In this document: positions 1 to 64,000 of the stretch, one piece after another
How the letters are laid out: the number at the start of each line of letters is the position of its first letter
Numbering within the stretch: position 1 is the first letter of the stretch
DNA from: Actinomycetota bacterium
Lineage (GTDB): Bacteria; Actinomycetota; UBA4738; HRBIN12
Assembly (NCBI GenBank): GCA_035490535.1
Contig: DATHCP010000010.1
Location: forward strand, 1,088 to 65,087
DNA: 64,000 nucleotides
Direction of reading: 5' to 3'
Program-made: the position numbers and the translations under genes
The notes under the pieces: model-generated
Database searches by the model: none
Seen by the model: the letters and a program-made list of their open reading frames with translations, nothing else
What the model was told of the DNA's origin: nothing

Positions 1-467
1 TCCTCGATGAGCCCACCTCCGGCCTGGATCCCCAGTCCCGCCTCGCGCTGTGGGAGATCCTGCGGCAGATCCACCGGGACGGGCAGACGGTCGTGCTGAC
101 GACGCACTTCATGGAAGAGGCCGACAAGCTCTGCAACCGGGTCGCGATCATGGACCACGGGCACATCCTGGCGATGGACACGCCGGCGGGGCTCAAGCGG
201 ACGATCGGCGGGGACTCGATCGTGCGGATCCAGGCGGGCGAGCAGCCCGACCGGCTGGCCGCGCACCTCGGCTCGATGGACGGCATCACCGGAACGGCCG
301 TGCTCGGCGAGACCGTCCAGCTCACGGCGCACGGCACCGAGGGTCTGCTCCCCCGCGTGATCCAGGTCGCCGAAGCCGGCGGCTTCACCGTCCACGACAT
401 CTCGCTGGATGTGCCCACCCTCGAGACCGTGTTCATCAACCTGACCGGGAAGGATCTCCGCGAATGA
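1..467 (+). CDS. ABC transporter ATP-binding protein (5' partial)
   Basis: In-frame from window edge: LDEPTSGLDPQSR (Walker B/D-loop) ... TTHFMEEADKLCNRVAIMDHGHIL; stop overlaps next start (ATGA). Confidence 0.85.
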   Translation, partial: LDEPTSGLDPQSRLALWEILRQIHRDGQTVVLTTHFMEEADKLCNRVAIMDHGHILAMDTPAGLKRTIGGDSIVRIQAGEQPDRLAAHLGSMDGITGTAVLGETVQLTAHGTEGLLPRVIQVAEAGGFTVHDISLDVPTLETVFINLTGKDLRE

Positions 468-1309
468 GCGACGTCACCGCGACCGCCGCGATCGGCTTGC
501 CCGAGACCACCTCGGCGCGGAGCACGCCCGCCAGCGCCTTCTGGGCCCTGCTGCTCCGCGACCTGACCGTCCTGCGCAAGGAGTTCGCGCAGTTCCTGGC
601 GCGCACGATCATGCAGCCGCTGCTGTTCGTGTTCGTGTTCGCCTACGTCTTCCCGAAGATCGGGCAGGGCGTCGGGGGGGCCGCGGGCTCCGCGGCGTTC
701 TCGAGCATCCTCGTGCCCGGCGTCGTCGCGATCGCCTGCATCTTCCAGGGGATCCAGGCCGTGGCGCTGCCGCTGGTGCAGGACTTCGGCTACAGCCGCG
801 AGATCGAGGACCGCGTCATGGCGCCGCTCCCGATCTGGGCGGTCGCGATGGAGAAGGTGGCGGCGGGCGCCGCACAGGGCCTGATCGCCGCCGTGGTGGT
901 GTTCCCGTTCGCGCTGTTCGTGCCGGCGACGCCGGTCCACCTCGACGTGATCTGGTGGCGTCTGATCACGCTGCTGCCGCTGTCGGCCGTGTGCGGCGCA
1001 GGCCTCGGCATGGTGCTGGGCACCCGCGTCCAGCCGCGACAGGTGCCGCTGTTGTTCGGGATCGTGGTGCTGCCGCTGACCTTCCTCGGCGCCACGTACT
1101 ACCCGTGGGCGAACCTGACCCCGATCCCCTGGCTGAAGGCCCTCGTGCTGCTGAACCCGCTCGTGTACATGAGCGAGGCGATGCGCGTGTCGCTGACGCC
1201 GTGGGTACCGCACATGGCGCTGTGGGCGATCTACGGCGGGCTGCTCTTCTTCATCGCGTTGTTCCTGACGCTCGGGATCGACGGCTTCCGCCGGCGCGTC
1301 CTGTCGTAA
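464..1309 (+). CDS. ABC-2 type transporter permease
   Basis: ATG at 464 overlapping ATPase stop; multi-TM hydrophobic protein, typical ABC-2 exporter permease partner. Confidence 0.75.
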   Translation: MSDVTATAAIGLPETTSARSTPASAFWALLLRDLTVLRKEFAQFLARTIMQPLLFVFVFAYVFPKIGQGVGGAAGSAAFSSILVPGVVAIACIFQGIQAVALPLVQDFGYSREIEDRVMAPLPIWAVAMEKVAAGAAQGLIAAVVVFPFALFVPATPVHLDVIWWRLITLLPLSAVCGAGLGMVLGTRVQPRQVPLLFGIVVLPLTFLGATYYPWANLTPIPWLKALVLLNPLVYMSEAMRVSLTPWVPHMALWAIYGGLLFFIALFLTLGIDGFRRRVLS

Positions 1310-1419
1310 ACGATCGGGTCCCGCCGGCGAACGGCCTCGATCCGAACCTCCCTTCGGCCCTGCTGGTTGTGGGCGTTCCCTCCGAGACTGGATGTGACCG
1401 GTCCATCTCGGAGGTGAGG

Positions 1420-1920
1420 ATGATGCGTAGCCGAAGGATCCTCGTTGCGATCGGGAGCGCGCTCCTGTTGATCCTCTCGTGGTCGAGCGCGGCGACCGGC
1501 TCGATGGATCACACGACGCGACCGTTGGACACCCAGATGCTCGCCGTGATCTCGGGCCCGCTGACGATCCACGCGCCGAGCTACCGGATCTTGGGGATGT
1601 GGGGACCGAGCTCCAGCCCGAACATCGAGGGCCGCGGCGGCGTGGCAGCGACCCTCAGCGTGACGGTCGAAGGCGGTCCCGTCGAGTTCCAGATGTTCCT
1701 CGAGGATGAGGATCGGGGGTTCGCGACGCGGATGCTCGGCCCCGCCGCGCGGTTCGACCCGGGCACCGGGGTGGCGTCGTGGTCGTACACCTGGGTCCGG
1801 TGGCTCCGGCCCGGGCCGTACACGGTCAACATCCAATGGCGCTCGCCCACCGGCGTTCCGGTCACGGTCGACTCCGGCACGCTCGTGGTCCAGTACGCGG
1901 CGGTGAAGGCCACGACCTGA
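1420..1920 (+). CDS. hypothetical secreted protein
   Basis: MMRSRRILVAIGSALLLILSWSSAATG signal peptide; no recognisable family. Confidence 0.45.
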   Translation: MMRSRRILVAIGSALLLILSWSSAATGSMDHTTRPLDTQMLAVISGPLTIHAPSYRILGMWGPSSSPNIEGRGGVAATLSVTVEGGPVEFQMFLEDEDRGFATRMLGPAARFDPGTGVASWSYTWVRWLRPGPYTVNIQWRSPTGVPVTVDSGTLVVQYAAVKATT

Positions 1921-1931
1921 ACCGATGACGC

Positions 1932-3020
1932 TCAGTCGCGGGCACGCCCGGCGTCCAACCGGGCACGGGCGAGACGGTCGGCGGCTTCCGCGGTCGTGAC
2001 CCCGTCACGATCGGCCTCCGCGAACACGGCGGCGAGGGTTCCACCGATCCCCGCCAGGCGCGCCGCCATCGCCGCGTCGTCCCAACCGAGGGTCTCGTAG
2101 CCGGCCAGGTGGATCACCCCACCGGCGTTGATCACGTAGTCGGGGGCGTAGAGGATCCCGCGCTCGGTCAGCAGCGCCGCATCGGCGTCCGAACCCAGCT
2201 GGTTGTTGGCGGCGCCGGCGACCGCGCGACATCGCAGGCGTGGGATCGTCTCGGCCGTCAGCACCGGCCCCGTGGCGCACGGCGCGAACACGTCGACCTC
2301 GGCCCCGATCGCGTCGGCAGGGCCGACGATCGCGGCGCCGACCCGCTCGGCCGCCGCGTGCGCACGCTCCGCGTCGACGTCGCTGACGGAGAGCATGGCC
2401 CTCTCACCGCGCAGCAGATCGAGCAGGCGCCCGCCCACGGAGCCGGCGCCCTGCACGAGGACCGAGCGGCCGTCCAGATCCGGAGACCCGAACGCCCGCA
2501 GGCACGTCGCCCGGATCCCGTGGAAGACCCCGATCGCGGTTCCGCCGCCGGGATCGCCCGACCCGCCGCGTTCGCGCGAGCGTCCCAGCACGTGCGGCGT
2601 CCGCTCTCCGATCACGTCCATGTCCGGCGGGCCCGTGTTCATGTCGGCGGCCGTCACGTACGTCCCGTGGAGCGAGTCGACCAGCCCCGCGTAGCGCAGG
2701 AGCAGCTCGCGTCGCTCCCGCGAGCCGCGGTCGGGCACCGACGGCACCGCCAGCACGGCCTTGCCGCCCCCGTAGGGGAGATCCGCGGCGGCCTGCTTCG
2801 AGGTCATCGCGCTCGACAGGCGCAGCACGTCGGCGAACGCGTCCTCCGGCGCCGCGTACGCCTTCAGGCGGGTGCCACCCATCGCCGGCCCGAGGATCGT
2901 GGAGTGCACCCCCACGAACATCCACGCGCCCGTCGGCTCGTCGAAGCGGGTGACGACCTCCTCACCGTCCCAGCCACGCAGCAGGTCCTCGAACACGTCG
3001 CGCAGTCTAGGCGCGACGAC
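1932..3020 (-). CDS. Glu/Leu/Phe/Val dehydrogenase family protein (leucine dehydrogenase-like)
   Basis: FVGVHSTILGPAMGGTRLKAYA, KQAAADLPYGGGKAV, GAGSVGG Rossmann motif; start approximate (GTG near VAPRLRDVFEDLL). Confidence 0.7.
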   Translation of the reverse strand, partial: VVAPRLRDVFEDLLRGWDGEEVVTRFDEPTGAWMFVGVHSTILGPAMGGTRLKAYAAPEDAFADVLRLSSAMTSKQAAADLPYGGGKAVLAVPSVPDRGSRERRELLLRYAGLVDSLHGTYVTAADMNTGPPDMDVIGERTPHVLGRSRERGGSGDPGGGTAIGVFHGIRATCLRAFGSPDLDGRSVLVQGAGSVGGRLLDLLRGERAMLSVSDVDAERAHAAAERVGAAIVGPADAIGAEVDVFAPCATGPVLTAETIPRLRCRAVAGAANNQLGSDADAALLTERGILYAPDYVINAGGVIHLAGYETLGWDDAAMAARLAGIGGTLAAVFAEADRDGVTTAEAADRLARARLDAGRARD

Positions 3021-3069
3021 GGCGGCGGGCCGACCGGCCCGCCGCCGTTCGACGTTCCGTTCCGCCGAG

Positions 3070-3657
3070 CTACTTGATGAACACGACGGAGTTCGCGTTG
3101 CCGGAGCAGGCGAACGAGTCGGTCGGATCGACGATCCCGTCGTGGTTCGAGCCATCGAGTCGCCCGCCCGTGAGGACGAAGATGCGGACCTGATCCTGAT
3201 GTCCGGCCGTTGCCTTCGCCTTCAAGCCCACCGTGATCGTGGCGACCTTATCGACCAGCTGCTTGTCCGGGATCGGGTTCAGCGAGATGAACCCCTTCCA
3301 CGTGACGCCGGTGATCGAACCGAACGTGAAGCCGTTCCCGTCGCATTGAGTGCCGATGGACGTCGCGATCGCGCTGGAGACGGGCATCTGCTGCACCGGC
3401 CCGAACGTCTTGTTGCCGTTCCACTTCGCGTTCTGGACGGCGAGGTCGCTCGTGTTGTTCACGCCGACCAGGACCCACTGGTACATCTTCGAGAGCCCGG
3501 TCTTCGACGTGGACCAGGGCCGGACGGTGAGGACGACCTTCGTGAGCTGTCCCGGTTTCAGCGAGCTGTCCTGGATCGAGAAGCTCTGCAGGGTGAAGCA
3601 GGACGAGAGCAACAGCGCCATGGCGCCGGCGAGCGCCACCAGACCGAGTCGCTTCAT
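3070..3657 (-). CDS. putative lipoprotein
   Basis: MKRLGLVALAGAMALLLSSC lipobox-type signal peptide; otherwise unknown. Confidence 0.55.
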   Translation of the reverse strand: MKRLGLVALAGAMALLLSSCFTLQSFSIQDSSLKPGQLTKVVLTVRPWSTSKTGLSKMYQWVLVGVNNTSDLAVQNAKWNGNKTFGPVQQMPVSSAIATSIGTQCDGNGFTFGSITGVTWKGFISLNPIPDKQLVDKVATITVGLKAKATAGHQDQVRIFVLTGGRLDGSNHDGIVDPTDSFACSGNANSVVFIK

Positions 3658-3754
3658 GCGGAAACCTCCCTCGGGGAAGAACGGGTACGTCCCGGCATCG
3701 TGGCACCGGGTCCCCCATCCTTCAAACACCCGGGTGTGAACCCACGGAACGCCG

Positions 3755-3782
3755 AAGGGGCGGGCCGCCCGGCCCGCCCCTT
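3755..3782 (-). terminator. GC-rich hairpin downstream of groEL (terminator-like)
   Basis: AAGGGGCGGGCCG-cc-CGGCCCGCCCCTT perfect inverted repeat 20 nt after groEL stop; no U-tract, as is usual in high-GC genomes. Confidence 0.4.
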
Positions 3783-3804
3783 CGATCCGCCGACCGAGGT
3801 CGGC

Positions 3805-5430
<1,626 letters not shown>

Positions 5431-5742
5431 TTACTTCTTGCCCTTGCCGAGCACCGCGAGCACGTCGCGGGCCGACAGGATCAGGTACTCGTCGCCATCG
5501 ACCTTGACCTCGGTGCCGCCGTACTTCGAGTAGACGACCGTGTCGCCGACCTTGACGTCGAGCGCGACGCGGCCGGTTCCCTCGTCGTTCCACCGGCCCG
5601 GGCCGGCCGCCACGACGGTGCCCTCCTGGGGCTTCTCCTTCGCGGTGTCCGGGATCACGAGCCCCGAGCTCGTGGTCTCCTCACCCTCGCCGGGCTGCAC
5701 GACGATCCGGTCCTCCAGCGGCTGGAGCTTGAAGTCCGCCAT
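5431..5742 (-). CDS. groS: co-chaperonin GroES
   Basis: [17 protein letters not shown]...[15 protein letters not shown]...[13 protein letters not shown]. Confidence 0.97.
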
Positions 5743-5792
5743 ACCTGGCTACCTCCCCTTCCTGTTCCGATCTCCGTCTTAGGGCCGGCAAG

Positions 5793-5819
5793 TTAGCACT
5801 CCAGACCCCTGAGTGCTAA
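5793..5819. promoter_or_regulatory. CIRCE operator (HrcA binding site) upstream of groES
   Basis: TTAGCACTC-N9-GAGTGCTAA perfect consensus at 5793-5819, ~50 nt upstream of groES start. Confidence 0.9.
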
Positions 5820-5915
5820 CAGGATAGCCAGGCGAGTGCCAACGCGGCAACGCGTCCCGCCGTCGGGCGATGGACCCTTGACCGTTCCGCGGGACCGGGC
5901 CGAGACTGTCGTTCC

Positions 5916-7055
5916 GTGAGCCTGCGGTGGGCGAGGGCGTCCGGTGCCGGGCCGGCGTGGTTCGCGGCCCGCGTGCTCGGGATCTCGGGGCTGGTCGCCG
6001 GCCTGCTGTTCCCGGCCGCAGCCGCGCCGGCGCGTTCGCTCCCGTGTCAGTCGTGGGGCGCCCAGCCGCCCCTCGTGGGCACCAGCACCGCCCTCGGCGG
6101 GATCGCGGCCGGCGGAGCCTGCGACGTCTGGGTCGTCGGGTCGGCCAACGGGGGCTCGCTCACCACGATCCAGCACTGGGACGGGGTGCGGTGGACGACG
6201 CTGCCGAGCCCGAGCCCAGGCGCGGTGCTGAATAGCCTCTGGGGCGTCGCCGTCGTGTCCGCGAACGACGCCTGGTCGGTGGGCAGCTATCGACAGATCA
6301 CGACGGATGAGCCGCTGATCGAACACTGGAACGGCCACACCTGGTCCGTGACCCCGAGCCCGACGATCGAGGGCTCTCTGTTGGCCGTCGTCGCGTTCGG
6401 CCACCACGACGCCTGGGCGGTGGGCACGGCCGGCAGCAGCGCCACGGCACGTCCGTTGATCCTGCACTGGAACGGCCGGCGGTGGAAGGTCCAGGCGACC
6501 CCGAACGTCGGCGCTGGCTACGCGTTCCTGGGAGGGGTCGGCGGGACCGGCCCTCGGGACCTCTGGGCCGTCGGCTCCCACCGGAACGACGACCGCACGC
6601 TTGCCCTGCACTGGAACGGGCGCCGATGGACGGTCGTTCCCAGCCCGAGCCCGGATCCCGACGGTGTCCTCGGCTCGGTCTCGGCGGTCGCACCCGACGA
6701 CGTCTGGGCCGTCGGGAGCCATGGCCCGGTGATCCATCCGCTCGTCGAGCACTGGAACGGGCACCGGTGGACGGTGCGGCACAGCCCGAACCTTGGCCCG
6801 TTCAAGACCGACCTCGCCGCCGTCTCGATGACGTCGGCGGAGGATGGCTGGGCGGTCGGCTACCGGGACGTCGGCACACAGATCCAGAACGTCGTCGAGC
6901 ACTGGAACGGCCATGCCTGGTCGATCGTCCCGACCCCGACGTTCGGGATGCAGAGCGTGCTGTCCGGGGTCGTGGCCGTGTCGCCGCAACGGATCTGGAC
7001 GGCGGGAAGCTTCATCGGCAGCGCGACGTATCCCCTGGTGCTCGGATGTTGCTGA
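5916..7055 (+). CDS. secreted repeat-propeller protein (paralog A), ~48-aa repeats, C-terminal CC
   Basis: Hydrophobic N-terminus; 7 repeats of consensus LIEHWNGxxWxxVPSPxxxxxxLxGVxAxxxxDxWAVG; ends ...LVLGCC. Confidence 0.7.
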   Translation: MSLRWARASGAGPAWFAARVLGISGLVAGLLFPAAAAPARSLPCQSWGAQPPLVGTSTALGGIAAGGACDVWVVGSANGGSLTTIQHWDGVRWTTLPSPSPGAVLNSLWGVAVVSANDAWSVGSYRQITTDEPLIEHWNGHTWSVTPSPTIEGSLLAVVAFGHHDAWAVGTAGSSATARPLILHWNGRRWKVQATPNVGAGYAFLGGVGGTGPRDLWAVGSHRNDDRTLALHWNGRRWTVVPSPSPDPDGVLGSVSAVAPDDVWAVGSHGPVIHPLVEHWNGHRWTVRHSPNLGPFKTDLAAVSMTSAEDGWAVGYRDVGTQIQNVVEHWNGHAWSIVPTPTFGMQSVLSGVVAVSPQRIWTAGSFIGSATYPLVLGCC

Positions 7056-7065
7056 GGGAGGCAGG

Positions 7066-8220
7066 ATGAACGTTCGCCCACTCCGCCGGCCGATCCGGCC
7101 GATCGCGGCCGCGCTCGCGGTCCTCGCGTCGACGGTCGCGATCTCGATCCCATCGCACACCTCGACCGCGGTGGCGGCGACGGCGTGCGCGACGTTCGGG
7201 TTCGCACAGCCACCCAGCCCCGGCTCCTCGAACGACCAACTCCGCGGTGTGGCGGTGCTCTCTTCGTGCAGCGCGTGGGCGGTCGGCCAGACCTCGAACG
7301 GCGGCGACTCGGCGACCCTGATCGAGCATTGGAACGGACGTGCGTGGAAGGTCCAGGCGAGCCCGAGTCCGGGCGCGGGATCCGATCTGCTCTACGCGGT
7401 GTCGGCTGCCGGTCCGCACACGGCCTGGACGGTGGGCAGCACGAACGACGGCGTCCTCGACCACACCCTGATCGAGCGTTGGAGCGGGAAGGCCTGGAAG
7501 GTCGTGAAGAGCCCGAACGTCCCCGGGGTGAACAACGTCCTGGAGGGCGTCGTCGCGTTCTCCCCCACGAACGCCTGGGCGGTCGGGTACGCGGCGACGG
7601 CCCCGCTCCGCACGCTGATCGAACACTGGAACGGCCGCGCCTGGCAGATCGCGAAGAGCCCGAACGCCGCGGGCGACAACCTCCTGACGGGCGTGGACGG
7701 ATCCTCCCCCACCGACGTCTGGGCGGTCGGGGACCGCGGGCCGGGGCCGAGCACGCTGATCGAGCGCTGGAACGGCCACGCGTGGAAGATCGTGAAGAGC
7801 CCGGACCCCGGGAGCGTGCAGAACGTCCTGATCGGGGTCTCGGCCGTCGGGCCGCACGCTGCCTGGGCCGTCGGCGACCGCTACGACGGTTCGACGACGA
7901 CGACGCTCGTGCTCCGCTGGAACGGGAAGAGGTGGGCGACCGCGAACAGCCCGTCGGGCACCGGAGCCACCAGCGAGCTCGACGGCGTCGCGATGACCTC
8001 GGCGACGAACGGCTGGGCGGCGGGCTGGTGGTTCGACGGCGCGGTGAACCATGCGCTGCTGCTCCGCTGGAACGGGCACGTATGGACGAAGCAGGCCCTG
8101 CCGACGAACGGCACCGCCGACGAGCTCCACGGGATCGGCGCCTCCTCCGCGAGCGAGGCCTGGGCGGTCGGGTCGTTCGTGAACACGGTGAACCGGGTGC
8201 TCGCGCTGCACTGCTGCTGA
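7066..8220 (+). CDS. secreted repeat-propeller protein (paralog B), C-terminal CC
   Basis: GGGAGG RBS then ATG 7066; signal peptide MNVRPLRRPIRPIAAALAVLASTVAIS; repeats TLIEHWNGRAWKV.SP...L.GV.A....AWAVG x7; ends ...LALHCC. Confidence 0.75.
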   Translation: MNVRPLRRPIRPIAAALAVLASTVAISIPSHTSTAVAATACATFGFAQPPSPGSSNDQLRGVAVLSSCSAWAVGQTSNGGDSATLIEHWNGRAWKVQASPSPGAGSDLLYAVSAAGPHTAWTVGSTNDGVLDHTLIERWSGKAWKVVKSPNVPGVNNVLEGVVAFSPTNAWAVGYAATAPLRTLIEHWNGRAWQIAKSPNAAGDNLLTGVDGSSPTDVWAVGDRGPGPSTLIERWNGHAWKIVKSPDPGSVQNVLIGVSAVGPHAAWAVGDRYDGSTTTTLVLRWNGKRWATANSPSGTGATSELDGVAMTSATNGWAAGWWFDGAVNHALLLRWNGHVWTKQALPTNGTADELHGIGASSASEAWAVGSFVNTVNRVLALHCC

Positions 8221-8224
8221 GCGA

Positions 8225-9464
8225 TCAGCCCGCGGCGTCGACGGCCGCGCGCAGCCAGCGGCCGGGATCGTCGCGGTGGTACACGCGCTCGGTGGGCTCG
8301 ATGCCGTCCAGGAACGTCCGGTAGATCAGCGCCTGGCGGAGGGCGGCCACGGGCCGGATCAGCTCGGCCGCGCGTTCGGGGTCGGAGCCCGGGCGTTCCG
8401 CCCGCCACGCGCCGGCCCAGGCGTCGCGGATCCGGCCGAGCGCCTCGGGCGGCACGCGCTCGAGGAAGGCCGGCGTGTCGAACAGCGGGTGCCCGACCCC
8501 GCTGTCGCCCCAGTCCAGCAACACCGGCCGGCCGTCGCCGGCGCGCCAGTTGCCGGGATGGAAGTCGCCGTGCACGAGCGTCTCGGGCAGGCCGCAGGCT
8601 TCGAGGTCGGTCAGACGCCGAGGAAGATCGGCGATCAGGGCATCGAGCTGCTCGAGCAGATGAGGTTCGAGTTCGGAGCGGACGTCCGCGCGACGCACGA
8701 GCCGTTCCGCGGAGCGGACGAACGACGCGCGACGCCAGTCGGGAAGGCCGGCCGCGAGCAGGTCGTCGGTCCGGCCGGCGAACGCGGCCTGGAGCGCGAC
8801 GAGTCGCCGCACCATCTCGAGTAACGCCGGTTCGTCAGCGTCGAACAGATCCTCGCCGGCGACGTCGTCGAGCAACACGGTCCTCGACAGCGGGTCGACC
8901 GCCAGCCGGGACGGCACCAGATCCGGCGCGGAGCCGGCGACCAGCTCCAGGATCGCTCCCTCATGGCCCATGAACGGCGGCACGCTCTTGCACCACGCCG
9001 CGCCCTGCTCGGTCGGGAGCCGGAGCAGCGACGAGAGGTTCCACGACTTGACCTGCCGCGCCGGGCCCGACCGGGGCCGACCGAGCTCGTCCAGGCGTTC
9101 GTCGGCCCAGGCGAGCGAGGCCGCGACGCCGCCCGGGCGCGCCCACGGCATCCGCAAGGGCTCGTCGCGGAACGCCGGCGCCTCGCCGTCGACCGGCTCG
9201 AGCACCAGACCGGTCGGGAGCGGGGCGACGACTTCCGCGAGGTAGTCGACGTCGCCGCCCCTCCCCTCGTCCGACGCCGACGTGACGAGCAGCCGCAGCA
9301 CGACGATCGCGACGCCGAAGCGCTCGTGGGCGGCGTCGGCGACCGGTTCGACCTCTGGCCACCACGGCTCGGGCGTCCGGATCCGCGGGAGCGCGCCGAG
9401 GATCGCGCCGTCGGCCCCACACAGGACGAGGCGGACGTTCCGGAACCCCTCGCCGTCCTCAGCC
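8225..9464 (-). CDS. aminoglycoside/choline-kinase-like phosphotransferase (APH family)
   Basis: HGDFHPGNW (Brenner motif) and LLDWGDSGVGHPLFD; start MAEDGEGFRNVRL at 9464. Confidence 0.7.
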
Positions 9465-9477
9465 ATCGTGTCGAGCG

Positions 9478-9852
9478 TCAGCCCGCCGGCTCCGGCACCA
9501 CGGTCCAGGTCCCGCGCCACAGCTCGCCGCCATCCGCGTCGCCGTGGACCACCTCGACCTCCGCGACGTCGCGGATCCACAGCAACCGGCTGTCGCGGGT
9601 GACCATCCGGTAGGTGATGTCGTACGGCACGCCGTCCAGGGTCGAGCGCCAGGTCGCCGCGATCGCGGTCTCGGCGTCCTCCGGGTGGAGCAGGCGCTGC
9701 CAGAGGTACGGATCCTCGTTCCAGGAGGACATCGGATAGCCGAAGACCTCCTCGGCGTTCCCGCTCAGCTCGCGGAGCGCGGGCGGCGCGGGATCGTCCG
9801 AGTACCAGTAGACGTAGCGGACCACGGTCTCCGGCTCGGCCATCCGAGGCAT
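9478..9852 (-). CDS. small PAS-fold-like protein
   Basis: MPRMAEPETVV...SSWNEDPYLWQRLLHPEDAE...LLWIRDVAEV; PAS-like by eye only. Confidence 0.4.
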   Translation of the reverse strand: MPRMAEPETVVRYVYWYSDDPAPPALRELSGNAEEVFGYPMSSWNEDPYLWQRLLHPEDAETAIAATWRSTLDGVPYDITYRMVTRDSRLLWIRDVAEVEVVHGDADGGELWRGTWTVVPEPAG

Positions 9853-9914
9853 CGTATGCCGGGCTCCGCGGCGACCCGGGAGGGGTTGCGTGCCGTTCCG
9901 GGGGCAACCTCGGC

Positions 9915-11294
9915 TCAGCCGGCGACCGGTTCGAAACGCGAGAGCGAGAACGGGCCCATCGTGACGGCGTGCACGCGCCCGTCGGCGCCGCGATGGAAGA
10001 TGACGGGGTCGCCCGACTGGCGCATCCCCGGGTCGACCGTGAACCGGTCGGGCTCGCCCGTCGGCGTGAAGACCGCCTTCCAATCGGGGTCGTCGGGGTC
10101 GACCATCGTCAATCGGTTGTCGCGCCACTCGATCCGGACCAGGATGCCGTCCTCCGCGTCGCCGTAGAGGCCGAGGAGATCGGCGAAGGCCTCGGGGAGC
10201 GGCGTGGGTGGCGACATCGACGCGGCGGCCCTCGCCGCCTCGAGCGCGAGCTCGGCAAGGGCCATCGAGAGATCGGCCGGCGGCGCGACACCGTTCAGCA
10301 GCGCGATCGCGCCGACCTTCTCCGGCACGCGGTAGCACGCGTTCGTCGAGAACCCGGGCAGGCCGCCGGAGTGCATCAGCCACACGGTCTCGCCGCGGCG
10401 CCGGCCGTACCAGCCGATCCCGTAGGCCTCGGTCCACGCGTCGTCGCCCAGGTAGCGGGGCTGGTGCATCTCCCGCAGCGAGGCGCCGGCCAGGACCTGT
10501 GCTCCGCTCCGGTCGCCGCCGTCCTCGAGGAACTGCGCGACGATCCACCGCCCGACGTCGTCCACGCACGACCAGAGGCCACCCTCGGCGCTCGGGAACG
10601 TGCGCAGACGCCGCGCCGGCACGGGAACGTCGCTCATCCACCGTCCTCGGTAACCGACGGCCGCGCGGGCGGCGAGCGCGTCGGACAGGGGCGGGAACGC
10701 CGTCGAGGTCATGCCGAGCGGCTCCAGGATCTGCGTGCGGACGTGATCGACGTACGGCACGCCGGCGACGCGCGCGACGATCTCTCCCAGCAGCTGATAG
10801 CCGAGGTTCGAGTACTTCTGCTGGGCGTTCGGAGGCAGCCGCGTCGCGATCTCGTCGGCGCGCGCGAGGTTCACCGCCGGCGAGGACTCGTAGACGTCGC
10901 GGGTCCAGTCGGCGTCGGGCGGATCGCCCATCAGCCCCGACTCGTGCGACAGGAGCCGGCGGATCGTGACCGTCTCGATCAGCCCGAACGGGCTCGCGGC
11001 GCGCCGGAGTTCGGGCAGGTACGCGACGGCGGGATCGTCGAGGTGGAGCTTCCCCTCGTCGCGCAGCTGCATGATCGCCGTGGCCGTGAACGTCTTCGTG
11101 ATCGACGCGATCCGGTAGAGGGTGGTCGCATCGGGCGCGCGGCCGGCCTCGACGTCGGCGAGGCCCGCGCCGCCCGACCACACGAGCCCGTCGCCGTGGA
11201 CCACGCCGGCGACGGCGCCCGGGAGGCGATGTTCGCGGACGAACGCGGTCACGGTCTGTTGATACCGATCCGAGAGGCTTGCGACGGACGACAT
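9915..11294 (-). CDS. beta-lactamase-fold serine hydrolase (class C / esterase family)
   Basis: SITK (SxxK) motif in YRIASITKTFTATAIMQL; YxN-like SNLGYQLLG; start MSSVASLSDRY at 11294. Confidence 0.8.
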   Translation of the reverse strand: MSSVASLSDRYQQTVTAFVREHRLPGAVAGVVHGDGLVWSGGAGLADVEAGRAPDATTLYRIASITKTFTATAIMQLRDEGKLHLDDPAVAYLPELRRAASPFGLIETVTIRRLLSHESGLMGDPPDADWTRDVYESSPAVNLARADEIATRLPPNAQQKYSNLGYQLLGEIVARVAGVPYVDHVRTQILEPLGMTSTAFPPLSDALAARAAVGYRGRWMSDVPVPARRLRTFPSAEGGLWSCVDDVGRWIVAQFLEDGGDRSGAQVLAGASLREMHQPRYLGDDAWTEAYGIGWYGRRRGETVWLMHSGGLPGFSTNACYRVPEKVGAIALLNGVAPPADLSMALAELALEAARAAASMSPPTPLPEAFADLLGLYGDAEDGILVRIEWRDNRLTMVDPDDPDWKAVFTPTGEPDRFTVDPGMRQSGDPVIFHRGADGRVHAVTMGPFSLSRFEPVAG

Positions 11295-11338
11295 GACGGG
11301 CGCCAGCCTACGTGAGCCGACTAGGATTGCCGAACGCC

Positions 11339-14300
11339 ATGGCGTCCCTCGATCAGCGTGTCTGCTCCTCGTGCGGCGGCACGAACCCCCCGGATGCGAA
11401 GTTCTGCGCCCGGTGCGGCACCGGCCTCGCGGCCGTGTGCGGGAGCTGCGGTCACGGGAACCTCCCCGATGCGAGCTTCTGCACCGAGTGCGGCGGTCCG
11501 CTGGTGACGACGAGCGCCTCCGGATACGCATCCCCGCAGGCCTACACGCCCGCAGCCCTGGCCGAGAAGATCCGCCGGGGCGGCACCCAGCTGGAGGGAG
11601 AGCGGAAGCAGATCACCGTCCTGTTCGCCGATGTGATCGGCTCGACCGGGATCGCGGAGCGGCTGGACCCCGAGGACATGCGGACGATCCTCCACCGGTC
11701 GTTCGACGTGATGCTCGAGCAGATCCATCGCTACGAAGGCACGGTGTCCCAGTTCCTCGGAGACGGGTTGCTCGCGCTGTTCGGTGCCCCGATCGCCCAC
11801 GAAGATCACGCGCAGCGGGCCGCGCGCGCGGCGCTGGACATCCAGGCGGCCCTCGAGCCGATCCGCGAAGAGCTGCGGTCGGCCCGCGACCTCGACCTCC
11901 GTTTCCGGATCGGACTCCACAGCGGCCCCGTCGTCGTGGGCCACGTCGGCGTCGATCTTTCGATGGACTACCTGGCGGTCGGCGACACGATGAACATGGG
12001 CGCGAGGATCCAAGCCGCGGCACCGCCAGGATCGGTGGTGGTCAGCGAGGCGACGCGACAGCTGATCGAGGGCTACTTCGTCCTGCGCGACCTCGGTGAG
12101 CAGGAGTTGAAGGGCAAGGGGCGCCAGCACGTCTACGAGGTCGAACGCCCCAACCGGCTCCGCTCGCGGGTGGACATCGAGGCCGAACGGGGCCTCGGAC
12201 CGTTCGTCGGCCGCGCCCACGAGCTGACCTCGCTGCACGACGCCTTCGAACGGGCCCGCGGCGGCACGGGCCAGGTCGTCCTCGTCTCGGGAGAACCGGG
12301 GATCGGCAAGTCCCGACTGCTGCACGAGTTCCGGAGCGCGCATGCTGGCGCCGACGCTGCGTGGCGGGTGGGCCGATGCATCTCCTACGGGACCGACATC
12401 CCATACCTCCCGATCATCGACGTGCTCAAGGACGCGTACCGGATCGACGAGGCAGACGACGACGAAGCGGTCGCGCAGAAGGTGCGTGAAGGTGTGCGGC
12501 TATCCGGAGCGGACCCCGGCGTCGCTCCGCTGCTGGTCGATCTCCTCGACGCAGGTGACGGGGCGGCGCCGCAGATGGATCCGCAGTTCCGCAAGGCGCG
12601 GACGTTCGAGGCGCTCCGCACCGTGGCGCTCACGGCGGCCGCCCATCGGCCGCTCGTGCTCACGATCGAGGACGCTCACTGGATCGACCCGGCCTCGACC
12701 GAGTACCTCTCGTTCCTGATCGAGGCGATCCCGGATCATCGGATCCTGCTCCTGCTCTCGCACCGTCCCGGATGGCTGCAGCCGTTCGGCGACGCTCCCC
12801 ACCTGCAGACGATCGGCCTGCGGAGCCTCTCGAACGTCGAGACGGTCGAGGTCGCGAGCGCGGTCGTCGGCGCATCGCTCCCCACGGAGCTGGAGGATCT
12901 CGTGTTCCGCAAGGCGGACGGGAACCCCTTCTTCGTCGAGGAGGTGACGAAGTCCCTGATCGAGGCCGACGCGATCCGGCGCGACGGCGACGGGTACGTG
13001 CTGACGCGCCCGCTCGCGGACCTCGACGTCCCGGACACGGTGCAGGACGTGATCATGGCCCGGCTGGATCGGCTCCCCGACGAGCCCAAGCGCGCGCTGC
13101 AGACGGCATCGGTGATCGGGCGGGAGTTCACGCTGCGGCTGTGGGAGCGCAGCGCGGACATCTCCGCGTCCTCGGGGGACGTCCGCGAGCTGCGCTCCCT
13201 CGAGCTCATCTTCGAACGGTCGCTCTACCCCGAGCTCGTCTACATGTTCAAGCACGCGCTCACCCACGACGTCGCCTACCAGAGCCTCTTACTGGAGCGA
13301 CGGAGGATCCTGCACGGCGTCGTGGCCGACGCGATCGCCGAGCTGTATGCGGACCGGCTGGCGGAGCAGGTCGAGACGCTCGCGTACCACTACGAGCGGG
13401 CCGAGCGCTGGGACGAGGCGCTCGACCACCTGATCCTTTCCGGCGAGAAGGCGATGACGAACTTCATGCCGCACGAGGCCGTCGGCTTCTTCGAACGGGC
13501 CGACGCGATCGTGCAGGCGGGGCACGCTGAGGTCGACCCCCAACGCCTGATGACGATGTACCAGCAGCAGGGAGACGCCTACCTCGAGATGAGCGTATGG
13601 GATCGCAGCGCCGCCAGCTTCCAGGCGATGCGGGAGGTGGCGCAGCGGGAAGGGGACGCCGATCGGGAGGGATTCGCCTTCTACTCGGAGTCGTTCGCGC
13701 AGCTGTGGGGCCATCGGTTCGAGGAGGCGTTGACGCTGGCCGAGGCGGCGGAGCGATCCGTGGAAGGATCGGGGAACCCGGCCGTCCGAGCCGGGGCCGC
13801 CGTGATGATCGCGCTCGTCCGCGCCCTGACCGGCGAGTTGATCGAGGCGACCGGGTTCGCGGAGGACGCGAAACGTCTTGCCGACGACGCCGACGCCTCG
13901 TTCATCCGTGGGCTCGCGCGGTGCACGCTCGGCGAGCTCCTCCACTGGCGCGGACGCGAGGACGACGCGCTCGCGGCCGTCTCCGAAGCCCTCGAGCTGG
14001 GCCGAGCCGAGGAGATCCCGTACCTGCTCCTCTGGGGCGGCTGGGACGACGCGTTGATGCGGTGCGGATCGGGCGATTACGACGGATCCCTCGCGGCGCT
14101 CCGCGAGGTCCTGGCGCTGAGCAAGCAGCTGGGCGACCGGGCCCTCTGGTGTCGGACCCTGAACACGTTCGGCTGGGTGTACATCGACCTGTGCAACTGG
14201 GAGCTGGCGCTCGACCACAACGGCCGCGGCGCCGAGGCGTCGAGGGAGTTCGGCGACCCCGAGATCATCCGCAACGCCGAGCTCAATCTGGCCGATTGTC

Positions 14301-14833
14301 ACCTCGCGACCGGCGAGCTCGAGGAGGCCGAGCGGCTCCTCGAAGGGGTGCAGGAGGCCTCCCGTGCCAGCGGCACCTGGGGTGAGGAATGGATGAAGTG
14401 GCGCTATTCCCAGCACACGGACGCGAGCCTCGCCGAGCTTCGGCTCGCCCAAGGGGATCTGTCGCGCGCGCGCCATCACGCCGATCGATGCATCGCGGCG
14501 GCGGAGGCCACCGATTCGAAGCGGAACGTCGTGAAGGGGCGGCGCGCGTCGGCCCGGATCGCCCTCCGTGAGGGGCGGCTCGACGACGCCGATCGCGAGC
14601 TCGCGCGCGCGGCGGAGATCGCACGGGCGATCGGGAACCCCGCACAGCTTTGGACGACGCTGGCGGCGCTCGGTGATCTCCGCGACGCGCAGGGCCGGGT
14701 GGACGAAGCCCGGGCGGCACGGAGGGAGGCGATCGACGTGATCGACCGCGTCGCTGCGAACCTCGCCGACCCGGGCATCCGCGACACGTTCCTGCGATCC
14801 CCGCAGGTGACAGCGATCCGCGAGGCGGCCTGA
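11339..14833 (+). CDS. double zinc-ribbon / class III adenylate-guanylate cyclase / STAND (AAA) NTPase / TPR signalling protein
   Basis: CSSCGG..CARCG and CGSCGH..CTECG ribbons; cyclase core ITVLFADVIGST...FLGDGLLALFGAP...DTMNMGARI; Walker A VLVSGEPGIGKSRL; long helical TPR-like C-terminus. Confidence 0.8.
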   Translation: MASLDQRVCSSCGGTNPPDAKFCARCGTGLAAVCGSCGHGNLPDASFCTECGGPLVTTSASGYASPQAYTPAALAEKIRRGGTQLEGERKQITVLFADVIGSTGIAERLDPEDMRTILHRSFDVMLEQIHRYEGTVSQFLGDGLLALFGAPIAHEDHAQRAARAALDIQAALEPIREELRSARDLDLRFRIGLHSGPVVVGHVGVDLSMDYLAVGDTMNMGARIQAAAPPGSVVVSEATRQLIEGYFVLRDLGEQELKGKGRQHVYEVERPNRLRSRVDIEAERGLGPFVGRAHELTSLHDAFERARGGTGQVVLVSGEPGIGKSRLLHEFRSAHAGADAAWRVGRCISYGTDIPYLPIIDVLKDAYRIDEADDDEAVAQKVREGVRLSGADPGVAPLLVDLLDAGDGAAPQMDPQFRKARTFEALRTVALTAAAHRPLVLTIEDAHWIDPASTEYLSFLIEAIPDHRILLLLSHRPGWLQPFGDAPHLQTIGLRSLSNVETVEVASAVVGASLPTELEDLVFRKADGNPFFVEEVTKSLIEADAIRRDGDGYVLTRPLADLDVPDTVQDVIMARLDRLPDEPKRALQTASVIGREFTLRLWERSADISASSGDVRELRSLELIFERSLYPELVYMFKHALTHDVAYQSLLLERRRILHGVVADAIAELYADRLAEQVETLAYHYERAERWDEALDHLILSGEKAMTNFMPHEAVGFFERADAIVQAGHAEVDPQRLMTMYQQQGDAYLEMSVWDRSAASFQAMREVAQREGDADREGFAFYSESFAQLWGHRFEEALTLAEAAERSVEGSGNPAVRAGAAVMIALVRALTGELIEATGFAEDAKRLADDADASFIRGLARCTLGELLHWRGREDDALAAVSEALELGRAEEIPYLLLWGGWDDALMRCGSGDYDGSLAALREVLALSKQLGDRALWCRTLNTFGWVYIDLCNWELALDHNGRGAEASREFGDPEIIRNAELNLADCHLATGELEEAERLLEGVQEASRASGTWGEEWMKWRYSQHTDASLAELRLAQGDLSRARHHADRCIAAAEATDSKRNVVKGRRASARIALREGRLDDADRELARAAEIARAIGNPAQLWTTLAALGDLRDAQGRVDEARAARREAIDVIDRVAANLADPGIRDTFLRSPQVTAIREAA

Positions 14834-14835
14834 GC

Positions 14836-15780
14836 TCAGATCCCTCTCAGGTAGGCGACCGTCTCGGCAAGGCCGTCCTCGAGATGGGTCCACGGCTTCC
14901 ACGCCAGGGCCGAGGACGCGCTGGCGATGTCGAGGGCGCTGCGCCGCAGCTCGCCCGGCGGCAGCGGCCCCTGCTGCGGCTCCCCCGTGAAGCCGATGAT
15001 CTCCGCGAGCAGCCGGTAGAGGCCGTTGACGCTCGTCTCCAGGCCGGTGCCGATGTTCACGAGCTTGCCCGAGCCCCGGTCGATCGCCTGGACGAAGGCG
15101 TGCACGACGTCGTCGATGAACACGTAGTCGCGGGTCTGGTTGCCGTCGCCGTAGATCGTGGGCGCCTCGCCGCCGAGCATCTTGCCCGCGAAGATCGAGA
15201 TCACCCCGGCCTCCCCCGCCGGGTCCTGACGCGGGCCATAGACGTTGGCCAGCGCGAGCGCCGTGAAATCGAGGCCCCGGTAGCGGTGGAAGAACGAGAG
15301 GTAGTCGATCGCGACCTTCTTCGAGATCCCGTAGGGGCTGAGCGGATGCGAGCCCTGGGCCGAGGACTCCTTCGCCGGGAGGCGGCGCGGCTCCCCGTAC
15401 ATCGTTCCGCCGCTCGCCGCGTAGACCACCTTCTGCGTGCCGACCTTCGCCGCGCACGAGAGCACGTTCAGCGTGCCCATCACGTTGACGGCGGCGTCGT
15501 AGACGGGATCATCGAGCGAGGGCCGGACGCCCTGCTGCGCGGCGAGGTGGAACACGATCTCCGGCTTGTGCCGTTCGAACAGCGGCTCGAGCCCGTCGGC
15601 GCGCACGTCCATGTTGAAGAACGTGTAGGCCTTGCCGTAGCCGCGCGCCTCGCCGAGGTTCGCGATCCGGCCGTTGGAGAGGTCGTCGACCGCGACGACC
15701 CGATGGTCCTCGGCCAGGAGTCGGTCGGCCAGGTTCGAGCCGATGAACCCGGCGCCCCCGGTCACCAGGACGGTCGTCAC
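14836..15780 (-). CDS. NAD-dependent epimerase/dehydratase (GalE-like)
   Basis: VLVTGGAGFIGSNL, YAASGGTMYG, SPYGISK (YxxxK); GTG start overlaps tsaD stop (GTGA). Confidence 0.8.
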   Translation of the reverse strand: MTTVLVTGGAGFIGSNLADRLLAEDHRVVAVDDLSNGRIANLGEARGYGKAYTFFNMDVRADGLEPLFERHKPEIVFHLAAQQGVRPSLDDPVYDAAVNVMGTLNVLSCAAKVGTQKVVYAASGGTMYGEPRRLPAKESSAQGSHPLSPYGISKKVAIDYLSFFHRYRGLDFTALALANVYGPRQDPAGEAGVISIFAGKMLGGEAPTIYGDGNQTRDYVFIDDVVHAFVQAIDRGSGKLVNIGTGLETSVNGLYRLLAEIIGFTGEPQQGPLPPGELRRSALDIASASSALAWKPWTHLEDGLAETVAYLRGI

Positions 15781-16781
15781 GCGGGCAACTGTAGGTTCGG
15801 GTCCGCGGCGATGTCCAACGCGGTCCGCTCGCCGCGCTCGAGCCGCGCCGCGCCCACCGCGGCGATCATCGCGGCGTTGTCGGTGCACAGCTCGAGCGGC
15901 GGGATCCGCACCTCGAAGCCGGCCGCCTCCCCCTCGGCGCGCAGCCGCTCGCGCAGCCGGGTGTTCGCGACCACGCCGCCGCCCAGCAGGATCGTCGGCG
16001 CCGCCACCTCCCGGGCGGCGGCGATCGTCTTGGAGACCTGGACGTCGACGATCGCCTCCTGGAACGAGGCGGCAAGGTCCGGCACGTCGATCTCGCGTCC
16101 GGCGGCCTGCTCGGCGCGCACGTACCGCAGCACCGCGGTCTTCAGCCCGCTCATCGAGAAGTCCAGGTCGCCGGAGGCCTCCATCGGCCGGGGGAACGCG
16201 ATCGCGGCCGGATCGCCATCCTTCGCGGCCCGGTCGAGCGCCGGGCCGCCCGGGAACCCGAGCCCCAGCAGCCGAGCCACCTTGTCGAAGGCCTCGCCGG
16301 CCGCGTCGTCGAGCGTCTGCCCGACGATCCGGTGCGAGAACAGCCGCTCGACGTGGACCAGCATCGTGTGCCCGCCCGAGACGATCAGCGCCACGAACGG
16401 CGGCCGGGGCGGGTCGGCCTCGACGAAGTTCGCCCAGTAGTGGCCCTCGAGGTGGTTCACGCCGATCAGCGGGGCGCCGGTCGCGAGCGCGAGCGCCTTC
16501 GCCGAGGCCATGCCCACCAACAGCGCGCCCACCAGGCCGGGGCCGACCGTGACGGCGACCCCGTCCACCTCCCCGAGACCGACGCCGGCGCGCTCGAGCG
16601 CGGTCGCGAGCAGCGGGTTCAGCGCCTCGACGTGCGCGCGGGCCGCGATCTCGGGCACGACACCGCCGAAGCGCTCGTGGAGGTGCTCCTGGCGCGCGAT
16701 CAGGTTCGCGCGGAGCGTCCCGTCCTCGAGCACCGCGACCGCGGTCTCATCGCACGAGGTCTCGATGCCGAGCGTGATCAC
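15777..16781 (-). CDS. tsaD: tRNA N6-adenosine threonylcarbamoyltransferase TsaD
   Basis: ITLGIETSCDETAVAV...VNHLEGH...LIVSGGHT; GTG start overlaps rimI stop. Confidence 0.9.
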   Translation of the reverse strand: MITLGIETSCDETAVAVLEDGTLRANLIARQEHLHERFGGVVPEIAARAHVEALNPLLATALERAGVGLGEVDGVAVTVGPGLVGALLVGMASAKALALATGAPLIGVNHLEGHYWANFVEADPPRPPFVALIVSGGHTMLVHVERLFSHRIVGQTLDDAAGEAFDKVARLLGLGFPGGPALDRAAKDGDPAAIAFPRPMEASGDLDFSMSGLKTAVLRYVRAEQAAGREIDVPDLAASFQEAIVDVQVSKTIAAAREVAAPTILLGGGVVANTRLRERLRAEGEAAGFEVRIPPLELCTDNAAMIAAVGAARLERGERTALDIAADPNLQLPA

Positions 16782-17329
16782 CCCGGCCGGAGCCCCTCCG
16801 CGAGCGTGGCGACGATCGCGTCGATCCGCTCGCGGTAGGCCGCGTCGCGGATGTCGTCGGTCCACATGATCAGCGCGTCCTCGCGGAGCTCCGCGTAGTA
16901 GTTGCGCCGGATCCCGACCGGATGGAAGCCGAAGCGCGCGTAGAGGCGCTGCGCGCGCCAGTTCGTCACGCGCACCTCGAGCGACACCGCCTGCCCTCCC
17001 ATCGCCCGGGCAGCGAGCAGCTGCTCGTACAGGAGCCGGTGCGCGATGCCGTGGCCCTGGAGCATCGGATCGACGGCGATGTTCGTGACGTGGGCCTCCT
17101 CGCCGTAGCAGATCAGCCCCGCGTAGCCGACGATGTCACGATCGATCCGCGCCACCAGGTAGTTGCGGTTGCTCGGCTCGGTCATCTCCGCGACGAACAG
17201 GTTGGGCGACCACGGGCGTGCGTAGGCCTGCCGCTCGATCGCCATCACGCCGCGCAGGTGCCGGCGGCGCATCCGGGCGACCTCGAGCCTAGGCGCCCCG
17301 GGCTCGGCGATCCCACGCGATCTCAGCAT
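16778..17329 (-). CDS. rimI: ribosomal-protein-alanine N-acetyltransferase RimI
   Basis: IERQAYARPWS...NIAVDPMLQGHGIAHRLL GNAT motifs; 5' end uncertain (ATG 17329 overlaps tsaB by 41 nt; alternative GTG ~17281). Confidence 0.75.
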   Translation of the reverse strand: MLRSRGIAEPGAPRLEVARMRRRHLRGVMAIERQAYARPWSPNLFVAEMTEPSNRNYLVARIDRDIVGYAGLICYGEEAHVTNIAVDPMLQGHGIAHRLLYEQLLAARAMGGQAVSLEVRVTNWRAQRLYARFGFHPVGIRRNYYAELREDALIMWTDDIRDAAYRERIDAIVATLAEGLRPG

Positions 17330-17990
17330 CCGTCTTCCTCAGGTACAAGGGGACCACGTCGAAGACGCGGTCGTGCTCCTCACGGAGGAACCGCGGCGCG
17401 GCGAGCTCGACGAGCGAGGCCGCGTCGGGGTGCGCGACGGCCCCCGGTGCGATCCCGATCCGCGCTCCGATCTCCTGCAGGACATCCGCGTACAGGATGG
17501 CACCGTCCCCGACGGCCAGCACCTCGCCCGGCAGGGCCTGGAGCTCGGCCGCAAGGTGCTCGGGGTCCTGCACCACGAAGTCGGTCTCCCGCAGCACCCC
17601 GCCCGGCACCGGCCGGTACAGGGCGCTGAAGACCTCGCCCCGGCGACCGTCGATCACCGCGGCGATCGTCCGGTGGGTGAAGCGGACCGCGTAGGCCAGG
17701 GCATCGAGGCTCGGGATCCCCAGGATCGGTGCCGCGGTCGCCTGGGCCAGGGTCTTCGCCGTCACGACCCCGACCCGCAGGCCCGTGAACAGCCCCGGCC
17801 CGATCCCGACCGCGAACCCCCCGACCTGGCCGAGCTCGACGCCCGTCCAGTGCAGGAGCTGGTCGAGGGCCGGCGTGACGGCCTCTTGCCGCGCGGTCCC
17901 CGCCACCTGGATCCGGCCCAGGATCCGTTGCTCGGTGCCGATCGCGACCGACGTCTGCGGCGTCGAGGTCTCGATCCCCACGACGATCAC
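17289..17990 (-). CDS. tsaB: tRNA threonylcarbamoyladenosine biosynthesis protein TsaB
   Basis: VIVVGIETSTPQTSVAI... inactive Kae1/YeaZ fold; GTG start in GTGA overlap with tsaE stop. Confidence 0.8.
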   Translation of the reverse strand: MIVVGIETSTPQTSVAIGTEQRILGRIQVAGTARQEAVTPALDQLLHWTGVELGQVGGFAVGIGPGLFTGLRVGVVTAKTLAQATAAPILGIPSLDALAYAVRFTHRTIAAVIDGRRGEVFSALYRPVPGGVLRETDFVVQDPEHLAAELQALPGEVLAVGDGAILYADVLQEIGARIGIAPGAVAHPDAASLVELAAPRFLREEHDRVFDVVPLYLRKTDAEIAWDRRARGA

Positions 17991-18484
17991 GGCGCCCTCC
18001 AGGGCAGGAGTGCGAGCTCGAGGTCGTCGGCCCTCGCCACCCACGTCGGAGCCTCGGAGGAGAACGCGATCCGCCGGGTCTCGTCGGCGCCGGTCGGGTC
18101 GATCCCGCTCAGCTCCACCCGCACGCGGTCCTGAGGCAGGAGATCCCCGACCGCGTCGCCCCACTCGACCAGCAGGACGCAGTCGCCGCCCTCCAGCTCC
18201 TCGAGCGCCAGGTCCACCACGTCCTGGACACGCTCGAGCCGGTACACGTCAACGTGGGCGAGCGGCAGCCGTCCGCTCACGTATTCACGTACGAGCGTGA
18301 ACGTCGGCGAGGCGACGTGCTCGGTCGCGCCGAGGCCGCGCGCGATCCCTTGGACGAACGTCGTCTTGCCGGCGCCGAGCTCCCCGGTCAGCACGACCAC
18401 GTCGTGCAGCCGCAGCAGCGGCGCCAGCGCCTCCCCGACCGCGCGCGTGTCCCCGGCGGTCGCCGTGCGGACCTCGACCTCCAC
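17987..18484 (-). CDS. tsaE: tRNA threonylcarbamoyladenosine biosynthesis ATPase TsaE
   Basis: VVVLTGELGAGKTTFVQGIARGLG P-loop, SPTFTLVREY. Confidence 0.8.
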   Translation of the reverse strand: MEVEVRTATAGDTRAVGEALAPLLRLHDVVVLTGELGAGKTTFVQGIARGLGATEHVASPTFTLVREYVSGRLPLAHVDVYRLERVQDVVDLALEELEGGDCVLLVEWGDAVGDLLPQDRVRVELSGIDPTGADETRRIAFSSEAPTWVARADDLELALLPWRAP

Positions 18485-18485
18485 C

Positions 18486-19154
18486 TCAGAAGAGCTCCAG
18501 CTGTTCCTCGTCCGGAACGACGACGACCGTTCCGTCCGGGGCCTGCGCCGCGGCCCGCGCCGGTGGCAGCTGCACCGCCGCGGGCGCGGCGGGGGCGTCC
18601 AGGGTCGCGCGGATCAGTCGGAAGTCGTCCTGGAGGTCCTGGAACTGCCGGCTCCGCTCTCCGCCCCCGTGCAGGATCGCCGCCGGATGGAACGTCGGGA
18701 TCACCCGGCGGCCGTGCCACGGATAGACGCAGCCGCGCATCGACGTGATCCCCCGCGGCGTCTCCAGCACGAACTTCGTCGCGAAGTTCCCGAGCGTCAC
18801 GATCACGGTGGGCTGCACGATCGAGATCGTCTCGACGAGCCACGGGGTGCACGCCTCGATCTCGTCGGGCAGCGGATCGCGGTTGCCCGGCGGCCGGCAC
18901 CGGAGCACGTTCGCGATGTAGACGTCCTCGCGCCGCAGGCCGATCTCGCCGAGCATCCGGGTCAGGAGCTGGCCTGCGGCGCCCACGAACGGCTCGCCCT
19001 GCCGATCTTCGTGCAGCCCGGGCGCCTCCCCGATGAACAGCAGGTCGGCGGCCGGATCGCCCACGCCGAAGACCACCTGGGTGCGGCTCTCGGCCAGGCG
19101 GCACCGCGTGCACCCGGCGGCCTCGGCCGCGACCTCCGCGAGCGTGCGGGTCAC
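18486..19154 (-). CDS. udg: uracil-DNA glycosylase, family 4 (Fe-S type)
   Basis: [50 protein letters not shown]. Confidence 0.8.
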
Positions 19155-20197
19155 GTCGGCTCGCCCCCCGCCGGCTTCCGGCGGCGCTTCGGCTTCGGTG
19201 CCTCCAGGACCGAGCGGGCGAAGGCCGCGAGCTCCCGTTCGAGCAGGTCCGGTCCGTCGAGCATCGGGATGTGTCCGGCGCCCTCCAGGACCACGAGCCG
19301 GCCCTCGGGCAGTGCCGCCGCGAGCGCCACGGCCGCTGCCGGCGGCGTCACGCGGTCCTCCTCGCCGACCAGCACGAGCGCCGGCACCCGCACGCGCGGC
19401 GCGGCGTGGCGCAGGTCCATCTCCATCAGCTCCGGCAGCGTGTCGGTCCAGACCTCCGACGGCGTGCTGCGCGCGAGGCCCACCACGTGGTCGACGACCG
19501 GCTTCGGCGTGTCGGGCCCGAACTGCGTCAGGCGCGTGACGACGCCGCCCACGTCGACCGGGCTCGCGAGGACCGCGCGTCGGACACGGTCGACGCGCAG
19601 CGCCGCGGTCTGGATCGAGCCGAACCTCGGCCGGAGCAGGCCGGTGACCGAGCCCATCGCGCCGCGGAGCAGGTCCGAGGCGGCGGCGCCGATCAGCGCG
19701 ATCCCGGCGATCCGCGGCCCGAACAGCTCCGGGCGCTGCTCCGCGAGCGCGAGGATCGCCATCGCGCCCATCGAGTGGCCGACGACGATCGCCGGCCGCT
19801 CCGGCGAGACGTCGTCGAGCACCGCGGCCACGTCACGGCCCATCGCGCGCAACGTCAGGTCGCCGGTGGCGGGGCGTTCGCTCGCGCCGTGGGAGCGGAA
19901 GTCCATCGTGACCACCCGCGCCTCGCGTGCGAGCTCCGGCCACACGCGGCACCACACCGACATGTCCAGGCTGAAGCCGTGCGCCAGCAGGATCACCGGC
20001 GCCGCCGGGTCACCGGCCGCGCGCACCGCCAGGCCCGTGCCGTCGAAGGACGCCACCGAGCCGAGGTCTTCGGGCGGCAGATCGCCGATCGGGCCGAGAT
20101 CGTGGCCGCGATGGCGGCGCGCGACGATGCCGCCGACCATCCCGGCCGCGAGGCCGGCGGCGATCCCCGCGCCGATCACCGCGGAGCGCCGCCTCAT
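19151..20197 (-). CDS. alpha/beta-fold hydrolase
   Basis: LLAHGFSLD, nucleophile elbow [10 protein letters not shown]-terminal GAGHIP; ATGA overlaps at both ends. Confidence 0.7.
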
Positions 20198-21300
20198 CCG
20201 ACGTGCTCCCGCGGCACCCGCGCCCCGATCCGTGTGACGATCTCATAGGCGATCGTGCCGGCCCACGCGCCCACCTCGGCCGCGGTGATCGTGGCGCCGC
20301 CCTGCTCGCCGATCAACACGACCTCGTCCCCGGCGTGGACCTCCTCGTCGCCGCAGTCGACCAGCAGTTGATCCATCGTGATCGTGCCGGCGACCGGCAT
20401 CCGCCGGCCGCGGATCAGCACCCGAGCGCTCCCCGATGCGGGGCGCGGATAGCCGTCGGCGTAGCCGACGGGCACGGTCGCGATCGTGGCTTCGTTCGCC
20501 AGCTCGTAGCGCAGCCCGTAGCTCAGCCGCTCGCCGGCGGGCAGGCGCTTCGTCATCGCGACGGCCGAGCGCCACGACAGCGCGGGCCGGAGCCCTGCAT
20601 CCTCCCCCACCCCCGGGGCCGGCGGGATCCCGTACAGGGCGATGCCGGGACGGACCAGGTCGAAGCGCGCCTCCGGATGGCACAGCACCGCCGCGCTGTT
20701 CGACGCGTGCACGTACCGCGGCCGCACGCCCCGGGCGCGGGCGGCATCGAGCACGCCGGTGAACCGCTCCAGCTGGGTGGCCGTCACGGACGCATCGTCC
20801 TCGCTGCGGGCCAGGTGCGTCCACACCCCCTCGACCTCGAGCCCCGCCGCCAGGACCGCGGTCAGGAAGGCCGGAGCCTCCTCGGGGGGCCACACGCCCA
20901 CCCGATGCATGCCGGTATCCAGCTTCACGTGCACCCCGACGGGGCCGCGGGCCGCCGCCGCGAGCCGGGCGAGCCCGTCCGGGGTGTACACGGTGGGCGT
21001 CAGTCGATGCGCCAGCGCGACGGCCTCGGAGCCCGGTGGGAACTCCGAGAGCACGAGGATCGGGGCCTCGATCCCGGCCAGGCGGAGCTCGAGACCCTCC
21101 TCGACCAGGGCGACGCCGGCCCAGGTGGCGCCGGCCTCGAGCGCGGCCCGCGCGACCGGCACCGCGCCGTGCCCGTAGGCGTTCGCCTTCACGACCGCCA
21201 TCAGCTCGGCGCCGGGGGGTCGCAGGACCGAGACGTTGTGTCGGATCGCGGCGAGGTCCACCTCGGCGCGCGTGGGGCGGAACCGAGCGGGATCGGTCAC
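20194..21300 (-). CDS. alr: alanine racemase
   Basis: AVVKANAYGHG PLP-Lys motif; GTG start in GTGA overlap with nnr stop. Confidence 0.9.
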   Translation of the reverse strand: MTDPARFRPTRAEVDLAAIRHNVSVLRPPGAELMAVVKANAYGHGAVPVARAALEAGATWAGVALVEEGLELRLAGIEAPILVLSEFPPGSEAVALAHRLTPTVYTPDGLARLAAAARGPVGVHVKLDTGMHRVGVWPPEEAPAFLTAVLAAGLEVEGVWTHLARSEDDASVTATQLERFTGVLDAARARGVRPRYVHASNSAAVLCHPEARFDLVRPGIALYGIPPAPGVGEDAGLRPALSWRSAVAMTKRLPAGERLSYGLRYELANEATIATVPVGYADGYPRPASGSARVLIRGRRMPVAGTITMDQLLVDCGDEEVHAGDEVVLIGEQGGATITAAEVGAWAGTIAYEIVTRIGARVPREHVG

Positions 21301-22817
21301 GCCTGCGTCCTGACCAGCTCCACGGCGGCCGGCAGCCGCTCGGCGACGTCGCCGGCGAGCGTCCCCTCGCCCAGCTCCGCGCCGGCGAGGATCCCCGCCA
21401 GACCGTGCACGTACGCCGCGGCCCAGGCGGCATCGAACGGCGCCACGCCGGCGGCGAGCAGCCCTCCGATCGTGCCCGTCAGGACGTCGCCGGTACCGGC
21501 GGTCGCCAGGAACGGCGTGCCGGTCGGATTGATCCGGGCGCCCCCGTCGGCGGCGGCGATCGCCGTGCGGCTGCCCTTCACGAGCGCGACCGCGTTCGCC
21601 CGCGCCGCGAGCATCCGCGCCCCCGCCAGCCGATCGGGGCCGCCGTCGATCAACCGCGCGAGCTCGCCCAGGTGCGGGGTCAGCACGGCGTCGGCCTTCC
21701 GATCGGCCAGCAGATCGGGCTCGCGGGCGAACGCGTTCAGGCCGTCGGCGTCCAGCACCACCGGCACCGGGCTCTCGCGCAGCACTCCGCGGATCAGCGT
21801 CCGCGTGTCGGGATCGGTCGACAGGCCCGGACCCATCGCCAGGGCGTGCGCGCCCTCCAGCGCGCCCACGATGGCGTCCCGCGCGGCCGGCGCGACGGTG
21901 CCCGCCTCGGTCTCCGCCAGTGGCAGGAACACGGTCTCGGTCAGCCCCTGCTGGACCACCGGCAGGATCGAGGCCGGCACGGCGACGATCACGTACCCCG
22001 CGCCGATCCGCCCCGCGGCCTGCGCCAGCAGCCGAACGGCGCCGGTCATCCGGCGCGAGCCGGCGACGATCACGAGCGTGCCGCTCGCCTTCTTGTGGGC
22101 ATCGGCCGCCCGCTCGGGAAGGACGTCGGCGACGTCGGCCGGCTCCGTGAGCCCGCACGCGTCGGGCACGAGATCGTCCGGGAACCCGATGTCGACGACG
22201 CGGACGTCGCCCGCGAACCCCGCGCCGGGCAGCAGGACCGCGCCGATCTTCGCCGCGCCGAACGTCACGGTCAGATCCGCGCGGACCGCCGGCCCGTCGA
22301 CCGCCCCGGTCGCGCCGTCCACCCCGGAGGGGATGTCCACGGCGACCACCGGGAGCAGGGACGCGTCGAGCGCCTCGATCGCGGCGGCCGCCTCGCCTTC
22401 GGCGACGCCGTGGAAGCCGGTGCCGAAGACGGCGTCGACCACCAGGTCGGCGCGTGCGAGCTCGCGATCGAGCGCTCCGGGATCGAACGACAGGATCCGG
22501 GCGTCGGTCTCGGCGGCCAGGCGACGGGCGTTCGCCGCGGCGGGACCCTTCAGCTCGGCCGGATCGCGCAGCGTCACCGCCGCAACCGTCATCCCCCAGC
22601 GGGCCAGGTGTCGCGCCGCGACGTACCCGTCGCCGCCGTTGTTCCCCGAGCCGCACAGGACCACCGCGCGGCGGCCGTAGGTACCGCCGAGGAGATCGGC
22701 GCACGCACGGGCGACCGCCCACCCCGCACGCTCCATCAGGTCGGCCGCCCGCACGCCCCGCTCCTGCGTCGCCCGATCGAGCTCGGCGGCCTCCGCCGGC
22801 GTGACGACGGGCTTCAT
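21297..22817 (-). CDS. nnr: bifunctional NAD(P)H-hydrate epimerase / ADP-dependent dehydratase (Nnr)
   Basis: N-terminal YjeF-N VLCGSGNNGGDG; C-terminal carbohydrate-kinase domain GTGDVLTGTIGGLLA. Confidence 0.85.
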   Translation of the reverse strand: MKPVVTPAEAAELDRATQERGVRAADLMERAGWAVARACADLLGGTYGRRAVVLCGSGNNGGDGYVAARHLARWGMTVAAVTLRDPAELKGPAAANARRLAAETDARILSFDPGALDRELARADLVVDAVFGTGFHGVAEGEAAAAIEALDASLLPVVAVDIPSGVDGATGAVDGPAVRADLTVTFGAAKIGAVLLPGAGFAGDVRVVDIGFPDDLVPDACGLTEPADVADVLPERAADAHKKASGTLVIVAGSRRMTGAVRLLAQAAGRIGAGYVIVAVPASILPVVQQGLTETVFLPLAETEAGTVAPAARDAIVGALEGAHALAMGPGLSTDPDTRTLIRGVLRESPVPVVLDADGLNAFAREPDLLADRKADAVLTPHLGELARLIDGGPDRLAGARMLAARANAVALVKGSRTAIAAADGGARINPTGTPFLATAGTGDVLTGTIGGLLAAGVAPFDAAWAAAYVHGLAGILAGAELGEGTLAGDVAERLPAAVELVRTQA

Positions 22818-23188
22818 CCCGTCACCGCCACGGCGAAGGCGACCGCGTTCGTCCGCTCGTGGGTGAACGTGATCAGGACCTCGGTCACGCCGAGCGCGTC
22901 GGCTCGACGCTTCGCGTTGCCGGTCAGCGCGATCGACGGGGCGCCGGACGGATGCCGCGACACGCTGATGTCCTGCCAGCGCCGGCCCCGGTAGCCGCCC
23001 AGCGCCTTGATCACCGCCTCGCGGGCGGCGAACCGACCCGCGTAGGACTCGGCCGGACGGGCCTTCGCGTCGCAGTAGGCGATCTCGGCCGGCGTGAACA
23101 CGCGCGCGCGCATCGTCGGGTGCCGCTCGAGGGCTCGCTCCATCCGCGCGATCTCGCAGATGTCGACGCCGAGGCCGACGATCTCCAC
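22814..23188 (-). CDS. acpS: holo-[acyl-carrier-protein] synthase
   Basis: MEIVGLGVDICEIARMERA...FAAREAVIKALG. Confidence 0.85.
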   Translation of the reverse strand: MEIVGLGVDICEIARMERALERHPTMRARVFTPAEIAYCDAKARPAESYAGRFAAREAVIKALGGYRGRRWQDISVSRHPSGAPSIALTGNAKRRADALGVTEVLITFTHERTNAVAFAVAVTG

Positions 23189-23197
23189 GGAGGAAGG

Positions 23198-23905
23198 CTA
23201 GCCGCTCGGCTCCGGGGGGTCAGGAGCGTCCGGCTCGCCCCCATCTTGGCGCTCCGCCGCGGCCGGCTCCTCCGTCGCATCCTCGTCCACCGCCCGGTCG
23301 CGGCGGGCCCGCGAGGCACGCCGGCTCTCCATCGAGAGCACGAACGCGATCACGCCGATCGCCAGCAGCCCGCCGCCGATCGCGCCCGCGCCGGAGATCC
23401 CTCCCGATCCCGACCCACCCCCGCCGCCGCCCGTACCCGGTGACGACGGGGGCGCGCTCGGGCCGCCCACCGTCGGGCCGTCGCCGGGGAGGGGTGGCTG
23501 CGGGGGCGGCGCCACCCGACGGAGCTCGTCGAGGGTCATCAGCGAGCAGACATCGGCGGTCCACCGGCCGCCCACCTGCCGGAGTACCACCGCCACCGGA
23601 GAGGCCTCGGGGAACAGGATCGCGCAGTCGCTGCCGCCGGCCGCCCCCATGCTCGCGACCACGTCGACCGTCTGGTGCAGCGAGCCCTTGTAGACGCGGT
23701 CGACCCGGAAGGTCTGGACGGTCGTCATCGCATCGAGCGCTCGCTGGGAGGTGACCTCTCCCTCGAAGGCCGCGCCGGCGCGACGGAACATCTGCTTGGG
23801 CGTCATCGGCGTACATCCGCACGCGTAGCACGGCGAGGCGGTCGCCACCAGGCAGGTGCCGCACACCAGCAGGAGCGCCGCGACGCGGATCAGCCGGCGC
23901 CGCAC
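23198..23905 (-). CDS. hypothetical secreted/membrane-anchored protein
   Basis: Signal peptide MRRRLIRVAALLLVCGTCLVATA then CYACGC; Gly-rich linker; TM GLLAIGVIAFVL + basic/acidic tail. Confidence 0.5.
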   Translation of the reverse strand: MRRRLIRVAALLLVCGTCLVATASPCYACGCTPMTPKQMFRRAGAAFEGEVTSQRALDAMTTVQTFRVDRVYKGSLHQTVDVVASMGAAGGSDCAILFPEASPVAVVLRQVGGRWTADVCSLMTLDELRRVAPPPQPPLPGDGPTVGGPSAPPSSPGTGGGGGGSGSGGISGAGAIGGGLLAIGVIAFVLSMESRRASRARRDRAVDEDATEEPAAAERQDGGEPDAPDPPEPSG

Positions 23906-23914
23906 GGCAGGACG

Positions 23915-25744
23915 CTACTCGACGGTGACCGACTTCGCGAGGTTCCTCGGCTGATCGACGTCGCAGCCGCGGAGCACGGCCATGTGGTAGGCGAGCAGCT
24001 GCAGGGGCGCCGTGACGACGACGGGCGCCAGCAGTTCCGGCGTCTCGGGGACGGCCAGGACGTGATCGGCCAGGCGGGTCACCTCGGTGTCCCCCTCGGT
24101 GACGACCGCGATCACCGAGGCGCCGCGGGCCTTGACCTCCTGGATGTTCGAGACCATCTTCGGATAGACGTGGCAGGTCGTGGCCACCGCGACGACCGGC
24201 GTGCCCTCTTCGATCAACGCGATCGGTCCGTGCTTCAGCTCGCCGGCCGGATAGCCCTCGGCGTGGACGTAGCTCAGCTCCTTCAGCTTCAGCGCCCCCT
24301 CGAGCGCGGCCGGATAGCCCGTGTGGCGCCCGATGAACAGCACGTCGCGAGCGTCCCGGTACCGCTCGGCGATCGCGCGGACCTGCTCGTCCAGCTGGAT
24401 CGACCGCGCGACCTTGTCCGGCAGCTCGTGCAGCTCCGCCAACACCTGCTCGGTCTCCTCCGGGAAGCGGGTGCCGCGGACCTGCGTGAGGTACAGCGCC
24501 ACCAGCTCCTGCGCGACCATCTGCGTCGCGAACGTCTTCGTGGCGGCCACCCCGATCTCGGGGCCGGCATGCGTGTACAGGACCCCGTCGGCCTCGCGCG
24601 CGAGCGAGGAGCCGACCGTGTTCGTCACCGCGATCACCTGCGAGCCCTGGCGCCGCGCGTGCCTGGCCGCCTCCAGCGTGTCGATCGTCTCGCCGGATTG
24701 GCTGACCGCGAGCGTCAGCGTGTCCGGGCCGAGCACCGGGTCGCGGTAGCGGAACTCGCTCGCGATCTCGATCTCGACCGGCAGCCGCGTCCAGTGCTCT
24801 ATCGCGTACTTCGCAACGAGGCCGCTGTGGAACGCCGTTCCGCAGGCGACCACGAAGACCTTCGAGACCTCGCGAATGACGTCGTCGGGGACGCGGAGCT
24901 CGTCGAGCTGGAGATCGCCCGGATCGGCGCGGCCGACGAGCGTCGCGCGGATCGCCGCGGGCTGCTCGTCGATCTCCTTGCGCATGAAGGAGTCGTAGCC
25001 GCCCTTCTGCGCGGCCTCGACGTCCCAGGTGACCGTGATCGGCTCGGGCACGAGCGGCGCGCCGGCGAAGTCCGTGAACGTCGCCCCCTCCGAAGTGATC
25101 TCCACGACCTGACCCTCTTCCAGCGGGACGACACAGGTCGTGCGCCCCAGCACCGCCGGGATGTCGGAGGCGAGGATCGTCTCGCCGTCGCCGAGGCCGA
25201 CGACGAGCGGCGAGGCCACCTTCACGCCGACCAGCGTGCCCGGTGCGTCGGCGGAGGAGACCACCAGCGCGTAGGCGCCGTCCAGCTGGCGGACCGCGGC
25301 GCGCACCGCGTCGCCCAGCGAGGTGCCGTTCCCCCGCTCCTCCTCGATCAGGTGCGCGATGCACTCCGTGTCGGTCTCGGAGGCGAACACGTGGCCGCGC
25401 GCCTCGAGCGCGGCGCGGAGCTCCTGGAAGTTCTCGACGATGCCGTTGTGGATCACCGCGATCGTGCCGGAGCAGTCGACGTGCGGATGCGCGTTGCGGT
25501 CGGTCGGCGCACCGTGCGTCGCCCAGCGGGTGTGCCCGATCGCCGTCGTGGTGGGCGGGACCGGCTCGGTCGCGAGCGCCGACTCGAGCTCGGCGAGCTT
25601 GCCAGCCCGCCGGCGCACCGCCATGCCCTCCCCGGCCGCGGCGATGCCGGCCGAGTCGTAGCCGCGGTATTCGAGGCGACGGAGACCTTCCAGGACGATC
25701 GGGAGGGCCTCGTCGGAACCGACGTAGCCGACGATGCCGCACAT
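23915..25744 (-). CDS. glmS: glutamine--fructose-6-phosphate aminotransferase
   Basis: MCGIVGYVG N-terminal Cys nucleophile; SIS domains; ends ...NLAKSVTVE. Confidence 0.95.
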   Translation of the reverse strand: MCGIVGYVGSDEALPIVLEGLRRLEYRGYDSAGIAAAGEGMAVRRRAGKLAELESALATEPVPPTTTAIGHTRWATHGAPTDRNAHPHVDCSGTIAVIHNGIVENFQELRAALEARGHVFASETDTECIAHLIEEERGNGTSLGDAVRAAVRQLDGAYALVVSSADAPGTLVGVKVASPLVVGLGDGETILASDIPAVLGRTTCVVPLEEGQVVEITSEGATFTDFAGAPLVPEPITVTWDVEAAQKGGYDSFMRKEIDEQPAAIRATLVGRADPGDLQLDELRVPDDVIREVSKVFVVACGTAFHSGLVAKYAIEHWTRLPVEIEIASEFRYRDPVLGPDTLTLAVSQSGETIDTLEAARHARRQGSQVIAVTNTVGSSLAREADGVLYTHAGPEIGVAATKTFATQMVAQELVALYLTQVRGTRFPEETEQVLAELHELPDKVARSIQLDEQVRAIAERYRDARDVLFIGRHTGYPAALEGALKLKELSYVHAEGYPAGELKHGPIALIEEGTPVVAVATTCHVYPKMVSNIQEVKARGASVIAVVTEGDTEVTRLADHVLAVPETPELLAPVVVTAPLQLLAYHMAVLRGCDVDQPRNLAKSVTVE

Positions 25745-25781
25745 GGAGCTTCGAGCCTATCAACGCCTCCCCGAGAGGGGA

Positions 25782-27107
25782 TCAGCCGAAAGACCGGATC
25801 GCCTCGGCGATGGCCTCGGCGTGCCGTTTCGCGTCGGCCTCGGTCTCGGCCTCGACCATCACGCGGATCAGCGGCTCGGTGCCCGAGGGTCGCACCAGCA
25901 CGCGGCCGCCCCCGTCCAGCGTCACCTCGGCCGCGGCGACCGCGTCCGTGACGGCGGCCGACTCGAGGATCCCATCCCGTCGAGCGACGCGGACGTTCAC
26001 GAGCACCTGGGGACGCCGGCGCATCGCGCCGGCGAGCTCCGCGACGGGAACGTCCCGCGCCGCGGCGAGCGACAGGAACCGGACCGCAGTCAGCAGGCCG
26101 TCGCCGGTGGTGGCGTCGCGGCGGAAGATCACGTGCCCGCTCTGCTCGCCGCCGAGGGCGGCGCCACGCCGTTCCATCTCCTCTAGCACGTACCGGTCGC
26201 CGACCGCCGTGCGCACGAGCTCGATCCCGGCCTCGCGCATCGCGATCGCGAGCCCGAGGTTCGACATCACCGTGCCGACGACCACGTCGCCGGGGAGCTC
26301 GCCGCGCTCCCGCATCGCGATCGCCGAGGCGGCCAGGACCTGGTCGCCGTCGATCACGGAGCCGGCCGCGTCGGCGAACAGCGCGCGGTCGGCGTCGCCG
26401 TCGTGGCACACGCCGGCGTCGGCGCCACGCCGCTGGACCTCGGCCGCCACCACCTCCGGGTGCAGCGCCCCGCAACCGTCGTTGATGTTGCGGCCGTCGG
26501 GATCGGCGTTGATCGCGGTCACGTCGGCGCCCAGGCGCCGCAGGATCTCGGGGGCGATCTCGGAGGCGGCGCCGTTCGCGCAATCCACGACGACCCGCAT
26601 CCCCTCCAGGCGCGCGTCGGCCGCGCCCTCCAGGTGCCGCAGGTACCGTTCGCGAGCGTCGCCCACCGGCAGCACCTCACCGGGAGGGCCCTCGTGCGCG
26701 GCCGACCGGGCGAGCTCGGCCTCGATCTCGTCCTCGAGCGCGTCGGGCAGCTTCATGCCGTCGCGCGCGAAGAACTTGATCCCATTGTCCTCGGCCGGGT
26801 TGTGCGAGGCGCTGATCACGACGCCGCTGGAGGCGCCGAGATCCACGGTCATGAACGCGATCGCCGGGGTCGGCTCGACGCCGGCCAGCAGGACGTCCCC
26901 GCCGGCGCCGCGGATCCCCTCGGTCAGGGCGTCCTCGAGCCACGCTCCCGACTCGCGCGTGTCGCGGCCGACCACGAGCTTCGCGCGGCCGGCGCCGTGG
27001 CGTCCGAGGACCACGACCGCAGCGCGCCCGAGGCCCTCCGCGAGCTCGCGCGTGAGCTCCGTGCCGGCCACGCCGCGCACCCCGTCGGTCCCGAAGAGCC
27101 GTCCCAT
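25782..27107 (-). CDS. glmM: phosphoglucosamine mutase
   Basis: MGRLFGTDGVRG, active-site Ser loop SASHNPAEDNGIKFF. Confidence 0.93.
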   Translation of the reverse strand: MGRLFGTDGVRGVAGTELTRELAEGLGRAAVVVLGRHGAGRAKLVVGRDTRESGAWLEDALTEGIRGAGGDVLLAGVEPTPAIAFMTVDLGASSGVVISASHNPAEDNGIKFFARDGMKLPDALEDEIEAELARSAAHEGPPGEVLPVGDARERYLRHLEGAADARLEGMRVVVDCANGAASEIAPEILRRLGADVTAINADPDGRNINDGCGALHPEVVAAEVQRRGADAGVCHDGDADRALFADAAGSVIDGDQVLAASAIAMRERGELPGDVVVGTVMSNLGLAIAMREAGIELVRTAVGDRYVLEEMERRGAALGGEQSGHVIFRRDATTGDGLLTAVRFLSLAAARDVPVAELAGAMRRRPQVLVNVRVARRDGILESAAVTDAVAAAEVTLDGGGRVLVRPSGTEPLIRVMVEAETEADAKRHAEAIAEAIRSFG

Positions 27108-27119
27108 CGGACGGCAACG

Positions 27120-28502
27120 TTACCGGAGGGCGGTCGAGACCTCCGATCCCGAGCCGGAGGCAGCCGCCTGGGCCCACGCCTGGGCCCCGACCTGGAGAGG
27201 GTCCCATGGAGAGCTGAAGGGTGGCGTGTAGCTGAGATCCACGTCCGAGAGCTCCTCGACCCGCATCTCGCTGTAGAGGGCCGCGGCGGCGATGTCGATC
27301 CGCTTCGCGACCTGCCCGTTCCGGTGCCCGACGATCTGTGCCCCGAGCAAGCGACCGTCCCGTCGATCGCCGGTCGTCCTGACCGTCATCTTCGTGGCAC
27401 CGGGGTAGTAGACCTTGTGATCCCAGCCCTCGGTCTCGACCGTGAGCGGATCGTGGCCAGCCTCGGCAGCCTCGGCGGTCCGGAGGCCCGTCCGCGCGAC
27501 CGCCAGATCGAAGACCTTGACGACCTGCGTGCCAAGGCTGCCCGCGAACACCCGGTCACCCCCCACCGCGTTCTCGCCCGCGATCCGCCCCTGCTTGTGA
27601 GCGGTGGTCCCGAGCGGCATATAGGTCGGCCGCTGCAGCATGCGGTGCCACGTCTCGACGCAGTCCCCGGCGGCCAAGATGTTGGCGATGCCGGTCCGCA
27701 TCCCTCGGTCCACCACGATCGCGCCACGCACCCCGAGCTCGGCACCCGCGCTCGCCGCCAGCGCGGTGTCGGGTCGCACGCTGACCGCGATCAGCACGGC
27801 GTCCGCCGTCACGGCATCGAACCCGTCGCCGGCCACCTGGAGGGCCCGGCCCTCCTGCGTGATCCGGCGGACGGTCGCCGAGGTCCGCACCTCCACGCCG
27901 TGCGTCCGCAGCTCTCGCCCGACCAGCTCGCCCATCTCGGGATCGACCGTGGTCATCACGCTGGGGAGCTGCTCGAGGACGGTGACCGCCATCTCACGCT
28001 GCGACAACGCGTCCGCCATCTCGAGCCCGATGTAGCCCCCGCCAACGATCACCGCCGCCTCCGCGTCCGCCAACCGATCGTTCAAGGCGAACGTGTCGTC
28101 CATCGTGTGCAGGAGGTGGACGCCCTCGAGCTCGATCCCCGCGATGTCGGGACGGATCGGGACGGCGCCAGTGCCGATCACGAGCCGGTCGTACGGGACC
28201 ATCTCCGTGGTTCCCCGAGCATCCATGAGTTCGACCGTCCGCTCCGAAGGCTCGATCGCCGTCGCGCGGGTGTCGAGGAGCAGCTCGATCCCCGTCGCGT
28301 CGATCTCCTCCCGCGTGCGATGGGCCAGGTCGCGCCAGTCGGGTGTCTCCCCGCTGATGAAATACGGGATCCCGCAGATGCTGAAGTTCGGATAGCGGTC
28401 GGCGACGACCATCGTCACGTCGAAGGAGGGATCCAGCTCCCGCGCCCGCAGCGACGAGCTGATCCCCGCGTCGCTCCCACCGATCACCAGCAATCGCGGC
28501 AT
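27120..28502 (-). CDS. FAD-dependent pyridine nucleotide-disulfide oxidoreductase (CoA-disulfide reductase / NADH oxidase family)
   Basis: LVIGGSDAGISS FAD fold, single redox Cys in YPNFSICGIPYF, second Rossmann VIVGGGYIGLEMA. Confidence 0.7.
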   Translation of the reverse strand: MPRLLVIGGSDAGISSSLRARELDPSFDVTMVVADRYPNFSICGIPYFISGETPDWRDLAHRTREEIDATGIELLLDTRATAIEPSERTVELMDARGTTEMVPYDRLVIGTGAVPIRPDIAGIELEGVHLLHTMDDTFALNDRLADAEAAVIVGGGYIGLEMADALSQREMAVTVLEQLPSVMTTVDPEMGELVGRELRTHGVEVRTSATVRRITQEGRALQVAGDGFDAVTADAVLIAVSVRPDTALAASAGAELGVRGAIVVDRGMRTGIANILAAGDCVETWHRMLQRPTYMPLGTTAHKQGRIAGENAVGGDRVFAGSLGTQVVKVFDLAVARTGLRTAEAAEAGHDPLTVETEGWDHKVYYPGATKMTVRTTGDRRDGRLLGAQIVGHRNGQVAKRIDIAAAALYSEMRVEELSDVDLSYTPPFSSPWDPLQVGAQAWAQAAASGSGSEVSTALR

Positions 28503-29228
28503 CTAGCGGGTCCTCCTCGCCGACGTCCTCCCCTTGGGAGGTACCACCCGGTCACGCAACGTCGCGACGCGTGCGTCCAAGCGCGCAAGCGTTTCATCGA
28601 ACGCCATCTGGGTTCCGGCGTCGGCGGGGTCGGGCGTCGACCAGTGCAGGACGCGGGCACCGAAGATCGAGGCGCCGATCTCCTCGTGGGCGCGGTCGCA
28701 GACCGTTACCACCAGATCGGGCGTGCGTTTCACATCGCCGAGCGGCCGCGGGACGGCGCCCCCCAGACGCAGGCCCCAGCGACCGGCCGCGCGGACGGCG
28801 AGCAGGTGGACGCGGGCCTCGGGGTGGGTCCCGGCGCTCTCCGCCGGCACCTCGCTCGCCCGGTTCCACAGCGCCGCGGCCATCTGCGAACGCGCCGAGT
28901 TGCCCGTGCAGATGAACAACACCGCACCGGCCAGGATCGGGTCGGGCGAAGGCTCCGGTCCCAGCATCTGGGGGATCAGGCGCAGGTATCGGCGACGGCC
29001 GTCTCCTGCGGAGGGGATCCGTTCGACGAGACCGGCGCGCTCGAGGATCGCGACATGATGGGCGAACAGGTTCGATCGGATCCCGATGAGTTCTGCCAGC
29101 TCCGAGGGGGCGAAGTCCCCCGTCCCGAGCAGGTCGACGATGCGGAGGCGATGGGGATCGGCGAGGGCCGCGTGGACCTCGACCCGTCGGCCGAGTTCGA
29201 GGGAACCCGACCCTTGCTCAATAGTCAT
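28503..29228 (-). CDS. ArsR-family HTH fused to low-molecular-weight-phosphatase-type arsenate reductase (ArsR-ArsC fusion)
   Basis: N-terminal ALADPHRLRIVDLL...SNLFAHHVAILERAGLV (ArsR HTH); C-terminal LFICTGNSARSQMAAAL (CX5R P-loop) ... DLVVTVCD. Confidence 0.75.
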   Translation of the reverse strand: MTIEQGSGSLELGRRVEVHAALADPHRLRIVDLLGTGDFAPSELAELIGIRSNLFAHHVAILERAGLVERIPSAGDGRRRYLRLIPQMLGPEPSPDPILAGAVLFICTGNSARSQMAAALWNRASEVPAESAGTHPEARVHLLAVRAAGRWGLRLGGAVPRPLGDVKRTPDLVVTVCDRAHEEIGASIFGARVLHWSTPDPADAGTQMAFDETLARLDARVATLRDRVVPPKGRTSARRTR

Positions 29229-29286
29229 TGAGTCAAGACTAGTTGAGTATGTGGGCGCCGGTCAAGCCGTCCCCGAACGGGATCTT

Positions 29287-30027
29287 CTATGGCTTCCGGG
29301 CGCGCACGATCGCGCCGTACATGTCGTCTGCTTCTTCGTGGGTCGGACGGATCACGATGTCCTCGAAGCCCACCCGCTCCAGCCCGTCCTCGTACTCGGA
29401 GAACGACAGAGCGCCGGCGATGCACCCGACGTAACTCCCCCGGTCGGCCCGGTCCTGCGACGAGAGGCGGTCGTCCGCGACGACGTCACTGATGCCGATC
29501 CGACCGCCGGGACGGAGCACCCGGAACATCTCCGCGAGGACCTTCGGCTTGTCGGTGGACAGGTTGATCACGCAGTTCGAGATCACGACATCGACCGTCG
29601 CGTCATCGAGGGGGATGTCTTCGATGTACCCCTTCAGGAACTCGACGTTGGTCGCGCCCGCCTCCCGGGCGTTCGCCCGCGCTACCTCGAGCATCTCGTC
29701 GGTCATGTCCAGCCCGTAGACGTGGCCGCTCAGGCCGACCCGCTTCGCCGAGAGCAGCACGTCGATCCCGCCACCGGACCCGAGGTCGAGCACGGTCTCG
29801 CCCTCGTTGAGATCCGCCACGGCGATCGGGTTGCCGCATCCGAGGCTCGCTAGCACCGCCTCCTCGGGAAGGCTGCCGCGCTCGGCGTCGTCGTAGAAGC
29901 GAAGACCGAAACCATCGGCCGGCTCGCAACATCCGGCCTCGTTCCGATCGTCCGCGGCCTTGCCCTCGGCGACCGCCCGCGCTGCGGCCGCGTACCGGTC
30001 CCGGACCTGTTCCTGCAGATCGCTCAT
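29287..30027 (-). CDS. arsM: arsenite S-adenosylmethionine methyltransferase (ArsM-like)
   Basis: Conserved Cys pairs GCCEP, LASLGCGNP, VYGLDMTDEM, ISNCVINL; SAM fold VLDLGSGGG. Confidence 0.75.
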   Translation of the reverse strand: MSDLQEQVRDRYAAAARAVAEGKAADDRNEAGCCEPADGFGLRFYDDAERGSLPEEAVLASLGCGNPIAVADLNEGETVLDLGSGGGIDVLLSAKRVGLSGHVYGLDMTDEMLEVARANAREAGATNVEFLKGYIEDIPLDDATVDVVISNCVINLSTDKPKVLAEMFRVLRPGGRIGISDVVADDRLSSQDRADRGSYVGCIAGALSFSEYEDGLERVGFEDIVIRPTHEEADDMYGAIVRARKP

Positions 30028-30049
30028 CACTGCACTCCTCTCATGCATC

Positions 30050-30397
30050 TCATGCACCAAGCGGGACGGCCAGCGCCCCCCGCAGCAGCTCGATCGGCTC
30101 TGGTCGGACCCGGAAATACGCCCACCGACCCCGCTGCTCCCGTTCGAGGAGCCCGGCGTCGGTGAGGACCTTCAGGTGATGGCTGACGGTCGGCTGCGAG
30201 AGCCCGAGTGGCTCCGTCAGGTCACAGACGCACGCCTCGCCGTCCGCGTGGGCCGCGATCAGGCTCAGCAGCCGCAGCCGCGACGGATCGGCCAGGACCT
30301 GGAGCGCCCCGGCGAGGCGTTCGGCGGCCTCGTCGTCGAGCGGCTCGCGGAGCACCGGCGGGCAGCAGGTCTCGTCGATCACCTGGAGCAGCTTCAT
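30050..30397 (-). CDS. arsR: ArsR-family metalloregulator
   Basis: As(III)-binding-type motif EACVCDL (cf. ELCVCDL), HTH LSQPTVSHHLKVL; extra N-terminal DETCCPP. Confidence 0.8.
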   Translation of the reverse strand: MKLLQVIDETCCPPVLREPLDDEAAERLAGALQVLADPSRLRLLSLIAAHADGEACVCDLTEPLGLSQPTVSHHLKVLTDAGLLEREQRGRWAYFRVRPEPIELLRGALAVPLGA

Positions 30398-30403
30398 GTG
30401 GAC

Positions 30404-30423
30404 ATATTGACAGCGGTCGATAT
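30404..30423. promoter_or_regulatory. imperfect palindrome at arsR start (candidate ArsR operator)
   Basis: ATATTGAC-agcg-GTCGATAT (7/8 dyad) 7 nt upstream of arsR ATG; further TCGATATCATCG / ATCGACCACCATCGAT repeats follow. Confidence 0.35.
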
Positions 30424-30475
30424 CATCGTCAACGTATCGACCACCATCGATGTCTTTCGAGGGGAGGTGGACGCG

Positions 30476-30508
30476 ATGGAGCCGTGTTGCCCGGGCGAGT
30501 GCTGCTGA
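30476..30508 (+). CDS. 10-codon Cys-rich mini-ORF MEPCCPGECC with strong SD (speculative)
   Basis: GGGGAGGTGG 5 nt upstream of ATG; encodes M-E-P-C-C-P-G-E-C-C-stop; divergent from arsR. Confidence 0.2.
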   Translation: MEPCCPGECC

Positions 30509-30621
30509 ATGACCGCTAGCCCAACCTCGCGGTCTCGGTCGGCGGGGTCACCTCACTCGCCCCGCCGACCAGGCCGCCAGGAGCGCCGGACGGGAGGCTC
30601 GTGCCGTGACGAAGGCACCCG

Positions 30622-31728
30622 TCAGGCACGGGGTCGGATCTCCACCACCATGTTCGCGTCCGTTGCGGCTGCCCAGACGGTGCCATCCGGCGCGATCGCG
30701 ATGCCGTCCGCGCCGGTCGCGTCGCCGGGGAGCTCGATCCGCTCGATCAGCCCGCCGTTCGGCCGCACGTGGAGGATCTCGCGCCCCGCGGTGGTGACCC
30801 ACAACGAACCGTCCGGGGCGACCGCGAGGTTGTTGATCGGCGACTGGGCCCCCTGGACGGGCATCATGCGCGCAACGCCGGTGGATTGGTCCAGCCGCCC
30901 GATGCCCCGCTCTCGCGAGAACGACACCCACACCTGGCCGTCGCGGCCAACCGCGATGCTCCGCGGGTCGGCCTGATCCTGCGTCGGGATCTCCACGATC
31001 GACGGCTCGGTACCGCCGACGCCGATCCGACCGATCGAACGCGTCCGGGGGTCCGTGAACCAGAGCCGACCGTTCGTTCCCGTCGCGATGTCGTAGGGAG
31101 CGACGCGTTGGTTCGTGCCGTTCGGTGCTGGAACGCTGAACACCGAGGTGTGACCCACGCCGTCGATCCGGAACACCACACCAAGGTTGACATCGGTGAT
31201 CCACATCGAACCGTCGTCTGCTTGGGTCGCCGCCACCGTCCCGGAGGCGTCCACCGCCGACGCGAAGGAGTTCACGGTGCCGTCGGGCAGGATCCGCCCG
31301 ATGTTCCCGTTGGGATATCCGGTGAACCACATCGAGCCGCCCGGGCCGGCGGCGAGCGCGAACGTGCCGGAGTTCGGGAACTTCGCGTCGACCTTGTAGC
31401 TGACCGCTTTGCCTTGGGAGAGGACGGCGACGACACCCTTGTTCTGCTCCGTCACCCAGACCGTTCCGGAGGGTTGCACCGCGACGTCCCGCGGACCCGC
31501 GTAGGCGTCGGGCAGGATCCAACCCGTGGCTCGCCCCCCACCGACCCGCTGCAGAGCGCCCGCTGTGACCGGCACCGCCTGTGGGACGGGGAAGGTCGTC
31601 GACGGCGCGGAGCGATCGTGTGTGGCGAGGAAGGCGATCAACAGGGCCGACCCGACCAGCACCCCCCCAGCCGCGATCCACCCCTCGACCCGACCAGGGC
31701 GGACACGCTGCGACAGGGCTCCGGCCAT
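30622..31728 (-). CDS. Vgb-like (streptogramin-lyase family) 7-bladed beta-propeller, membrane-anchored
   Basis: Repeats G(S/T)xW(F/V)T....IGRI..DG: GSMWFTGYPNGNIGRILPDG, GRLWFTDPRTRSIGRIGVGG, GQVWVSFSRERGIGRLDQ, GSLWVTTAGREILHV; N-terminal TM; start taken as MAGALSQ (31728). Confidence 0.6.
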   Translation of the reverse strand: MAGALSQRVRPGRVEGWIAAGGVLVGSALLIAFLATHDRSAPSTTFPVPQAVPVTAGALQRVGGGRATGWILPDAYAGPRDVAVQPSGTVWVTEQNKGVVAVLSQGKAVSYKVDAKFPNSGTFALAAGPGGSMWFTGYPNGNIGRILPDGTVNSFASAVDASGTVAATQADDGSMWITDVNLGVVFRIDGVGHTSVFSVPAPNGTNQRVAPYDIATGTNGRLWFTDPRTRSIGRIGVGGTEPSIVEIPTQDQADPRSIAVGRDGQVWVSFSRERGIGRLDQSTGVARMMPVQGAQSPINNLAVAPDGSLWVTTAGREILHVRPNGGLIERIELPGDATGADGIAIAPDGTVWAAATDANMVVEIRPRA

Positions 31729-31840
31729 CCGCAGGACGCTAGCAACGAGAAGACGGCGGGACGGGGGCGCGCAGGAGAACGGAGCGTGAACGTCGAGGGC
31801 CCGGCCGGTGCGGCCGGGCCCTCGAACGCTCGAGCCGGGA

Positions 31841-33265
31841 TCAGGTCGCCGCGGCGTCCCGGCAGTAGCTCGCCCCCGTGAACGAGCTGCCGCCGATCGC
31901 ACCCTTCGCGAGCGGCGCGACGCCGTCCGCCTTCAAGGTGTTCACGATCTCGGTGCGGTAGTTCTTGTTCGTCAATGGGTTCATGACCGAGTCCGTCCGG
32001 CACAGGAACCCCTTGTTCGGAGCCAGGTAGTCGAGGGTCGCGACCTCACGTGCGGTCAAGCCGCAGCTGACCGTCCAGGTGTTCTGGCTGTTGAGGTCGA
32101 CCCCGCCAACCGTGGCCCCATCCCGTCCGGTGCACGACCCGGTCGGGAGCGGGTTCGGGAGCAGGAAGTAGTCGTACCGGTACGAACCGAGCGGATACGA
32201 CTTCGGTCCGGAGACCCGAGCCATGGACGCGATCGTCGGCTTGATGCCGTTGACGGACCCGAGGACGCCGGCGCAGAAGCCACCGCCCGCGTGGTTCTGC
32301 ACGAAACGCAGGAACGCGTACGGGTACAGGGCCCGGGACTGGAACGACTTGACGCCGCCCTTCTGGCTGCAGATCGGGCGGGCCTGGTTCTCGACCAAGA
32401 CGTGTTCGCCGTTGGCCGGGTTGCCGTCCTTGTACTTCGCCGGGATGCAGTTCTGGGTCTGGCTCGCATCCGTGTAGCTCGCTGCGTTCGCCGGGTCGAT
32501 CTTCTGAAGGAAGTCCTTCCCGGATCCAGATCCCGCCTGCGTGCCGAAGATCACGATCGTACCCGAGCCGGGTGCCCCGGATTTCGTCCCGATCGAGTTG
32601 CCCTTGCTCTTCGACCAGTCCACCAGGCAATTGCTCCCGACCCCGGTGCCGATGAACGCGCCCTTCAGCCGCGGGAGCGTGGCGTTGGGGGTCGGAACGC
32701 CGGCCTTGGAGTGGGCGACCAGCTTGTTATCGCGGCCCACCCAGTACCCGGCACCGTCGCGACCGTACGCCACACCGTACGCGGTGAAGTTCGCCACCGC
32801 GTAGGTCTGCTTCGACGAGGCACGAGCGAAGTCCGACGAAAGCGCCGTCAGGCCGGACGTGTACTGGCTCAGGACCTTCGTCCCGCTCCCCGAACCGACA
32901 GGGTAGGCCTCGATCGCACGGTCGTGGTACAGGTTGCCCTTCAGGACGATGTTGCCACCATACGGCAGGATCCCGGGGTCACCGGGCGTCGTTCCCGACG
33001 TGTCGTCCGGGTTGAAGCACAGCTCTTGGTAGTTCGAAAACGCGGTGCCGGCCGACGGGATGATCGCGCATCCCACCGCCTCGTTGTAGACCTGGTCCAG
33101 ATCGTTCTGGACCTCGTACAACGTGTCCGATCCAACCCCCGTGATGGTCTGCGAAACGCGGGTCGTGTCGACGTTCGACGCCGCCACCGCGATCCCATTC
33201 GATCCGAACACGAACGCGAGAGCGATACCCACGCCCGTGATCGCACCGAGTACGGATCTGCGCAT
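31841..33265 (-). CDS. secreted PstS-family (PBP-like) paralog, Cys-rich
   Basis: Signal peptide MRRSVLGAITGVGIALAFVFGSNGIAVAA; TITGVGSDTLYEVQNDLDQVY aligns with Pst[22 protein letters not shown]; >12 Cys. Confidence 0.5.
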   Translation of the reverse strand: MRRSVLGAITGVGIALAFVFGSNGIAVAASNVDTTRVSQTITGVGSDTLYEVQNDLDQVYNEAVGCAIIPSAGTAFSNYQELCFNPDDTSGTTPGDPGILPYGGNIVLKGNLYHDRAIEAYPVGSGSGTKVLSQYTSGLTALSSDFARASSKQTYAVANFTAYGVAYGRDGAGYWVGRDNKLVAHSKAGVPTPNATLPRLKGAFIGTGVGSNCLVDWSKSKGNSIGTKSGAPGSGTIVIFGTQAGSGSGKDFLQKIDPANAASYTDASQTQNCIPAKYKDGNPANGEHVLVENQARPICSQKGGVKSFQSRALYPYAFLRFVQNHAGGGFCAGVLGSVNGIKPTIASMARVSGPKSYPLGSYRYDYFLLPNPLPTGSCTGRDGATVGGVDLNSQNTWTVSCGLTAREVATLDYLAPNKGFLCRTDSVMNPLTNKNYRTEIVNTLKADGVAPLAKGAIGGSSFTGASYCRDAAAT

Positions 33266-33354
33266 ACGCAGGTCCCCCTTTCGAGCGGCCGGACACCCCG
33301 CCCGGCGACCGCCGTGGAGGTTTCCAGTCCTATCCGTCGCCGCGGCGTCGAGCA

Positions 33355-33374
33355 GGGAACGGAAAGGTGAACGG
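33355..33374 (-). promoter_or_regulatory. Pho-box-like direct repeat upstream of the PstS-paralog gene
   Basis: Minus strand reads CCGTTCACC-ttt-CCGTTCCC (12-nt spacing), ~90-110 nt upstream of the start at 33265; same 9-mer as upstream of pstC. Confidence 0.35.
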
Positions 33375-33401
33375 CTCCTGAATCACGGGTAACGAGGCTG
33401 C

Positions 33402-34307
33402 TCAGAGGGTGGCCGGAAGGAGTCGGGCCGTGATACCGAACGTCGCCCAGAGCAACGCGAGCACGAGCGGCGTCGCGAGGAAGACCGCCACGCGTGTCGA
33501 GATGCGTCGGCTGAACCACACGGCACCCAGCGCGACGGCGGCCGCAGCCTCGATGAGCAGGAGGAGCCATCCCGCCTTCGCCGGCTGGCCGGCGAGACCG
33601 GTTTCGTCGCTCGGGATCACTTGCGTCGTCAGGGCCGGACCGGGAGCAGGATCCGAGGTGAGCTCCGCCACCACGACGAGCCGTCCCCGGGCCGTATACG
33701 CGGGCGCGGAGGTGACCAAGGTGAGCTGATCCTTCGCCGACGGCGAGATCGGATCGACCTGACCGGGCATCACGGACCCGATCGAGGTGACCTTGTAGGT
33801 GAACGCTCCCTGGCCCGTGATCACGTGGATCTCGTCGCCCGCGCGCATCACGTCGAGGTTCCGGAACGGGGCTCCGAAGGTGGTCCTGCGGCCCGCGATC
33901 ACGCTGTTGCCCGGCCTGCCCGGCACGGGGCTCTCGCGAAGGTGCCCGGGTCCCTGCGTGAGCGCCGAGGCTGAGGTGCCTTCGACCACGATCTCTTCGA
34001 GGCCGATCTTCGGGATCGAGAGCAGTGCTACGGGCTGCCCAGGCGCCGGCCGCCAATCCGTGGTCGTGGCGGGGCCCTGCTGGGTCAGCGAGCGGAACTC
34101 GGGCAGCAACATCCGCTGGCTCCGTTCCTCGATGATCCTCGACGCTCCGAAGAGGTAGACGAGGAACAGTCCGATCACCACAGCGACCGCGATCAGGCAT
34201 ACACCGGCCACGCGGATCACCCGGCCTCGAGGACGGGCTGCCGCGGTCGCGACCGGCTCCGCCGCGGTGAGATCGAACGTCGTCTCGGGTTCCTGCATCG
34301 TCCTCAC
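33402..34307 (-). CDS. sortase-fold (class E-like) membrane protein with substituted catalytic residues
   Basis: QGPGHL...PGRPGNSVIAGRRTTFGAPF...GDEIHV...FTYKV...LTLVTSAP...RLVVVAEL matches sortase core, but AGHR->AGRR and TLxTC->TLVTS; N- and C-terminal TM segments. Confidence 0.6.
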   Translation of the reverse strand: MRTMQEPETTFDLTAAEPVATAAARPRGRVIRVAGVCLIAVAVVIGLFLVYLFGASRIIEERSQRMLLPEFRSLTQQGPATTTDWRPAPGQPVALLSIPKIGLEEIVVEGTSASALTQGPGHLRESPVPGRPGNSVIAGRRTTFGAPFRNLDVMRAGDEIHVITGQGAFTYKVTSIGSVMPGQVDPISPSAKDQLTLVTSAPAYTARGRLVVVAELTSDPAPGPALTTQVIPSDETGLAGQPAKAGWLLLLIEAAAAVALGAVWFSRRISTRVAVFLATPLVLALLWATFGITARLLPATL

Positions 34308-36247
34308 GATGCCGCCCCTTCGGCCGATCCTTGATCCTTCGGCGCCCGACCGGATCGCCCGCCGATGAAACTGCTCCCCAAGAGCACGACCCCGACGGCC
34401 AACGCCGCCATCGCGCCGAACACGAGCCCCGGGAGGATCAACCGAGACGGCGAGGCGACGAGCGCGACCGGCGCGGCAACCGGGGCGACGTACACGACCT
34501 GCTGCGGAGCGATCGAGCTCGTCGGTGGCGCCACGCTCGGCGGCGGCGGCGCGGCCGGAGGCGGAGCCGGCGGGGCGACGACCGGCGGCGGGGGCGCGAC
34601 GACCGGCGGCGGGGGTGGTGGCGGAGCTGCGGTCGGGTGCGGCGTCGGCTCGGGCGGCGCCTTCATGATCTGGTTCGTCAGGACCTTCGTGCGCTGTCGC
34701 AATGCGGGCGGGAGGGGCACGTACCCGGGGGGGAGCGACGTCTGCCCGGCTCCGGCCGCGAAGGTCAGGAACGAGCGCAGCGCATCGAGCTTCTCGGGCG
34801 TGGGCGGGTTCTTGGTGCGCTCAGCGCCGTGCGGGATCGCGGCGTAGCTCACGGTCGGGATCGGCCAGGCTTTCGGATCCTGGCGTCCGTAGGCCGGTGT
34901 CAGGAGCCCCTGCACGTCGGGCCGCATCACGGCGATCCCGCGCGCGATCGTTCTCGGCGTGGCACGGACCACCTTCCCGTTCGGGTACTTGATCCGGACG
35001 GTCGGAAGCTGGTAACTCGCCGCCCACGACGAATCGACGTAGCCGATCCACCCATACGTCGACGTGGAGACGACGTCTCCGTCGCCCTTCGCGATCACAC
35101 GTGCCTCACCGCGTGCGCCTGTGACGAGATCGATCTGACCGAGCGATGGCAGCAGGTCGGTCGGTCCCGACGCGAACGGGTTGGGCTTCATCCTCCGGCC
35201 ACCGGAGACCCACGCCTTCCGGGCGTTCGCCCACATCCAGCTGGTCATCTGCTGCGTGTCCTCGTTCGCGTCGCCGCGGCCGACCGTGGCGATGAACGTG
35301 GGGAACGCGACCGTGGGGTTGAGCTTCTCGATCTCCTTGTCCAGATACCACTGCGTGACCTGCCCGGTGAAGATCTTCGCGAGGAGGTCCGGCGTGAGCG
35401 TCAAGGTGGTGACCTGGTGACCGCTGGTCTGGTCGAAGACGCGGTAGGCGAACACCAGACCCGACGCGGCGATCGGTGCGTACCCGACGGATCCACCGGC
35501 CGCAGAGAGCGCGGCGGTCTGGGGAGCGTCCATCGGTTGGGGGACCACGGCGAGATCGACGTCCGAGAGCCCACCCTGGATGTAGTCGTCCAACGCCGTC
35601 CCCGCCGGCTGCAGCGTGTAGTCCAGCGATAGGTTCAGTGGCGCCGCGCAGACCTTCACCGACCATGCGAACTCGACGACACGGAACCCCGCCGATCCAC
35701 CTTCGGCCGTCAGCGGCGAGCCGTCCGTCGGACAGGCCAGCGGCGGGGTGGCGAACGAGATGGGGACCTCCGTCATCGTTGCGAGGTTCGATGGAGTCGT
35801 GCCGATGAACAACGAGCATGCGTTCTGGAAGTCGCACGTGATCGTCTTGCCGGCGATCGCATCGAGGTTCGGCTTCACGTTGATCAGACCGATCGCGACC
35901 TGCGCGACGGCGCTCCCCGCCCCGGTCTTGTCGACGAGACCGAGGGTTTGGATGCCCGGGCAGGCGTCGCCGCATGTGCTCGTGAACCCCGGCTGCGCGC
36001 ACTGCGACAACGGATCGGTCGCGCCCCGGACGCACTCCCGAAGGTAGAGGACCGAATCACGGGGAAACCCCCGCCAGCTCACCGTCACGTACTGGCCGTC
36101 CCCGGTGAAGTCCAGGAGACCGGCCCGCGGGGAGATCGAGACGCTGGGATGACCTGCCCCGATCGCCGCGCCGGGGAGCCCCACGAGCACCGCGAGCGTC
36201 AGGCAGATGGGCACGATGACCAAGGCGATCCCGCGACGGGTCCGCAT
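34304..36247 (-). CDS. PstS-family paralog with N-terminal Cys-rich domain, Pro-rich linker and C-terminal membrane anchor
   Basis: Signal/TM N-terminus; LTLTPDLLAKIFTGQVTQW...TVAFPTFIATVGRGDAN aligns with Pst[20 protein letters not shown]...[11 protein letters not shown]; (P)n-VVAPPPP linker; C-terminal TM + RSGRAPK; ATGA coupling to sortase-fold gene. Confidence 0.6.
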   Translation of the reverse strand: MRTRRGIALVIVPICLTLAVLVGLPGAAIGAGHPSVSISPRAGLLDFTGDGQYVTVSWRGFPRDSVLYLRECVRGATDPLSQCAQPGFTSTCGDACPGIQTLGLVDKTGAGSAVAQVAIGLINVKPNLDAIAGKTITCDFQNACSLFIGTTPSNLATMTEVPISFATPPLACPTDGSPLTAEGGSAGFRVVEFAWSVKVCAAPLNLSLDYTLQPAGTALDDYIQGGLSDVDLAVVPQPMDAPQTAALSAAGGSVGYAPIAASGLVFAYRVFDQTSGHQVTTLTLTPDLLAKIFTGQVTQWYLDKEIEKLNPTVAFPTFIATVGRGDANEDTQQMTSWMWANARKAWVSGGRRMKPNPFASGPTDLLPSLGQIDLVTGARGEARVIAKGDGDVVSTSTYGWIGYVDSSWAASYQLPTVRIKYPNGKVVRATPRTIARGIAVMRPDVQGLLTPAYGRQDPKAWPIPTVSYAAIPHGAERTKNPPTPEKLDALRSFLTFAAGAGQTSLPPGYVPLPPALRQRTKVLTNQIMKAPPEPTPHPTAAPPPPPPPVVAPPPPVVAPPAPPPAAPPPPSVAPPTSSIAPQQVVYVAPVAAPVALVASPSRLILPGLVFGAMAALAVGVVLLGSSFIGGRSGRAPKDQGSAEGAAS

Positions 36248-36331
36248 CACGGGTGAAGGGTCCGTTCCGGACGTGGCAACCGTCAACGGTCGAGGGGGCG
36301 GGGCGGCCACTCTTCCCCCACGCGCCCTGGA

Positions 36332-36351
36332 CCGTTCACCGTCCGTTCACC
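36332..36351 (+). promoter_or_regulatory. Pho-box-like direct repeat upstream of pstC
   Basis: CCGTTCACC-gt-CCGTTCACC, two identical 9-mers at 11-nt periodicity, ~50 nt upstream of pstC start; shared divergent intergenic region with the gene starting at 36247. Confidence 0.45.
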
Positions 36352-36397
36352 CAAGCTCCCCACGCTCTGTCGGAGCGCAGCACAGCGCCTCTTTCGG

Positions 36398-37396
36398 ATG
36401 TCGACGACCAAGGAACGAGCTCCGGCCGCCAACGTGCCTCCCACGCCCCGCAAGGTGGTGGTCGTCCGGACGCCCGCCGACCGGATGTTCCGCCGGGCCG
36501 CGGCCTGCGCGGGGGGGCTGACGTTGATCATCCTGGTCTTGATCGGGGGGTTCCTGTTCACGAAAGGCCTGCCGGCGCTGAAAGATCAGGGGCTGAAGTT
36601 CTTCACCACCCAGGTCTGGAACCCGCCGCCTCGCGGGAACGAGTTCGGCGTGGCCGCCCTCCTGTACTGGACCGTGGTTGTCGCGCTGATCGCGCTCGTG
36701 ATCGCGGTTCCGCTGTCGGTCGCCGCGGCGCTGTTCGTGACCGAGTTCGCGCCCAGGCGGCTCCGGCGAGCGCTCACATCGCTGATCGACCTGCTGGCGG
36801 CCGTGCCGTCGCTGATCTACGGCATGTGGGGAGCGGCGTACCTGCGGCCGCGGATGATCGGCATCTCGGAGTGGCTCGGGAGATACCTGGGCTTCCTCCC
36901 GATCTTCAAGCCCACGACGAATGCTCCGATCTACGGCCCCTCCGCCTTCGTGGCCGGCGTGGTCGTGTCCTTGATGGTCGTGCCGATCGTGACGTCGGTG
37001 GTCCGCGAGGTCTTCTCCCAGGTCCCGCCCGGCGAGAAGGAGGGCGCGCTCGCGCTCGGCGGCACCCGTTGGGGCATGATCCGGGCCGTCGTGCTGCCGT
37101 TCGGGCGCAGCGGCATCATCGGCGGCTCGATGCTCGGTCTCGGCCGCGCGCTGGGTGAGACGATCGCGATCCTGCTGATCGTCAGCCCGTTGTTCGCGAT
37201 CCGCGCGAACGTGATCGAGGCTGGCGCGATCCCCGTCGCCCCGCTGATCGCGAACAACTTCGGGGAATCGAGCGGCCTCGCGCTCTCGGCCCTCCTCGCC
37301 GCCGGATTCGTGCTGTTCGTCGTCACGCTCCTGGTCAACCTCGGAGCGGCGACCGTGATCGCGCGCTCGCGCTCGGGCGCCGGGGTCGAGATCTGA
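36398..37396 (+). CDS. pstC: phosphate ABC transporter permease PstC
   Basis: Multi-TM; EAA-type loop ALALGGTRWGMIRAVVLP. Confidence 0.9.
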   Translation: MSTTKERAPAANVPPTPRKVVVVRTPADRMFRRAAACAGGLTLIILVLIGGFLFTKGLPALKDQGLKFFTTQVWNPPPRGNEFGVAALLYWTVVVALIALVIAVPLSVAAALFVTEFAPRRLRRALTSLIDLLAAVPSLIYGMWGAAYLRPRMIGISEWLGRYLGFLPIFKPTTNAPIYGPSAFVAGVVVSLMVVPIVTSVVREVFSQVPPGEKEGALALGGTRWGMIRAVVLPFGRSGIIGGSMLGLGRALGETIAILLIVSPLFAIRANVIEAGAIPVAPLIANNFGESSGLALSALLAAGFVLFVVTLLVNLGAATVIARSRSGAGVEI

Positions 37397-38475
37397 TGGG
37401 CGCGCCGCCGGCACCCACGCTCGCGGTGGTCGCGCACGACGCGATCCCCGTCCGGCGCCGACCCACGAGCTTCCACCGGCGGGACGCGGCGATGGTCGTC
37501 GGCTGCGCCGTCTCGTCGCTGGCGCTGACCTGGCTGCTGTACTCACAGATCCTCCCGCTGAGCGGCCTCCCCGGCTTCCTGATGCTCTGGGCGGCGCTCA
37601 ACTTCTTGATGTACTTCACGGCCGTGGCCGCCACGGAGGGCCGGCCCGCCGCTCGAGACCGGACGATGGCCTCGGTCATCACGGTGGCCGCGATCGCGAT
37701 CATCGTGCCGCTCGCCCTGATCCTCGGGTACGTGACGCTCAAAGGCCTGCGGTTCCTGCGTCTGTCCTTCTTCACGACCACGATGGCAAGCGTCGGCCCT
37801 GAGTCGCCCGCCACGGAAACCGGCGGGCTGCAGGCGATCGTCGGAACGCTCGAGCAGGTGGGGATCGCGATGCTGATCAGCGTGCCGCTCGGCGTGCTGA
37901 CGGCCGTCTACCTCAACGAGGTGAAGGGCCGTCTCGCGCGCCCGACACGGGTGTTCGTCGACGCGATGAGCGGCGTGCCGTCGATCGTCGCCGGCCTGTT
38001 CATCTACACGGTCCTGGTCGCGAACGGCGCCGGCTTCTCGGGGTTCGCGGCTGCGCTGGCCCTGTCGATCCTGATGCTCCCGACCGTCACGCGCACGTGC
38101 GAGGTGGTCTTGCGGCTCGTGCCCGGCGGTCTCCGCGAGGCGTCGTTCGCGATGGGGGCACCTGAGTGGCGGACGACCTGGGGGGTGATCCTGCCGACCG
38201 CGAGGATCGGGATCGTCACGGCGACGATCCTCGGCGTGGCGCGAGTGATCGGCGAGACGGCCCCGTTGATCATGACTGCGTTCGGCAGCGCGACGCTGAA
38301 CTTCAACCCCTTCTCGGGCGCCCAGTCGGCGCTGTCGCTGTCCTCGTTCCAGCTGTTCGGTTCGTCCCAGACCGCGGATGTGGATCGGGCCTGGGTGTTC
38401 GCGTTCGTCCTGCTCGCGCTGGTCCTGATCCTGTTCGTGCTGGCGCGGCTGCAGGGCGACCGGCGGCGGCGGTAG
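37396..38475 (+). CDS. pstA: phosphate ABC transporter permease PstA
   Basis: ASFAMGAPEWRTTWGVILPTA EAA loop; ATGA overlap with pstC. Confidence 0.9.
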   Translation: MGAPPAPTLAVVAHDAIPVRRRPTSFHRRDAAMVVGCAVSSLALTWLLYSQILPLSGLPGFLMLWAALNFLMYFTAVAATEGRPAARDRTMASVITVAAIAIIVPLALILGYVTLKGLRFLRLSFFTTTMASVGPESPATETGGLQAIVGTLEQVGIAMLISVPLGVLTAVYLNEVKGRLARPTRVFVDAMSGVPSIVAGLFIYTVLVANGAGFSGFAAALALSILMLPTVTRTCEVVLRLVPGGLREASFAMGAPEWRTTWGVILPTARIGIVTATILGVARVIGETAPLIMTAFGSATLNFNPFSGAQSALSLSSFQLFGSSQTADVDRAWVFAFVLLALVLILFVLARLQGDRRRR

Positions 38476-38505
38476 ATCGGAACCACGACGGAGGAAGCGT
38501 TCGCC

Positions 38506-39324
38506 ATGGCCCAGATCCAGAACCTGATCGATGCGACGCTCGGCGACGGGTCGGCGCCCGCGTCCCTCGTCGCGCAGGATGTCCACGCATGGTTCGGCGA
38601 CCACCACGTCCTGGGGGGCATCTCGCTGAGCATGTCGCCACGTGCGATCACCGCCCTGATCGGTCCCTCCGGCTGCGGCAAGTCGACCTTCCTACGGATC
38701 CTGAACCGGATGCACGAGCTGGTCCCCGGCGCTTCCCTGGCCGGCTCGATCGAGCTGAACGGACAGGACATCTACGGTGCGGAGGTGCGGGCAACGGACG
38801 TGCGTCGCAGGATCGGCATGGTCTTCCAGAAGCCCAATCCCTTCCCGGCGATGACGATCTCCGGCAACGTCCTGTCCGGCCTGAAGCTGTGCGGGATCAA
38901 GGCGAAGGACCCCGATGCGGTCGTCGAGGAGAGCTTGCACCGAGCCGGTTTGTGGAACGAGGTCAAGGATCGGCTCGACCGCCCCGGCGGCACGCTATCC
39001 GGCGGGCAACAACAGCGCCTCTGCATCGCCCGCTCGCTCGCGGTCGAGCCGCAGGTGCTCCTGATGGACGAGCCGTGCTCCGCGCTTGACCCCACGTCGA
39101 CGCGGCGGATCGAGGAGACGATGCGCCACCTCGCCACCTCGATCACGATCGTGATCGTCACGCACAACATGCAACAGGCACAGCGCATCTCGGACAGATG
39201 CGCCTTCTTCAACGTGGAGGAGGGGCAGCCGGGCGGCATCGTGGAGTCCGACACGACCGAACGGATCTTCAACGACCCGAGCGATCCGCGAACCGCGGAT
39301 TACGTGCACGGGCGGTTCGGATGA
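38506..39324 (+). CDS. pstB: phosphate import ATP-binding protein PstB
   Basis: GPSGCGKST Walker [17 protein letters not shown] signature, [11 protein letters not shown]. Confidence 0.93.
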
Positions 39325-40874
39325 GGCGCCTCCTCGCGTTCGTCGCGTCGCTTGCCCTAGCGATCGGCTCGCAGATGCTGTTCCTCTCGCCGGCACAGGC
39401 GACGGGCCCGGCGATCCTGGGCGCCGGTTCGACCTGGTCACAGATCGCGATCGACCAGTGGCGGGCCGACGTGTACCGCTTCGGCCTCCAGGTCAACTAC
39501 CAGGGGGTCGGCTCGACGACGGGCCGCCAGTTCTTCGCCGCGGGGACCGTGGACTTCGCTGCCTCCGAGATCCCGTTCCAGGTTCCGCCCGACCCCCCGG
39601 TGCAGCGCTCCTACGTGTACCTCCCCGACGTCGCTGGCGGGACGTCGATGATGTACAACCTCACAGCGCCGTCGGGGCAGCAGATCCGCGACCTCCGTCT
39701 CACGCCTCCCACGATCGCCGCCATCTTCACCGGCAAGATCACGAATTGGTCCGACCATCGGATCGAGGCGGACTACGGCAAGCCGTTGCCGAACCTCCCG
39801 ATCAAGGTGCTGGTGCGCTCCGACGGCTCCGGCACATCCGCGCAGTTCTCGGCCTTCATCAACGCCGTCGACGGGTCCGCCTGGCGCGCGTTCCTGAGCG
39901 GGTGCCACCAGGCCTACCAGCCGTACACCTCGTTCTGGCCCTACGGCCAGCCCGGCTGCTTGCAGAGCGGCATCGGCCAGCGCGGGTCCGACGGCATCGC
40001 GAACTACATCGCGAACCCGGGCCTCGGGAACGGGGCGATCGGCTACCTGGAGGCGGCGTACGCGGTGAGCCGCAACTTCCCCGTCGTTGCCGTGAAGAAC
40101 CACAGCGGCAACTTCACGCTCCCCACCGCGGCGAACGTCGCGATCGCGCTGCAGCACGCGAAACTCCACAGCGACTCGACCCAGGACCTTTCGGACGTCT
40201 ACAGCGCCCCGGAGCGGTGGGCCTACCCGATCTCGTCGTACTCCTACCTGATCGTCCCGACGGACAGCAGCATCTCGACGGACAAGGGATCGGTGTTGGG
40301 GCAGTTCATCCTCTACCTCGCGTGCACGGGGCAGCAGGCCGCCGCGCGCCTCGGCTACTCGCCGATGCCCAAGGAGCTGGTCCAGTTCGCCTTCGACGCC
40401 GAACAGAAGATCCCGGGGGCGCCGGCGCCTCCCACCCTGACCGGTGCCGCATGCCCGAACCCGACGCTGACCGGCGCCTTCCAAAGTGAGGGCGGCAACA
40501 ACCTGGTCGGCTCCGTCCCATGGTCGGCATCGACCGGCGGAGGTTCGGCCGGCGGAACCGGCGGGGGCTCGACCGGATCGGGCGTCCCCGGCTCCGGAGG
40601 CACCGGATCGACGAACGGATCGGGCGGGACGACCGGCGGGTCCGGATCCGGCGCCGGCACGGCGAGCGGTGGGGTTCCGGGCAGCGACGGGACGATCACG
40701 GCGACGCCGGCCACCCTCAACGATGCCGACCTCGCGAAGCTGAAGAAGCTCGGGGACGAGCAGATCGGCGGGCTCCGGCTCGCGAGCGCCGTTCCGCTGG
40801 CGGCCGTGGCGTTCCTGATCCTGCTGGTCGTCTTCGGGCCCTTCCTGCTGCGCCGCGGCACGCGCGACGGGTAG
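39321..40874 (+). CDS. pstS: phosphate-binding protein PstS, C-terminally membrane-anchored
   Basis: ATGA overlap with pstB; SPase I-type signal peptide (no lipobox Cys); [17 protein letters not shown]; Gly/Ser/Thr-rich linker then [22 protein letters not shown] + RRGTRDG. Confidence 0.85.
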
Positions 40875-40905
40875 CGGCGCGCCGTCCGGGCCCGGCCGTG
40901 GGAGC

Positions 40906-41190
40906 ATGGGGCCCATGGACGAGCTGGTGCGCATCTATGCCACGGGCGACCCGGTCGCCGCGGAGCTGATGAAGGGCCGTCTGGAGGCCGAGGGGATCTC
41001 CGTGCTGGACAAGGGCGCGGTCGACGCCACGGCCTATCCCACCGGGGCGAGCTACCTGTGGGTGCGCGCCGGAGACGAGGCCCGGGCGAAGGCCGTCGTC
41101 GACGCGGTGGAGTCCGGCGCGTTCGCGGTGACCGACGACGACGTCGAGGACCTCCAGGAAGACGCGACCCGCGGCGACCCCGCCGGCTGA
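40906..41190 (+). CDS. DUF2007-like small protein (putative signal-transducing)
   Basis: LVRIYATGDPVAAELMKGRLEAEGI pattern typical of DUF2007. Confidence 0.45.
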   Translation: MGPMDELVRIYATGDPVAAELMKGRLEAEGISVLDKGAVDATAYPTGASYLWVRAGDEARAKAVVDAVESGAFAVTDDDVEDLQEDATRGDPAG

Positions 41191-42585
41191 TCAGCGGTCC
41201 TCGGACCAGGTGGTCCAGCCCTCCGCGTCGTAGGTCGGCAGTCGCACGGCGACCGGAACCGGCGCGCTCGGCGGTGGTCCGGCGTCGGATGGCGACGGGT
41301 CACGGCGACGCCGGAGCCGCTCGAGCGTCGCGACCGAGGCGACGCCCCGCAGCGGAGCCCACCGCGTCGACGGCTCGCGCCGAGCCCAGGTGATCGTCCA
41401 TCCCCCGCTCCTGGACCCCCGCTGAAACGACGTCCGCTGCGTGACCGTCCCGATCATCGCGATCGCGACGCCGATCGCGAGCGCATCCAGCGGCGGGCCG
41501 GACGCGGGGAGGGTCGGGGTCGAGGTCACCTCCGCCGAAGGCGTCAGCAGCCGATCGATCGAATCGAGGGTCCAGCCCCTGCCAACGATCGGTGGCGGAG
41601 CCTTCTCCTCGGGATGCTTCGCGTGCTCCGTGAGCCGGGACTCCGCCATCCGGAGCCAGCCGATCAGCGCCTCCATCGGGTCGACCGCCTCGCCGTCGGC
41701 CGTGAAGTAGCAGAAGTGCACGTGCGGGACGCTGGCGTCGCCGCTGGCGCCGCAGTAGCCGATCACCGTGCCGATGCCGACCTCCGTCCCGTCGGCCAAC
41801 CCCGGGACGTAGGACTTCAGGTGCGCGTAGTACCAGAACGAGCCGTCGTCCCGGACGAGCTCGACCGTGCGGCCGCCCAGCGCGTTCTCCCCGTAGCGGA
41901 GCGTGCCCTTGTCCACCGCGAGGAGCGGCGCGCCGTAGCTGCACAGCACGTCCTGGCCGTGGTGCGGGTGGTAGCCGCCTGTCCATCGTGGCGCGCCCCA
42001 CGTGTCGGACCATGTCGCCGGCCCCTCCACGACGAACGGGGCGTAGATCGTCCGGGCGATCTTCTCCTCGCTCCAGCCCTTGGCACGCAGCACCGCGGCC
42101 GCCGCATCCAGGGGAGCGGTCCCGTAGGTTCCCCAACGGGGATCCGGTTCCCATCCCCGCCACGACCTGCGGTGCCCGCGGTGCGTGCGGCCGTCCGCGT
42201 TCACGAGCATCCGTCGCACGCGCGGAGGCACAGGGTGGCTCGCCGGCGGCAGGGCCTCGGGGACCGTCGGCACGGCCGTCGGCGACGGGCCGGGCAGCGG
42301 CACGAGCGTCGGCGCCGGCGTTCCGGTCGGAGACGGAACGTCGCTCGGCGATGCCTCGGGACTGCTCGGCTCCTCGGTTGGGACGGGGTCAACCGTCGGA
42401 GACGGGTCCCCGGTCGGGGACGGATCGGGTGGGAGCGTCGGGCTCTCCGTCGGGGTCGGCGCGTCTGACGGGGGTGCCTCCTGCGCGATCGCCGACGGCG
42501 CCGAACGCCACAGCGGCTGGGCCAGGAACAACGTCACGAGCACGACGAGCGTCGCCGGCCACCAGGTCCCTCCCCTGTGACGCAT
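41191..42585 (-). CDS. M23 family metallopeptidase with Pro-rich N-terminal region
   Basis: Signal peptide; PT/PS-rich segment; HPHHGQD and SVPHVHF (HxH) Zn motifs. Confidence 0.65.
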   Translation of the reverse strand: MRHRGGTWWPATLVVLVTLFLAQPLWRSAPSAIAQEAPPSDAPTPTESPTLPPDPSPTGDPSPTVDPVPTEEPSSPEASPSDVPSPTGTPAPTLVPLPGPSPTAVPTVPEALPPASHPVPPRVRRMLVNADGRTHRGHRRSWRGWEPDPRWGTYGTAPLDAAAAVLRAKGWSEEKIARTIYAPFVVEGPATWSDTWGAPRWTGGYHPHHGQDVLCSYGAPLLAVDKGTLRYGENALGGRTVELVRDDGSFWYYAHLKSYVPGLADGTEVGIGTVIGYCGASGDASVPHVHFCYFTADGEAVDPMEALIGWLRMAESRLTEHAKHPEEKAPPPIVGRGWTLDSIDRLLTPSAEVTSTPTLPASGPPLDALAIGVAIAMIGTVTQRTSFQRGSRSGGWTITWARREPSTRWAPLRGVASVATLERLRRRRDPSPSDAGPPPSAPVPVAVRLPTYDAEGWTTWSEDR

Positions 42586-42678
42586 CCCGCGTCAGGCTCT
42601 CCTCCGCCGGCGAACGCGCGGCGAACGACGCCTGAATGCGCCGCGGCCGTTCGCGGCGCGGAGGTTACGGAGCGGGGC

Positions 42679-43074
42679 CTAGCGCTTGGAGTACTGCGGC
42701 GCCTTGCGGGCTTTCTTCAGCCCGTACTTGCGGCGCTCCTTCTCGCGCGCGTCGCGCGTGAGGTAGCCCTCCGCCTTCAGCTGCGCCCGGAGCTCGGGGT
42801 CGAGCTCGATCAGCGCCCGGGCGACGCCGAGCTTCACGGCTCCGGCCTGCCCGGCCACGCCGCCGCCGTCGATCGTGGCGACCACGTCGTAGTCACGCTC
42901 CCGGCCGACGAGGCGAAGCGGCGCCTGCGCCACCATGCGGTGCACGCGCGTGGGGAAGTAGTCCTCGAGCGAACGGCCGTTCACGGTGAAGCCGCCCTCG
43001 CCCGGCGTGAGCCGGACCCGGGCGACCGACTCCTTGCGGCGGCCGGTCGCGATCTTCGCTGACGTCGCTGGCAC
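42679..43074 (-). CDS. rpsI: 30S ribosomal protein S9
   Basis: ...[19 protein letters not shown]...[17 protein letters not shown]. Confidence 0.93.
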
Positions 43075-43081
43075 GGTTCGG

Positions 43082-43846
43082 CTACTCCTCGTCCTTCGCG
43101 GCCGCCTTGCGGGCCGTCGTCTTCTTGGCGGTGGTCTTCTTCGCCGTCGGCTTCTTCGCTGCCGACTTCGCGGTCGTCGCCTTCGCGGTCGTCGCCTTCG
43201 CGGTGGTCTTGCGCGCGGCCGGCTTCTTGGCCGCGCTGGGCTTCTTCGCGGCCGTGGGCTTCTTCGCGGCGGTCTTCTTCGGTGCCGTCTCCGCGGCGGG
43301 CGCCTCCGGCTTCGGGGCCGGTTCCGCGGTGGGCCGCTTCGCCGCGGGCTTCGCCTTCGGCGGCGCGGTCGGGGTCGGGGCGGTGGAGGCCGGCAGGCCC
43401 GTCCAGGCGGGACGCTCCCCGACCGTCAGCGGCGTCGGCTTCTGGGCGGCGTGCGGGTGCTCGGGCCCGGCGACGATGTGGAGCTTCTTGATCATCTGGC
43501 GGCCGAGCCGGTTCTTCGGCAGCATGCCCCGCACGGCCTTCTCGACCGCAGCGATCGGGCGCGTGGCCATCAGGTCGCCGTACTTCACGCCGGTGATGCC
43601 GCCCGGGTGCCCGGAGTGGCGCCAGGCGATCTTGTCCTCGAGCTTCTTGCCCGTCAGCTCGACCTTGTCGGCGTTGACGACGATCACGTGGTCGCCGGTG
43701 TCCATGTGCGGCGCGAACATCGGCTTGTGCTTGCCCCGCAACAGGGTTGCGACCTCGGAGGCGAGCCGGCCCAGCACCTGGCCGCTGGCGTCGACGACGT
43801 ACCAGCGGCGTTCGATGTGCTCAGGCTTGGGCGAGTAGGTCTTCAT
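43082..43846 (-). CDS. rplM: 50S ribosomal protein L13 with ~110-aa Lys/Ala/Pro/Thr-rich C-terminal extension
   Basis: [30 protein letters not shown]... core, then [14 protein letters not shown]...[29 protein letters not shown]... tail. Confidence 0.9.
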
Positions 43847-43918
43847 CCGAAAAGATGTCGGCCCGGACGGGCCGACCAGCGACCCAGGCTACCTGCGGGA
43901 ACGCCGCATCGTCAAAGC

Positions 43919-44299
43919 TCAGCCGCCCTGCATCGCCTCCATGTTGGCGCGGATCACCTCGACCGTCCGCTCGATGTCCGCGGTGGGGCTGAACTGCACG
44001 ATCTCGGTGCCGGCCACCCACGTCGGCGTGTGGCCGGGCGCGATGTAGAAGGCGTCCCCCGCCCCGTAGACCTCTTCCCGGTCGCCGACATGCATCGTCA
44101 GGGAACCCTTGACGACGTAGCCCCAATGCGGGCTCTGGCACCGGTCGTCGGGCAGCCCCACGAGCAACGGGGCGAGATCGCCGTCCTGCACGAACGAAAG
44201 GAAGTCGACCTGGTAGCCGCCCAGGTCCTCGTGGCGGTTCTCGCCCATCGGCCCCATCTGCTCGACCGTGCTCGCGCTGTCCTTCGACGCCTTCGGCAT
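43919..44299 (-). CDS. cupin-domain protein
   Basis: HWGYVVKGSLTMHVGDREEVYGAGDAFYIAPGH cupin motifs. Confidence 0.5.
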   Translation of the reverse strand: MPKASKDSASTVEQMGPMGENRHEDLGGYQVDFLSFVQDGDLAPLLVGLPDDRCQSPHWGYVVKGSLTMHVGDREEVYGAGDAFYIAPGHTPTWVAGTEIVQFSPTADIERTVEVIRANMEAMQGG

Positions 44300-44450
44300 G
44301 CGGTTCTCCCCTCCTCGGATCCCGCCGCATCCTACGCCAGCCCCGGTGGAGGGTCGGCCCCTCGGAACCGGGCCGGTCGGCCCCCTCCCCCGGCCGGTGC
44401 GCGGCCCATGCTCGACCCAGGGAGCGACGACCGCTCGCGAGGAGGTGGGG

Positions 44451-44879
44451 ATGGTGGCCGAGCCGGCGACGATCACGCAGGAGGGGACCGTTTCCCTCGT
44501 GCTGTTCTCGGGGACCGACGACCGGCTCCACGCGGCATCGGTCCTGGCGGTCGGGGCCGCGGCGCTCGGACGGAAGGTGAACATCTTCCTGCAGTACTGG
44601 GCGCTCGACGCGTTCCGGGCCGACCGGATCTGGAAGGACCACGGCGTCTCGCCCGAGGCCGGGCCCGAGGGAGCCGCCGCGATGGCGGCGCACGACGGCC
44701 CGCACTGGAGCGAGCTGCTGGGCCAGGCCAAGGTGATCGGTGACGTGACGATCTACGCGTGCGCCGACTCGATGGCGATGTTCGGCATCACGTCGGACGA
44801 CCTCGATCCGGTCGTGGACGGCGTCTGGGGCGTGGCGGCGTTCTTCGCCGAGGTCGACGGCCCCGTGACGTTCATCTGA
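44451..44879 (+). CDS. DsrE/DsrF-like sulfur-relay family protein
   Basis: GAGGAGG RBS; VSLVLFSGTDDRLHAASVLAVGAAALG...IYACADSMAMFG (conserved Cys). Confidence 0.55.
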   Translation: MVAEPATITQEGTVSLVLFSGTDDRLHAASVLAVGAAALGRKVNIFLQYWALDAFRADRIWKDHGVSPEAGPEGAAAMAAHDGPHWSELLGQAKVIGDVTIYACADSMAMFGITSDDLDPVVDGVWGVAAFFAEVDGPVTFI

Positions 44880-44893
44880 GGAGGTCGAGCACG

Positions 44894-45127
44894 ATGGCGA
44901 CGAGCACGAAGGAGATCGATGCACGGGGGATGCCCTGCCCGGGACCCCTGATGAGCCTGATCGGTGAGATCCGGCAGGCACAGGTGGGCGACGTGATCGA
45001 GGTCCTGTCCAGCGACGAGGGCTCGACGGCCGACATCCCGGCGTGGGTCGCCAAGGCCGGCCACGAGCTCGTGGAGGTCGTCCCCGAGGACGGCTACGCG
45101 CGGTTCGTGGTCCGCAAGGCGCGGTGA
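44894..45127 (+). CDS. tusA: TusA-like sulfurtransferase
   Basis: IDARGMPCPGPL CPxP motif; 77 aa. Confidence 0.75.
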   Translation: MATSTKEIDARGMPCPGPLMSLIGEIRQAQVGDVIEVLSSDEGSTADIPAWVAKAGHELVEVVPEDGYARFVVRKAR

Positions 45128-45132
45128 TCGCG

Positions 45133-46299
45133 ATGCCGGCGCGGATCGTGGTGCTGGGCGGCGGCGTCGGCGGAACGCTCGTCGCCAACCTGCTGGACAA
45201 GCGTCTCGGGAAGGACGCGGCGATCACCGTGGTCGACCCGACGGGGATGCACGACTACCAGCCCGGATACCTGTACCTGGCGCTCGGACAGGCCAACGGC
45301 CACTGGCTCTCGCGCGACGAGCGCACGCTGCTGCGATCGGGCGTGGACCTGGCCGTGGAGGAGGCGGTCGCGATCCGTCCCGAGGAGGGGACGGTCCGGC
45401 TGCGACGGGGCGGAGCGCTCCCGTGGGACTTCCTGGTGATCGCGACCGGCGCGCGGCTGGTTGCCGACGAGATCCCGGGCTTCGCCGGCGCGTACGGCTT
45501 CTATTCGCTGGAGGACGCCGAGCGGCTCCGCGCGGCGCTGCGGCGCTTCGACGGCGGCCGCGTCGTGATCGGCGTGGCCGGCATCCCGTACAAGTGCCCG
45601 CCGGCGCCGGTCGAGTTCGCGATGCTCCTGGAGCAGCAGCTGCGCGACCGCGGGATCCGCGACCGGAGCGAGATCGTGCTCGCGTCCCCGTTGAACCGTG
45701 CGTTCACGATCGAGAGCGCGTCCTCCCTGATCCAGCCGATCATGAAGGAGCGCGACATCGCGCTGGAGACCTTCTTCAACGTGGAGTCGGTCGATCCCTC
45801 GGCCGGCACGGTCCATTCGCTGGAGGGCGAGGACCTGGCCTACGACCTGCTCGTGCTCGTGCCGCCGCACCGCGGCCAGCAGGTGATCAGCGACTCGAAC
45901 CTCGGCGACACGGGCGGCTGGATCCCGACGAACCGCGAGACCCTGAACGCCGGCGGCCACGAGCGGATCTTCGCGCTCGGCGACGCCACCGACCTTCCGA
46001 TCTCGAAGTCGGGATCGACCGCGCACTTCGAGGCGCCGGTGATCGCCAGCCGGATCGCCTCGCTGGTCCGGGGCACGGCGCCCGAGGAGAACTACGGCGG
46101 GCGGGTGATGTGCTTCCTGGAGACCGGCGGCGGGAAGGCGACGGTGCTGCGGTTCGACTACGAGCATCCGCCGGTCCCGCCCGAGCCGAACCGCGCGTGG
46201 CACATGGCGAAGTGGATCTTCAACCGGGCCTACTGGGAGACGGTGCCGCAGGGGCGGCTCCCCGACCGCGCGCCCGGCACGATGCCGAAGGGGGCGTGA
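45133..46299 (+). CDS. sqr: sulfide:quinone oxidoreductase-like flavoprotein
   Basis: IVVLGGGVGG FAD motif; GIPYKCPPAPVEF redox Cys; second Cys GRVMCFLETGGG. Confidence 0.65.
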   Translation: MPARIVVLGGGVGGTLVANLLDKRLGKDAAITVVDPTGMHDYQPGYLYLALGQANGHWLSRDERTLLRSGVDLAVEEAVAIRPEEGTVRLRRGGALPWDFLVIATGARLVADEIPGFAGAYGFYSLEDAERLRAALRRFDGGRVVIGVAGIPYKCPPAPVEFAMLLEQQLRDRGIRDRSEIVLASPLNRAFTIESASSLIQPIMKERDIALETFFNVESVDPSAGTVHSLEGEDLAYDLLVLVPPHRGQQVISDSNLGDTGGWIPTNRETLNAGGHERIFALGDATDLPISKSGSTAHFEAPVIASRIASLVRGTAPEENYGGRVMCFLETGGGKATVLRFDYEHPPVPPEPNRAWHMAKWIFNRAYWETVPQGRLPDRAPGTMPKGA

Positions 46300-46300
46300 G

Positions 46301-46534
46301 ATGGAGACGACGATCGATCGGACGCTCGACGCGAAGGGCCTGTCCTGCCCGATGCCGATCGCGAAGACCGCGATCGCGATGCGGCAGCTCGCTCCGGGCG
46401 AGGTGCTGGAGCTGCTGGCCACCGATCCGGGGTCGGTGCCGGACGTGACGGCCTGGTGCGGGAGCACCGGGAACGAACTGCTCGAGCAGACCGAGGACGC
46501 GGGCGTGTTCCGCTTCCTGATCCGGAAGGCGTGA
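46301..46534 (+). CDS. tusA: TusA-like sulfurtransferase (second copy)
   Basis: LDAKGLSCPMPI CPxP motif; 77 aa. Confidence 0.75.
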   Translation: METTIDRTLDAKGLSCPMPIAKTAIAMRQLAPGEVLELLATDPGSVPDVTAWCGSTGNELLEQTEDAGVFRFLIRKA

Positions 46535-46539
46535 GGACG

Positions 46540-47115
46540 ATGACGACCGGCACGACCGAGACGACGGAACCGACCGTGGACGTGGAGGCGGCGATCGAGG
46601 AGCTGCGCGCCGAGATCGCGGCCCACGAACGCGGCAGCGCGACCCACACGAAGATGGTGATCTTCGCCTGGAGCGGCGACCTGGACCGGATCTGGCCGAC
46701 GTTCATCCTGGCGACGACCGCCGCCGCGATGGGCATGGCCACCACGGTGTTCTTCACGTTCTGGGGGCTCTTCCCGCTGGTGAAGAACGACGTGCGGATC
46801 ACCGGCGAGAACTGGATGCAGCGGATGATGTCGGCGATGAACCGGGGCGGCACCGAGCACCTCGGATTGTCGAAGATGAACTTCGCGGGCATGGGGCCGG
46901 CGATGATGAAGAAGCTCGCCGAAGAGCACCACGTGGCCTCGCCGCAGGAGCTGCTCGAGGTCGCGCGCGACCTCGGGGTCGAGCTGATCCCGTGCCAGAT
47001 GACGATGGACCTGCTGGGCCTGACGACCGATGACCTGATCGACGGCCTCGCCGAGCCGGCCGGCGCCGCGACCGCCCTGGCCGAGGCGCAGGACGCGCTG
47101 ACGCTGTTCATCTGA
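46540..47115 (+). CDS. DsrE/DsrF-like family protein (second copy, divergent)
   Basis: KMVIFAWSGDLDRIWPTFILATTAAAMG...ELIPCQMTMDLLGL. Confidence 0.45.
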   Translation: MTTGTTETTEPTVDVEAAIEELRAEIAAHERGSATHTKMVIFAWSGDLDRIWPTFILATTAAAMGMATTVFFTFWGLFPLVKNDVRITGENWMQRMMSAMNRGGTEHLGLSKMNFAGMGPAMMKKLAEEHHVASPQELLEVARDLGVELIPCQMTMDLLGLTTDDLIDGLAEPAGAATALAEAQDALTLFI

Positions 47116-47221
47116 GGTTCGGAGCTGCCCCCACGGACAGGTACGCCCTGCCCGCGGGGGCAGGCGACGCTCGCCCCTGGGTGCCTTGCGACCGAGGCGG
47201 GCGAACTCGCATCATCGACGC

Positions 47222-49225
47222 ATGCGACGCACCCGCACCGCGGCGGCGATCCTCGGCCCGATCCTCGTCGCCTCGATCGTGCTCGGCCCCGTGCCCGGCC
47301 GTTCGGCCACCGCGACCGGCTGGAGCATCGTGGCGGGGCCGAACACGTTCGGGCAGTGGGTGTTCCAGGACGTGGCGGCCGTCGGAGCGAGCGACGTCTG
47401 GGCCGTCGGCGTCCGCGGCGGGAACACCGGGACCCTCGCCGAGCACTGGGACGGCTCGTCGTGGACGGTCTCCTCGACGCTCGACCCCGACGCGCTCGGC
47501 GACCGGCTGCACGGCGTGGCGGCGGCCGACGCGACCCACGTCTGGGCGGTCGGCGTCGGGCTCACGATGTCCGGCGGCGTTCCCCTGATCGAGCGATGGA
47601 ACGGGACGGATTGGAGCCAGGACGCGGCGCCCGGCGACGGAACGCTCTGGGGCGTGGGCGCCCTGTCCGCGACCGACGCCTGGGCGGTCGGCTCGACCAT
47701 GGCGGGGACCACGCTGATCGAGCGCTGGAACGGCAGTTCGTGGAGCATCGTTCCGAGCGCCGATCCCTCGACGAACGACATCCTGTACGCCGTCGCCCCG
47801 ATCTCGGGGACCGACGTGTGGGCGGTCGGGCGCTCCGACGCGGGCACGCTCCTGGAGCACTGGAACGGCTCGGCGTGGACCGCGAGCACGGTCGGCGGCG
47901 GATCCCTCACCGGGATCGCGGCGTTCGCGACCGATGACGTGTGGGCGGTGGGCCACGGCCTGGCGACCCACTGGGACGGCTCGACCTGGACCGCCGCCAG
48001 CCTGCCCGTGCCGGCGGACGGCACCGTCGATCTGGCCGGCGTCGCAGGATCGGGCCCGCACGACGTCTGGGCGGTCGGCGCCTCCGGTGCCGAGACCCTG
48101 ATCGAGCACTGGGACGGCGCGGACTGGTCGGTCGTGCCGAGCCCGAACCCGACGTCGCCCCCACCGAACGGCGGAGCGTCCTTCACGGGGGTGGCCTCGG
48201 TCTCCGCGACAGACGCGTGGGCCGTGGGCACCGATCCCTGGAGCGAGAACACGCTCGCCGCGCGCTTCGCGGAGGGCGACTTCACCTCCGCGCTCTCGGC
48301 GGCGGGCCCGCTGTCGGTGTACGTCGGCGACGCCTCGAACGTCGTGGCCAACCTGGCGTTCTCGAGCAACGCGTCGGCCGCCGGTGAGACCGTCCACCGC
48401 TCGCGCCACGATCCGAACGGGACGGTGGAGGACCTGGGCGACGCGGTCACGGACGCGTACGGGCACGTGGCGTTCGGTGACGTCGTCGGCGCCAAGGGCA
48501 CGTACACGTACACCGCGACGTTCGACGGCCAAGGGATCTTCCCGGGGTCGACCGACTCGGTCCAGCTGACCGTGACCGGCCGACCGACCTCGGTGTCGCT
48601 CTCGTCCGGTCGGGGCCGGATCGTGGTCGGGGGCTCGGTGGTGTTCGCCGCCGACCTGAACGGTCCGCCGCCCGGCGCGCCGGTCGCGCTGTTCCGGAAG
48701 ATCTTCGGCCACGGCTGGGCGAAGATCGCGACCGGATCGGCCGGTGCCGGCGGGGCGGTCGCCTTCCGGCTGCGCCCGACGTTGAGCGCGATCTACCAGG
48801 CTCGGTTCGCGGGCGACGCCACCTATGCGGCCTCGAGCAGCGGCACGGTCCACGTCGAGGTCGCGGCGATCGTGCGGATCACCGCGCTCGGCGGCTACGC
48901 GACGAAGGCCGGGGTCCGGCGCTACCACTTCTCCGAAGCGTGCGTGCGCACGCACCGGCAGGACTGCCCCGTGTTCCTGGTGAGCGTGACGCCGAAGCGA
49001 CCGCACGCGGCGGTGACGATCCAACTGTGGGCCTTCGAGCGCAACGCCTGGCGCCCGGTGGGCACCACCACGCCCCACCTGGACGGAACGGGACAGGCGC
49101 TGGTCGCCTTCTTCTACCGCGACGGCTCGGTGATGGGGCTGCCCCTGCGGATCGGCGCCGAGGTGGGCGACAACCTCAGCGGCGACGCGATCTCGCCGTT
49201 CGCGCGGTTCATGATCACGCGCTGA
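47222..49225 (+). CDS. secreted repeat-propeller protein (paralog C) with C-terminal Ig-like region
   Basis: Signal peptide; TLAEHWDGSSWTV...LIERWNGTDWSQ...LIERWNGSSWSIVPS...LLEHWNGSAWTA...LIEHWDGADWSVVPSPNP repeats with ..DVWAVG; then ~300 aa beta-rich region. Confidence 0.7.
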   Translation: MRRTRTAAAILGPILVASIVLGPVPGRSATATGWSIVAGPNTFGQWVFQDVAAVGASDVWAVGVRGGNTGTLAEHWDGSSWTVSSTLDPDALGDRLHGVAAADATHVWAVGVGLTMSGGVPLIERWNGTDWSQDAAPGDGTLWGVGALSATDAWAVGSTMAGTTLIERWNGSSWSIVPSADPSTNDILYAVAPISGTDVWAVGRSDAGTLLEHWNGSAWTASTVGGGSLTGIAAFATDDVWAVGHGLATHWDGSTWTAASLPVPADGTVDLAGVAGSGPHDVWAVGASGAETLIEHWDGADWSVVPSPNPTSPPPNGGASFTGVASVSATDAWAVGTDPWSENTLAARFAEGDFTSALSAAGPLSVYVGDASNVVANLAFSSNASAAGETVHRSRHDPNGTVEDLGDAVTDAYGHVAFGDVVGAKGTYTYTATFDGQGIFPGSTDSVQLTVTGRPTSVSLSSGRGRIVVGGSVVFAADLNGPPPGAPVALFRKIFGHGWAKIATGSAGAGGAVAFRLRPTLSAIYQARFAGDATYAASSSGTVHVEVAAIVRITALGGYATKAGVRRYHFSEACVRTHRQDCPVFLVSVTPKRPHAAVTIQLWAFERNAWRPVGTTTPHLDGTGQALVAFFYRDGSVMGLPLRIGAEVGDNLSGDAISPFARFMITR

Positions 49226-50090
49226 GATCGCGCGCGATCGCGGCGAAGGCCTCCCCCGCTGGCGAGAGCGGGCCGGCGCGACGGACCAGACCCACGGTGC
49301 GTTCCGGCGACGGCGCGAGCCGCAGCACGACCGCGCCGGCAGCGGCGGCCTCGGCCGCGAGCGGCTCCGGCAGCAAGGCCGCGCCGGCGCCGGCGAGGAC
49401 GAGCGGGAGGATCGCCTCCCGCTGACCGGTCTCGACCGCGATCCGCAGGGACCGGCCGCTCGGCCTCACCGCGCGCTCGGCGATCCGGCGGGTGGAGCTG
49501 CCGGCCGGCGTGGTGATCAGGTCGACGTCGCCGAGGTCGGCCGGCGGCAGCGGGCGCCGTCGCCGCGGGGTCCCCGGCGGGAAGACCGCCACGATCCGCT
49601 GCACGAACAGCACCTCCTCGAACAGCTCCCCATGCCCCGACGGGAGCTCGAGCAGGCCGAGCTCGACGCGGCCGGTGACGATCGCGTCCACCGCATCGCG
49701 ATCGTCGTCGGGCTCGAGCACTTCCACCCGCACCGCGGGGTGGGCTCGACGGAACGCCCCGACGAGCCGTGGGAGCGGCTCGCTCGCGAGCGTCGGCAGC
49801 GAGACCAGATCGAGCCTCCCCGCCAGCAGACCCACGACGGCGCCGGCGGCCGTCCGGGCGGCGTCGACCTCGCGGAGGGCGCGCCGAGCCGGCTCGAGCA
49901 CGGCCTCCCCGGCCGCGGAGAGCACCACCCCGCGGCCCACGCGGTGGAACAGCCGCACACCCAGCTCCCGCTCGAGCGCGCCGATCCCCTGCGAGACCGA
50001 CGGCTGCGACACGTACAAGACCTCCGCGGCCGCCGTGAAGCTGCCGGTCTCGGCGACCGTGAGCACGTAGCGCAGCTGGCGAAGCTCCAT
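49215..50090 (-). CDS. LysR-family transcriptional regulator
   Basis: MELRQLRYVLTVAETGSFTAAAEVLYVSQPSVSQGIGALERELGVRLF. Confidence 0.85.
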   Translation of the reverse strand: MELRQLRYVLTVAETGSFTAAAEVLYVSQPSVSQGIGALERELGVRLFHRVGRGVVLSAAGEAVLEPARRALREVDAARTAAGAVVGLLAGRLDLVSLPTLASEPLPRLVGAFRRAHPAVRVEVLEPDDDRDAVDAIVTGRVELGLLELPSGHGELFEEVLFVQRIVAVFPPGTPRRRRPLPPADLGDVDLITTPAGSSTRRIAERAVRPSGRSLRIAVETGQREAILPLVLAGAGAALLPEPLAAEAAAAGAVVLRLAPSPERTVGLVRRAGPLSPAGEAFAAIARDLSA

Positions 50091-50114
50091 AGGGAGTTCC
50101 TATGGTATCTGCCA

Positions 50115-50124
50115 GATATCGATA
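50115..50124. promoter_or_regulatory. palindrome in LysR/TauE divergent intergenic region (candidate LysR box)
   Basis: ATATCGATAT perfect 10-bp palindrome within T-N11-A context, between lysR (50090) and tauE (50161) starts. Confidence 0.3.
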
Positions 50125-50160
50125 TTGGACATATGCACGGTTCCGCCGTGTCCTGGAGGT

Positions 50161-50907
50161 ATGGCGTGGATCGCGATCGTCGGGATCGGACTCGGGGTCG
50201 GGTTCCTCGCGGGGTTGTTCGGCAAGGGCGGGTCGGCGGTCGCGACGCCCTTGCTCGCGGCGGCCGGCGTCCCGCCGCTCGTGGCCCTCACCGCTCCCCT
50301 TCCGGCGGCGATCCCGACCTCCCTCGCCGGCGAGCTCGCCTACCGCGGGAGCGGCGGGCCGGACCGGCGCGTGCTCCTGTGGTCGGCGGCGTTCGGCGTC
50401 CCGGCCACGATCGCCGGCGCGCTGGCGTCGCGTCTGGTCGGCGGCACGATCCTGCTGCGCGCCACGGATCTGCTGATCTTCGCGCTCGGCCTGCGGCTGA
50501 CGCTCCGCCGCAGGACCGACGTCCCGGTGGTGCCGATGCCGCGACACCCCACCTCGCGGCTGGCGTTCGTGGCGACCGGCGTCGGGCTCGTCTCGGGGCT
50601 GCTGGCGAACAGCGGCGGCTTCCTGCTCGCACCGCTGTACGTGATCGCGCTTCGGATGCCGATCAAGCGTGCGTTCGCGACATCCCTCGCCGTGGCCGCG
50701 ATCCTCGCGGTTCCGGGCACGCTCGCGCACTGGGAGCTGGGCCACCTCGACTGGACGGTCGTGGCGGTCTTCGCGGCGGCATCGGTTCCCACCGCGTTCG
50801 TCGGGGCCCGGGTCGCGGTCCGCACGAGCGCCCCGCGGCTCGAACGGATCTACGGCGCGGCGCTGGTGCTGCTCGGGCCGGTGTTCCTGGCGCTCAGCTT
50901 CCGCTGA
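50161..50907 (+). CDS. TauE/SafE (DUF81) family sulfite/anion exporter
   Basis: 8-TM protein with duplicated G-rich motifs GLFGKGGSAV / LANSGGFLLAPL. Confidence 0.7.
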   Translation: MAWIAIVGIGLGVGFLAGLFGKGGSAVATPLLAAAGVPPLVALTAPLPAAIPTSLAGELAYRGSGGPDRRVLLWSAAFGVPATIAGALASRLVGGTILLRATDLLIFALGLRLTLRRRTDVPVVPMPRHPTSRLAFVATGVGLVSGLLANSGGFLLAPLYVIALRMPIKRAFATSLAVAAILAVPGTLAHWELGHLDWTVVAVFAAASVPTAFVGARVAVRTSAPRLERIYGAALVLLGPVFLALSFR

Positions 50908-51674
50908 GGCCGCCGCCCGTAGCGGACGTGCTCGAGCGTCAGCCCGTGCGGCGGCGCGATCGGCGGCGCGCCCGATCGGTCCCGGGCCCGAAGGATCCGC
51001 GCGACGTCGCCGGGATCGAGCTTCCCGTCCCCGACCGCCACGAGGGTTCCCACGAGCGCCCGCACCATCTGGTGCAGGAACGCGTCGGCCGCGAACCGAA
51101 GCTCGAGGAGGTCGCCCGAGCGCCGCACCGAGATCCTCCGGAGCTCCCGCACGGTGGAACGGCCCGGACCCGGGTGCCGGCAGAAGGATGTGAAGTCGTG
51201 CTCGCCGACGAGCGTGCGGGCCGCCGCGCGCATCGGCCCCAGCGCCGGCGCGCCGGGCCGGTGCCACGTGAACCGTGCGGTGAACGGGTCCGGCAGCGGC
51301 GCGACGCCGATCGCGTACCGGTACGCGCGCTCGATCGCCCACCGCCGCGCGTCGAACCCGTCGGGGGCCACCGTCGCGCGGCGGATCACGACCTCGGGCG
51401 CGAGCGCGCCGTTCAGCGCCGCGGCGATCCGCTCCGGCGCCAGCCCGGAGCCGGTGACGAACGACGTCACCTGGCCGGCCGCGTGGACGCCGGCGTCGGT
51501 GCGGCCGGCGACCACGAGCCGGACCTCCTGGCGGAGGATCCGCTCCAGGGCGCCGGTCAGCTCACCCTGGACCGTGCGGATCGCGGGATCGCGCTGCGCG
51601 GCCCAGCCGCGGAAACCGGTGCCGTCGTAGGCGAGGTCGAGCCGGATCGTGCGCGGGGTGGAGCCGGAGCTCAC
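50850..51674 (-). CDS. truA: tRNA pseudouridine(38-40) synthase
   Basis: [18 protein letters not shown]...GRTDAGVHA catalytic Asp loop; GTG start in GTGA overlap with rplQ stop; 3' end overlaps tauE convergently. Confidence 0.85.
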
Positions 51675-52033
51675 CCTTCCCGTTCGACGAGCTCGATCCG
51701 CGCCATCGGCGCGCCGTCGCCCTTGCGGGCCCCGGGCTTCAGGATCCGCGTGTAGCCGCCCTCACGCTCGGCGAAGCGGGGCGCGATGTCGTGGAACAGC
51801 CGCGCCACGACGTCCCGGTCGGGGATGTCCTTCAGGACGTCGCGGCGGGCCGTCAGGTCGCCCTTCTTCGCCTTCGTGATCAGCCGCTCAGCGTAGGGAC
51901 GCAGCGCCTTGGCCTTCGCCTCGGTCGTCGTGATCCCTTCGTGGACGAACAGTTGCTTCGCGAGCGTGCTCAGCAGCAAGCGCTGGTGATCCGGGCCGGA
52001 GCCCAGGCGCGGGCCCTTCTTCGGCGTCGGCAC
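51671..52033 (-). CDS. rplQ: 50S ribosomal protein L17
   Basis: [49 protein letters not shown]. Confidence 0.93.
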
Positions 52034-52040
52034 CGGCTCC

Positions 52041-52970
52041 TCACTCCTCCCGCAGGCCCAGGCCGAGCTCTTCGAGCTTCTGCTTGACCTCGTCGATCGA
52101 TTTCTGGCCGAAGTTGCGGATGTCCATCAGCTCGGACTCGGACTTCTGCACCAGGTCGCCGACCGTGTTGATGCCCTCGCGCTTCAGGCAGTTGTAGGAG
52201 CGGACCGACAGGTTCAGTTCCTCGATCGTGATCTGGTAGTCGCTCGGGAGCTCCTCGTCCTCGGCGGGACCCACCGAGACGCTGGGCGCCTCCGCCAGGT
52301 CCGAGAACAGCTGCACGAGCTCGAGCAGCGTGCCGCCGGCCGAGGCGAGCGCCTCGCGCGGGGTCACCGCGCCGGCCGTCTCGACGTCCAGGATCAGCTT
52401 GTCCCGGTCGGTCATCTGCTCCACGCGCGTGTTCTCCACGGCGTAGCTGACCTTGCGGACCGGCGAGAACAGCGAGTCCACCGGGATCACGCCGATCGGA
52501 TCGCGCGGCTTCTTGTTCTTGTCGGCCATCCGGTAGCCGACGCCGCGCTCGACCGTCATCTCCATCTCCAGCGAGCCGCCCTTGCCGATCGTGGCGATGT
52601 GCAGCTCGGGGTTCAGGATCTCGATGCCGGCGGGCGGCGCGATGTCGCCGGCGGTGACCTCCGCAGGGCCCTTGGCCTTCAGGTAGATCGTGGTGGGCTC
52701 GTCCAGCTCGGAGCGGACCACCAGCTCCTTCAGGTTCAGGATGATGTCGGTGACGTCCTCGGTCACCTTCGGAACGGTGGCGAACTCGTGCAGCACGCCG
52801 TCGATCCGGACCGACGAGATCGCCGCGCCCGGGATGGACGACAGCAGCGTGCGGCGCAGCGAGTTGCCGACCGTGTAGCCGAACCCCGGCTCGAGCGGCT
52901 CGATCGTGAACTTCGAGCGGGTCGGCGAGATCACGTCCTCAGCGATCTGAGGCCTCGCGACGATGAACAT
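52041..52970 (-). CDS. rpoA: DNA-directed RNA polymerase subunit alpha
   Basis: [48 protein letters not shown]. Confidence 0.93.
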
Positions 52971-53061
52971 CGATACATCCCTCCTCGACGGGGGATCATC
53001 CACTCCATCCCCGTCTGCTCGTAGCTCCCGGCCGCGCGGATGCGACCGGGGTGCCGCCCGG

Positions 53062-53454
53062 TCAGACCCGGCGGCGCTTGCGCGGCCGGCAGCCGTTGTG
53101 CGGCACCGGCGTCACGTCCTGGATCCCCGCGATCTCCAGGCCCGCCGCGGCGAGCGAGCGGATCGCGGTCTCGCGGCCCGATCCCGGGCCCTTCACGAAC
53201 ACGTCGACCTTCAGCAGGCCGTGCTCCTGCGCGGCGCGCGCGGCCTTCTCGGCCGCCAACTGCGCCGCGAACGGCGTGGACTTGCGCGAGCCCTTGAAGC
53301 CGACGTTGCCCGCGCTGGCCCAGCTGAGCGTGTTGCCCTGCAGGTCGGTGATCGTGACGATCGTGTTGTTGAAGGTCGACTTGATGTGCGCCTGTCCGTG
53401 CAGGACGTGCTTCTTCTCGCGACGCTTCGTCTTCTTCGCCTTGGGTTTGGCCAT
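53062..53454 (-). CDS. rpsK: 30S ribosomal protein S11
   Basis: [19 protein letters not shown]...[13 protein letters not shown]. Confidence 0.93.
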
Positions 53455-53467
53455 CTGCGCCCGCTCC

Positions 53468-53851
53468 CTACTTCTTCGCCTTCACGCGCTTCTTGCCGGC
53501 GATCGTCTTCTTCGGGCCCTTGCGGGTCCGGGCGTTCGTGTGCGTGCGCTGGCCGCGCACCGGGAGCGACCGGCGGTGCCGGATCCCCTGGTAGCAGCCG
53601 ATCTCGATCTTGCGCTTGATGTCCTGCGCCACCTCGCGGCGCAGATCGCCCTCGACCTTGAAGTTGCGGTCGATGTACTCACGGATCCGCAGGACCTCGT
53701 CCTCGGAGAGGTCGCGGACCTTGGTACCGCCCTCGATCCCGGTCCCGCCGACGATCGCGAACGCGCGGGTCGGACCGATCCCGTAGATGTAGCGCAGCGC
53801 GATGTCCAGCCGCTTGTCGCGGGGGAGGTCGACGCCGGCGATGCGAGCCAT
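53468..53851 (-). CDS. rpsM: 30S ribosomal protein S13
   Basis: [26 protein letters not shown]. Confidence 0.93.
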
Positions 53852-53868
53852 GGTGTGGGTGCGCCTCC

Positions 53869-53982
53869 TTAACCCTGCCGCTGCTTGTGGCGGGGGTTCG
53901 AGCAGATCACGAGGATCTTGCCACGGCGCCGGATCACCCGGCAGCGGTCGCAGATCCTCTTGACCGACGGACGGACCTTCAC
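53869..53982 (-). CDS. rpmJ: 50S ribosomal protein L36 (Zn-binding form)
   Basis: GTG start; [37 protein letters not shown]. Confidence 0.85.
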
Positions 53983-53998
53983 GTTGGGATCCTCATCT

Positions 53999-54217
53999 CT
54001 ACTTGTAGCGGTAGACCACACGGCCCCGGGTGAGGTCGTACGGCGACAGCTCCACGCGCACCCGGTCCCCCGGCAGGATCCGGATGTAGTGCATCCGCAT
54101 CTTGCCCGAGATGTGAGCCAGGACCTTGTGCCCGTTCTCCAACTCGACCCGGAACATGGCGTTGGGCAGCGGCTCGACCACCGTTCCCTCGACCTCGATG
54201 ACGTCGTCCTTGGCCAC
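53999..54217 (-). CDS. infA: translation initiation factor IF-1
   Basis: [51 protein letters not shown]. Confidence 0.95.
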
Positions 54218-54358
54218 GCTCCGGCTGTTCCTCTTCGGTTGTGGAACCCGGCCGGACGCGTGGAAAGACCACCTGCGGACCGGGTGAGAAGGGAGTATAC
54301 GGGCAGGTCAGCGCGGATGTCCACGAACGGGCGGCCTTCGGCCGCCCCCTCCGGGCGC

Positions 54359-55123
54359 TCAGCGGCCCGTCCGGGCCGTCAGGACCTCGTGTCCCTCGCG
54401 CGTGACGGCCACCGTGTGCTCGAAGTGGGCCGACAGGGAGCCGTCGGCGGTCACCACGGTCCAGCCGTCCCCCAGGACCCGGGTGCCGTCCTCGCCGAGG
54501 TTCAGCATCGGCTCCACGGCGATCACCAGGCCCGGCCGGAGCTCGGGCCCACGCCCGGGCGGCCCCCAGTTCTGGATGAACGGGTCCTCGTGCATCGCGC
54601 GACCGATCCCGTGGCCCCCGTACTCCCGGACCACGCCGAGACCCTCCCGCAGGGCCACCGTCTCGATCGCGTTGCCGATGTCGGAGAGCCTGCCGCCGGG
54701 CTCGACCATCGCGATCGCGGCGTCCAGGGCCGCCTCGGTGGTCTTGACCAGACGTTCCGCGTCGCCGTTCGGGGCGATCCCGCCGACGAACACCGTCACG
54801 GCCGAGTCCGAGTGGAAGCCCTCCCAGATCGCCCCGAAGTCCAGGGAGACCACGTCGGCCTCCTCCAGGATCCGGCTCTTGGACGGGATCCCGTGGACGA
54901 TCTCGGAGTTGATCGAGGCGCAGATCGAGGCCGGGAAGCCGCGGTAGCCCTTGAACGAGGGCACCGCGCCCTGCTCGCGGATGCTGGCCTCGGCGATCCG
55001 GTCGAGCTCCAGGGTGCTGATGCCGGGCTCCACCTTCCCGAGGACGCGGTCGATCGTGTCGGCCAGGATCCGGCCGGACCGACGCATCTTCTCCAGTTCC
55101 TGCGGGGACTTGCGGATGATCAC
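54359..55123 (-). CDS. map: type I methionyl aminopeptidase
   Basis: GTG start in GTGA overlap with adk stop; ...[13 protein letters not shown]...EHTVAVT. Confidence 0.88.
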
Positions 55124-55785
55124 GCGCGCTCCCCGTCGATCACGTCGGCGAGCTCCTCGAGCATCCGCTCGGTCACGACCGTCGGTGTCGCCTCGGCGTC
55201 CACGGTGCGCAGCAGTCCCCGCCGCTCGTAGTAGCTCTCCAGCGGCGCGGTCTGCTCGCGGTAGACCGCCAGGCGTCGCTTCACGGTCAGCTCGTCCTCG
55301 TCGTTGCGCTTCTCCAGCGGCGTTCCGTCGACGTCGCAGAGCGTGTCGTTCGCGGGGGGCTTCCACTCGGCATGGTACGTCCGCTTGCACGTCGGGCAGG
55401 TGAATCGGCCGGTGATGCGGCGGATCGCGAGCGGATCGGAGATCGTGAAGCGCATCACCGCGCGCAGCGGCGTGCCGGCCGACTCGAGCGCCTCCTCCAG
55501 CGCGTCGGCCTGCGCCACGGTGCGCGGGAACCCGTCGAGGATGAAGCCCTTCGCGGCGTCGGGCTCCTGCAGGCGCTCCTGCACCATCCGGATGATCACG
55601 CCGTCGGGCACGTACTCGCCGCGGTCCATGTAGGTCCGCGCCTCGATCCCGAGGTGCGTGCCCTCCTGCACCTGCTCGCGCAGCGTGTCCCCCGTGGAGA
55701 TCTGCGGGATCTCTAGGCGCTCGGAGAGGATCCGCGCCTGGGTGCCCTTGCCCGCGCCGGGGAGCCCGATGAACACGAACCGCAT
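55120..55785 (-). CDS. adk: adenylate kinase (Zn-finger lid form)
   Basis: MRFVFIGLPGAGKGTQ; lid CPTCKRTYH...C..D. Confidence 0.93.
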   Translation of the reverse strand: MRFVFIGLPGAGKGTQARILSERLEIPQISTGDTLREQVQEGTHLGIEARTYMDRGEYVPDGVIIRMVQERLQEPDAAKGFILDGFPRTVAQADALEEALESAGTPLRAVMRFTISDPLAIRRITGRFTCPTCKRTYHAEWKPPANDTLCDVDGTPLEKRNDEDELTVKRRLAVYREQTAPLESYYERRGLLRTVDAEATPTVVTERMLEELADVIDGERA

Positions 55786-55807
55786 CCGGACGGCCTTTCG
55801 TCGTGGG

Positions 55808-57079
55808 CTAGCGCAGGAAGCCTTCGTAGTGGCGCATCATCAGCTGCGACTCGATCTGTTTCATCGTCTCGAGCGCGACGCCCACCGCGATCAGGATCGA
55901 CGTGCCGCCGAACGGGAACTGCTGGAAGTTCCACGTGGCCAGCACGATCGTGGGGATCAGCGCGATCGCGGCAAGGAACAGCGAGCCGGGCAGCGTGATC
56001 CGCACCAGGATGTCGTTCAGGTAGTCGGCCGTCGGAGGTCCGGGACGGATCCCGGGCACGAACCCGCCCTGTTTCCGCAGGTTGTCAGCCGTGCGCACGG
56101 GATCGAACTGGATCGCCGTGTAGAAGTAGCTGAAGAACACGATCAGGGACGCCAGGATCAGCATGTACAGGATGCTGCGCTGGTTCTGGACGTACCGGTT
56201 CACGAAGTCCTGGAACCAGGTGGCGTGGTAGACGCTGGCGATCAGCACCGGGAAGTACAGGACCGACGTCGCGAAGATGATCGGGATCACGCCGGCCTGG
56301 TTCACCTTCAGCGGCAGGTAGGTGCTGCCCCCCATCATCTGCTTGCGGCCGACGACCCGCTTCGCGTACTGGACCGGCACCTTGCGCTGGCCCTGGTCCA
56401 TGAAGACGACCGCCACGATGATCCCGATGCCGAGCAGCAGGATGAAGGTGAACTTGCCGGCGCCGCCGGCCCGCAGGATCGCGCTGCCCTCGAACGGCAG
56501 CCGGCTGATCACGCTGGTGAAGATGATGATCGACATGCCGTTGCCCACGCCGCGCTGCGTGATCAGCTCGCCCAGCCACATGATCAGCGCGGTGCCGGCC
56601 GTCATCGTCAGCACGATCAGCAGCACGTTCTGCCAGTTGAACGTGCTGACCGGGAACAGGTCGGGGAGCCCCTGCTGCTGGGAGTGGAACAGGAACACCA
56701 GGCCGGTGGACTGCAGCAGCGCCAGCACGACCGTCAGGTAACGGGTCCACTGGTTGGTCTTCTTGACCCCCTGCTCGCCCTCGTCCTGCCACTGCTGGAG
56801 CTTGGGGATCACGACGGTCAGCAGCTGCATGATGATCGAGCTGGTGATGTACGGCATGATCCCCAGCGCGAACACGGAGAACTTCGTGAGGCCGCCGCCC
56901 GAGAAGAGGTTGATGAAGTCGAGGAACCCGGACGTGCTGGCGTTCTGGAGCTGGCGCGTGTCCACCACCGGCACCGGCACGTGGTTCCCGAACCGGTACA
57001 CGACGATGATGAACAGCGTGAACAGGATCTTGTTCCGGAGGTCCGGGATCCTGAACGAGTTGAGGAACGCCTTCAGCAC
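55808..57079 (-). CDS. secY: preprotein translocase subunit SecY
   Basis: 10-TM protein; LFSGGGLTKFSVFALGIMPYITSSIIMQLL. Confidence 0.95.
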   Translation of the reverse strand: MLKAFLNSFRIPDLRNKILFTLFIIVVYRFGNHVPVPVVDTRQLQNASTSGFLDFINLFSGGGLTKFSVFALGIMPYITSSIIMQLLTVVIPKLQQWQDEGEQGVKKTNQWTRYLTVVLALLQSTGLVFLFHSQQQGLPDLFPVSTFNWQNVLLIVLTMTAGTALIMWLGELITQRGVGNGMSIIIFTSVISRLPFEGSAILRAGGAGKFTFILLLGIGIIVAVVFMDQGQRKVPVQYAKRVVGRKQMMGGSTYLPLKVNQAGVIPIIFATSVLYFPVLIASVYHATWFQDFVNRYVQNQRSILYMLILASLIVFFSYFYTAIQFDPVRTADNLRKQGGFVPGIRPGPPTADYLNDILVRITLPGSLFLAAIALIPTIVLATWNFQQFPFGGTSILIAVGVALETMKQIESQLMMRHYEGFLR

Positions 57080-57101
57080 GGCGGCTTAAGGGTACCCCGG
57101 A

Positions 57102-57536
57102 TCAGCCGATCGCCTCGGCGCTGCCGCCGGCGGCCTCGATCTTCGCCTTCGCGGCTGCGGAGAAGGCGTGCGCCTTCACCACCAGCGGCTTCGTGAGCTC
57201 GCCTCGGGCCAGGATCTTCACCGGACGGCCCTTGTGCGCCAGGCCGTGTGCGACGAGCGCGGCCGGCGTGACCTCGCCGTCGAAGTACTTCTCGAGGGTC
57301 TCGACGTTCACCGGCGTGTACTCGACGCGGGTCGGGTTCGAGAAGCCCTTCAGCTTCGGCGCCCGACGCGTGTAAGGCATCTGGCCGCCCTCGAACCAGG
57401 CCGGAACGTTCTTGCGCGCGCCGGTGCCCTTCGTGCCCCGTCCCGCGGTCTTGCCGCGCGCGCCGGCGCGGCCGCGCCCCACGCGCGTGCGCTCGGTCTT
57501 CGCGCCCTCGGCCGGGTGGAGGTGATGGACCTTCAT
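57102..57536 (-). CDS. rplO: 50S ribosomal protein L15
   Basis: [37 protein letters not shown]. Confidence 0.92.
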
Positions 57537-57537
57537 C

Positions 57538-57717
57538 TCAGACCTCCTCCACCTTCACCAGGTGGCGGACCTTGTTGAGCATCCCGCGGATGTCCGGGCG
57601 GTCCTCCTTCACGACGGTGTCGTGCATGTGGCGCAGCCCGAGCCGCCGCACCGTGTCCTTCTGGTCCTTCGGGCGGTCGATCACGCTGCGCACCTGGGTG
57701 ACCTTGAGCTGGCTCAT
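57538..57717 (-). CDS. rpmD: 50S ribosomal protein L30
   Basis: [28 protein letters not shown]; ATGA overlap with rpsE. Confidence 0.85.
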
Positions 57718-58361
57718 CGCCCGCTCCTGGGCGCCGCGGGCCGGGGCGACGCGGGCGCGCCCTCGGCGTCCACCCCGTACTGCTCCTGCAGGGCGGCCGC
57801 GCGCGCCGCGTTCGTGCGCTCCTCGGCCGCCGCGACCGCTTCGAGCATCGGCTTGGGTGCCACGTCGTGCACGTCGCGGCCGCGGATCTTGGCCACGTCG
57901 GCCGGCGTGCGCAACGCCTGCAGCCCGGCGACGGCGGCCTTCACGATGTTGATCTGGTTCGAGGAGCCCATCGACTTCGACAGGATGTCCTTGATGCCGG
58001 CGCACTCGACCAACGCGCGGACCGCGCCGCCGGCGATCACGCCGGTGCCGGGGGCGGCCGGCTTCAGCAGGACGACGCCCGCGCCGGCCTCGCCGACGAT
58101 CTCGTGCGGGATCGTGGTGCCCATCATCGGAACCTCGAACATCCGGCGGCGGGCCTGCTCGACGGCCTTCTGGATCGCGGAGGGGACCTCCTTGGCCTTG
58201 CCGTAGCCGACGCCGACCCGGCCGGCGCCGTCGCCCACGACGACGAGCGCGGCGAACGAGAACCGGCGGCCGCCCTGATGGACCTTGGCCACACGGTTGA
58301 TCGAGATCACCCGCTCCTCGAACGGGCTCTTCTCCTCGTTGCGGGCGTCGTAGCGTCGCAT
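57714..58361 (-). CDS. rpsE: 30S ribosomal protein S5
   Basis: [28 protein letters not shown]. Confidence 0.92.
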
Positions 58362-58708
58362 CAGATCTTGAGTCCTCCCTCACGTGCTCCCTCGGCCACG
58401 GCGGCGACCCGTCCGTGGTAGCGGCGGCCGCCGCGGTCGAACACCGCGGTCGTGACGCCGGCCTCGGCGGCGCGCGTCGCGATCAGCTTCCCGACCGCCT
58501 CCGCGCGCTCGATCGGCGAGGCGCCGCCGACCTCCGCGTCGGAGGCGGCGGCCACGGTCGATGCCGCGACGTCGTCGATCAGCTGCGCGTAGATGTGCCG
58601 GTTCGATCGGAACACCGCCAGGCGCGGGCGCTCGGGAGCGCCGCGGACCTTCTTGCGGACGCGATGGTGCCGGCGCAGCCGCGCGGCGCGCTTCGCCGAG
58701 GCCTCCAT
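58361..58708 (-). CDS. rplR: 50S ribosomal protein L18
   Basis: [46 protein letters not shown]; start assigned to internal ATG of the long ORF. Confidence 0.85.
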
Positions 58709-59256
58709 CACGCGGCTCCCTTCGCGGCCTTGCCCGCCTTCTTGCGGACGTACTCGTTCTCGTAGCGGATCCCCTTGCCCTTGTAAGGCTCGGGCTTGCG
58801 GATCTTCCGGATCTTCGCGGCGACCTCGCCCACCTGCGCCTTGTCGTTGCCGCGCACCACGATCGAGGTGGCCGTCGGGCACTCGAACTCGATGCCCTCG
58901 GGCTGGGGAACCACGACGGGGTGCGAGTAGCCGACCTGGACCTCCAGGTCCGAGCCCTTCATCGCGGCGCGGTAGCCCACGCCGACGATCGCCAGGCGCT
59001 TCTCGTAGCCCTTCGTGACGCCCTCGACCATGTTGGCGAGCAGGGACCGGGTCAGGCCGTGCAGGGCGCGGTTGACGCCCTCGTCGTCGGGCCGCTCCAC
59101 CCGCGCCGAGCCGTCCTCGACCACGATCCGCATGTTGGTGTGCAGCGGCTGGGTGAGCGAGCCGCGCGGGCCCGTCACCGTGACCACGTTCCCCTCGGCG
59201 ACCGTCACGTCGACGCCTCCGGGGATCTCGATGGGCTGCTTGCCGATCCGACTCAT
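58708..59256 (-). CDS. rplF: 50S ribosomal protein L6
   Basis: [32 protein letters not shown]. Confidence 0.92.
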
Positions 59257-59263
59257 CCGTCCC

Positions 59264-59683
59264 TCACCACACGTACGCGAGGATCTCCCCGCCGATGCCC
59301 TTGCGTGCCGCCTCGCGGTCGGCCATCACGCCCTGCGACGTGCTGACGATCGCGACCCCGAGGCCGCCCATCACCCGCGGCAGCTCGTCGCGGCCGCGGT
59401 ACACCCGCCGGCCCGGCTTCGAGATCCGCCGCAGACCGGTGATCGCCTTCGCCTTGCGGGCCCCGTACTTCAGCCGGATCGTGAAGGTCCGGTGGACGCC
59501 CTCGCCGCCGGGCTCGTAGCCCTCGATGAAGCCCTCGCCGGCCAGGATGTCCAGCACGGCGGCCGACAGCTTCGAGGCCGGCGCCCACAGCTCGTCCTTG
59601 CCGGCGATGTTCGCGTTGCGGATCCGCGTGAGCAGGTCCGACACCGGGTCGGAGACGTTCGAGGAGAACTTCGTGCTCACCAT
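59264..59683 (-). CDS. rpsH: 30S ribosomal protein S8
   Basis: [20 protein letters not shown]; start either ATG 59683 or GTG 59680 (GTGA overlap with S14 stop). Confidence 0.88.
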
Positions 59684-59862
59684 GACGCCTTCGTCACCCC
59701 CGGCAGCTCACCGAGGTGCGCCAGCTCGCGGAAGCAGATCCGGCACAGCATGAACCGCTTGTACACGGCGCGCGGCCGCCCGCACCGCTGGCAGCGCGTG
59801 TACGCACGCACCCGGTACTTCGGCTGCTTCTGCTGTTTGTTCAGGAGTGCCTTCTTCGCCAT
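59677..59862 (-). CDS. rpsZ: 30S ribosomal protein S14, Zn-ribbon (type Z) form
   Basis: 61 aa; [23 protein letters not shown]. Confidence 0.9.
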
Positions 59863-59873
59863 CCGTCCGTCCC

Positions 59874-60455
59874 TCAGCCCGCCGCCACGGTCTCGGGCTC
59901 GCCCGCGAACGGGAAGCCGAGCGCCGCGAGGAGCGCGCGTCCTTCGTCGTCGGTGCGGGCGGTCGTCACGATCGTGATGTCCATCCCCCGCACCTGCACC
60001 ACCTGGTCGTAGTCGACCTCGGGGAAGATCAGCTGTTCGGTCACCCCGAGGGTGTAGTTCCCGTGCCCGTCGAACGCCCGGGGATCCAGGCCGCGGAAGT
60101 CCCGGATCCGCGGCAGTGCCAGCGACACGAGCCGGTCCAGGAACTCCCAGGCCCGGTCGCCGCGCAGCGTCACCTTCGCGCCGATGGGCATACCCTCGCG
60201 GAGCTTGAAGCCGGCGATCGACTTCCGGGCCTTCGTGACCACCGGCTTCTGGCCCGTGATCACGGTCAGGTCCGCGAGCGCGGCATCCAGCATACGACCG
60301 TCGCGGATCGCGTCGCCGACGCCCATGTTCACGACGATCTTGTCCAGCCGGGGCACCTGCATCACGTTGTCCATGCCGAGCTGGTCCTTCAGCTGTCCCA
60401 CGAGCTCGTCGCGGTAGCGGACCTTCATCCGGGGCGCGTAGGCGGCGTCGCTCAT
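59874..60455 (-). CDS. rplE: 50S ribosomal protein L5
   Basis: [48 protein letters not shown]. Confidence 0.92.
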
Positions 60456-60793
60456 CACAGCTCCGCTCCGCACTTGCGGCACACGCGGACCTTCACGCCG
60501 TCGGCGTTCACCGTGTGCCCGATCCGGGTCGGCTGGTGGCAGCTCTTGCAGACCAGCATCACGTTGGAGATGTTCACGAACATCTCCACGTCGATGATGC
60601 CGCCCTGCTGCAGCTGGGTGCCGGCGCTGGTGCGGCGGCCGCTGGTCCGCGAGTGCTTCTTGGCCAGGGCGACCCCGTCCACCATCACGCGGCCCTCGCG
60701 GGGCTGCACGCGGACGACGCGGCCTTCCTTGCCGCGATCCTTGCCCGCGATCACGCGGACCATGTCGTCCTTCTTGATGTCCAGGCCCGGCAT
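60455..60793 (-). CDS. rplX: 50S ribosomal protein L24 with C-terminal C4 zinc ribbon
   Basis: KOW domain [18 protein letters not shown]; C-terminal CKSCHQ...CRKCG. Confidence 0.9.
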
Positions 60794-61165
60794 CTACAGC
60801 ACCTCCGGCGCCAGCGAGATGATCTTCATGAACCGCTTCTCGCGGAGCTCGCGCGCCACCGGTCCGAAGATGCGCGTGCCGCGCGGGTTCCGGGCGTCGC
60901 CCGTCAGCAGCACGACCGCGTTGTCGTCGAACCGGATGTACGAGCCGTCCGGGCGCCGCCGCTCCTTCGCGGTGCGCACCACGACGGCCTTCACGACCTC
61001 CCCCTTCTTCACGGCGCCGTTCGGGATCGCGTCCTTCACGGTGCCGACGATCACGTCTCCCACGCCGGCGTACCGGCGGGCCGACCCGCCGAGGACGCGG
61101 ATGCACAGGACCTCCTTGGCCCCCGTGTTGTCCGCGACCTTGCAGCGCGTCTCCTGCTGGATCAC
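60794..61165 (-). CDS. rplN: 50S ribosomal protein L14
   Basis: [27 protein letters not shown]. Confidence 0.93.
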
Positions 61166-61432
61166 TTACTTCGCCCTCTCCACGACCTCGACGACCCGCC
61201 AGCGCTTCGACTTGCTGATCGGGCGGGTCTCCATCACGCGGACCGTGTCGCCCTCGTGCGCGTCGTTCGTCTCGTCGTGCGCGGCCAGCTTCGAGGACCG
61301 TCGAACGATCTTGCCGTACAAGGGATGCCGCACCTGGCGGTCGATCCGGACGACGACGGTCTTGTCCATCTTGTCCGAGACGACGATGCCGGTGCGCACC
61401 TTGCGGCGCCCCCGCGTCTGCGTGTCACTCAC
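61166..61432 (-). CDS. rpsQ: 30S ribosomal protein S17
   Basis: [32 protein letters not shown]. Confidence 0.92.
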
Positions 61433-61694
61433 CGTCCTCGTCCTCCTCTGACCCCTCGTCGCGGGCCTCGGCCTGGGCGGCGAGCGTGTCGAGCTCCAGC
61501 TCGATCTCGCGCTCGCGCAGCACCGTGGCCAGGCGCGCCACGTCGTGGCGCAGCTCCTTCAGGCGGGCGACGTTGTCCAGCTGCCCGGTCGCGAGCTGGA
61601 AGCGCAGGTTGAACAGCTCCTCCTTCGCCCCCTCGATCCGGACGTACAGCTCCTCGTCCGGCAGCTCGCGCAGCTCCGCGGCCTTGCTCGGCAT
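61425..61694 (-). CDS. rpmC: 50S ribosomal protein L29 with acidic C-terminal tail
   Basis: [33 protein letters not shown]; tail [14 protein letters not shown]. Confidence 0.88.
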
Positions 61695-61697
61695 CGC

Positions 61698-62111
61698 CTA
61701 CTCCCCCACCCGCGTGATGAACTTCGTCCGTATCGGCAGCTTGTGCTGCGCCCGCAGCATCGCCTCGCGCGCGAGCGACTCGTTCACGCCGGCCAGCTCG
61801 AACATCACGCGCCCGGGCTTCACGACCGCGACCCATCCCTCCGGGTTGCCCTTGCCGGAGCCCATGCGGGTCTCGGCCGGCTTCTTCGTGACCGGCTTGT
61901 CCGGGAAGATCGTGATCCACACCTTGCCGCCGCGCTTGATGTGGCGCGTCATCGCGACACGGCTCGCCTCGATCTGGCGGTTCGTGATCCAGCCGGGCTC
62001 GAGCGCGACGATCGCGTAGTCGCCGTACTGGATGTCCGTGTGGCCCGTCGCCTTGCCCTTCATGCGGCCGCGATGGACCTTCCGGTGCTTCACGCGCTTG
62101 GGTGCGAGCAC
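61698..62111 (-). CDS. rplP: 50S ribosomal protein L16
   Basis: [43 protein letters not shown]. Confidence 0.93.
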
Positions 62112-62987
62112 CTACGTCACCTCGCCCTCGGGCGCCGGAGCGGCCTCGGGCGCCGGAGCGACCTCTGCGGCCTCCGCGGCCTCGACCACGGCCTCGACCG
62201 GAGCACCCACCGCGACCTCCTGCGAGGCTTCGATCTTCGGCACGTCCTTCTCCAGGGAGGCCGCCGTCTCCTTCTCCGCCTCGTCGGACCGCCGCGCCCG
62301 CGCCGTCGCACGCGCCCGGGCCCGCTCGGTCTCCTGCTCGCGGTAGGGCACCTCGTCGCCGTGGTAGACCCACACCTTCACGCCGATCGCGCCCATCGTG
62401 GTCTTCGCCTCGGCCGTGCCGAAGTCGACCTTCGCGCGCAGCGTGTGCAGGGGCACGCGGCCCTCGCGGTACCACTCCTTGCGCCCCATGTCCGAGCCGC
62501 CCAGTCGGCCGCCGGCCGCCACGCGCACCCCGAGGGCGCCCGAGCGCATCGCGGTCTGGACCGCCCGGCGCATCGCCCGGCGGAACGCGACCCGGCCGAC
62601 GAGCTGCTCGGCCACGCCCTGGGCGAGCAGCGTCGCGTCGGTCTCCGGCCGGACCTCGCTGGAGGCCTGGTTCATGTCCTCGACCTTCACGTCGACGCGC
62701 TTCTTCGTGTAGCGCTCGATGTCCTTGCGCAGCCGGTCGACCTCCGCCCCCTTGCGCCCGATCACGATGCCGGGGCGGGCGGTGCGGATGAAGACCCAGA
62801 TCTGGTCGCCCTTGCGCTCGATGTCGATCGAGGAGATGCCGGCGCGGGTCAGCCGCGAGCGGATGTGCTTGCGGATCCAGATGTCCTCGTGGAGCTGCTC
62901 GGCGTAGTCACGCTTCGCGTACCAGTTGCTCTTCCAGGGGTAGATCACCCCCAGCCGGAACCCGTACGGGTGGATCTTGTGTCCCAC
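62112..62987 (-). CDS. rpsC: 30S ribosomal protein S3 with Ala/Glu-rich C-terminal extension
   Basis: MGHKIHPYGFRLGVIYPWKSNWYA... KH domain; tail ...EAAEVAPAPEAAPAPEGEVT. Confidence 0.92.
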   Translation of the reverse strand: MGHKIHPYGFRLGVIYPWKSNWYAKRDYAEQLHEDIWIRKHIRSRLTRAGISSIDIERKGDQIWVFIRTARPGIVIGRKGAEVDRLRKDIERYTKKRVDVKVEDMNQASSEVRPETDATLLAQGVAEQLVGRVAFRRAMRRAVQTAMRSGALGVRVAAGGRLGGSDMGRKEWYREGRVPLHTLRAKVDFGTAEAKTTMGAIGVKVWVYHGDEVPYREQETERARARATARARRSDEAEKETAASLEKDVPKIEASQEVAVGAPVEAVVEAAEAAEVAPAPEAAPAPEGEVT

Positions 62988-63340
62988 TACGCCCCTCCGT
63001 CCTGCCCGATCGTCTCGACCACCAGCGTCACGTGCGAGGTGCGCTTGCGCACCCGGGTGGCGCGGCCGTACGCGCGCGGCCGATACCGCTTCAGCGTCGG
63101 CCCCTCGTCGACCCAGGCCCGCGCGACCACCAGGTTCTCGGCGATCACGCCCGGGCGCTGCTCGGCGTTCGCGACCGCGGAGCGCAGGAGCTTCTCGACG
63201 TCCTCGGACGCGCCGAGGCTGGAGAAGCGCAGGATCCGCTGGGCCTCCGCCACGTGCTGGCCGCGGATCAGCTCGATCACGCGCCGCATCTTGCGCGGCG
63301 AGGTCCGCACGTACTTCATCGTGGCCCGCGCCTCCGGCAC
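62987..63340 (-). CDS. rplV: 50S ribosomal protein L22
   Basis: ATMKYVRTSPRKMRRVIELIRGQHVAEAQRIL. Confidence 0.92.
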   Translation of the reverse strand: MPEARATMKYVRTSPRKMRRVIELIRGQHVAEAQRILRFSSLGASEDVEKLLRSAVANAEQRPGVIAENLVVARAWVDEGPTLKRYRPRAYGRATRVRKRTSHVTLVVETIGQDGGA

Positions 63341-63341
63341 C

Positions 63342-63623
63342 TCAGCGCACCCCCGTCCGGCGCTCGTCGCGGGCGTGCGAGCGGAACGTGCGCGTGGGCG
63401 CGAACTCGCCGAGCTTGTGCCCGACCATCGCCTCGGACACGAACACCGGCACGTGCTTGCGCCCGTCGTGCACCGCGATCGTGTGCCCGATCATGTCCGG
63501 CACGATCGTCGAGCGGCGCGACCAGGTTCGCACGACCTTCTTCTCGTTCTTGCGGTTCATGTCGTCGACCTTCTTCATCAGGTGCTCGTCGACGAACGGA
63601 CCCTTCTTCACGCTGCGGGGCAT
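63342..63623 (-). CDS. rpsS: 30S ribosomal protein S19
   Basis: [57 protein letters not shown]. Confidence 0.94.
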
Positions 63624-64000
63624 CTAGCCACGACCTTTCCCGCGGCGCCGCACGATGTACTTGTTCGACGCCTTGTTCTTCTTCCGGGTGCGGCCCTCCT
63701 TCTGACCCCACGGCGACGTGGGGTGCCGGCCGCCCGAGGACTTGCCCTCGCCGCCGCCCAGCGGGTGGTCGACCGGGTTCATCGCCACGCCGCGGACCGA
63801 GGGGCGCACGCGCTTCCAGCGGTTCCGGCCGGCCTTGCCCAGCGAGATCAGCTCGTGCTCGGCGTTGCCGACCGCGCCGACCGTCGCCTTGCAGGCCGAG
63901 GGGACCAGCCGCGTCTCGCCCGAGGGCAGGCGCAGCGTGGCCATCGTGCCCTCCTTGGCCATCAGCTGGACGCTGGTGCCGGCCGAGCGCGCCATCTTGG
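63624..64000 (-). CDS. rplB: 50S ribosomal protein L2 (C-terminal part; gene continues past window end)
   Basis: ...[14 protein letters not shown]...[30 protein letters not shown]...; no start within window. Confidence 0.9.

Follow-up and report, generated by a model that had tools for sequence, protein, structure and literature searches.

Predicted exported beta-propellers of a large uncharacterised family with a putative cysteine clasp at the ring closure

Two adjacent genes (A and B) and a distant paralogue (C) in a 64,000-nucleotide stretch of an Actinomycetota genome (contig DATHCP010000010.1; hereafter the window) encode predicted members of a very large family of beta-propeller proteins. 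We consider it probable, if well short of certain, that the best explanation for the observations as a whole is a set of exported propellers with a Cys-clasped ring that act as rigid, non-catalytic binding scaffolds. The Cys-Cys (CC) at the end of A and B is best read as the structural half of a putative disulfide clasp and not as a modification or sorting signal, a reading that builds on its restriction to one subfamily, on the co-variation of N- and C-terminal Cys, and on the even Cys counts of the mature proteins. Exotic chemistry is not called for to account for this ending.

Genes, export signals and family

The open reading frames of A, B, and C and the endings ..LVLGCC and ..LALHCC of A and B that an earlier sequence-only reading had reported are confirmed (Table 1). 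Its coordinate for C, 47222, is also correct, but the length of 679 aa given with it belongs to an upstream TTG start at 47186, and 47222 gives 667 aa. The product of A is identical to NCBI HTG46273.1 ("hypothetical protein VK646_01280, Actinomycetota bacterium") and that of C is 100% identical to P0121 ("hypothetical protein VK646_01485"). A and B run in the same direction with a gap of 10 nt after the stop codon of A (7053-7055), which suggests that they are co-transcribed. The three are paralogues as proposed, with 35-42% identity over the propeller (A/B 42%, A/C 37-38%, B/C 35-36%).

Table 1. Features of genes A, B, and C, with positions in the window.
Feature	Position	Strand	Remarks
Gene A, 379 aa, GTG start	5916..7055	+	predicted exported seven-bladed propeller
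A Cys44 (N1)	6045..6047	+	at G of HWNG turn, right after predicted signal-peptide cleavage site
A Cys69 (N2)	6120..6122	+	A-B turn of blade 1, 3 residues before Trp of WVVG
A Cys378-Cys379, terminal ..LVLGCC	7047..7052	+	
GGGAGG ribosome-binding site of B	7056..7061	+	4 nt 5' of ATG, 1 nt past A stop
Gene B, 384 aa from ATG	7066..8220	+	predicted exported seven-bladed propeller
B Cys41 and first mature strand C-A-T-F44-G-F46	7186..7203	+	predicted strand D of blade 7
B Cys68 (N2)	7267..7269	+	two-residue A1-B1 turn
B 144-nt tandem period, blades 3-5	7464..7810	+	Tandem Repeats Finder: 2.4 copies, 77% matches, score 399
B last strand N376-C383 (predicted strand C, blade 7), then Cys384	8191..8217	+	DSSP strand 376-383
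Gene C, 667 aa, longer paralogue ~40 kb from A/B	47222..49225	+	
Gene C propeller part, signal peptide and 7 blades	47222..48268	+	
Gene C C-terminal region, ~320 aa, all-beta	48269..49225	+	Cys pair 574, 582

At the N-terminus of all three proteins, a basic n-region is followed by a hydrophobic h-region, and Ala-rich cleavage motifs lie 1-6 residues ahead of the first Cys (predicted signal peptides at about aa 1-38/42 of A and aa 1-40 of B), and from their sequences we infer Sec export for A, B, and C. A lipoprotein assignment was rejected: the lipobox [LVI][ASTVI][GAS]-C is absent, A has ..RSLP-C and relatives carry R, T, P, or G at -1, while the ATA-C of B fits a permissive lipobox pattern but its Cys is residue 41. 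Tat export was also discarded, as no consistent twin-arginine motif occurs among relatives, and no motif for sortase or PEP-CTERM anchoring was found. The distant members P0011 and P0014 (LLVSAC) look lipoprotein-like, via a different Cys.

The family comprises 63,570 representatives of 50% identity clusters (20,245 at E<=1e-30), and homologues match down to E 1e-132, a similarity beyond chance. Relatives' loci retrieved with B as query lie mainly in soil Actinomycetota and Chloroflexota and also in soil Dormibacterota. The family is massively paralogous, often in tandem or multi-propeller form, dominates some soil lineages, and includes proteins as long as 3,700 aa. One carrier, Streptacidiphilus melanogenes NBRC 103184, is in culture. 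We found no experimental work on any of the members, and a curated model together with one structure would allow tens of thousands of "hypothetical proteins" to be annotated. For A, B, and C, Pfam gave no match above cut-off that was accepted as the family and no BNR, PSII_BNR, WD40, or Kelch at E<=1, and the NCBIfam search returned nothing, in agreement with the earlier view of an uncharacterised family distinct from canonical Asp-box/BNR proteins. DUF2510 (25.8 against a cut-off of 24 in A, with no single stretch significant), DUF6087, and Rax2 were sub-threshold or marginal and were rejected because they match only the xWDGxxW hairpin. In the PDB, neither phmmer with B nor a 95-sequence profile found a propeller by sequence (7RON, the CylK entry discussed below, was not found), and the match of B to ThreeFoil (E 0.011) is spurious. 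Foldseek with the B model ranked the CylK propeller first and Ycf48 second at 11-16% identity; a viral fold library yielded only generic propellers of tail fibres and structural proteins.

Fold and ring closure

A and B each carry seven W[AST][AV]G motifs and six [HR]W[NDS]G motifs plus a terminal variant of the latter, and their repeat units, cut at HWNG, measure 47-51 aa with three Trp per blade. The AlphaFold2 model of B, built from a 95-sequence alignment (pLDDT 91.9, pTM 0.87), contains 7 x 4 strands; its N-terminal strand (44-46) is isolated, and its last strand spans residues 376-383. This is the seven-bladed, four-stranded arrangement with 1+3 Velcro closure by which this structural class is recognised. 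A, B, and the N-terminal half of C are thus predicted to be seven-bladed, four-stranded beta-propellers, and their earlier description as secreted beta-propellers with a ~48-aa repeat is borne out by the sequence motifs and the model.

The last blade had been described as truncated, which it is not: in the model, the first mature strand completes blade 7 as a Velcro closure. This strand (C41-ATFGF in B) forms the outermost strand D of blade 7, and strands A-C of the same blade come from the C-terminus, ending ..LALHCC in B. The chain termini of the model therefore meet exactly where all other blades carry a tight HW(N/D)G-xxW hairpin. The register of the blade-7 junction aligns ..LALHCC|CATFGF.. 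with ..LIEHWNG|RAWKV.., and the canonical hairpin HWNG|xxW becomes HCC|CxxF at the ring joint: Cys383 of B stands in place of the conserved Trp and Cys384 in place of the Asn of HWNG, CxxF aligns with GxxW, and DSSP assigns residues 44-46 of the model to a strand. The repeat register thereby sets the N- and C-terminal Cys side by side. Cys69 of A falls in the same alignment column as Cys68 of B, and WVVG is the WAVG-type motif of blade 1 in A.

C has seven WAVG blades but no Cys at either closure position; its N-terminal TGWSIV is the Velcro strand, and its chain runs on past ..TLAARF into a C-terminal tail. The beta-rich region that the sequence-only reading saw there is present, as ~320 aa of all-beta sequence, and its assignment as Ig-like (Big_3_5-like) is plausible only, given that the Big_3_5 matches in Pfam are weak (two stretches, E 2.6e-4, below cut-off) and that the AlphaFold model, all-beta by DSSP, is of low confidence (pLDDT 58.6, from five sequences only). 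PF16640 is a precomputed annotation on the C homologues P0123-P0125, and Cys 574 and 582 of the tail form an invariant pair.

Cysteine patterns and the putative clasp

The only Cys of B are residues 41, 68, 383, and 384, and mature A has only Cys 44, 69, 378, and 379, i.e., each protein has two N-terminal and two terminal ones. In A and B, Cys-Cys from the C-terminus and one Cys from the N-terminus take the places of the W, N, and G of the split turn, and the fourth Cys lies in the turn between strands A and B of blade 1. We propose that, once the proteins have reached the oxidising actinobacterial envelope, these four Cys would form two disulfides that covalently lock the Velcro joint. Such a clasp would unite two principles that are both established (PMC8458387): Velcro closure, which is typical of large propellers, and the N-to-C disulfide, which is typical of four-bladed ones. 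The use of disulfides by exported proteins of actinobacteria is also known (PMC2823432).

Across 95 aligned family members, the commonest Cys-bearing class has one N-terminal and one C-terminal Cys (26/95). Two N-terminal plus two C-terminal Cys (CC), the pattern of A and B, occur in 16 members, and 13 have two N-terminal Cys but no C-terminal one, their chain ending in a full WNGxxW hairpin; 31 members have Cys at neither end and 9 show other patterns. The mature Cys count is even (0, 2, 4, or 6) in 87 of the 95 and odd in 8. On a neighbour-joining tree of the core columns—a rough tree of sequences that are related to each other—the Cys class switches at least 29 times, so the coupling of N- and C-terminal Cys does not stem from one clade. 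The way the ring is closed varies naturally within the family, with no fewer than four states (no Cys, a single putative N-to-C disulfide, a putative four-Cys clasp, and an N-terminal pair with full C-terminal hairpin), and the repeated switching between them makes the family informative for comparative work on how propellers fold and can be designed.

Among these sequences, CC is conserved in one subfamily only and co-varies with the two N-terminal Cys, which removes its earlier status as an unexplained hallmark of the family. The ending is conserved in orthologues and paralogues of related MAGs, though not in most of the family: all 7 paralogues examined in L001, L002, and L004 end HCC and carry both N-terminal Cys (in the third gene of L001, the ending is seen only once a frameshift is corrected), and two ORFs of L007 also end ..LALHCC. 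The co-variation and the even counts of Cys strongly suggest that disulfides form. The pairing partners deduced from co-variation and repeat register are ambiguous, since each half of the cluster exists alone (P0035 has only the two N-terminal Cys and P0103 only the terminal CC) and none of the 95 members combines N2 and one C-terminal Cys without N1, so that an N1-N2 bond beside a vicinal C383-C384 bond may exist instead. The counterpart of N1 in P0090 is a Cys in the turn between strands A and B of blade 7, evidence that the geometry of the Cys cluster is plastic.

These same patterns bear on the alternative that the terminal CC is itself functional, as a vicinal-disulfide redox switch or latch or as part of a metal site, with the two N-terminal Cys paired to each other; in the metal-site variant, CC, the preceding His, and the N-terminal Cys would bind Zn or Cu at the ring closure. 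We regard this as unlikely. The solitary halves (P0103 on one side, P0035 and the 13 hairpin-ended members on the other) and the missing combination of N2 with a lone C-terminal Cys would agree with it, as would the His that precedes CC in B and most relatives, but it is Gly that precedes CC in A. Vicinal disulfides are rare and strained, a metal site is impossible in members with two Cys, and the absence of CC from most of the family means that it is not essential to family function. The one-plus-one class can only pair its Cys mutually, N to C, which makes the N-to-C link the ancestral logic. A dynamic version, in which the four-Cys cluster acts as a redox latch and a strained C383-C384 disulfide swaps with the N-terminal pair to open or re-close the ring or to free the N-terminal strand, strikes us as quite unlikely. 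If true, it would let these proteins respond to the redox state of the envelope, and the more than 60,000 uncharacterised cluster representatives would constitute a new class of scaffolds that serve soil Actinomycetota and Chloroflexota as extracellular sensors or adhesins. Hypervariable top-face loops and tandem expansion would fit such a role.

The position of CC at the extreme C-terminus and its retention in orthologues and tandem paralogues of related MAGs might also be expected of a signal that directs lipidation, attachment to the cell wall, or some other post-translational modification. This is extremely improbable, given that most of the family has a single C-terminal Cys or none, in step with the N-terminal Cys, that neither a hydrophobic tail nor a sorting motif (sortase, PEP-CTERM, or other) can be read from the sequences, that the residues before the N-terminal Cys (R, T, P, G, S, A) make no lipobox, and that no modification enzyme is conserved nearby.

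Function, known propellers, and genomic context

Columns conserved at >=90% hold only residues of the repeat scaffold (W, G, L, A, V, P, S), and the family alignment contains no invariant blade-specific polar residue (Asp, Glu, His, Arg, or Tyr). In most blades, the turns have a fixed length of 4 aa between strands C and D and of 2 aa between strands A and B, and the hypervariable B-C loops of the top face show the highest entropy (3.13 bits) and vary in length between 0 and 20 residues. The domains fused to the propeller in other members are SLH, dockerin, PKD, fn3, TIG, He_PIG, FG-GAP, and CarboxypepD_reg, with no recurrent partner of enzyme type (Vgb_lyase in 2 of 27 members only). WD40 matches in fusion proteins are separate domains of long chains. 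Given the lack of blade-specific invariant residues, the hypervariable top loops, and the fusions to SLH, dockerin, PKD, and fn3, we infer that the propeller would serve as a rigid, non-catalytic extracellular binding scaffold, a role that is less certain than the clasp. Its ligand specificity may reside in the B-C loops of the top face, tandem paralogues may differ in specificity, and the likeliest ligand would be a glycan or surface protein. The fusion partners indicate an extracellular location only, and the lack of a family-wide invariant polar residue is still compatible with subfamily-specific catalysis.

An enzymatic role, e.g., as Vgb/CylK-like lyase or alkyl-transferase, PON1-like lactonase, or BNR/GH74-like glycosidase with its site in the central channel or top face, seems to us improbable. 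The top structural matches do include CylK, Vgb lyase, PON1, and GH74, some family members bear dockerins, and one homologue (L002) adjoins a GH12 gene. Yet WD40, integrin, and lectin propellers score nearly equally, identity to these enzymes is only 9-14%, no Pfam enzyme family is matched, and the conserved columns recur in each blade without an invariant Asp, Glu, His, Arg, or Tyr. The closest fold is the C-terminal propeller domain of CylK (PDB 7RON/7ROO; 11% identity), a cyanobacterial Friedel-Crafts alkylating enzyme. A and B have no sequence-level relation to any PDB chain. In CylK, an N-terminal Ca-binding beta-roll and the top face of the propeller together form the active site, with Ca at each blade junction (PMC8916777). 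Unlike CylK and BrtB, A and B lack this required N-terminal domain: they are predicted to be exported, and their mature chains start 0-5 residues before the first propeller strand.

The second-best Foldseek match raises the alternative of assembly chaperones that dock on extracytoplasmic loops of a membrane complex. Ycf48/HCF136 is a PSII assembly factor of oxygenic phototrophs that binds D1. Like our proteins, it is exported, seven-bladed, and of similar size (2XBG, 5OJR, and BNR proteins: Foldseek E ~1e-10, TM 0.55-0.70; best values E 8e-11 and TM 0.57/0.70, at 14-16% identity). Even so, a function of this kind is very unlikely: no PSII_BNR match was obtained, the Actinomycetota MAG that carries the genes is not a phototroph, the neighbourhood has no conserved genes for a membrane complex, and massive paralogy, tandem and multi-propeller forms, and SLH and dockerin fusions misfit an assembly factor present once per genome.

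Other propellers share features with the family, and since the fold and both closure principles (Velcro and disulfide) have precedents, the system is not of a new kind. The Asp-box of BNR proteins such as sialidases and GH74 (SxDxGxTW) likewise occupies the C-D hairpin, and the spacing of its G and W equals that in xWNGxxW, but Ser, Asp, and Thr are missing here, and the hairpin E-[HR]-W-[ND]-G-x-x-W keeps only G and W. Hemopexin-like propellers (MMP and vitronectin Hpx) are four-bladed, eukaryotic, and without Velcro strand exchange, whereas the putative disulfides of A and B would supplement a 1+3 Velcro closure, exactly at the split C-D hairpin. WD40-type propellers likewise have seven blades closed by 1+3 Velcro and combine a conserved scaffold with a variable top face used for binding (PMC8458387). 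The family differs from them by the lack of a WD40 Pfam match in A, B, and C, the 48-aa repeat, three Trp per blade, the predicted extracytoplasmic location, and the proposed Cys clasp.

APH, PAS_3, beta-lactamase-fold, and cyclase-AAA_16-TPR STAND genes lie near A and B as previously noted, and DsrE-like and LysR genes lie beside C. The label "accessory block" attached to the former is unsupported, and a mobile block is rejected, because synteny is kept in two related loci: the order ABC2 - Glu dehydrogenase - groEL - groES - propeller paralogues - APH - PAS - beta-lactamase - STAND recurs in L001, a related MAG whose contig measures 1.27 Mb, and in L007 the propeller paralogues likewise have groEL beside them. 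Tandem duplication recurs in L001, L002, L004, and L007, and the neighbourhood is otherwise not conserved. Nine contexts hold no conserved operon partner and only a loose recurrence of regulators near the paralogues, namely ECF sigma factors (L004, L071), PadR-HAAS (L001), and LuxR/AAA_16 (L002).

A tandem pair of repeat proteins and a distant paralogue

The high-GC window (about 70%) encodes two propeller genes, A and B, that are separated by 10 nt on the same strand and diverge from groES and groEL, plus a longer paralogue, C (see table). A and B contain seven W[AST][AV]G motifs each and six [HR]W[NDS]G motifs each plus a terminal variant (..LVLGCC in A, ..LALHCC in B), with repeat units of 47-51 aa when the sequence is cut after HWNG. 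Their propeller parts are 42% identical to each other and 37-38% (A) and 35-36% (B) identical to that of C. These ORFs, motifs and identities, far above chance, bear out the sequence-only reading of tandem paralogous repeat proteins ending in Cys-Cys with a third paralogue elsewhere. The start it gave for C is that of the public protein, but its length of 679 aa is not and fits a TTG further upstream, at 47186. Protein C matches "MAG TPA hypothetical protein VK646_01485" (Actinomycetota MAG) at 100% identity, and protein A is identical to HTG46273.1/VK646_01280. The ATG taken as the start of B is plausible and has a GGGAGG site 4 bases upstream; the TGA stop of A lies at 7053-7055. Tandem Repeats Finder detects a 144-nt period with 77% matches in the DNA of B and no such signal in the DNA of A, and the DNA likeness of blades 3-5 of B suggests that these blades were recently duplicated within the gene or exchanged sequence by gene conversion.

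Coordinates of the propeller genes and other features in the window and in loci from other genomes
Feature	Location	Position	Strand	Remark
groEL	window	3805..5418	-	
groES	window	5431..5742	-	
CIRCE-type repeat	window	5793..5821		perfect inverted repeat
gene A	window	5916..7055	+	379 aa, ORF list
gene B	window	7066..8220	+	384 aa from ATG (MNVRPL...), inside ORF 6844..8220
144-nt period	window	7464..7810		in B
cyclase/STAND ORF	window	11312..14833	+	1,173 aa
gene C	window	47222..49225	+	start as in public protein
Cys pair of C	window	48941..48967		residues 574 and 582
padR and HAAS-domain gene	L001	6642..7600		same strand as paralogues
apparent frameshift	L001	10001..11176		
apparent frameshift	L007	5032..7440		
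P0103	L072	6001..7194		..VEHCC
two Cys per blade	L006	4251..5408		

The gene order ABC-2 permease, Glu dehydrogenase, groEL, groES, paralogues, APH, PAS_3, beta-lactamase fold and STAND is common to the window and locus L001 of another genome, and because this chromosomal segment is conserved in both, what had been described as an accessory block around A and B is not mobile. Elsewhere, what recurs in the contexts examined is limited to propeller genes duplicated in tandem and a regulator close by (an ECF sigma factor in L004 and in L071, a LuxR-type AAA_16 protein in L002), and the neighbourhood is not informative on propeller function. The padR and HAAS-domain genes of L001, located between groES and the paralogues, are absent from the window; together with the adjoining ECF sigma genes of L004 and L071, this pair may hint at regulation by envelope signals. 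The 173-nt divergent spacer between groES and A contains a CIRCE-type repeat (TTAGCACTC-N9-GAGTGCTAA) that is expected to be the HrcA operator of groESL and could overlap the promoter region of A. A separate large ORF of the window combines a double zinc ribbon, an adenylate/guanylate cyclase, an AAA_16 STAND NTPase and a MalT-type TPR, and its L001 counterpart is two separate genes.

Propeller fold and closure of the last blade

The AlphaFold2 model of B, built from an alignment of B, A and 93 homologues, has a mean pLDDT of 91.9 and a pTM of 0.87, with disorder confined to the signal peptide. DSSP assigns 28 strands in seven sets (A with 9-12 residues, B with 7-10, C with 6-9 and a short D with 3-4), including a lone strand at residues 44-46 and a last strand at residues 376-383 at the chain end. 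Foldseek ranks CylK first and Ycf48 second (E about 1e-10, 14-16% identity, TM 0.55-0.70), followed by Kelch, RSL lectin, PON1 and GH74, so that the earlier description as beta-propeller-like and reminiscent of Ycf48 was right at fold level. The CylK propeller and Ycf48 are closest in shape, but CylK has an obligatory N-terminal domain that A and B lack. A Ycf48-like chaperone is an unlikely rival reading with this shape on its side; sequence methods tie A, B and C to no characterised family. Profile tests for BNR, PSII_BNR and WD40 membership were negative, with no Pfam match of A, B or C to these or Kelch at E ≤ 1 and only marginal short-motif matches (DUF2510, DUF6087, Rax2), zero NCBIfam matches and no meaningful PDB sequence match to B or the 95-sequence profile.

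Mapping DSSP onto the repeat gives four strands per blade, in the order A (LxGVxAxS), B (xAWAVGx), C (TLIEHW) and D (WxxV). Strands A and B are joined by a turn of two residues, B and C by a loop of variable length, and C and D by a turn of four (NGxx); an SPxPG loop leads to the next blade. Mature protein B starts inside a blade, with C41-A-T-F44-G-F46 as D strand, and the other three strands (A, B and C) of this blade, the seventh, come from the C-terminus. The last blade had been taken as truncated, but in the model and repeat register its missing strand D comes from the mature N-terminus. The predicted closure is a "1+3" Velcro, one blade from both chain ends, resembling WD40-type propellers and known for large propellers (PMC8458387). 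Because ..L-I-E-H-W-N-G / R-A-W-K-V.. matches ..L-A-L-H-C383-C384(end) / (start)C41-A-T-F-G-F.. in register, the chain ends of B meet inside the tight C-D turn, where Trp, Asn and Gly are each swapped for Cys. The fourth and last Cys (B C68; A C69) sits in blade 1, in the turn of two residues between strands A and B. Protein C shares the Velcro layout (TGWSIV.. at its start, ..TLAARF before its tail) and has no Cys at closure positions. Its only Cys pair, eight residues apart in the C-terminal region (..SEACVRTHRQDCPVF..), probably forms a local disulfide loop since both residues are invariant in 4/4 full-length homologues.

A putative disulfide clasp and its variants

Among 95 aligned single-propeller members, 31 have neither N-terminal nor C-terminal Cys, 26 combine only the first N-terminal Cys (N1) with one C-terminal Cys (..HC, ..YC, ..HCR), and 16 combine N1 and the second N-terminal Cys (N2) with terminal CC; 13 have N1 and N2, no C-terminal Cys and a complete WNGxxW hairpin at their end, and nine show other combinations. 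Mature chains contain 0, 2, 4 or 6 Cys in 87 of the 95. The classes are interspersed on a neighbour-joining tree of core columns only, with at least 16 changes for N1 and at least 29 for Cys class overall, so the coupling of N- and C-terminal Cys was maintained through many independent switches. All tandem paralogues of related MAGs (three in L001, two each in L002 and L004) end in HCC with the same four Cys, and two ORFs of L007 end in ..LALHCC. The terminal CC is thus conserved in a subfamily together with its partner Cys, but not in classes with one or no C-terminal Cys. The annotated tail of the B orthologue in L001 is frameshifted, and the correct (+1) frame reads ..VNQALALHCC; the apparent frameshifts in B orthologues and one further paralogue of two related MAGs look like assembly indel errors, not pseudogenes.

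Even Cys numbers and the coupling of N- and C-terminal Cys argue for disulfides in these exported proteins, and actinobacteria are known to depend on disulfide bonds in the proteins they export (PMC2823432). We read the terminal CC as the C-terminal half of a putative two-disulfide clasp spanning the Velcro joint, resembling the disulfide closure of hemopexin domains. As the one-plus-one class shows, an N-terminal Cys would bond a C-terminal one, and by parsimony A and B would follow the same N-to-C logic (in B, C41-C384 or C41-C383, and C68-C383 or C68-C384). An N1-N2 bond plus a vicinal bond within the terminal CC may form instead, in line with P0035, whose sole Cys are the two N-terminal ones, with P0103, whose sole two Cys are the terminal ones, and with the combination of N2 and a single C-terminal Cys in 0/95 members. 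P0103 departs most clearly from the clasp pattern, its Cys being free thiols or else joined as a vicinal disulfide, and such a pair without N-terminal partner would also suit the less likely rival reading of the CC as a redox or metal site. An anchoring or modification signal is a further, unlikely reading of the CC. The Cys cluster is geometrically plastic, since in P0090 the partner of N1 is a Cys of blade 7, in the turn between its strands A and B. The clasp is argued from co-variation and register.

Family extent and possible function

A word-indexed search with B returns more than 7,800 matches, unnamed or "hypothetical" save three evidently arbitrary labels, and a profile searched exhaustively against 1.84 billion cluster representatives finds 63,570 at E ≤ 1e-3 and 20,245 at E ≤ 1e-30, many of them giants with two to six propellers and lengths up to 3,727 aa. 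Genome matches are mainly soil MAGs, with taxa including Actinomycetota (Streptosporangiaceae, Trebonia, Solirubrobacterales, Acidimicrobiales), Chloroflexota/Ktedonobacteria, Dormibacterota and a few Proteobacteria. Among cultured organisms, Streptacidiphilus melanogenes NBRC 103184 is the clearest carrier, and the sole other isolate match is a Streptomyces sp. scaffold flagged UNVERIFIED_CONTAM. This is an uncurated repeat family of known fold whose closure is unusual yet explicable, and it is less exciting than it first looked because the Cys-Cys puzzle has a probable, ordinary structural explanation; what stands out is how large this "dark" family is and the range of closure variants that it has in nature.

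Long members carry SLH, dockerin, PKD, fn3, TIG, He_PIG, FG-GAP/VCBS, CarboxypepD_reg and Big_3_5 domains as well as other propellers (WD40, PD40 and, in two members, Vgb-lyase type), partners that indicate an extracellular or cell-surface location. Apart from Vgb_lyase in 2/27 long members, a recurrent enzyme-type partner is absent among these 27. An enzyme is a less likely rival reading. Columns conserved at ≥90% in the 95-sequence alignment are all scaffold residues recurring per blade (W, G, L, A, V, P, S), bottom-face turns are mostly of fixed length, and entropy peaks in the top-face B-C loops (3.13 bits), whose lengths range from 0 to 20 residues. This argues for a rigid scaffold that binds through loops free to evolve, like those of WD40, Kelch and lectin propellers, and not for an enzyme with a conserved active site. 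A literature search found no experimental study of any family member. With moderate confidence, we propose that propellers of the A/B type are exported, disulfide-stabilised binding modules for a glycan or protein ligand, with paralogues differing in specificity. A separate subfamily with two Cys per blade (consensus LxxVxCxSxxDCWAVG; e.g., P0286 and P0271 among the long homologues, and a member in L006) is found in multi-propeller giants reaching 3,727 aa and probably forms one intrablade disulfide per blade, across the A-B hairpin.

Follow-up and report, generated by a model that had tools for sequence, protein, structure and literature searches.

A predicted PHO box upstream of a pstC-pstA-pstB-pstS operon in an uncultured actinobacterial lineage

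The Pho box of Escherichia coli is made up of two 7-bp direct repeats with 4-bp spacers, giving an 11-bp phase, and it replaces the -35 element about 10 bp 5' of the -10 element, where a head-to-tail response-regulator dimer acts by class II activation. We know of no published general consensus for RegX3. At esx-5 of Mycobacterium tuberculosis the RegX3 site is GGTGCcaactGGTGA, with 5-bp repeats and a 5-bp spacer in a 10-bp period (bioRxiv 10.1101/400960). The PHO box of Streptomyces consists of 11-nt units with the consensus G(G/T)TCAYYYR(G/C)G, with GTTCAY in class I operators, and lies on the coding strand (PMC2275107); in the S. coelicolor pstS and phoU operators, both on the coding strand and both activating, the distances from +1 are 39 and 38 nt (PMC2275107, Table 1). 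In Microlunatus phosphovorus, the DevR-like protein PolR was reported to bind GTTCACnnnnnGTTCaC at the pit, pstS, ppk and ppgk promoters, and the authors of that study point out its identity with the Streptomyces PhoP box (PMC6754071). Tandem repeats in an 11-bp phase are the hallmark of OmpR/PhoB winged-helix dimers (PMC4832192). Our literature search found no paper naming both 'PHO box' and Acidimicrobiia.

The original prediction for the DNA analysed here (64,000 nt with a G+C content of 71%; the whole stretch is called the window below) was that two identical 9-mers in an 11-nt phase upstream of pstC form a PHO box, and that a related repeat, in the same orientation to its downstream gene, precedes a PstS paralog.

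Site 1 and its promoter setting

The sequence CCGTTCACCgtCCGTTCACC at 36332-36351 (+), hereafter site 1, ends 47 nt 5' of the pstC ATG (36398) on the coding strand of pstC, within a 150-nt divergent intergenic region (ATG of the opposite gene at 36247, -). It contains the 9-mer CCGTTCACC twice (36332-36340 and 36343-36351, +) with a period of 11 nt, so that the predicted sequence and phase were both confirmed. Read as PHO box units (Table 1), the site comprises two contiguous elements that both start with GTTCACC, at 36334 and 36345, exactly 11 nt apart; these match the Streptomyces consensus at 8/11 and 10/11 positions, GTTCAY being present in both, while positions 8-11 of the first unit deviate from YR(G/C)G. 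When the entire window was scanned against Rfam with gathering thresholds there were zero matches, and a known RNA element therefore does not explain the region.

Table 1. Coordinates of the features described in the text (positions within the window).
Feature	Position	Strand	Remarks
Site 1, predicted PHO-box-type operator	36334..36355	+	GTTCACCGTCC 36334-36344, then GTTCACCCAAG 36345-36355
Weak phased unit CTTCCCC	36312..36318	+	22 nt (two helical turns) 5' of site 1 unit 1
Candidate -10 hexamer CACGCT (NANNNT)	36361..36366	+	9 nt past core of site 1 unit 2
Operon pstC-pstA-pstB-pstS	36398..40874	+	TIGR02138, TIGR00974, TIGR00972, TIGR00975; Pfam
pstC	36398-37396	+	
pstA	37396-38475	+	
pstB	38506-39324	+	
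pstS	39321 (probable start) to 40874	+	Gly/Ser-rich linker, C-terminal membrane anchor
647-aa secreted protein gene	34304..36247	-	neocarzinostatin-like N-terminal domain, weak PstS-like domain, Pro-rich linker, membrane anchor
Putative promoter of 647-aa gene	TTGACG 36286-36281; GACCCT 36262-36257	-	18-nt spacer; GTG-ATG 6-9 nt on
Sortase gene	33402..34307	-	PF04203 1.9e-25; class E best match
Site 2	33354..33383	-	ATTCAGG (weak, 33383-33377); GTTCACC (strong, 33372-33366) +11 nt; GTTCCCT (weak) +12 nt; matrix scores 17.2 and 15.3 bits
474-aa secreted, Cys-rich PstS-like protein gene	31841..33265	-	remote homology and predicted fold
Hairpin	31793..31825	-	perfect 15-nt arms, after stop of 474-aa gene; terminator-like, without T tract
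Site 3	31770..31791	-	GTTCACGCTCC and GTTCTCCTGCG, 11-nt period; 19.7 bits
368-aa beta-propeller protein gene	30622..31741 (ATG 31728)	-	PF24684 3.7e-45; weak SGL and Phytase-like matches
Arsenic-resistance-like cluster	27120-30397	-	
ArsR-type HTH	30050-30397	-	
SAM methyltransferase	29287-30060	-	
ArsR-HTH fused to low-molecular-weight phosphatase/ArsC-like domain	28503-29228	-	
Pyridine-nucleotide disulfide oxidoreductase	27120-28502	-	
Site 4, candidate	42605..42637	-	ATTCAGGcgtc GTTCGCCgcgc GTTCGCCggcg, three phased units

The repeat alone proves nothing, since any exact 9-mer repeat at an 11-nt offset occurs on average 1.19 times per Markov-simulated window (at least once in 56% of them), that is, about 1.2 times per 64 kb; the count of CCGTTCACC itself is 4 in the window against 0.75 expected. 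Tests specific to the sequence settle the matter. A 22-nt weight matrix was derived from 21 sites that all come from lineages outside the window's clade. With this matrix site 1 obtained the top score in the 64 kb on both strands (24.4 bits), where the maximum in 100 simulated windows was 13.4 +/- 2.0 and the largest value reached 19.0. Ranks 2 and 3 fell to 31770-31791 (-), site 3 of Table 1, with 19.7 bits, and to 33362-33383 (-), in the region of site 2, with 17.2 bits, and these top three matches are all intergenic and lie mutually within 5 kb. The sequence of site 1 is not a matter of chance.

A search for pstC relatives, limited to one genome per species, yielded 80 loci (L001-L080). Three of them, L001-L003, are close (PstC identity 85-88%; uncultured Actinomycetes or Actinomycetota MAGs), and the remaining pstC loci, at 45-61% identity, are drawn from Acidimicrobiia, Frankia, Iamia, Streptosporangiales, Micromonosporales and some Streptomyces, among others. 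TTCACC-N4-GTTCAC is invariant in L001-L003, where the surrounding intergenic region averages 71% column identity; conservation in related genomes had been proposed as a check on the original prediction, and both units are indeed retained in these relatives while the flanks diverge.

The candidate -10 hexamer of pstC (Table 1) has counterparts at the same distance of 9 nt in other loci, namely GAAGCT/GAGGCT (L001-L003), CAGAGT (L006), CATCCT (L050) and CAGCGT (L073), so that a NANNNT hexamer with this spacing recurs in four independent lineages. The A at position 2 and the T at position 6 are the essential positions of a -10 element; as each of these bases has a frequency of only about 15% in this DNA, recurrence at a fixed spacing in four lineages is unlikely to be due to chance. 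A generic sigma-70 consensus scan of 31500-36600 returned no promoter and one irrelevant terminator, and the -10 assignments thus rest on the cross-lineage spacing only. Transcription of pstC would start near 36373, and with site 1 ending 9 nt before the -10-like hexamer the box would occupy about -39 to -22 relative to that start.

We infer a role for the weak unit CTTCCCC upstream of site 1 (Table 1). Its TTCC is invariant in L001-L003, and a unit occupies the same -22 position in L006 (ATTCACC), L050 (GTTCACG) and L071 (GTTCACT). In several unrelated lineages the -22 unit is found without a recognisable unit at -11, which places the units at 0, +22 and +33 nt.

The operon, the divergent genes and sites 2 to 4

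The order pstC-pstA-(pstB)-pstS is common to all 80 loci. In nearly all PstS proteins of this operon type a long low-complexity linker leads into a hydrophobic helix at the C-terminus, where a GP(P) motif and an Arg-rich tail are usual and LPXTG is absent. PstS is normally a lipoprotein in Gram-positives, and its tethering by a C-terminal helix is unusual; a search of the PstS-like proteins for LPXTG or LAXTG found neither. A sortase gene often adjoins pstC-A-B-S operons. In L001, L003, L065 and L073 either pstA or pstB is split into adjacent frames (tblastn), probably through homopolymer sequencing errors, and the gene calls in these records consequently need care.

Read away from site 1 on the minus strand, the genes encode the 647-aa secreted protein, the sortase, the 474-aa secreted protein and the 368-aa beta-propeller protein, and an independent gene caller applied to a second assembly of the same DNA gave identical genes. 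In the 647-aa protein, an N-terminus resembling neocarzinostatin and the enediyne chromoproteins is fused to a weak PstS-like domain, and homologues with 23-35% identity are encoded divergently from pstC in several Acidimicrobiia loci. The gene appears to have its own promoter (Table 1), the blocks CCGTCAAC and AAGGGTCCG of which are conserved. The site 1 box lies 84-101 nt upstream of the predicted start of this gene and in the opposite orientation, and is thus positioned for pstC. The sortase scored 115.8 bits with the class E model NF033747, below the curated cut-off of 160. Further along, an arsenic-resistance-like cluster adjoins the phosphate genes (Table 1).

Site 2, CCGTTCACCtttCCGTTCCC at 33374-33355 (-), is located 90 nt 5' of the ATG (33265) of the 474-aa protein gene. 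It corresponds to the second repeat of the original prediction, which is real, stands upstream of the 474-aa gene and, like site 1, has the coding-strand orientation of its downstream gene, as had been stated; it is, however, out of the 11-nt phase by 1 nt here, the downstream unit being 12 nt away in the window and 11 nt away in L001-L003, which indicates a 1-nt insertion in the window. In S. coelicolor a 1-nt deletion, resulting in a 10-nt repeat, drastically cut binding, a 12-nt spacing being outside that test (PMC2275107). Given this effect and the 12-nt spacing, site 2 may be weakened here or may use its upstream partner.

The 474-aa protein gave no Pfam or NCBIfam match even at E <= 1 (PF12849 and TIGR00975 included), and nothing significant was found against PDB sequences, where PstS1 was reached by profile search with only E 0.47. 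Its homologues at about 40% identity are phosphate-binding proteins by JGI naming, and PF12849 is present in more distant ones (27% identity, E 7.5e-13). When its mediocre AlphaFold model (pLDDT 65) was compared with PDB folds, PstS proteins took all of the first 25 places, 23 of these at E <= 1e-3. Judged by remote homology and predicted fold only, it is a divergent PstS-like protein; the label 'PstS paralog' given to it earlier thus holds for a PstS-like fold and for transitive homology but not for sequence matches to family models.

Site 3, which the original prediction did not include, reads GTTCACGctccGTTCTCC and follows directly after the hairpin of Table 1, 32 nt 5' of the -10 element of the next gene. 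It is conserved in L001 (GTTCACCgtccGTTCCCC) and L003, as is the hairpin (31793-31825). The next gene encodes the secreted beta-propeller protein, of the Vgb_lyase/SGL family, and is preceded by TGcTAGCGT (31741-31736), 7 nt and the ATG, a spacing that is invariant in L001 and L003; this region (31726-31745) has the form of what would be a leaderless extended -10 promoter. A 377-aa ORF at 30548-31681 was rejected, its translation being Arg-rich nonsense, and the 368-aa frame from ATG 31728 is backed by the independent gene call.

An alternative for sites 2 and 3 is that, as decayed or accessory boxes, they fail to activate the downstream genes here and act, perhaps, as low-affinity modulators or roadblocks, a reading that we take seriously even as we lean against it. 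It would account for the 12-nt spacing of site 2 in the window, as opposed to 11 nt in the relatives, for the presence of just one strong unit in that site, and for the distance of both sites from the candidate -10 hexamers, which is 30-32 nt rather than 9 nt; the putative extended -10 promoter of the beta-propeller gene would, moreover, be self-sufficient. However, both sites are conserved in relatives, sites 3 and 2 rank second and third by matrix in the window, and the orf474-like genes of L012 and L031 have a strong GTTCACC between weak units upstream. Cooperative binding, in addition, is described for operators of S. coelicolor that include weak extension units (PMC2275107).

Apart from site 1, the window has an exact 9-mer repeat at an 11-nt offset only at site 4, which L002 and L003 retain. 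Its last core is followed by 9 nt, GAGCCT (42599-42594), 8 nt and ATG 42585 of an M23 peptidase gene (41191-42585), so that it shares with site 1 the geometry of 9 nt and then NANNNT. Since the 14.9 bits that it scores fall inside the null range, it is listed as a candidate only; it is possibly a fourth PHO operator, with a promoter form that suggests a leaderless transcript. The fourth copy of CCGTTCACC (51279-51287, -) was dismissed as chance, lying in a coding region with a GTTCACG partner at a 12-nt offset and outside the top 20 matrix matches. The wider repeat, CCGTTCACCgcaCGGTTCACG at 51262-51287 (-), is inside the ORF 50850-51674 and most likely represents a coincidence of codon periodicity.

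Association with Pho genes and the binding protein

The two-unit GTTCACC motif was counted on the coding strand in the 300 nt 5' of pstC, with random 300-nt segments from the same loci as controls. With <=2 mismatches it was present upstream of pstC in 22/80 loci and in 13/1506 controls (Fisher p ~1e-21), and with <=3 mismatches in 36/80 and 44/1506, respectively (Fisher p 5e-29). The upstream matches come from no fewer than 15 lineages, which include Acidimicrobiia, Frankia and Iamia. In about 70% of the loci, those of Streptomyces and Dactylosporangium without exception, no good box stands upstream of pstC, so that operons of this type are not universally regulated. Codon periodicity inflates the number of GTTCACC pairs at offsets divisible by 3; at the other offsets, enrichment was confined to 11 nt (59 pairs) and 22 nt (32 pairs), against 10-21.

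Matches with <=1 mismatch numbered 14 across the loci, 8 of them just 5' of pstC. Among the 6 found elsewhere, four are located in the phoU divergent region of L005, in the divergent regions between phoU and the pstB-kinase-regulator genes of L069 and L072, and upstream of the canonical pstS of L069; of the other two, the L001 match precedes the beta-propeller gene and corresponds to site 3, and the L071 match stands 5' of a secreted-protein gene. The canonical pstS genes of L050, L072 and L004 have weaker phased GTTCACC repeats upstream on the coding strand. The phoU genes next to the boxes were confirmed by TIGR02135 above its cut-off. Enrichment at Pho genes had been the other check proposed, and it bears the prediction out, both in the excess upstream of pstC at <=2 mismatches and in the near-perfect copies, which elsewhere are mostly found beside phoU, kinase-regulator clusters and pstS.

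L069 and L072 encode phoU, pstB, a PhoR/SenX3-like kinase and a RegX3-like regulator. The regulator adjacent to phoU matches M. tuberculosis RegX3 with E 4e-83, and PDB similarity favours RegX3, in a search that returned no Streptomyces PhoP structure for comparison; all NCBIfam matches of the L069 and L072 regulator were below cut-off. The 64-kb window contains no gene for the cognate regulator or for a phosphate two-component system.

Site 1 could be the operator of another factor that recognises tandem GTTCAC, such as a NarL/DevR-type protein like PolR, a SARP/AfsR-like protein, or an OmpR paralogue (MtrA or GlnR), in which case the signal might not be phosphate; we consider this improbable. 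To our knowledge, GTTCACC fits neither the MtrA nor the GlnR consensus, which counts against these two. In favour of another factor, PolR of Microlunatus was reported on GTTCACnnnnnGTTCaC at phosphate genes, but by the PolR authors' own remark that site equals the Streptomyces PhoP box (PMC6754071). Against another factor stand also the 11-bp phase of the repeats, which is typical of OmpR/PhoB winged-helix dimers, and the co-occurrence of the motif with phoU, pstS and a RegX3-like two-component system across lineages. That no regulator is involved at all, site 1 being a chance or promoter-intrinsic repeat (for instance, two -35-like TTCACC elements kept by promoter location), is very improbable: a generic repeat of this type is to be expected about once per window, TTCACC equals TTGACA at 4/6 positions and the close relatives L001-L003 are just moderately diverged, but with spacers of 20 and 9 nt to the candidate -10 both TTCACC elements fall outside the range of 16-19 nt, the 11-nt-phased two-unit form recurs at pst and phoU genes where PstC is only 45-60% identical, and site 1 scores above all 100 null windows.

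We therefore prefer, with a probability of roughly 80%, the reading of site 1 as a class I PHO box at which a phosphate-starvation regulator of the PhoP/RegX3 type would bind and activate pstC-pstA-pstB-pstS. The central claim of the original prediction, that the repeats constitute a PHO box, is supported by sequence, phase, conservation, enrichment at pst and phoU genes in many lineages and the recurring distance from box to hexamer, binding itself being predicted; we infer from the DNA which protein binds site 1, where transcription begins, that regulation is an activation and that it depends on phosphate.

In the mechanism that we propose for this PHO box, an OmpR/PhoB-family response regulator (of the PhoP or RegX3 type) would bind site 1 as a head-to-tail dimer, with one monomer per 11-nt unit on the same face of the helix, and the box would stand in for the -35 element. 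The phosphorylated regulator on the box would recruit RNA polymerase in a class II activation, and phosphate scarcity would in this way switch on pstC-pstA-pstB-pstS. Weaker or differently placed operators (sites 2, 3 and 4) probably join the neighbouring genes to the same regulon.

It is a more doubtful proposition that the box is part of an undescribed, PHO-controlled 'alternative Pst' supercluster, widespread in Acidimicrobiia and several orders of Actinomycetes. Such a supercluster would have the order pstC-A-B-S and a PstS held on a C-terminal helix (GPP motif, Arg-rich tail) with no lipobox; a sortase would frequently be adjacent, and there would be two aberrant PstS-like proteins, one with the neocarzinostatin-like fusion, and a secreted beta-propeller protein. 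If this were true, a phosphate-scavenging apparatus displayed at the surface would be coordinated through three or four operators, and the recurring operator layout of 0, +22 and +33 nt would be unlike the contiguous operators of Streptomyces. The analysis also flags four unannotated secreted proteins as products of likely phosphate-starvation genes, namely the two divergent PstS-like proteins, the beta-propeller protein and the M23 peptidase, and the 22-nt matrix is usable for the prediction of Pho regulons in MAGs.

Comparison with known systems

In its sequence, phase, strand, gene context and conservation, site 1 agrees with what is expected of an actinobacterial PHO box, and can be classed as one at the level of prediction. 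Its closest counterpart is the class I box of S. coelicolor (Sola-Landa et al. 2005, 2008; PMC2275107), which likewise has two contiguous 11-nt GTTCAY units on the coding strand, holds its information in the first 7 positions and, as predicted for site 1, adjoins or replaces the -35 element and controls the high-affinity phosphate transporter; the distance from the first unit to the putative start, about 39 nt, is that of S. coelicolor pstS. In contrast to S. coelicolor, pstC and not pstS is the first gene after the box (pstC-A-B-S), the host belongs to an uncultured soil lineage of Actinomycetota and its PstC shares only about 50% identity with those that Streptomyces encodes in operons of this type. 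A further unit may be present here 22 nt upstream, non-contiguous with the others, whereas the published core units of Streptomyces are contiguous.

The Microlunatus site GTTCACnnnnnGTTCaC has a core and spacing identical to those of site 1 and is found at phosphate-transport genes, in another order and assigned experimentally to PolR. The RegX3 site at esx-5 is likewise a direct repeat for a phosphate-responsive regulator of the OmpR family, and its GGTGA is the reverse complement of the TCACC found here; it differs in lying far upstream of its promoter and in its 10-bp period, that of site 1 being 11 nt. The E. coli PhoB box differs in its repeat, which is of the CTGTCAT type as against GTTCACC here, and belongs to another sigma factor and another promoter context.

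It is the host and the layout of the operon that are unusual, not the mechanism, and the concept of Pho regulation is unchanged. With this predicted site, the experimentally defined PHO box of Streptomyces gains, in sequence, phase and promoter geometry, a wider range that takes in the Acidimicrobiia and a lineage of uncultured soil actinobacteria, which suggests that the DNA specificity of the regulator is ancient within the Actinomycetota.

Follow-up and report, generated by a model that had tools for sequence, protein, structure and literature searches.

A conserved five-gene cassette combining a type III SQR-like flavoprotein with TusA and DsrE2-type proteins in uncultured soil Actinomycetota

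In an uncultured soil actinobacterium, five genes on the plus strand form a compact cassette between rplM and truA, within the 64-kb stretch of DNA analyzed here (the window). Their order, from 5' to 3', is DsrE_a, TusA_a, a type III SQR-like flavoprotein, TusA_b, and DsrE_b. These genes and the surrounding features are as follows.

43082-43846, rplM
43919-44299, minus strand, cupin gene, head-to-head with DsrE_a
44352-44361 and 44375-44384, plus strand, two copies of the direct repeat GGTCGGCCCC in the 151-nt intergenic region between the cupin gene and DsrE_a
44407-44413, plus strand, CATGCTC, candidate -10-like promoter element 44 nt 5' of the DsrE_a ATG
44451-44879, plus strand, DsrE_a, with the Shine-Dalgarno (SD) sequence GAGGAGGTGGGG
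44894-45127, plus strand, TusA_a, starting 14 nt past the DsrE_a stop, with the SD sequence GAGGAGG
45133-46299, plus strand, SQR-like flavoprotein, starting 5 nt past the TusA_a stop
46301-46534, plus strand, TusA_b, starting 1 nt past the SQR stop
46540-47115, plus strand, DsrE_b, starting 5 nt past the TusA_b stop
47125-47163, plus strand, GC-rich hairpin with 17-nt arms and a 5-nt loop, beginning 10 nt past the DsrE_b stop
49215-50090, minus strand, LysR gene, to the right of the cassette
50125-50907, plus strand, TauE gene, next to LysR on the right of the cassette
50850-51674, truA

All five open reading frames were found where the first-pass annotation had placed them, and a gene prediction made independently on the same contig yielded the same genes. 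The tight packing and the SD sequences that it described are borne out, with spacings of 1 to 14 nt and an SD sequence at each of the five genes; the coordinates also agree with its placement of the block between rplM and truA and of the LysR and TauE genes about 2 kb to the right (2.1 kb). Two details had to be corrected: the cupin gene, described as convergent, is divergent relative to DsrE_a, and position 43919, taken as the start of the module, belongs to the stop of the cupin gene, and the module begins only at 44451. The first-pass annotation described rplM and truA as normally contiguous in actinobacteria; the gap between these genes is variable across the actinobacterial phylum. A terminator-like hairpin is located between the cupin gene and rplM. 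The hairpin that follows DsrE_b, formed by the inverted repeat CTGCCCCCACGGACAGG / CCTGCCCGCGGGGGCAG (88% complementary), is the probable terminator of the operon; it has no T-tail and was therefore missed by the consensus terminator scan.

The two copies of GGTCGGCCCC upstream of the cassette are the only ones on the plus strand of the window, and 32 of 94 related loci have similar GGTCCC direct repeats approximately 100 nt 5' of DsrE_a, so that this repeat can be considered a candidate operator or activator site. A scan for the sigma-70 consensus found nothing. The CATGCTC element is a candidate for the promoter; the pattern [CG]ATGCT is seen at positions -45 to -50 in 25 to 28 of these 94 loci, some of which have the cassette elsewhere in the chromosome.

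The two small proteins TusA_a and TusA_b (77 aa each) match the Pfam family PF01206 with 83.8 and 89.8 bits, respectively, against a cut-off of 28.6 bits. Both have the CPxP motif that had been reported for them, CPGP with Cys15 (MPCPGP) in TusA_a and CPMP with Cys16 (LSCPMP) in TusA_b, and these cysteines are retained in 49 of 49 and 45 of 46 orthologs. Since both proteins score under the cut-offs of the NCBIfam equivalog models for the E. coli-type TusA, YedF, and YeeD, they are members of the TusA family but not those specific orthologs. The presence of two DsrE-type proteins was likewise recognized correctly. DsrE_a (142 aa) is of the DsrE2 type, with the active-site Cys104 in the YACADS motif and a 53.5-bit match to the Pfam family DrsE_2 (PF13686; cut-off, 25 bits). 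Its best solved relative is the DsrE2B protein of S. solfataricus (2QS7), aligned over the full length with an E value of 5e-21 and with the Cys residues matched; DsrE_a is a candidate sulfur-carrier protein. DsrE_b (191 aa), also of the DsrE2 type, has Cys152 within IPCQMTMD, an insert rich in Met, and a variable extension at the N terminus; it scores 160.3 bits with PF13686 and is related to 2QS7 (E value of 3e-17, full-length, with the Cys in register) and 3PNX (E value of 1.5e-15). Neither protein should be named an ortholog of the “sulfur carrier protein DsrE2” of NCBIfam (NF047629), because their scores of 20 bits (DsrE_a) and 89 bits (DsrE_b) are below the cut-off of 210 bits. The active-site Cys, whose loss the first-pass annotation had named as evidence against its reading, is conserved in 45 of 46 DsrE_a and 44 of 44 DsrE_b orthologs. 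By-eye inspection revealed no evident signal peptide or transmembrane segment in any of the five proteins, so the system most likely faces the cytoplasm.

The flavoprotein (388 aa) has an N-terminal FAD-binding motif VLGGGVGG (residues 7 to 14) and only two cysteines, Cys155 in the previously noted KCPPAP motif and Cys327 in VMCFLETG, which are retained in 47 to 48 of 49 orthologs. It matches the Pfam domains Pyr_redox_2 (E value of 8e-16) and FCSD_central, as well as the NCBIfam model NF049943 (“type III SQR, selenoprotein subtype”) over model positions 2 to 386 of 406 with an E value of 4e-104; its score of 349 bits falls below the 525-bit cut-off of this model, a threshold adjusted to the selenoprotein subtype. 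This match is far stronger than those to the solved structures of type II SQR (139 bits), FCSD (85 bits), type I SQR (71 bits), and type V SQR (69 bits), and the profile score suggests a type III SQR-like subclass. The PDB contains no solved structures of type III SQRs. The best solved relative, both by sequence (phmmer E value of 2e-39) and by fold, is the human type II enzyme SQOR (PDB 6OI5), whose catalytic pair Cys201/Cys379 aligns with Cys155/Cys327 in the phmmer alignment, although the two proteins are only 23 to 24% identical and the flavoprotein is shorter, with one C-terminal helix. This predicted helix (residues 354 to 373) is aromatic-rich and moderately amphipathic (muH of 0.35 to 0.44). 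SQRs attach to the membrane monotopically via C-terminal amphipathic helices, and the single helix of moderate amphipathicity was counted against the proposed membrane binding and quinone use. Residues C155, C327, F328, and F363 are invariant among 43 diverse relatives; F328, right after the second Cys, and F363, in the C-terminal helix, match in position the two Phe residues described for the quinone site in the SQRs of A. ferrooxidans and Caldivirga maquilingensis, the latter a type III enzyme (PMC9666304). Homology to the characterized SQRs and this conserved Phe pair suggest that the substrate is sulfide and the electron acceptor quinone.

In the AF2 model of the flavoprotein (pLDDT of 91.8), Foldseek TM scores are 0.90 with SQOR, 0.83 to 0.85 with type I SQRs, and 0.74 to 0.76 with NDH-2. 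An NDH-2, a CoA-disulfide reductase (CoADR), or an NAD(P)H persulfide reductase, which would act reductively on carrier-bound sulfur, would have the same two-dinucleotide-binding-domain fold, and NCBIfam models for CoADR do give matches, albeit weak ones (36 bits, with the cut-off at 579 bits). However, every SQR and FCSD structure scores better than NDH-2 and CoADR by sequence (2e-39 versus approximately 1e-5), the NDH-2 and CoADR folds together reach TM scores of only 0.62 to 0.76, the position of the second nucleotide-binding motif is occupied by the SQR-type GIPYKCPPAP, as read from the sequence, and the N-terminal Cys typical of CoADR is missing. Such a reductase is extremely improbable; on the choice between SQR and NDH-2, which the first-pass annotation had named as a test of its reading, the fold and profile comparisons argue for an SQR-like and not an NDH-2-like protein.

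The arrangement of the five genes had been described as duplicated, mirror-symmetric, and unusual. The view of the two halves as duplicates was rejected: TusA_a and TusA_b are 39% identical, DsrE_a and DsrE_b can be aligned over only about 39 residues, and each of the four carrier types is represented by separate orthologs in archaea and in further phyla. Nor is the layout unusual. A search for the same arrangement in other genomes, as had been suggested, found the mirror order in a large clade of uncultured Actinomycetota that is very abundant in soil and sediment. There it occurs at 41 of the 49 species-level loci from genomes and at 57 of the 80 from metagenomes (most of the remaining loci are interrupted by contig ends), which is far beyond chance. 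Relatives of the SQR number more than 5,300 at E values of 1e-20 or below, with identities of 74% or more for the top 120. Outside this clade, in which the mirror order prevails, the five genes are permuted: the same orthologous types co-locate in at least 6 other gene orders, found in a distinct bacterial lineage, a number of MAGs and metagenome contigs, and Heimdallarchaeota. Only two adjacencies hold in all these orders, TusA_a directly 5' of SQR, which was seen in every locus examined, and TusA_b adjoining DsrE_b. Among distant loci, TusA_a is also better conserved than any other component, its median identity being 58% versus 44% for SQR. The five genes thus behave as a functional, movable unit across phyla and domains. 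Some loci (L137, L141, and L120) carry a reduced variant that consists only of DsrE_a, TusA_a, and SQR, so the core reaction does not depend on the TusA_b-DsrE_b pair. Two apparent TusA-SQR fusions, in loci L046 and L003, most likely reflect errors in sequencing or assembly and give no Rosetta-stone support for an SQR-TusA association.

The cassette is intact at several chromosomal sites. The rplM-truA site is not conserved for it among relatives, most of which carry it at another site, and the cupin, LysR, and TauE genes are not its conserved neighbors in related loci; in the window and in the two loci most closely related to it, TauE lies 2 to 4 kb from the cassette. Housekeeping genes surround the cassette in most relatives, a setting that would fit a biosynthetic role, in which sulfide is turned into a TusA persulfide for tRNA thiolation, molybdenum cofactor synthesis, or Fe-S assembly and not for detoxification or energy; TusA of E. 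coli does work in tRNA thiolation and molybdenum cofactor synthesis (PMC4175335, PMC13192261). However, these surroundings reflect lineage synteny that is lost in other lineages, none of the annotated contexts links tusBCDE, mnmA, moaD, or isc genes to the cassette, and the homolog from Methylacidiphilum (see below) responds to sulfide exposure (PMC10205796), which makes the biosynthetic role very improbable.

The cassette is probably a self-contained cytoplasmic operon for sulfide oxidation and detoxification, in which sulfur from SQR is relayed via TusA_a and other protein carriers. The Cys155/Cys327 redox pair of the type III SQR-like flavoprotein would oxidize H2S, two electrons would go via FAD into the membrane quinone pool, and the sulfane sulfur would stay bound to the enzyme as a persulfide or trisulfide. 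Cys15 of TusA_a would then take this sulfur, with no release as polysulfide or onto a small thiol, and pass it into a protein persulfide relay via DsrE_a and the TusA_b/DsrE_b pair. The final sinks, oxidation to sulfite or storage and buffering, would be encoded elsewhere; no genes for persulfide dioxygenase, rhodanese, sHdr, or sulfite oxidation were found in any annotated cassette context, a point counted against this reading. The first-pass annotation had already read the block as a sulfur-relay operon centered on an SQR-type flavoprotein, and its comparison with cst-like and DsrE/TusA systems is apt.

The same enzyme could serve the same purpose with no direct hand-off, freeing polysulfide or the persulfide of a small thiol (e.g., mycothiol persulfide) for the carriers to scavenge and buffer downstream. 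Release of polysulfide, or transfer to small acceptors, is the established behavior of characterized type I and type II SQRs. The product of AaSQR has been described (PMC8551704), and one report (PMC9163753) has the rhodaneses of sqr-pdo operons acting on cellular sulfane sulfur; the lack of any robust TusA-SQR fusion also agrees with free release. However, the placement of TusA_a directly 5' of SQR in every gene order and its higher conservation favor a specific physical partnership over generic scavenging, and free release is considered unlikely. In another scheme, the carriers would relay thiosulfonate (from thiosulfate or tetrathionate), and the flavoprotein would oxidize thiosulfate or carrier-bound sulfur species in place of free sulfide. 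Indeed, TusA and DsrE3A of Metallosphaera cuprina carry Cys-S-thiosulfonate and not persulfide (PMC4175335), genes for a DoxD-like protein and a Na/sulfate-symporter-family protein are found near the three-gene variant L141, and the nearby TauE gene would fit as well. Still, both DsrE proteins of the cassette resemble DsrE2B, not DsrE3A, with one conserved Cys in place of Cys-X7-Cys, DsrE2B of M. cuprina did not take thiosulfonate (PMC4175335), hdr, lbpA, and dld genes are absent nearby, and the flavoprotein retains both catalytic Cys residues of the sulfide-oxidizing SQRs. Thiosulfonate transfer is accordingly regarded as highly unlikely, and sulfide oxidation with direct transfer to TusA_a is the preferred reading.

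Parts of this cassette have counterparts in known systems. The firmicute cst/yrk systems employ a type II SQR. They are represented by cstR-cstA-cstB-sqr of S. aureus, in which CstA fuses rhodanese, TusA, and DsrE-like modules, and by the yrkD-yrkE-yrkF-yrkH-yrkI-yrkJ...sqr-pdo (yrk-sqr-pdo) cluster of B. licheniformis, and they combine SQR with TusA and DsrE-type (PF13686-like YrkE) carriers and a TauE-family exporter in protection against sulfide and sulfane sulfur (PMC9918477). In contrast to the cassette and the related loci examined, these systems always include a rhodanese, a persulfide dioxygenase (PDO), and a CstR-type repressor; the cassette, for its part, has two different TusA and two different DsrE2-type proteins. 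Genes for a rhodanese (PF00581), a metallo-beta-lactamase/PDO, or a CsoR-like protein are absent near the module in the window and from the Pfam-annotated related contexts, so the cassette does not classify as a cst-type persulfide detoxification operon. An sHdr- or rDsr-associated DsrE/TusA relay was also rejected, with no hdr-like, lbpA, dsrAB, dsrC, or dsrEFH genes in the flanks of any locus (5 to 10 kb per side, less at contig ends).

In M. cuprina, Mcup_1724 is the prototype of the DsrE4 group, whose defining context is being “encoded downstream of SQR”, and a separate cluster comprises dsrE3A-dsrE2B-tusA (Liu et al. 2014, PMC4175335). By context, DsrE_b, encoded 3' of SQR, would be a candidate DsrE4. 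The solved structure closest to both DsrE proteins of the cassette is that of DsrE2B (2QS7). The M. cuprina relay differs in carrying thiosulfonate and in its linkage to Hdr-like genes, and pairing of TusA with SQR is not described there (PMC4175335). Its DsrE2B, the sole DsrE2B tested in vitro, reacted with none of 6 sulfur compounds and took no sulfur from TusA (PMC4175335); this inactivity was counted against the proposed sulfide-oxidation relay. TusA-to-DsrE persulfide relays are established in Allochromatium vinosum (PMC11094781), where tusA likewise adjoins dsrE2 and sulfur moves in the cytoplasm from Rhd_2599 via TusA and DsrE2A to DsrEFH, DsrC, and rDsrAB. That relay feeds rDsrAB, has a rhodanese donor, and includes DsrE2A as a proposed membrane anchor (PMC11094781); the cassette has no dsr genes, its DsrE2-type proteins are apparently soluble, judged by eye, and SQR is the presumed donor.

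A further counterpart, the operon MFUM_v2_0219-0221 of Methylacidiphilum fumariolicum SolV, encodes a type III SQR, TusA, and DsrE2 (Schmitz et al. 2023, PMC10205796), so the SQR-TusA-DsrE2 subset of the cassette is already published. Its gene order corresponds to the right half of the cassette (SQR-TusA_b-DsrE_b); as described, it has three genes, with neither a second TusA 5' of SQR nor a second DsrE. This operon is up approximately 1.7-fold in sulfide-adapted cells, and its SQR has been proposed as the sulfide oxidizer; the carriers were not studied (PMC10205796). The operon was taken as a precedent for the proposed sulfide-oxidation relay, whereas the small size of its induction, “only” about 1.7-fold, was counted against it. 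Given that the five-gene set recurs in Asgard archaea and in environmental sequences by the thousands, the cassette is a common putative variant of the known sulfide-detoxification systems and not an odd duplication.

The five genes of the cassette lie on the forward strand at 44451-47115, where the first-pass annotation had placed them, and required only small corrections; an independent gene call on the ENA copy of the same contig contains the identical set. Successive genes are separated by 14, 5, 1, and 5 nt, and a purine-rich SD sequence stands ahead of each of the five starts, which bears out the tight packing described initially. In this high-GC MAG, labeled as Actinomycetota, the cassette and its nearest landmarks are arranged as follows:

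43919-44299, minus strand, cupin gene, separated from DsrE_a by a 151-nt intergenic region
44451-44879, plus strand, DsrE_a (DsrE2-type protein), 142 aa
44894-45127, plus strand, TusA_a, 77 aa
45133-46299, plus strand, SQR-like flavoprotein, 388 aa
46301-46534, plus strand, TusA_b, 77 aa
46540-47115, plus strand, DsrE_b (DsrE2-type protein), 191 aa
47125-47163, hairpin with 17-bp arms, after the DsrE_b stop codon
49215-50090, minus strand, LysR gene
50125-50907, plus strand, TauE gene

The whole block is flanked by truA/rplQ and rplM/rpsI (truA and rplM had been recognized at first reading), with a terminator-like hairpin between the cupin gene and rplM. The LysR and TauE genes, estimated at first to be 2 kb away, are 2.1 kb downstream of the cassette, and a gene for a 679-aa, apparently secreted repeat protein lies in between. 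The cupin gene had been described as convergent; being on the minus strand, it is divergent from the module.

Several other features of this region deserve mention. The 679-aa protein (47186-49225, plus strand), apparently secreted, contains many WAVG-type, propeller-like repeats and a weak match to the Ig-like Big_3_5 domain, without a family assignment; a 52%-identical homolog is encoded near the cassette in L003, one of the two loci most closely related to that of the window. TauE (plus strand) and truA (minus strand) are convergent, and their called 3' ends overlap by 58 nt (50850-50907); the independent gene call places these ends identically. The rplM product, ribosomal protein L13 (43082-43846, minus strand; 254 aa), carries a C-terminal tail of ~110 residues that is rich in Lys, Ala, Pro, and Thr, includes AKKPTAAKK-type repeats, and resembles histone-like tails. 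Between glmM and the pst genes there is an apparent arsenic-resistance cluster (27120-30397, minus strand), the members of which were named by eye:

30050-30397, minus strand, ArsR-like regulator
29287-29856, minus strand, SAM-methyltransferase-like gene
28503-28967, minus strand, ArsC/LMW-phosphatase-like gene
27120-28502, minus strand, CoA-disulfide-reductase-like flavoprotein

The cassette flavoprotein could be an NDH-2 or another reductase rather than an SQR, but both sequence and fold make this the less likely assignment. Among solved structures, its top sequence match was human SQOR (E value of 2e-39), followed by FCSD and then by type I and type V SQRs, with NDH-2 and CoADR at ~1e-5. 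Likewise, an AlphaFold model built from 43 relatives (pLDDT 91.8) gave a TM score of 0.90 with human SQOR, 0.83-0.85 with type I SQRs, and 0.74-0.76 with NDH-2. The NCBIfam model for type III SQRs (selenoprotein subtype) matched at 4e-104 with 349 bits, below a cut-off of 525 bits that is specific for the selenoprotein subtype. In the SQOR alignment, the KCPPAP motif (Cys155) corresponds to Cys201 and VMCFLETG (Cys327) corresponds to Cys379. These are the only two cysteines of the protein; both are invariant in the 43-sequence alignment, as are F328, directly after the second Cys, and F363, in the C-terminal helix. Cys155 and Cys327 are retained in 48 and 47 of the 49 orthologs, respectively. 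A Phe pair of the quinone site has been described at matching positions in the SQRs of A. ferrooxidans and C. maquilingensis (PMC9666304). A single aromatic-rich helix (residues 354-373, muH 0.35-0.44) is the sole candidate membrane anchor. Weak NCBIfam matches to YedF, Sec-associated LysR, and TIGR03169 were all far under the cut-offs, and a link to selenium metabolism was rejected.

L003 also has a second, distinct SQR-like gene (10545-11747, minus strand), which lies immediately after the cassette and is read in the opposite direction. Its product shares 27% identity with the cassette SQR and contains GAACFGAAYEF, a motif resembling that of type I enzymes. Next come hemerythrin-like, isoprenylcysteine-methyltransferase-like, and TauE genes, all three of which are also present in L002, the other closest relative; all of these genes, the SQR-like one included, were named by eye from translations, except for TauE, which was identified by tblastn with the TauE of the window.

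Both TusA_a and TusA_b belong to the Pfam TusA family (83.8 and 89.8 bits), and DsrE_a and DsrE_b both belong to DrsE_2 (PF13686; 53.5 and 160.3 bits). Across their full length, DsrE_a (5e-21) and DsrE_b (3e-17) can be aligned with the S. solfataricus DsrE2B structure 2QS7, with the active-site Cys of each in register, and 3PNX is a further solved structure matched by DsrE_b. The catalytic residues hardly vary among the orthologs: Cys15 of TusA_a is present in 49 of 49, Cys16 of TusA_b in 45 of 46, Cys104 of DsrE_a in 45 of 46, and Cys152 of DsrE_b in 44 of 44, so that the DsrE-like proteins do keep their active-site cysteine. Neither of the two checks proposed at first reading as able to overturn the SQR/DsrE assignment did so.

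The scan of species-representative genomes revealed 49 loci, nearly all in MAGs of uncultured Actinomycetes. The order DsrE_a-TusA_a-SQR-TusA_b-DsrE_b is found in 41 of them, most of the others being truncated by contig ends; the metagenome scan added 80 loci (57 complete in the same order, 21 truncated, and 2 variants). The layout, thought at first to be unusual, is the common one among these loci. The protein database contains more than 5300 relatives of the SQR at E values of 1e-20 or better, the best 120 of which are at least 74% identical. A metagenome scan with a divergent alignment and a homolog search with DsrE_a returned close relatives only, which increased abundance but not diversity. 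The complete five-gene set is also encoded in Asgard MAGs named Heimdallarchaeota or Kariarchaeaceae. In two related loci that are not named to a taxon, an Arf/Ras-family small GTPase is encoded near the cassette (L133:8023-8613 and L134:3702-4292), which suggests that they, too, come from Asgard archaea.

In most relatives, a D-aminoacylase-like gene and a GAF-PAS histidine kinase flank the cassette within a radA-carD-ispDF...acs neighborhood. The neighbors were named by eye from their translations; only the GAF/PAS kinase and an amidohydrolase, both in L135, gained Pfam confirmation. A position near truA/rplM together with a TauE gene is seen only in the window, L002, and L003. As the flanks are not conserved, the cassette moves as an intact unit. 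The rplM-truA position was not taken as meaningful, most relatives having the cassette at another site. The cupin, present in the window only, was likewise discarded as part of the system, as were LysR, which has an ortholog in just two other loci, 4 kb away and not adjacent, and TauE, restricted to the three closest relatives (41% identity).

The mirror-like layout does not reflect a duplication. TusA_a and TusA_b share 39% identity, DsrE_a and DsrE_b can be aligned over only ~39 residues around the Cys, and every carrier type shows a strongly conserved signature of its own. All four types recur as orthologs alongside more remote SQRs (39-57% identity), with every catalytic cysteine retained and in other orders:

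L041: DsrE_b-TusA_b-DsrE_a-TusA_a-SQR
L046 and L131-L134 (Heimdallarchaeota/Kariarchaeaceae): TusA_b-DsrE_b-DsrE_a-TusA_a-SQR
L139: DsrE_a-TusA_b-DsrE_b-TusA_a-SQR
L142: TusA_a-SQR-TusA_b-DsrE_b-DsrE_a
L140: two divergent units, TusA_b-DsrE_b and DsrE_a-TusA_a-SQR
L137/L138, L141, and L120: three-gene form, DsrE_a-TusA_a-SQR

Given the divergence of the paralogs and the existence of separate orthologs across phyla, a recent duplication or inverted-repeat origin was rejected. In every locus seen, TusA_a is encoded immediately upstream of SQR and TusA_b adjoins DsrE_b. Median identity in the distant loci is highest for TusA_a (58%), followed by SQR (44%), TusA_b (43%), DsrE_b (38%), and DsrE_a (35%). 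The three-gene variants differ in their neighbors (L141, 3838-4251 and 6221-7798; L137, 7623-8300), which include a divergent regulator of the ArsR/HTH_5 family, to which the SqrR/BigR persulfide sensors belong, a transporter of the Na/sulfate symporter family, a DoxD-like gene, and cupredoxins.

Two apparent gene fusions are probably artefacts and unusable as Rosetta-stone evidence. The TusA_a frame of L046 continues into SQR (7177-8613), but its sister contig L131, at 99% identity, carries a stop codon 1 nt ahead of the SQR ATG, and no fusion occurs in any of 120 relatives. In L003, presumably a long-read assembly, SQR reads into TusA_b (7674-9407) through an apparent frameshift, as if one base of a homopolymer had been lost.

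Upstream sequence could be compared for 94 cassettes, and in some of these, including ones at other chromosomal sites, the elements of the promoter/leader region keep their positions (44335-44450 in the window; upstream of DsrE_a in L005, L018, L021, L023, L026, L037, L062, and others). It comprises two or three direct GGTCCC repeats near -100 (32/94), GCCCC(C) near -70 (40/94), [CG]ATGCT at -45 to -50 (25-28/94), and two copies of GGGGTAC, at -27 and at -10, the latter being the SD sequence (25/94; background, 0.09 per kb). The leader in the window has instead two copies of GGTCGGCCCC and CATGCTC. An Rfam search of the leader gave no matches at E values of 1 or less, and a riboswitch or other known RNA was discounted.

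Thus, five proteins of clear family identity with intact catalytic residues are encoded in one operon and co-inherited across phyla and domains, with two invariant adjacencies. What stands of the original sulfur-relay interpretation is a relay operon around an SQR; the duplication, the unusual layout, and the membership of cupin, LysR, and TauE do not. The best-supported function is cytoplasmic sulfide oxidation with the sulfur passed to TusA_a and protein carriers. By homology to characterized enzymes, sulfide is the likely substrate and quinone the likely acceptor: H2S would react at the Cys155/Cys327 pair, with electrons passing via FAD to quinone. The sulfane sulfur remaining on SQR would be taken over directly by Cys15 of TusA_a and relayed as a protein persulfide to DsrE_a and then to the TusA_b/DsrE_b pair, although the order of these later steps, like the sink, is conjectural. 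No genes for rhodanese, persulfide dioxygenase, Hdr-like, or sulfite-oxidizing proteins were found in any annotated context. Tentatively, and with considerable doubt, the set could form a protein-only sulfane-sulfur channel, in which type III SQR never releases free sulfur but loads its cognate TusA_a, while a non-interchangeable TusA/DsrE2 pair and a third DsrE2-type protein route it onward. Besides the genes not found nearby, the relay model has two further gaps: the TusA_b/DsrE_b pair is missing from some lineages, and the one DsrE2B protein assayed in vitro did not react (PMC4175335). Its chief rival is release of free polysulfide or a small-thiol persulfide by SQR, with the carriers merely scavenging; a thiosulfonate relay and a biosynthetic role of the set appear less likely.

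Among published operons, MFUM_v2_0219-21 of Methylacidiphilum fumariolicum comes nearest; it encodes a type III SQR, TusA, and DsrE2, is ~1.7-fold upregulated in sulfide-adapted cells (PMC10205796), and matches the right half of the cassette. DsrE4 was defined by Liu et al. as the DsrE homologs downstream of SQR in Metallosphaera (PMC4175335). The likeness to cst-type and DsrE/TusA systems noticed initially holds, as the firmicute cst and yrk-sqr-pdo clusters also join SQR with TusA and DsrE-like proteins, along with rhodanese, PDO, and TauE components (PMC9918477). The cassette would work like these systems but is not a member of them because rhodanese, PDO, and CstR are missing. For the transfer chemistry, precedents are the Rhd-TusA-DsrE2/DsrEFH-DsrC relay of A. 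vinosum and the sHdr-linked DsrE3/TusA cascades, whose genetic context is different (PMC11094781). Full-text searches, with incomplete coverage of the literature, gave no paper on the set of five genes, on its permutations, or on the constant pairing of TusA_a with SQR. The cassette extends the known SQR-plus-sulfur-carrier systems and introduces no new principle.

Type III is the least understood class of SQRs (PMC10205796) and was the most numerous in a sediment metagenome survey, with 1814 of 2593 SQRs (PMC12345210); DsrE2B-type proteins have no demonstrated activity (PMC4175335). This compact and very widespread five-protein set, in which TusA_a clearly pairs with SQR and TusA_b with DsrE_b, offers a direct test bed for the type III SQR acceptor and the DsrE2B-type role. 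If the protein-only channel is real, the physiological acceptor that has long been missing for type III SQRs would be known, DsrE2B-type proteins would have a first function, and conservation of the relay would extend from soil Actinomycetota to Heimdallarchaeota. While not very surprising, the system matters also for its abundance in soil Actinomycetota and its presence in Asgard archaea, and it suggests that the canonical rhodanese/persulfide-dioxygenase route is not what abundant uncultured Actinomycetota of soil, and some Asgard archaea, use to deal with sulfide.
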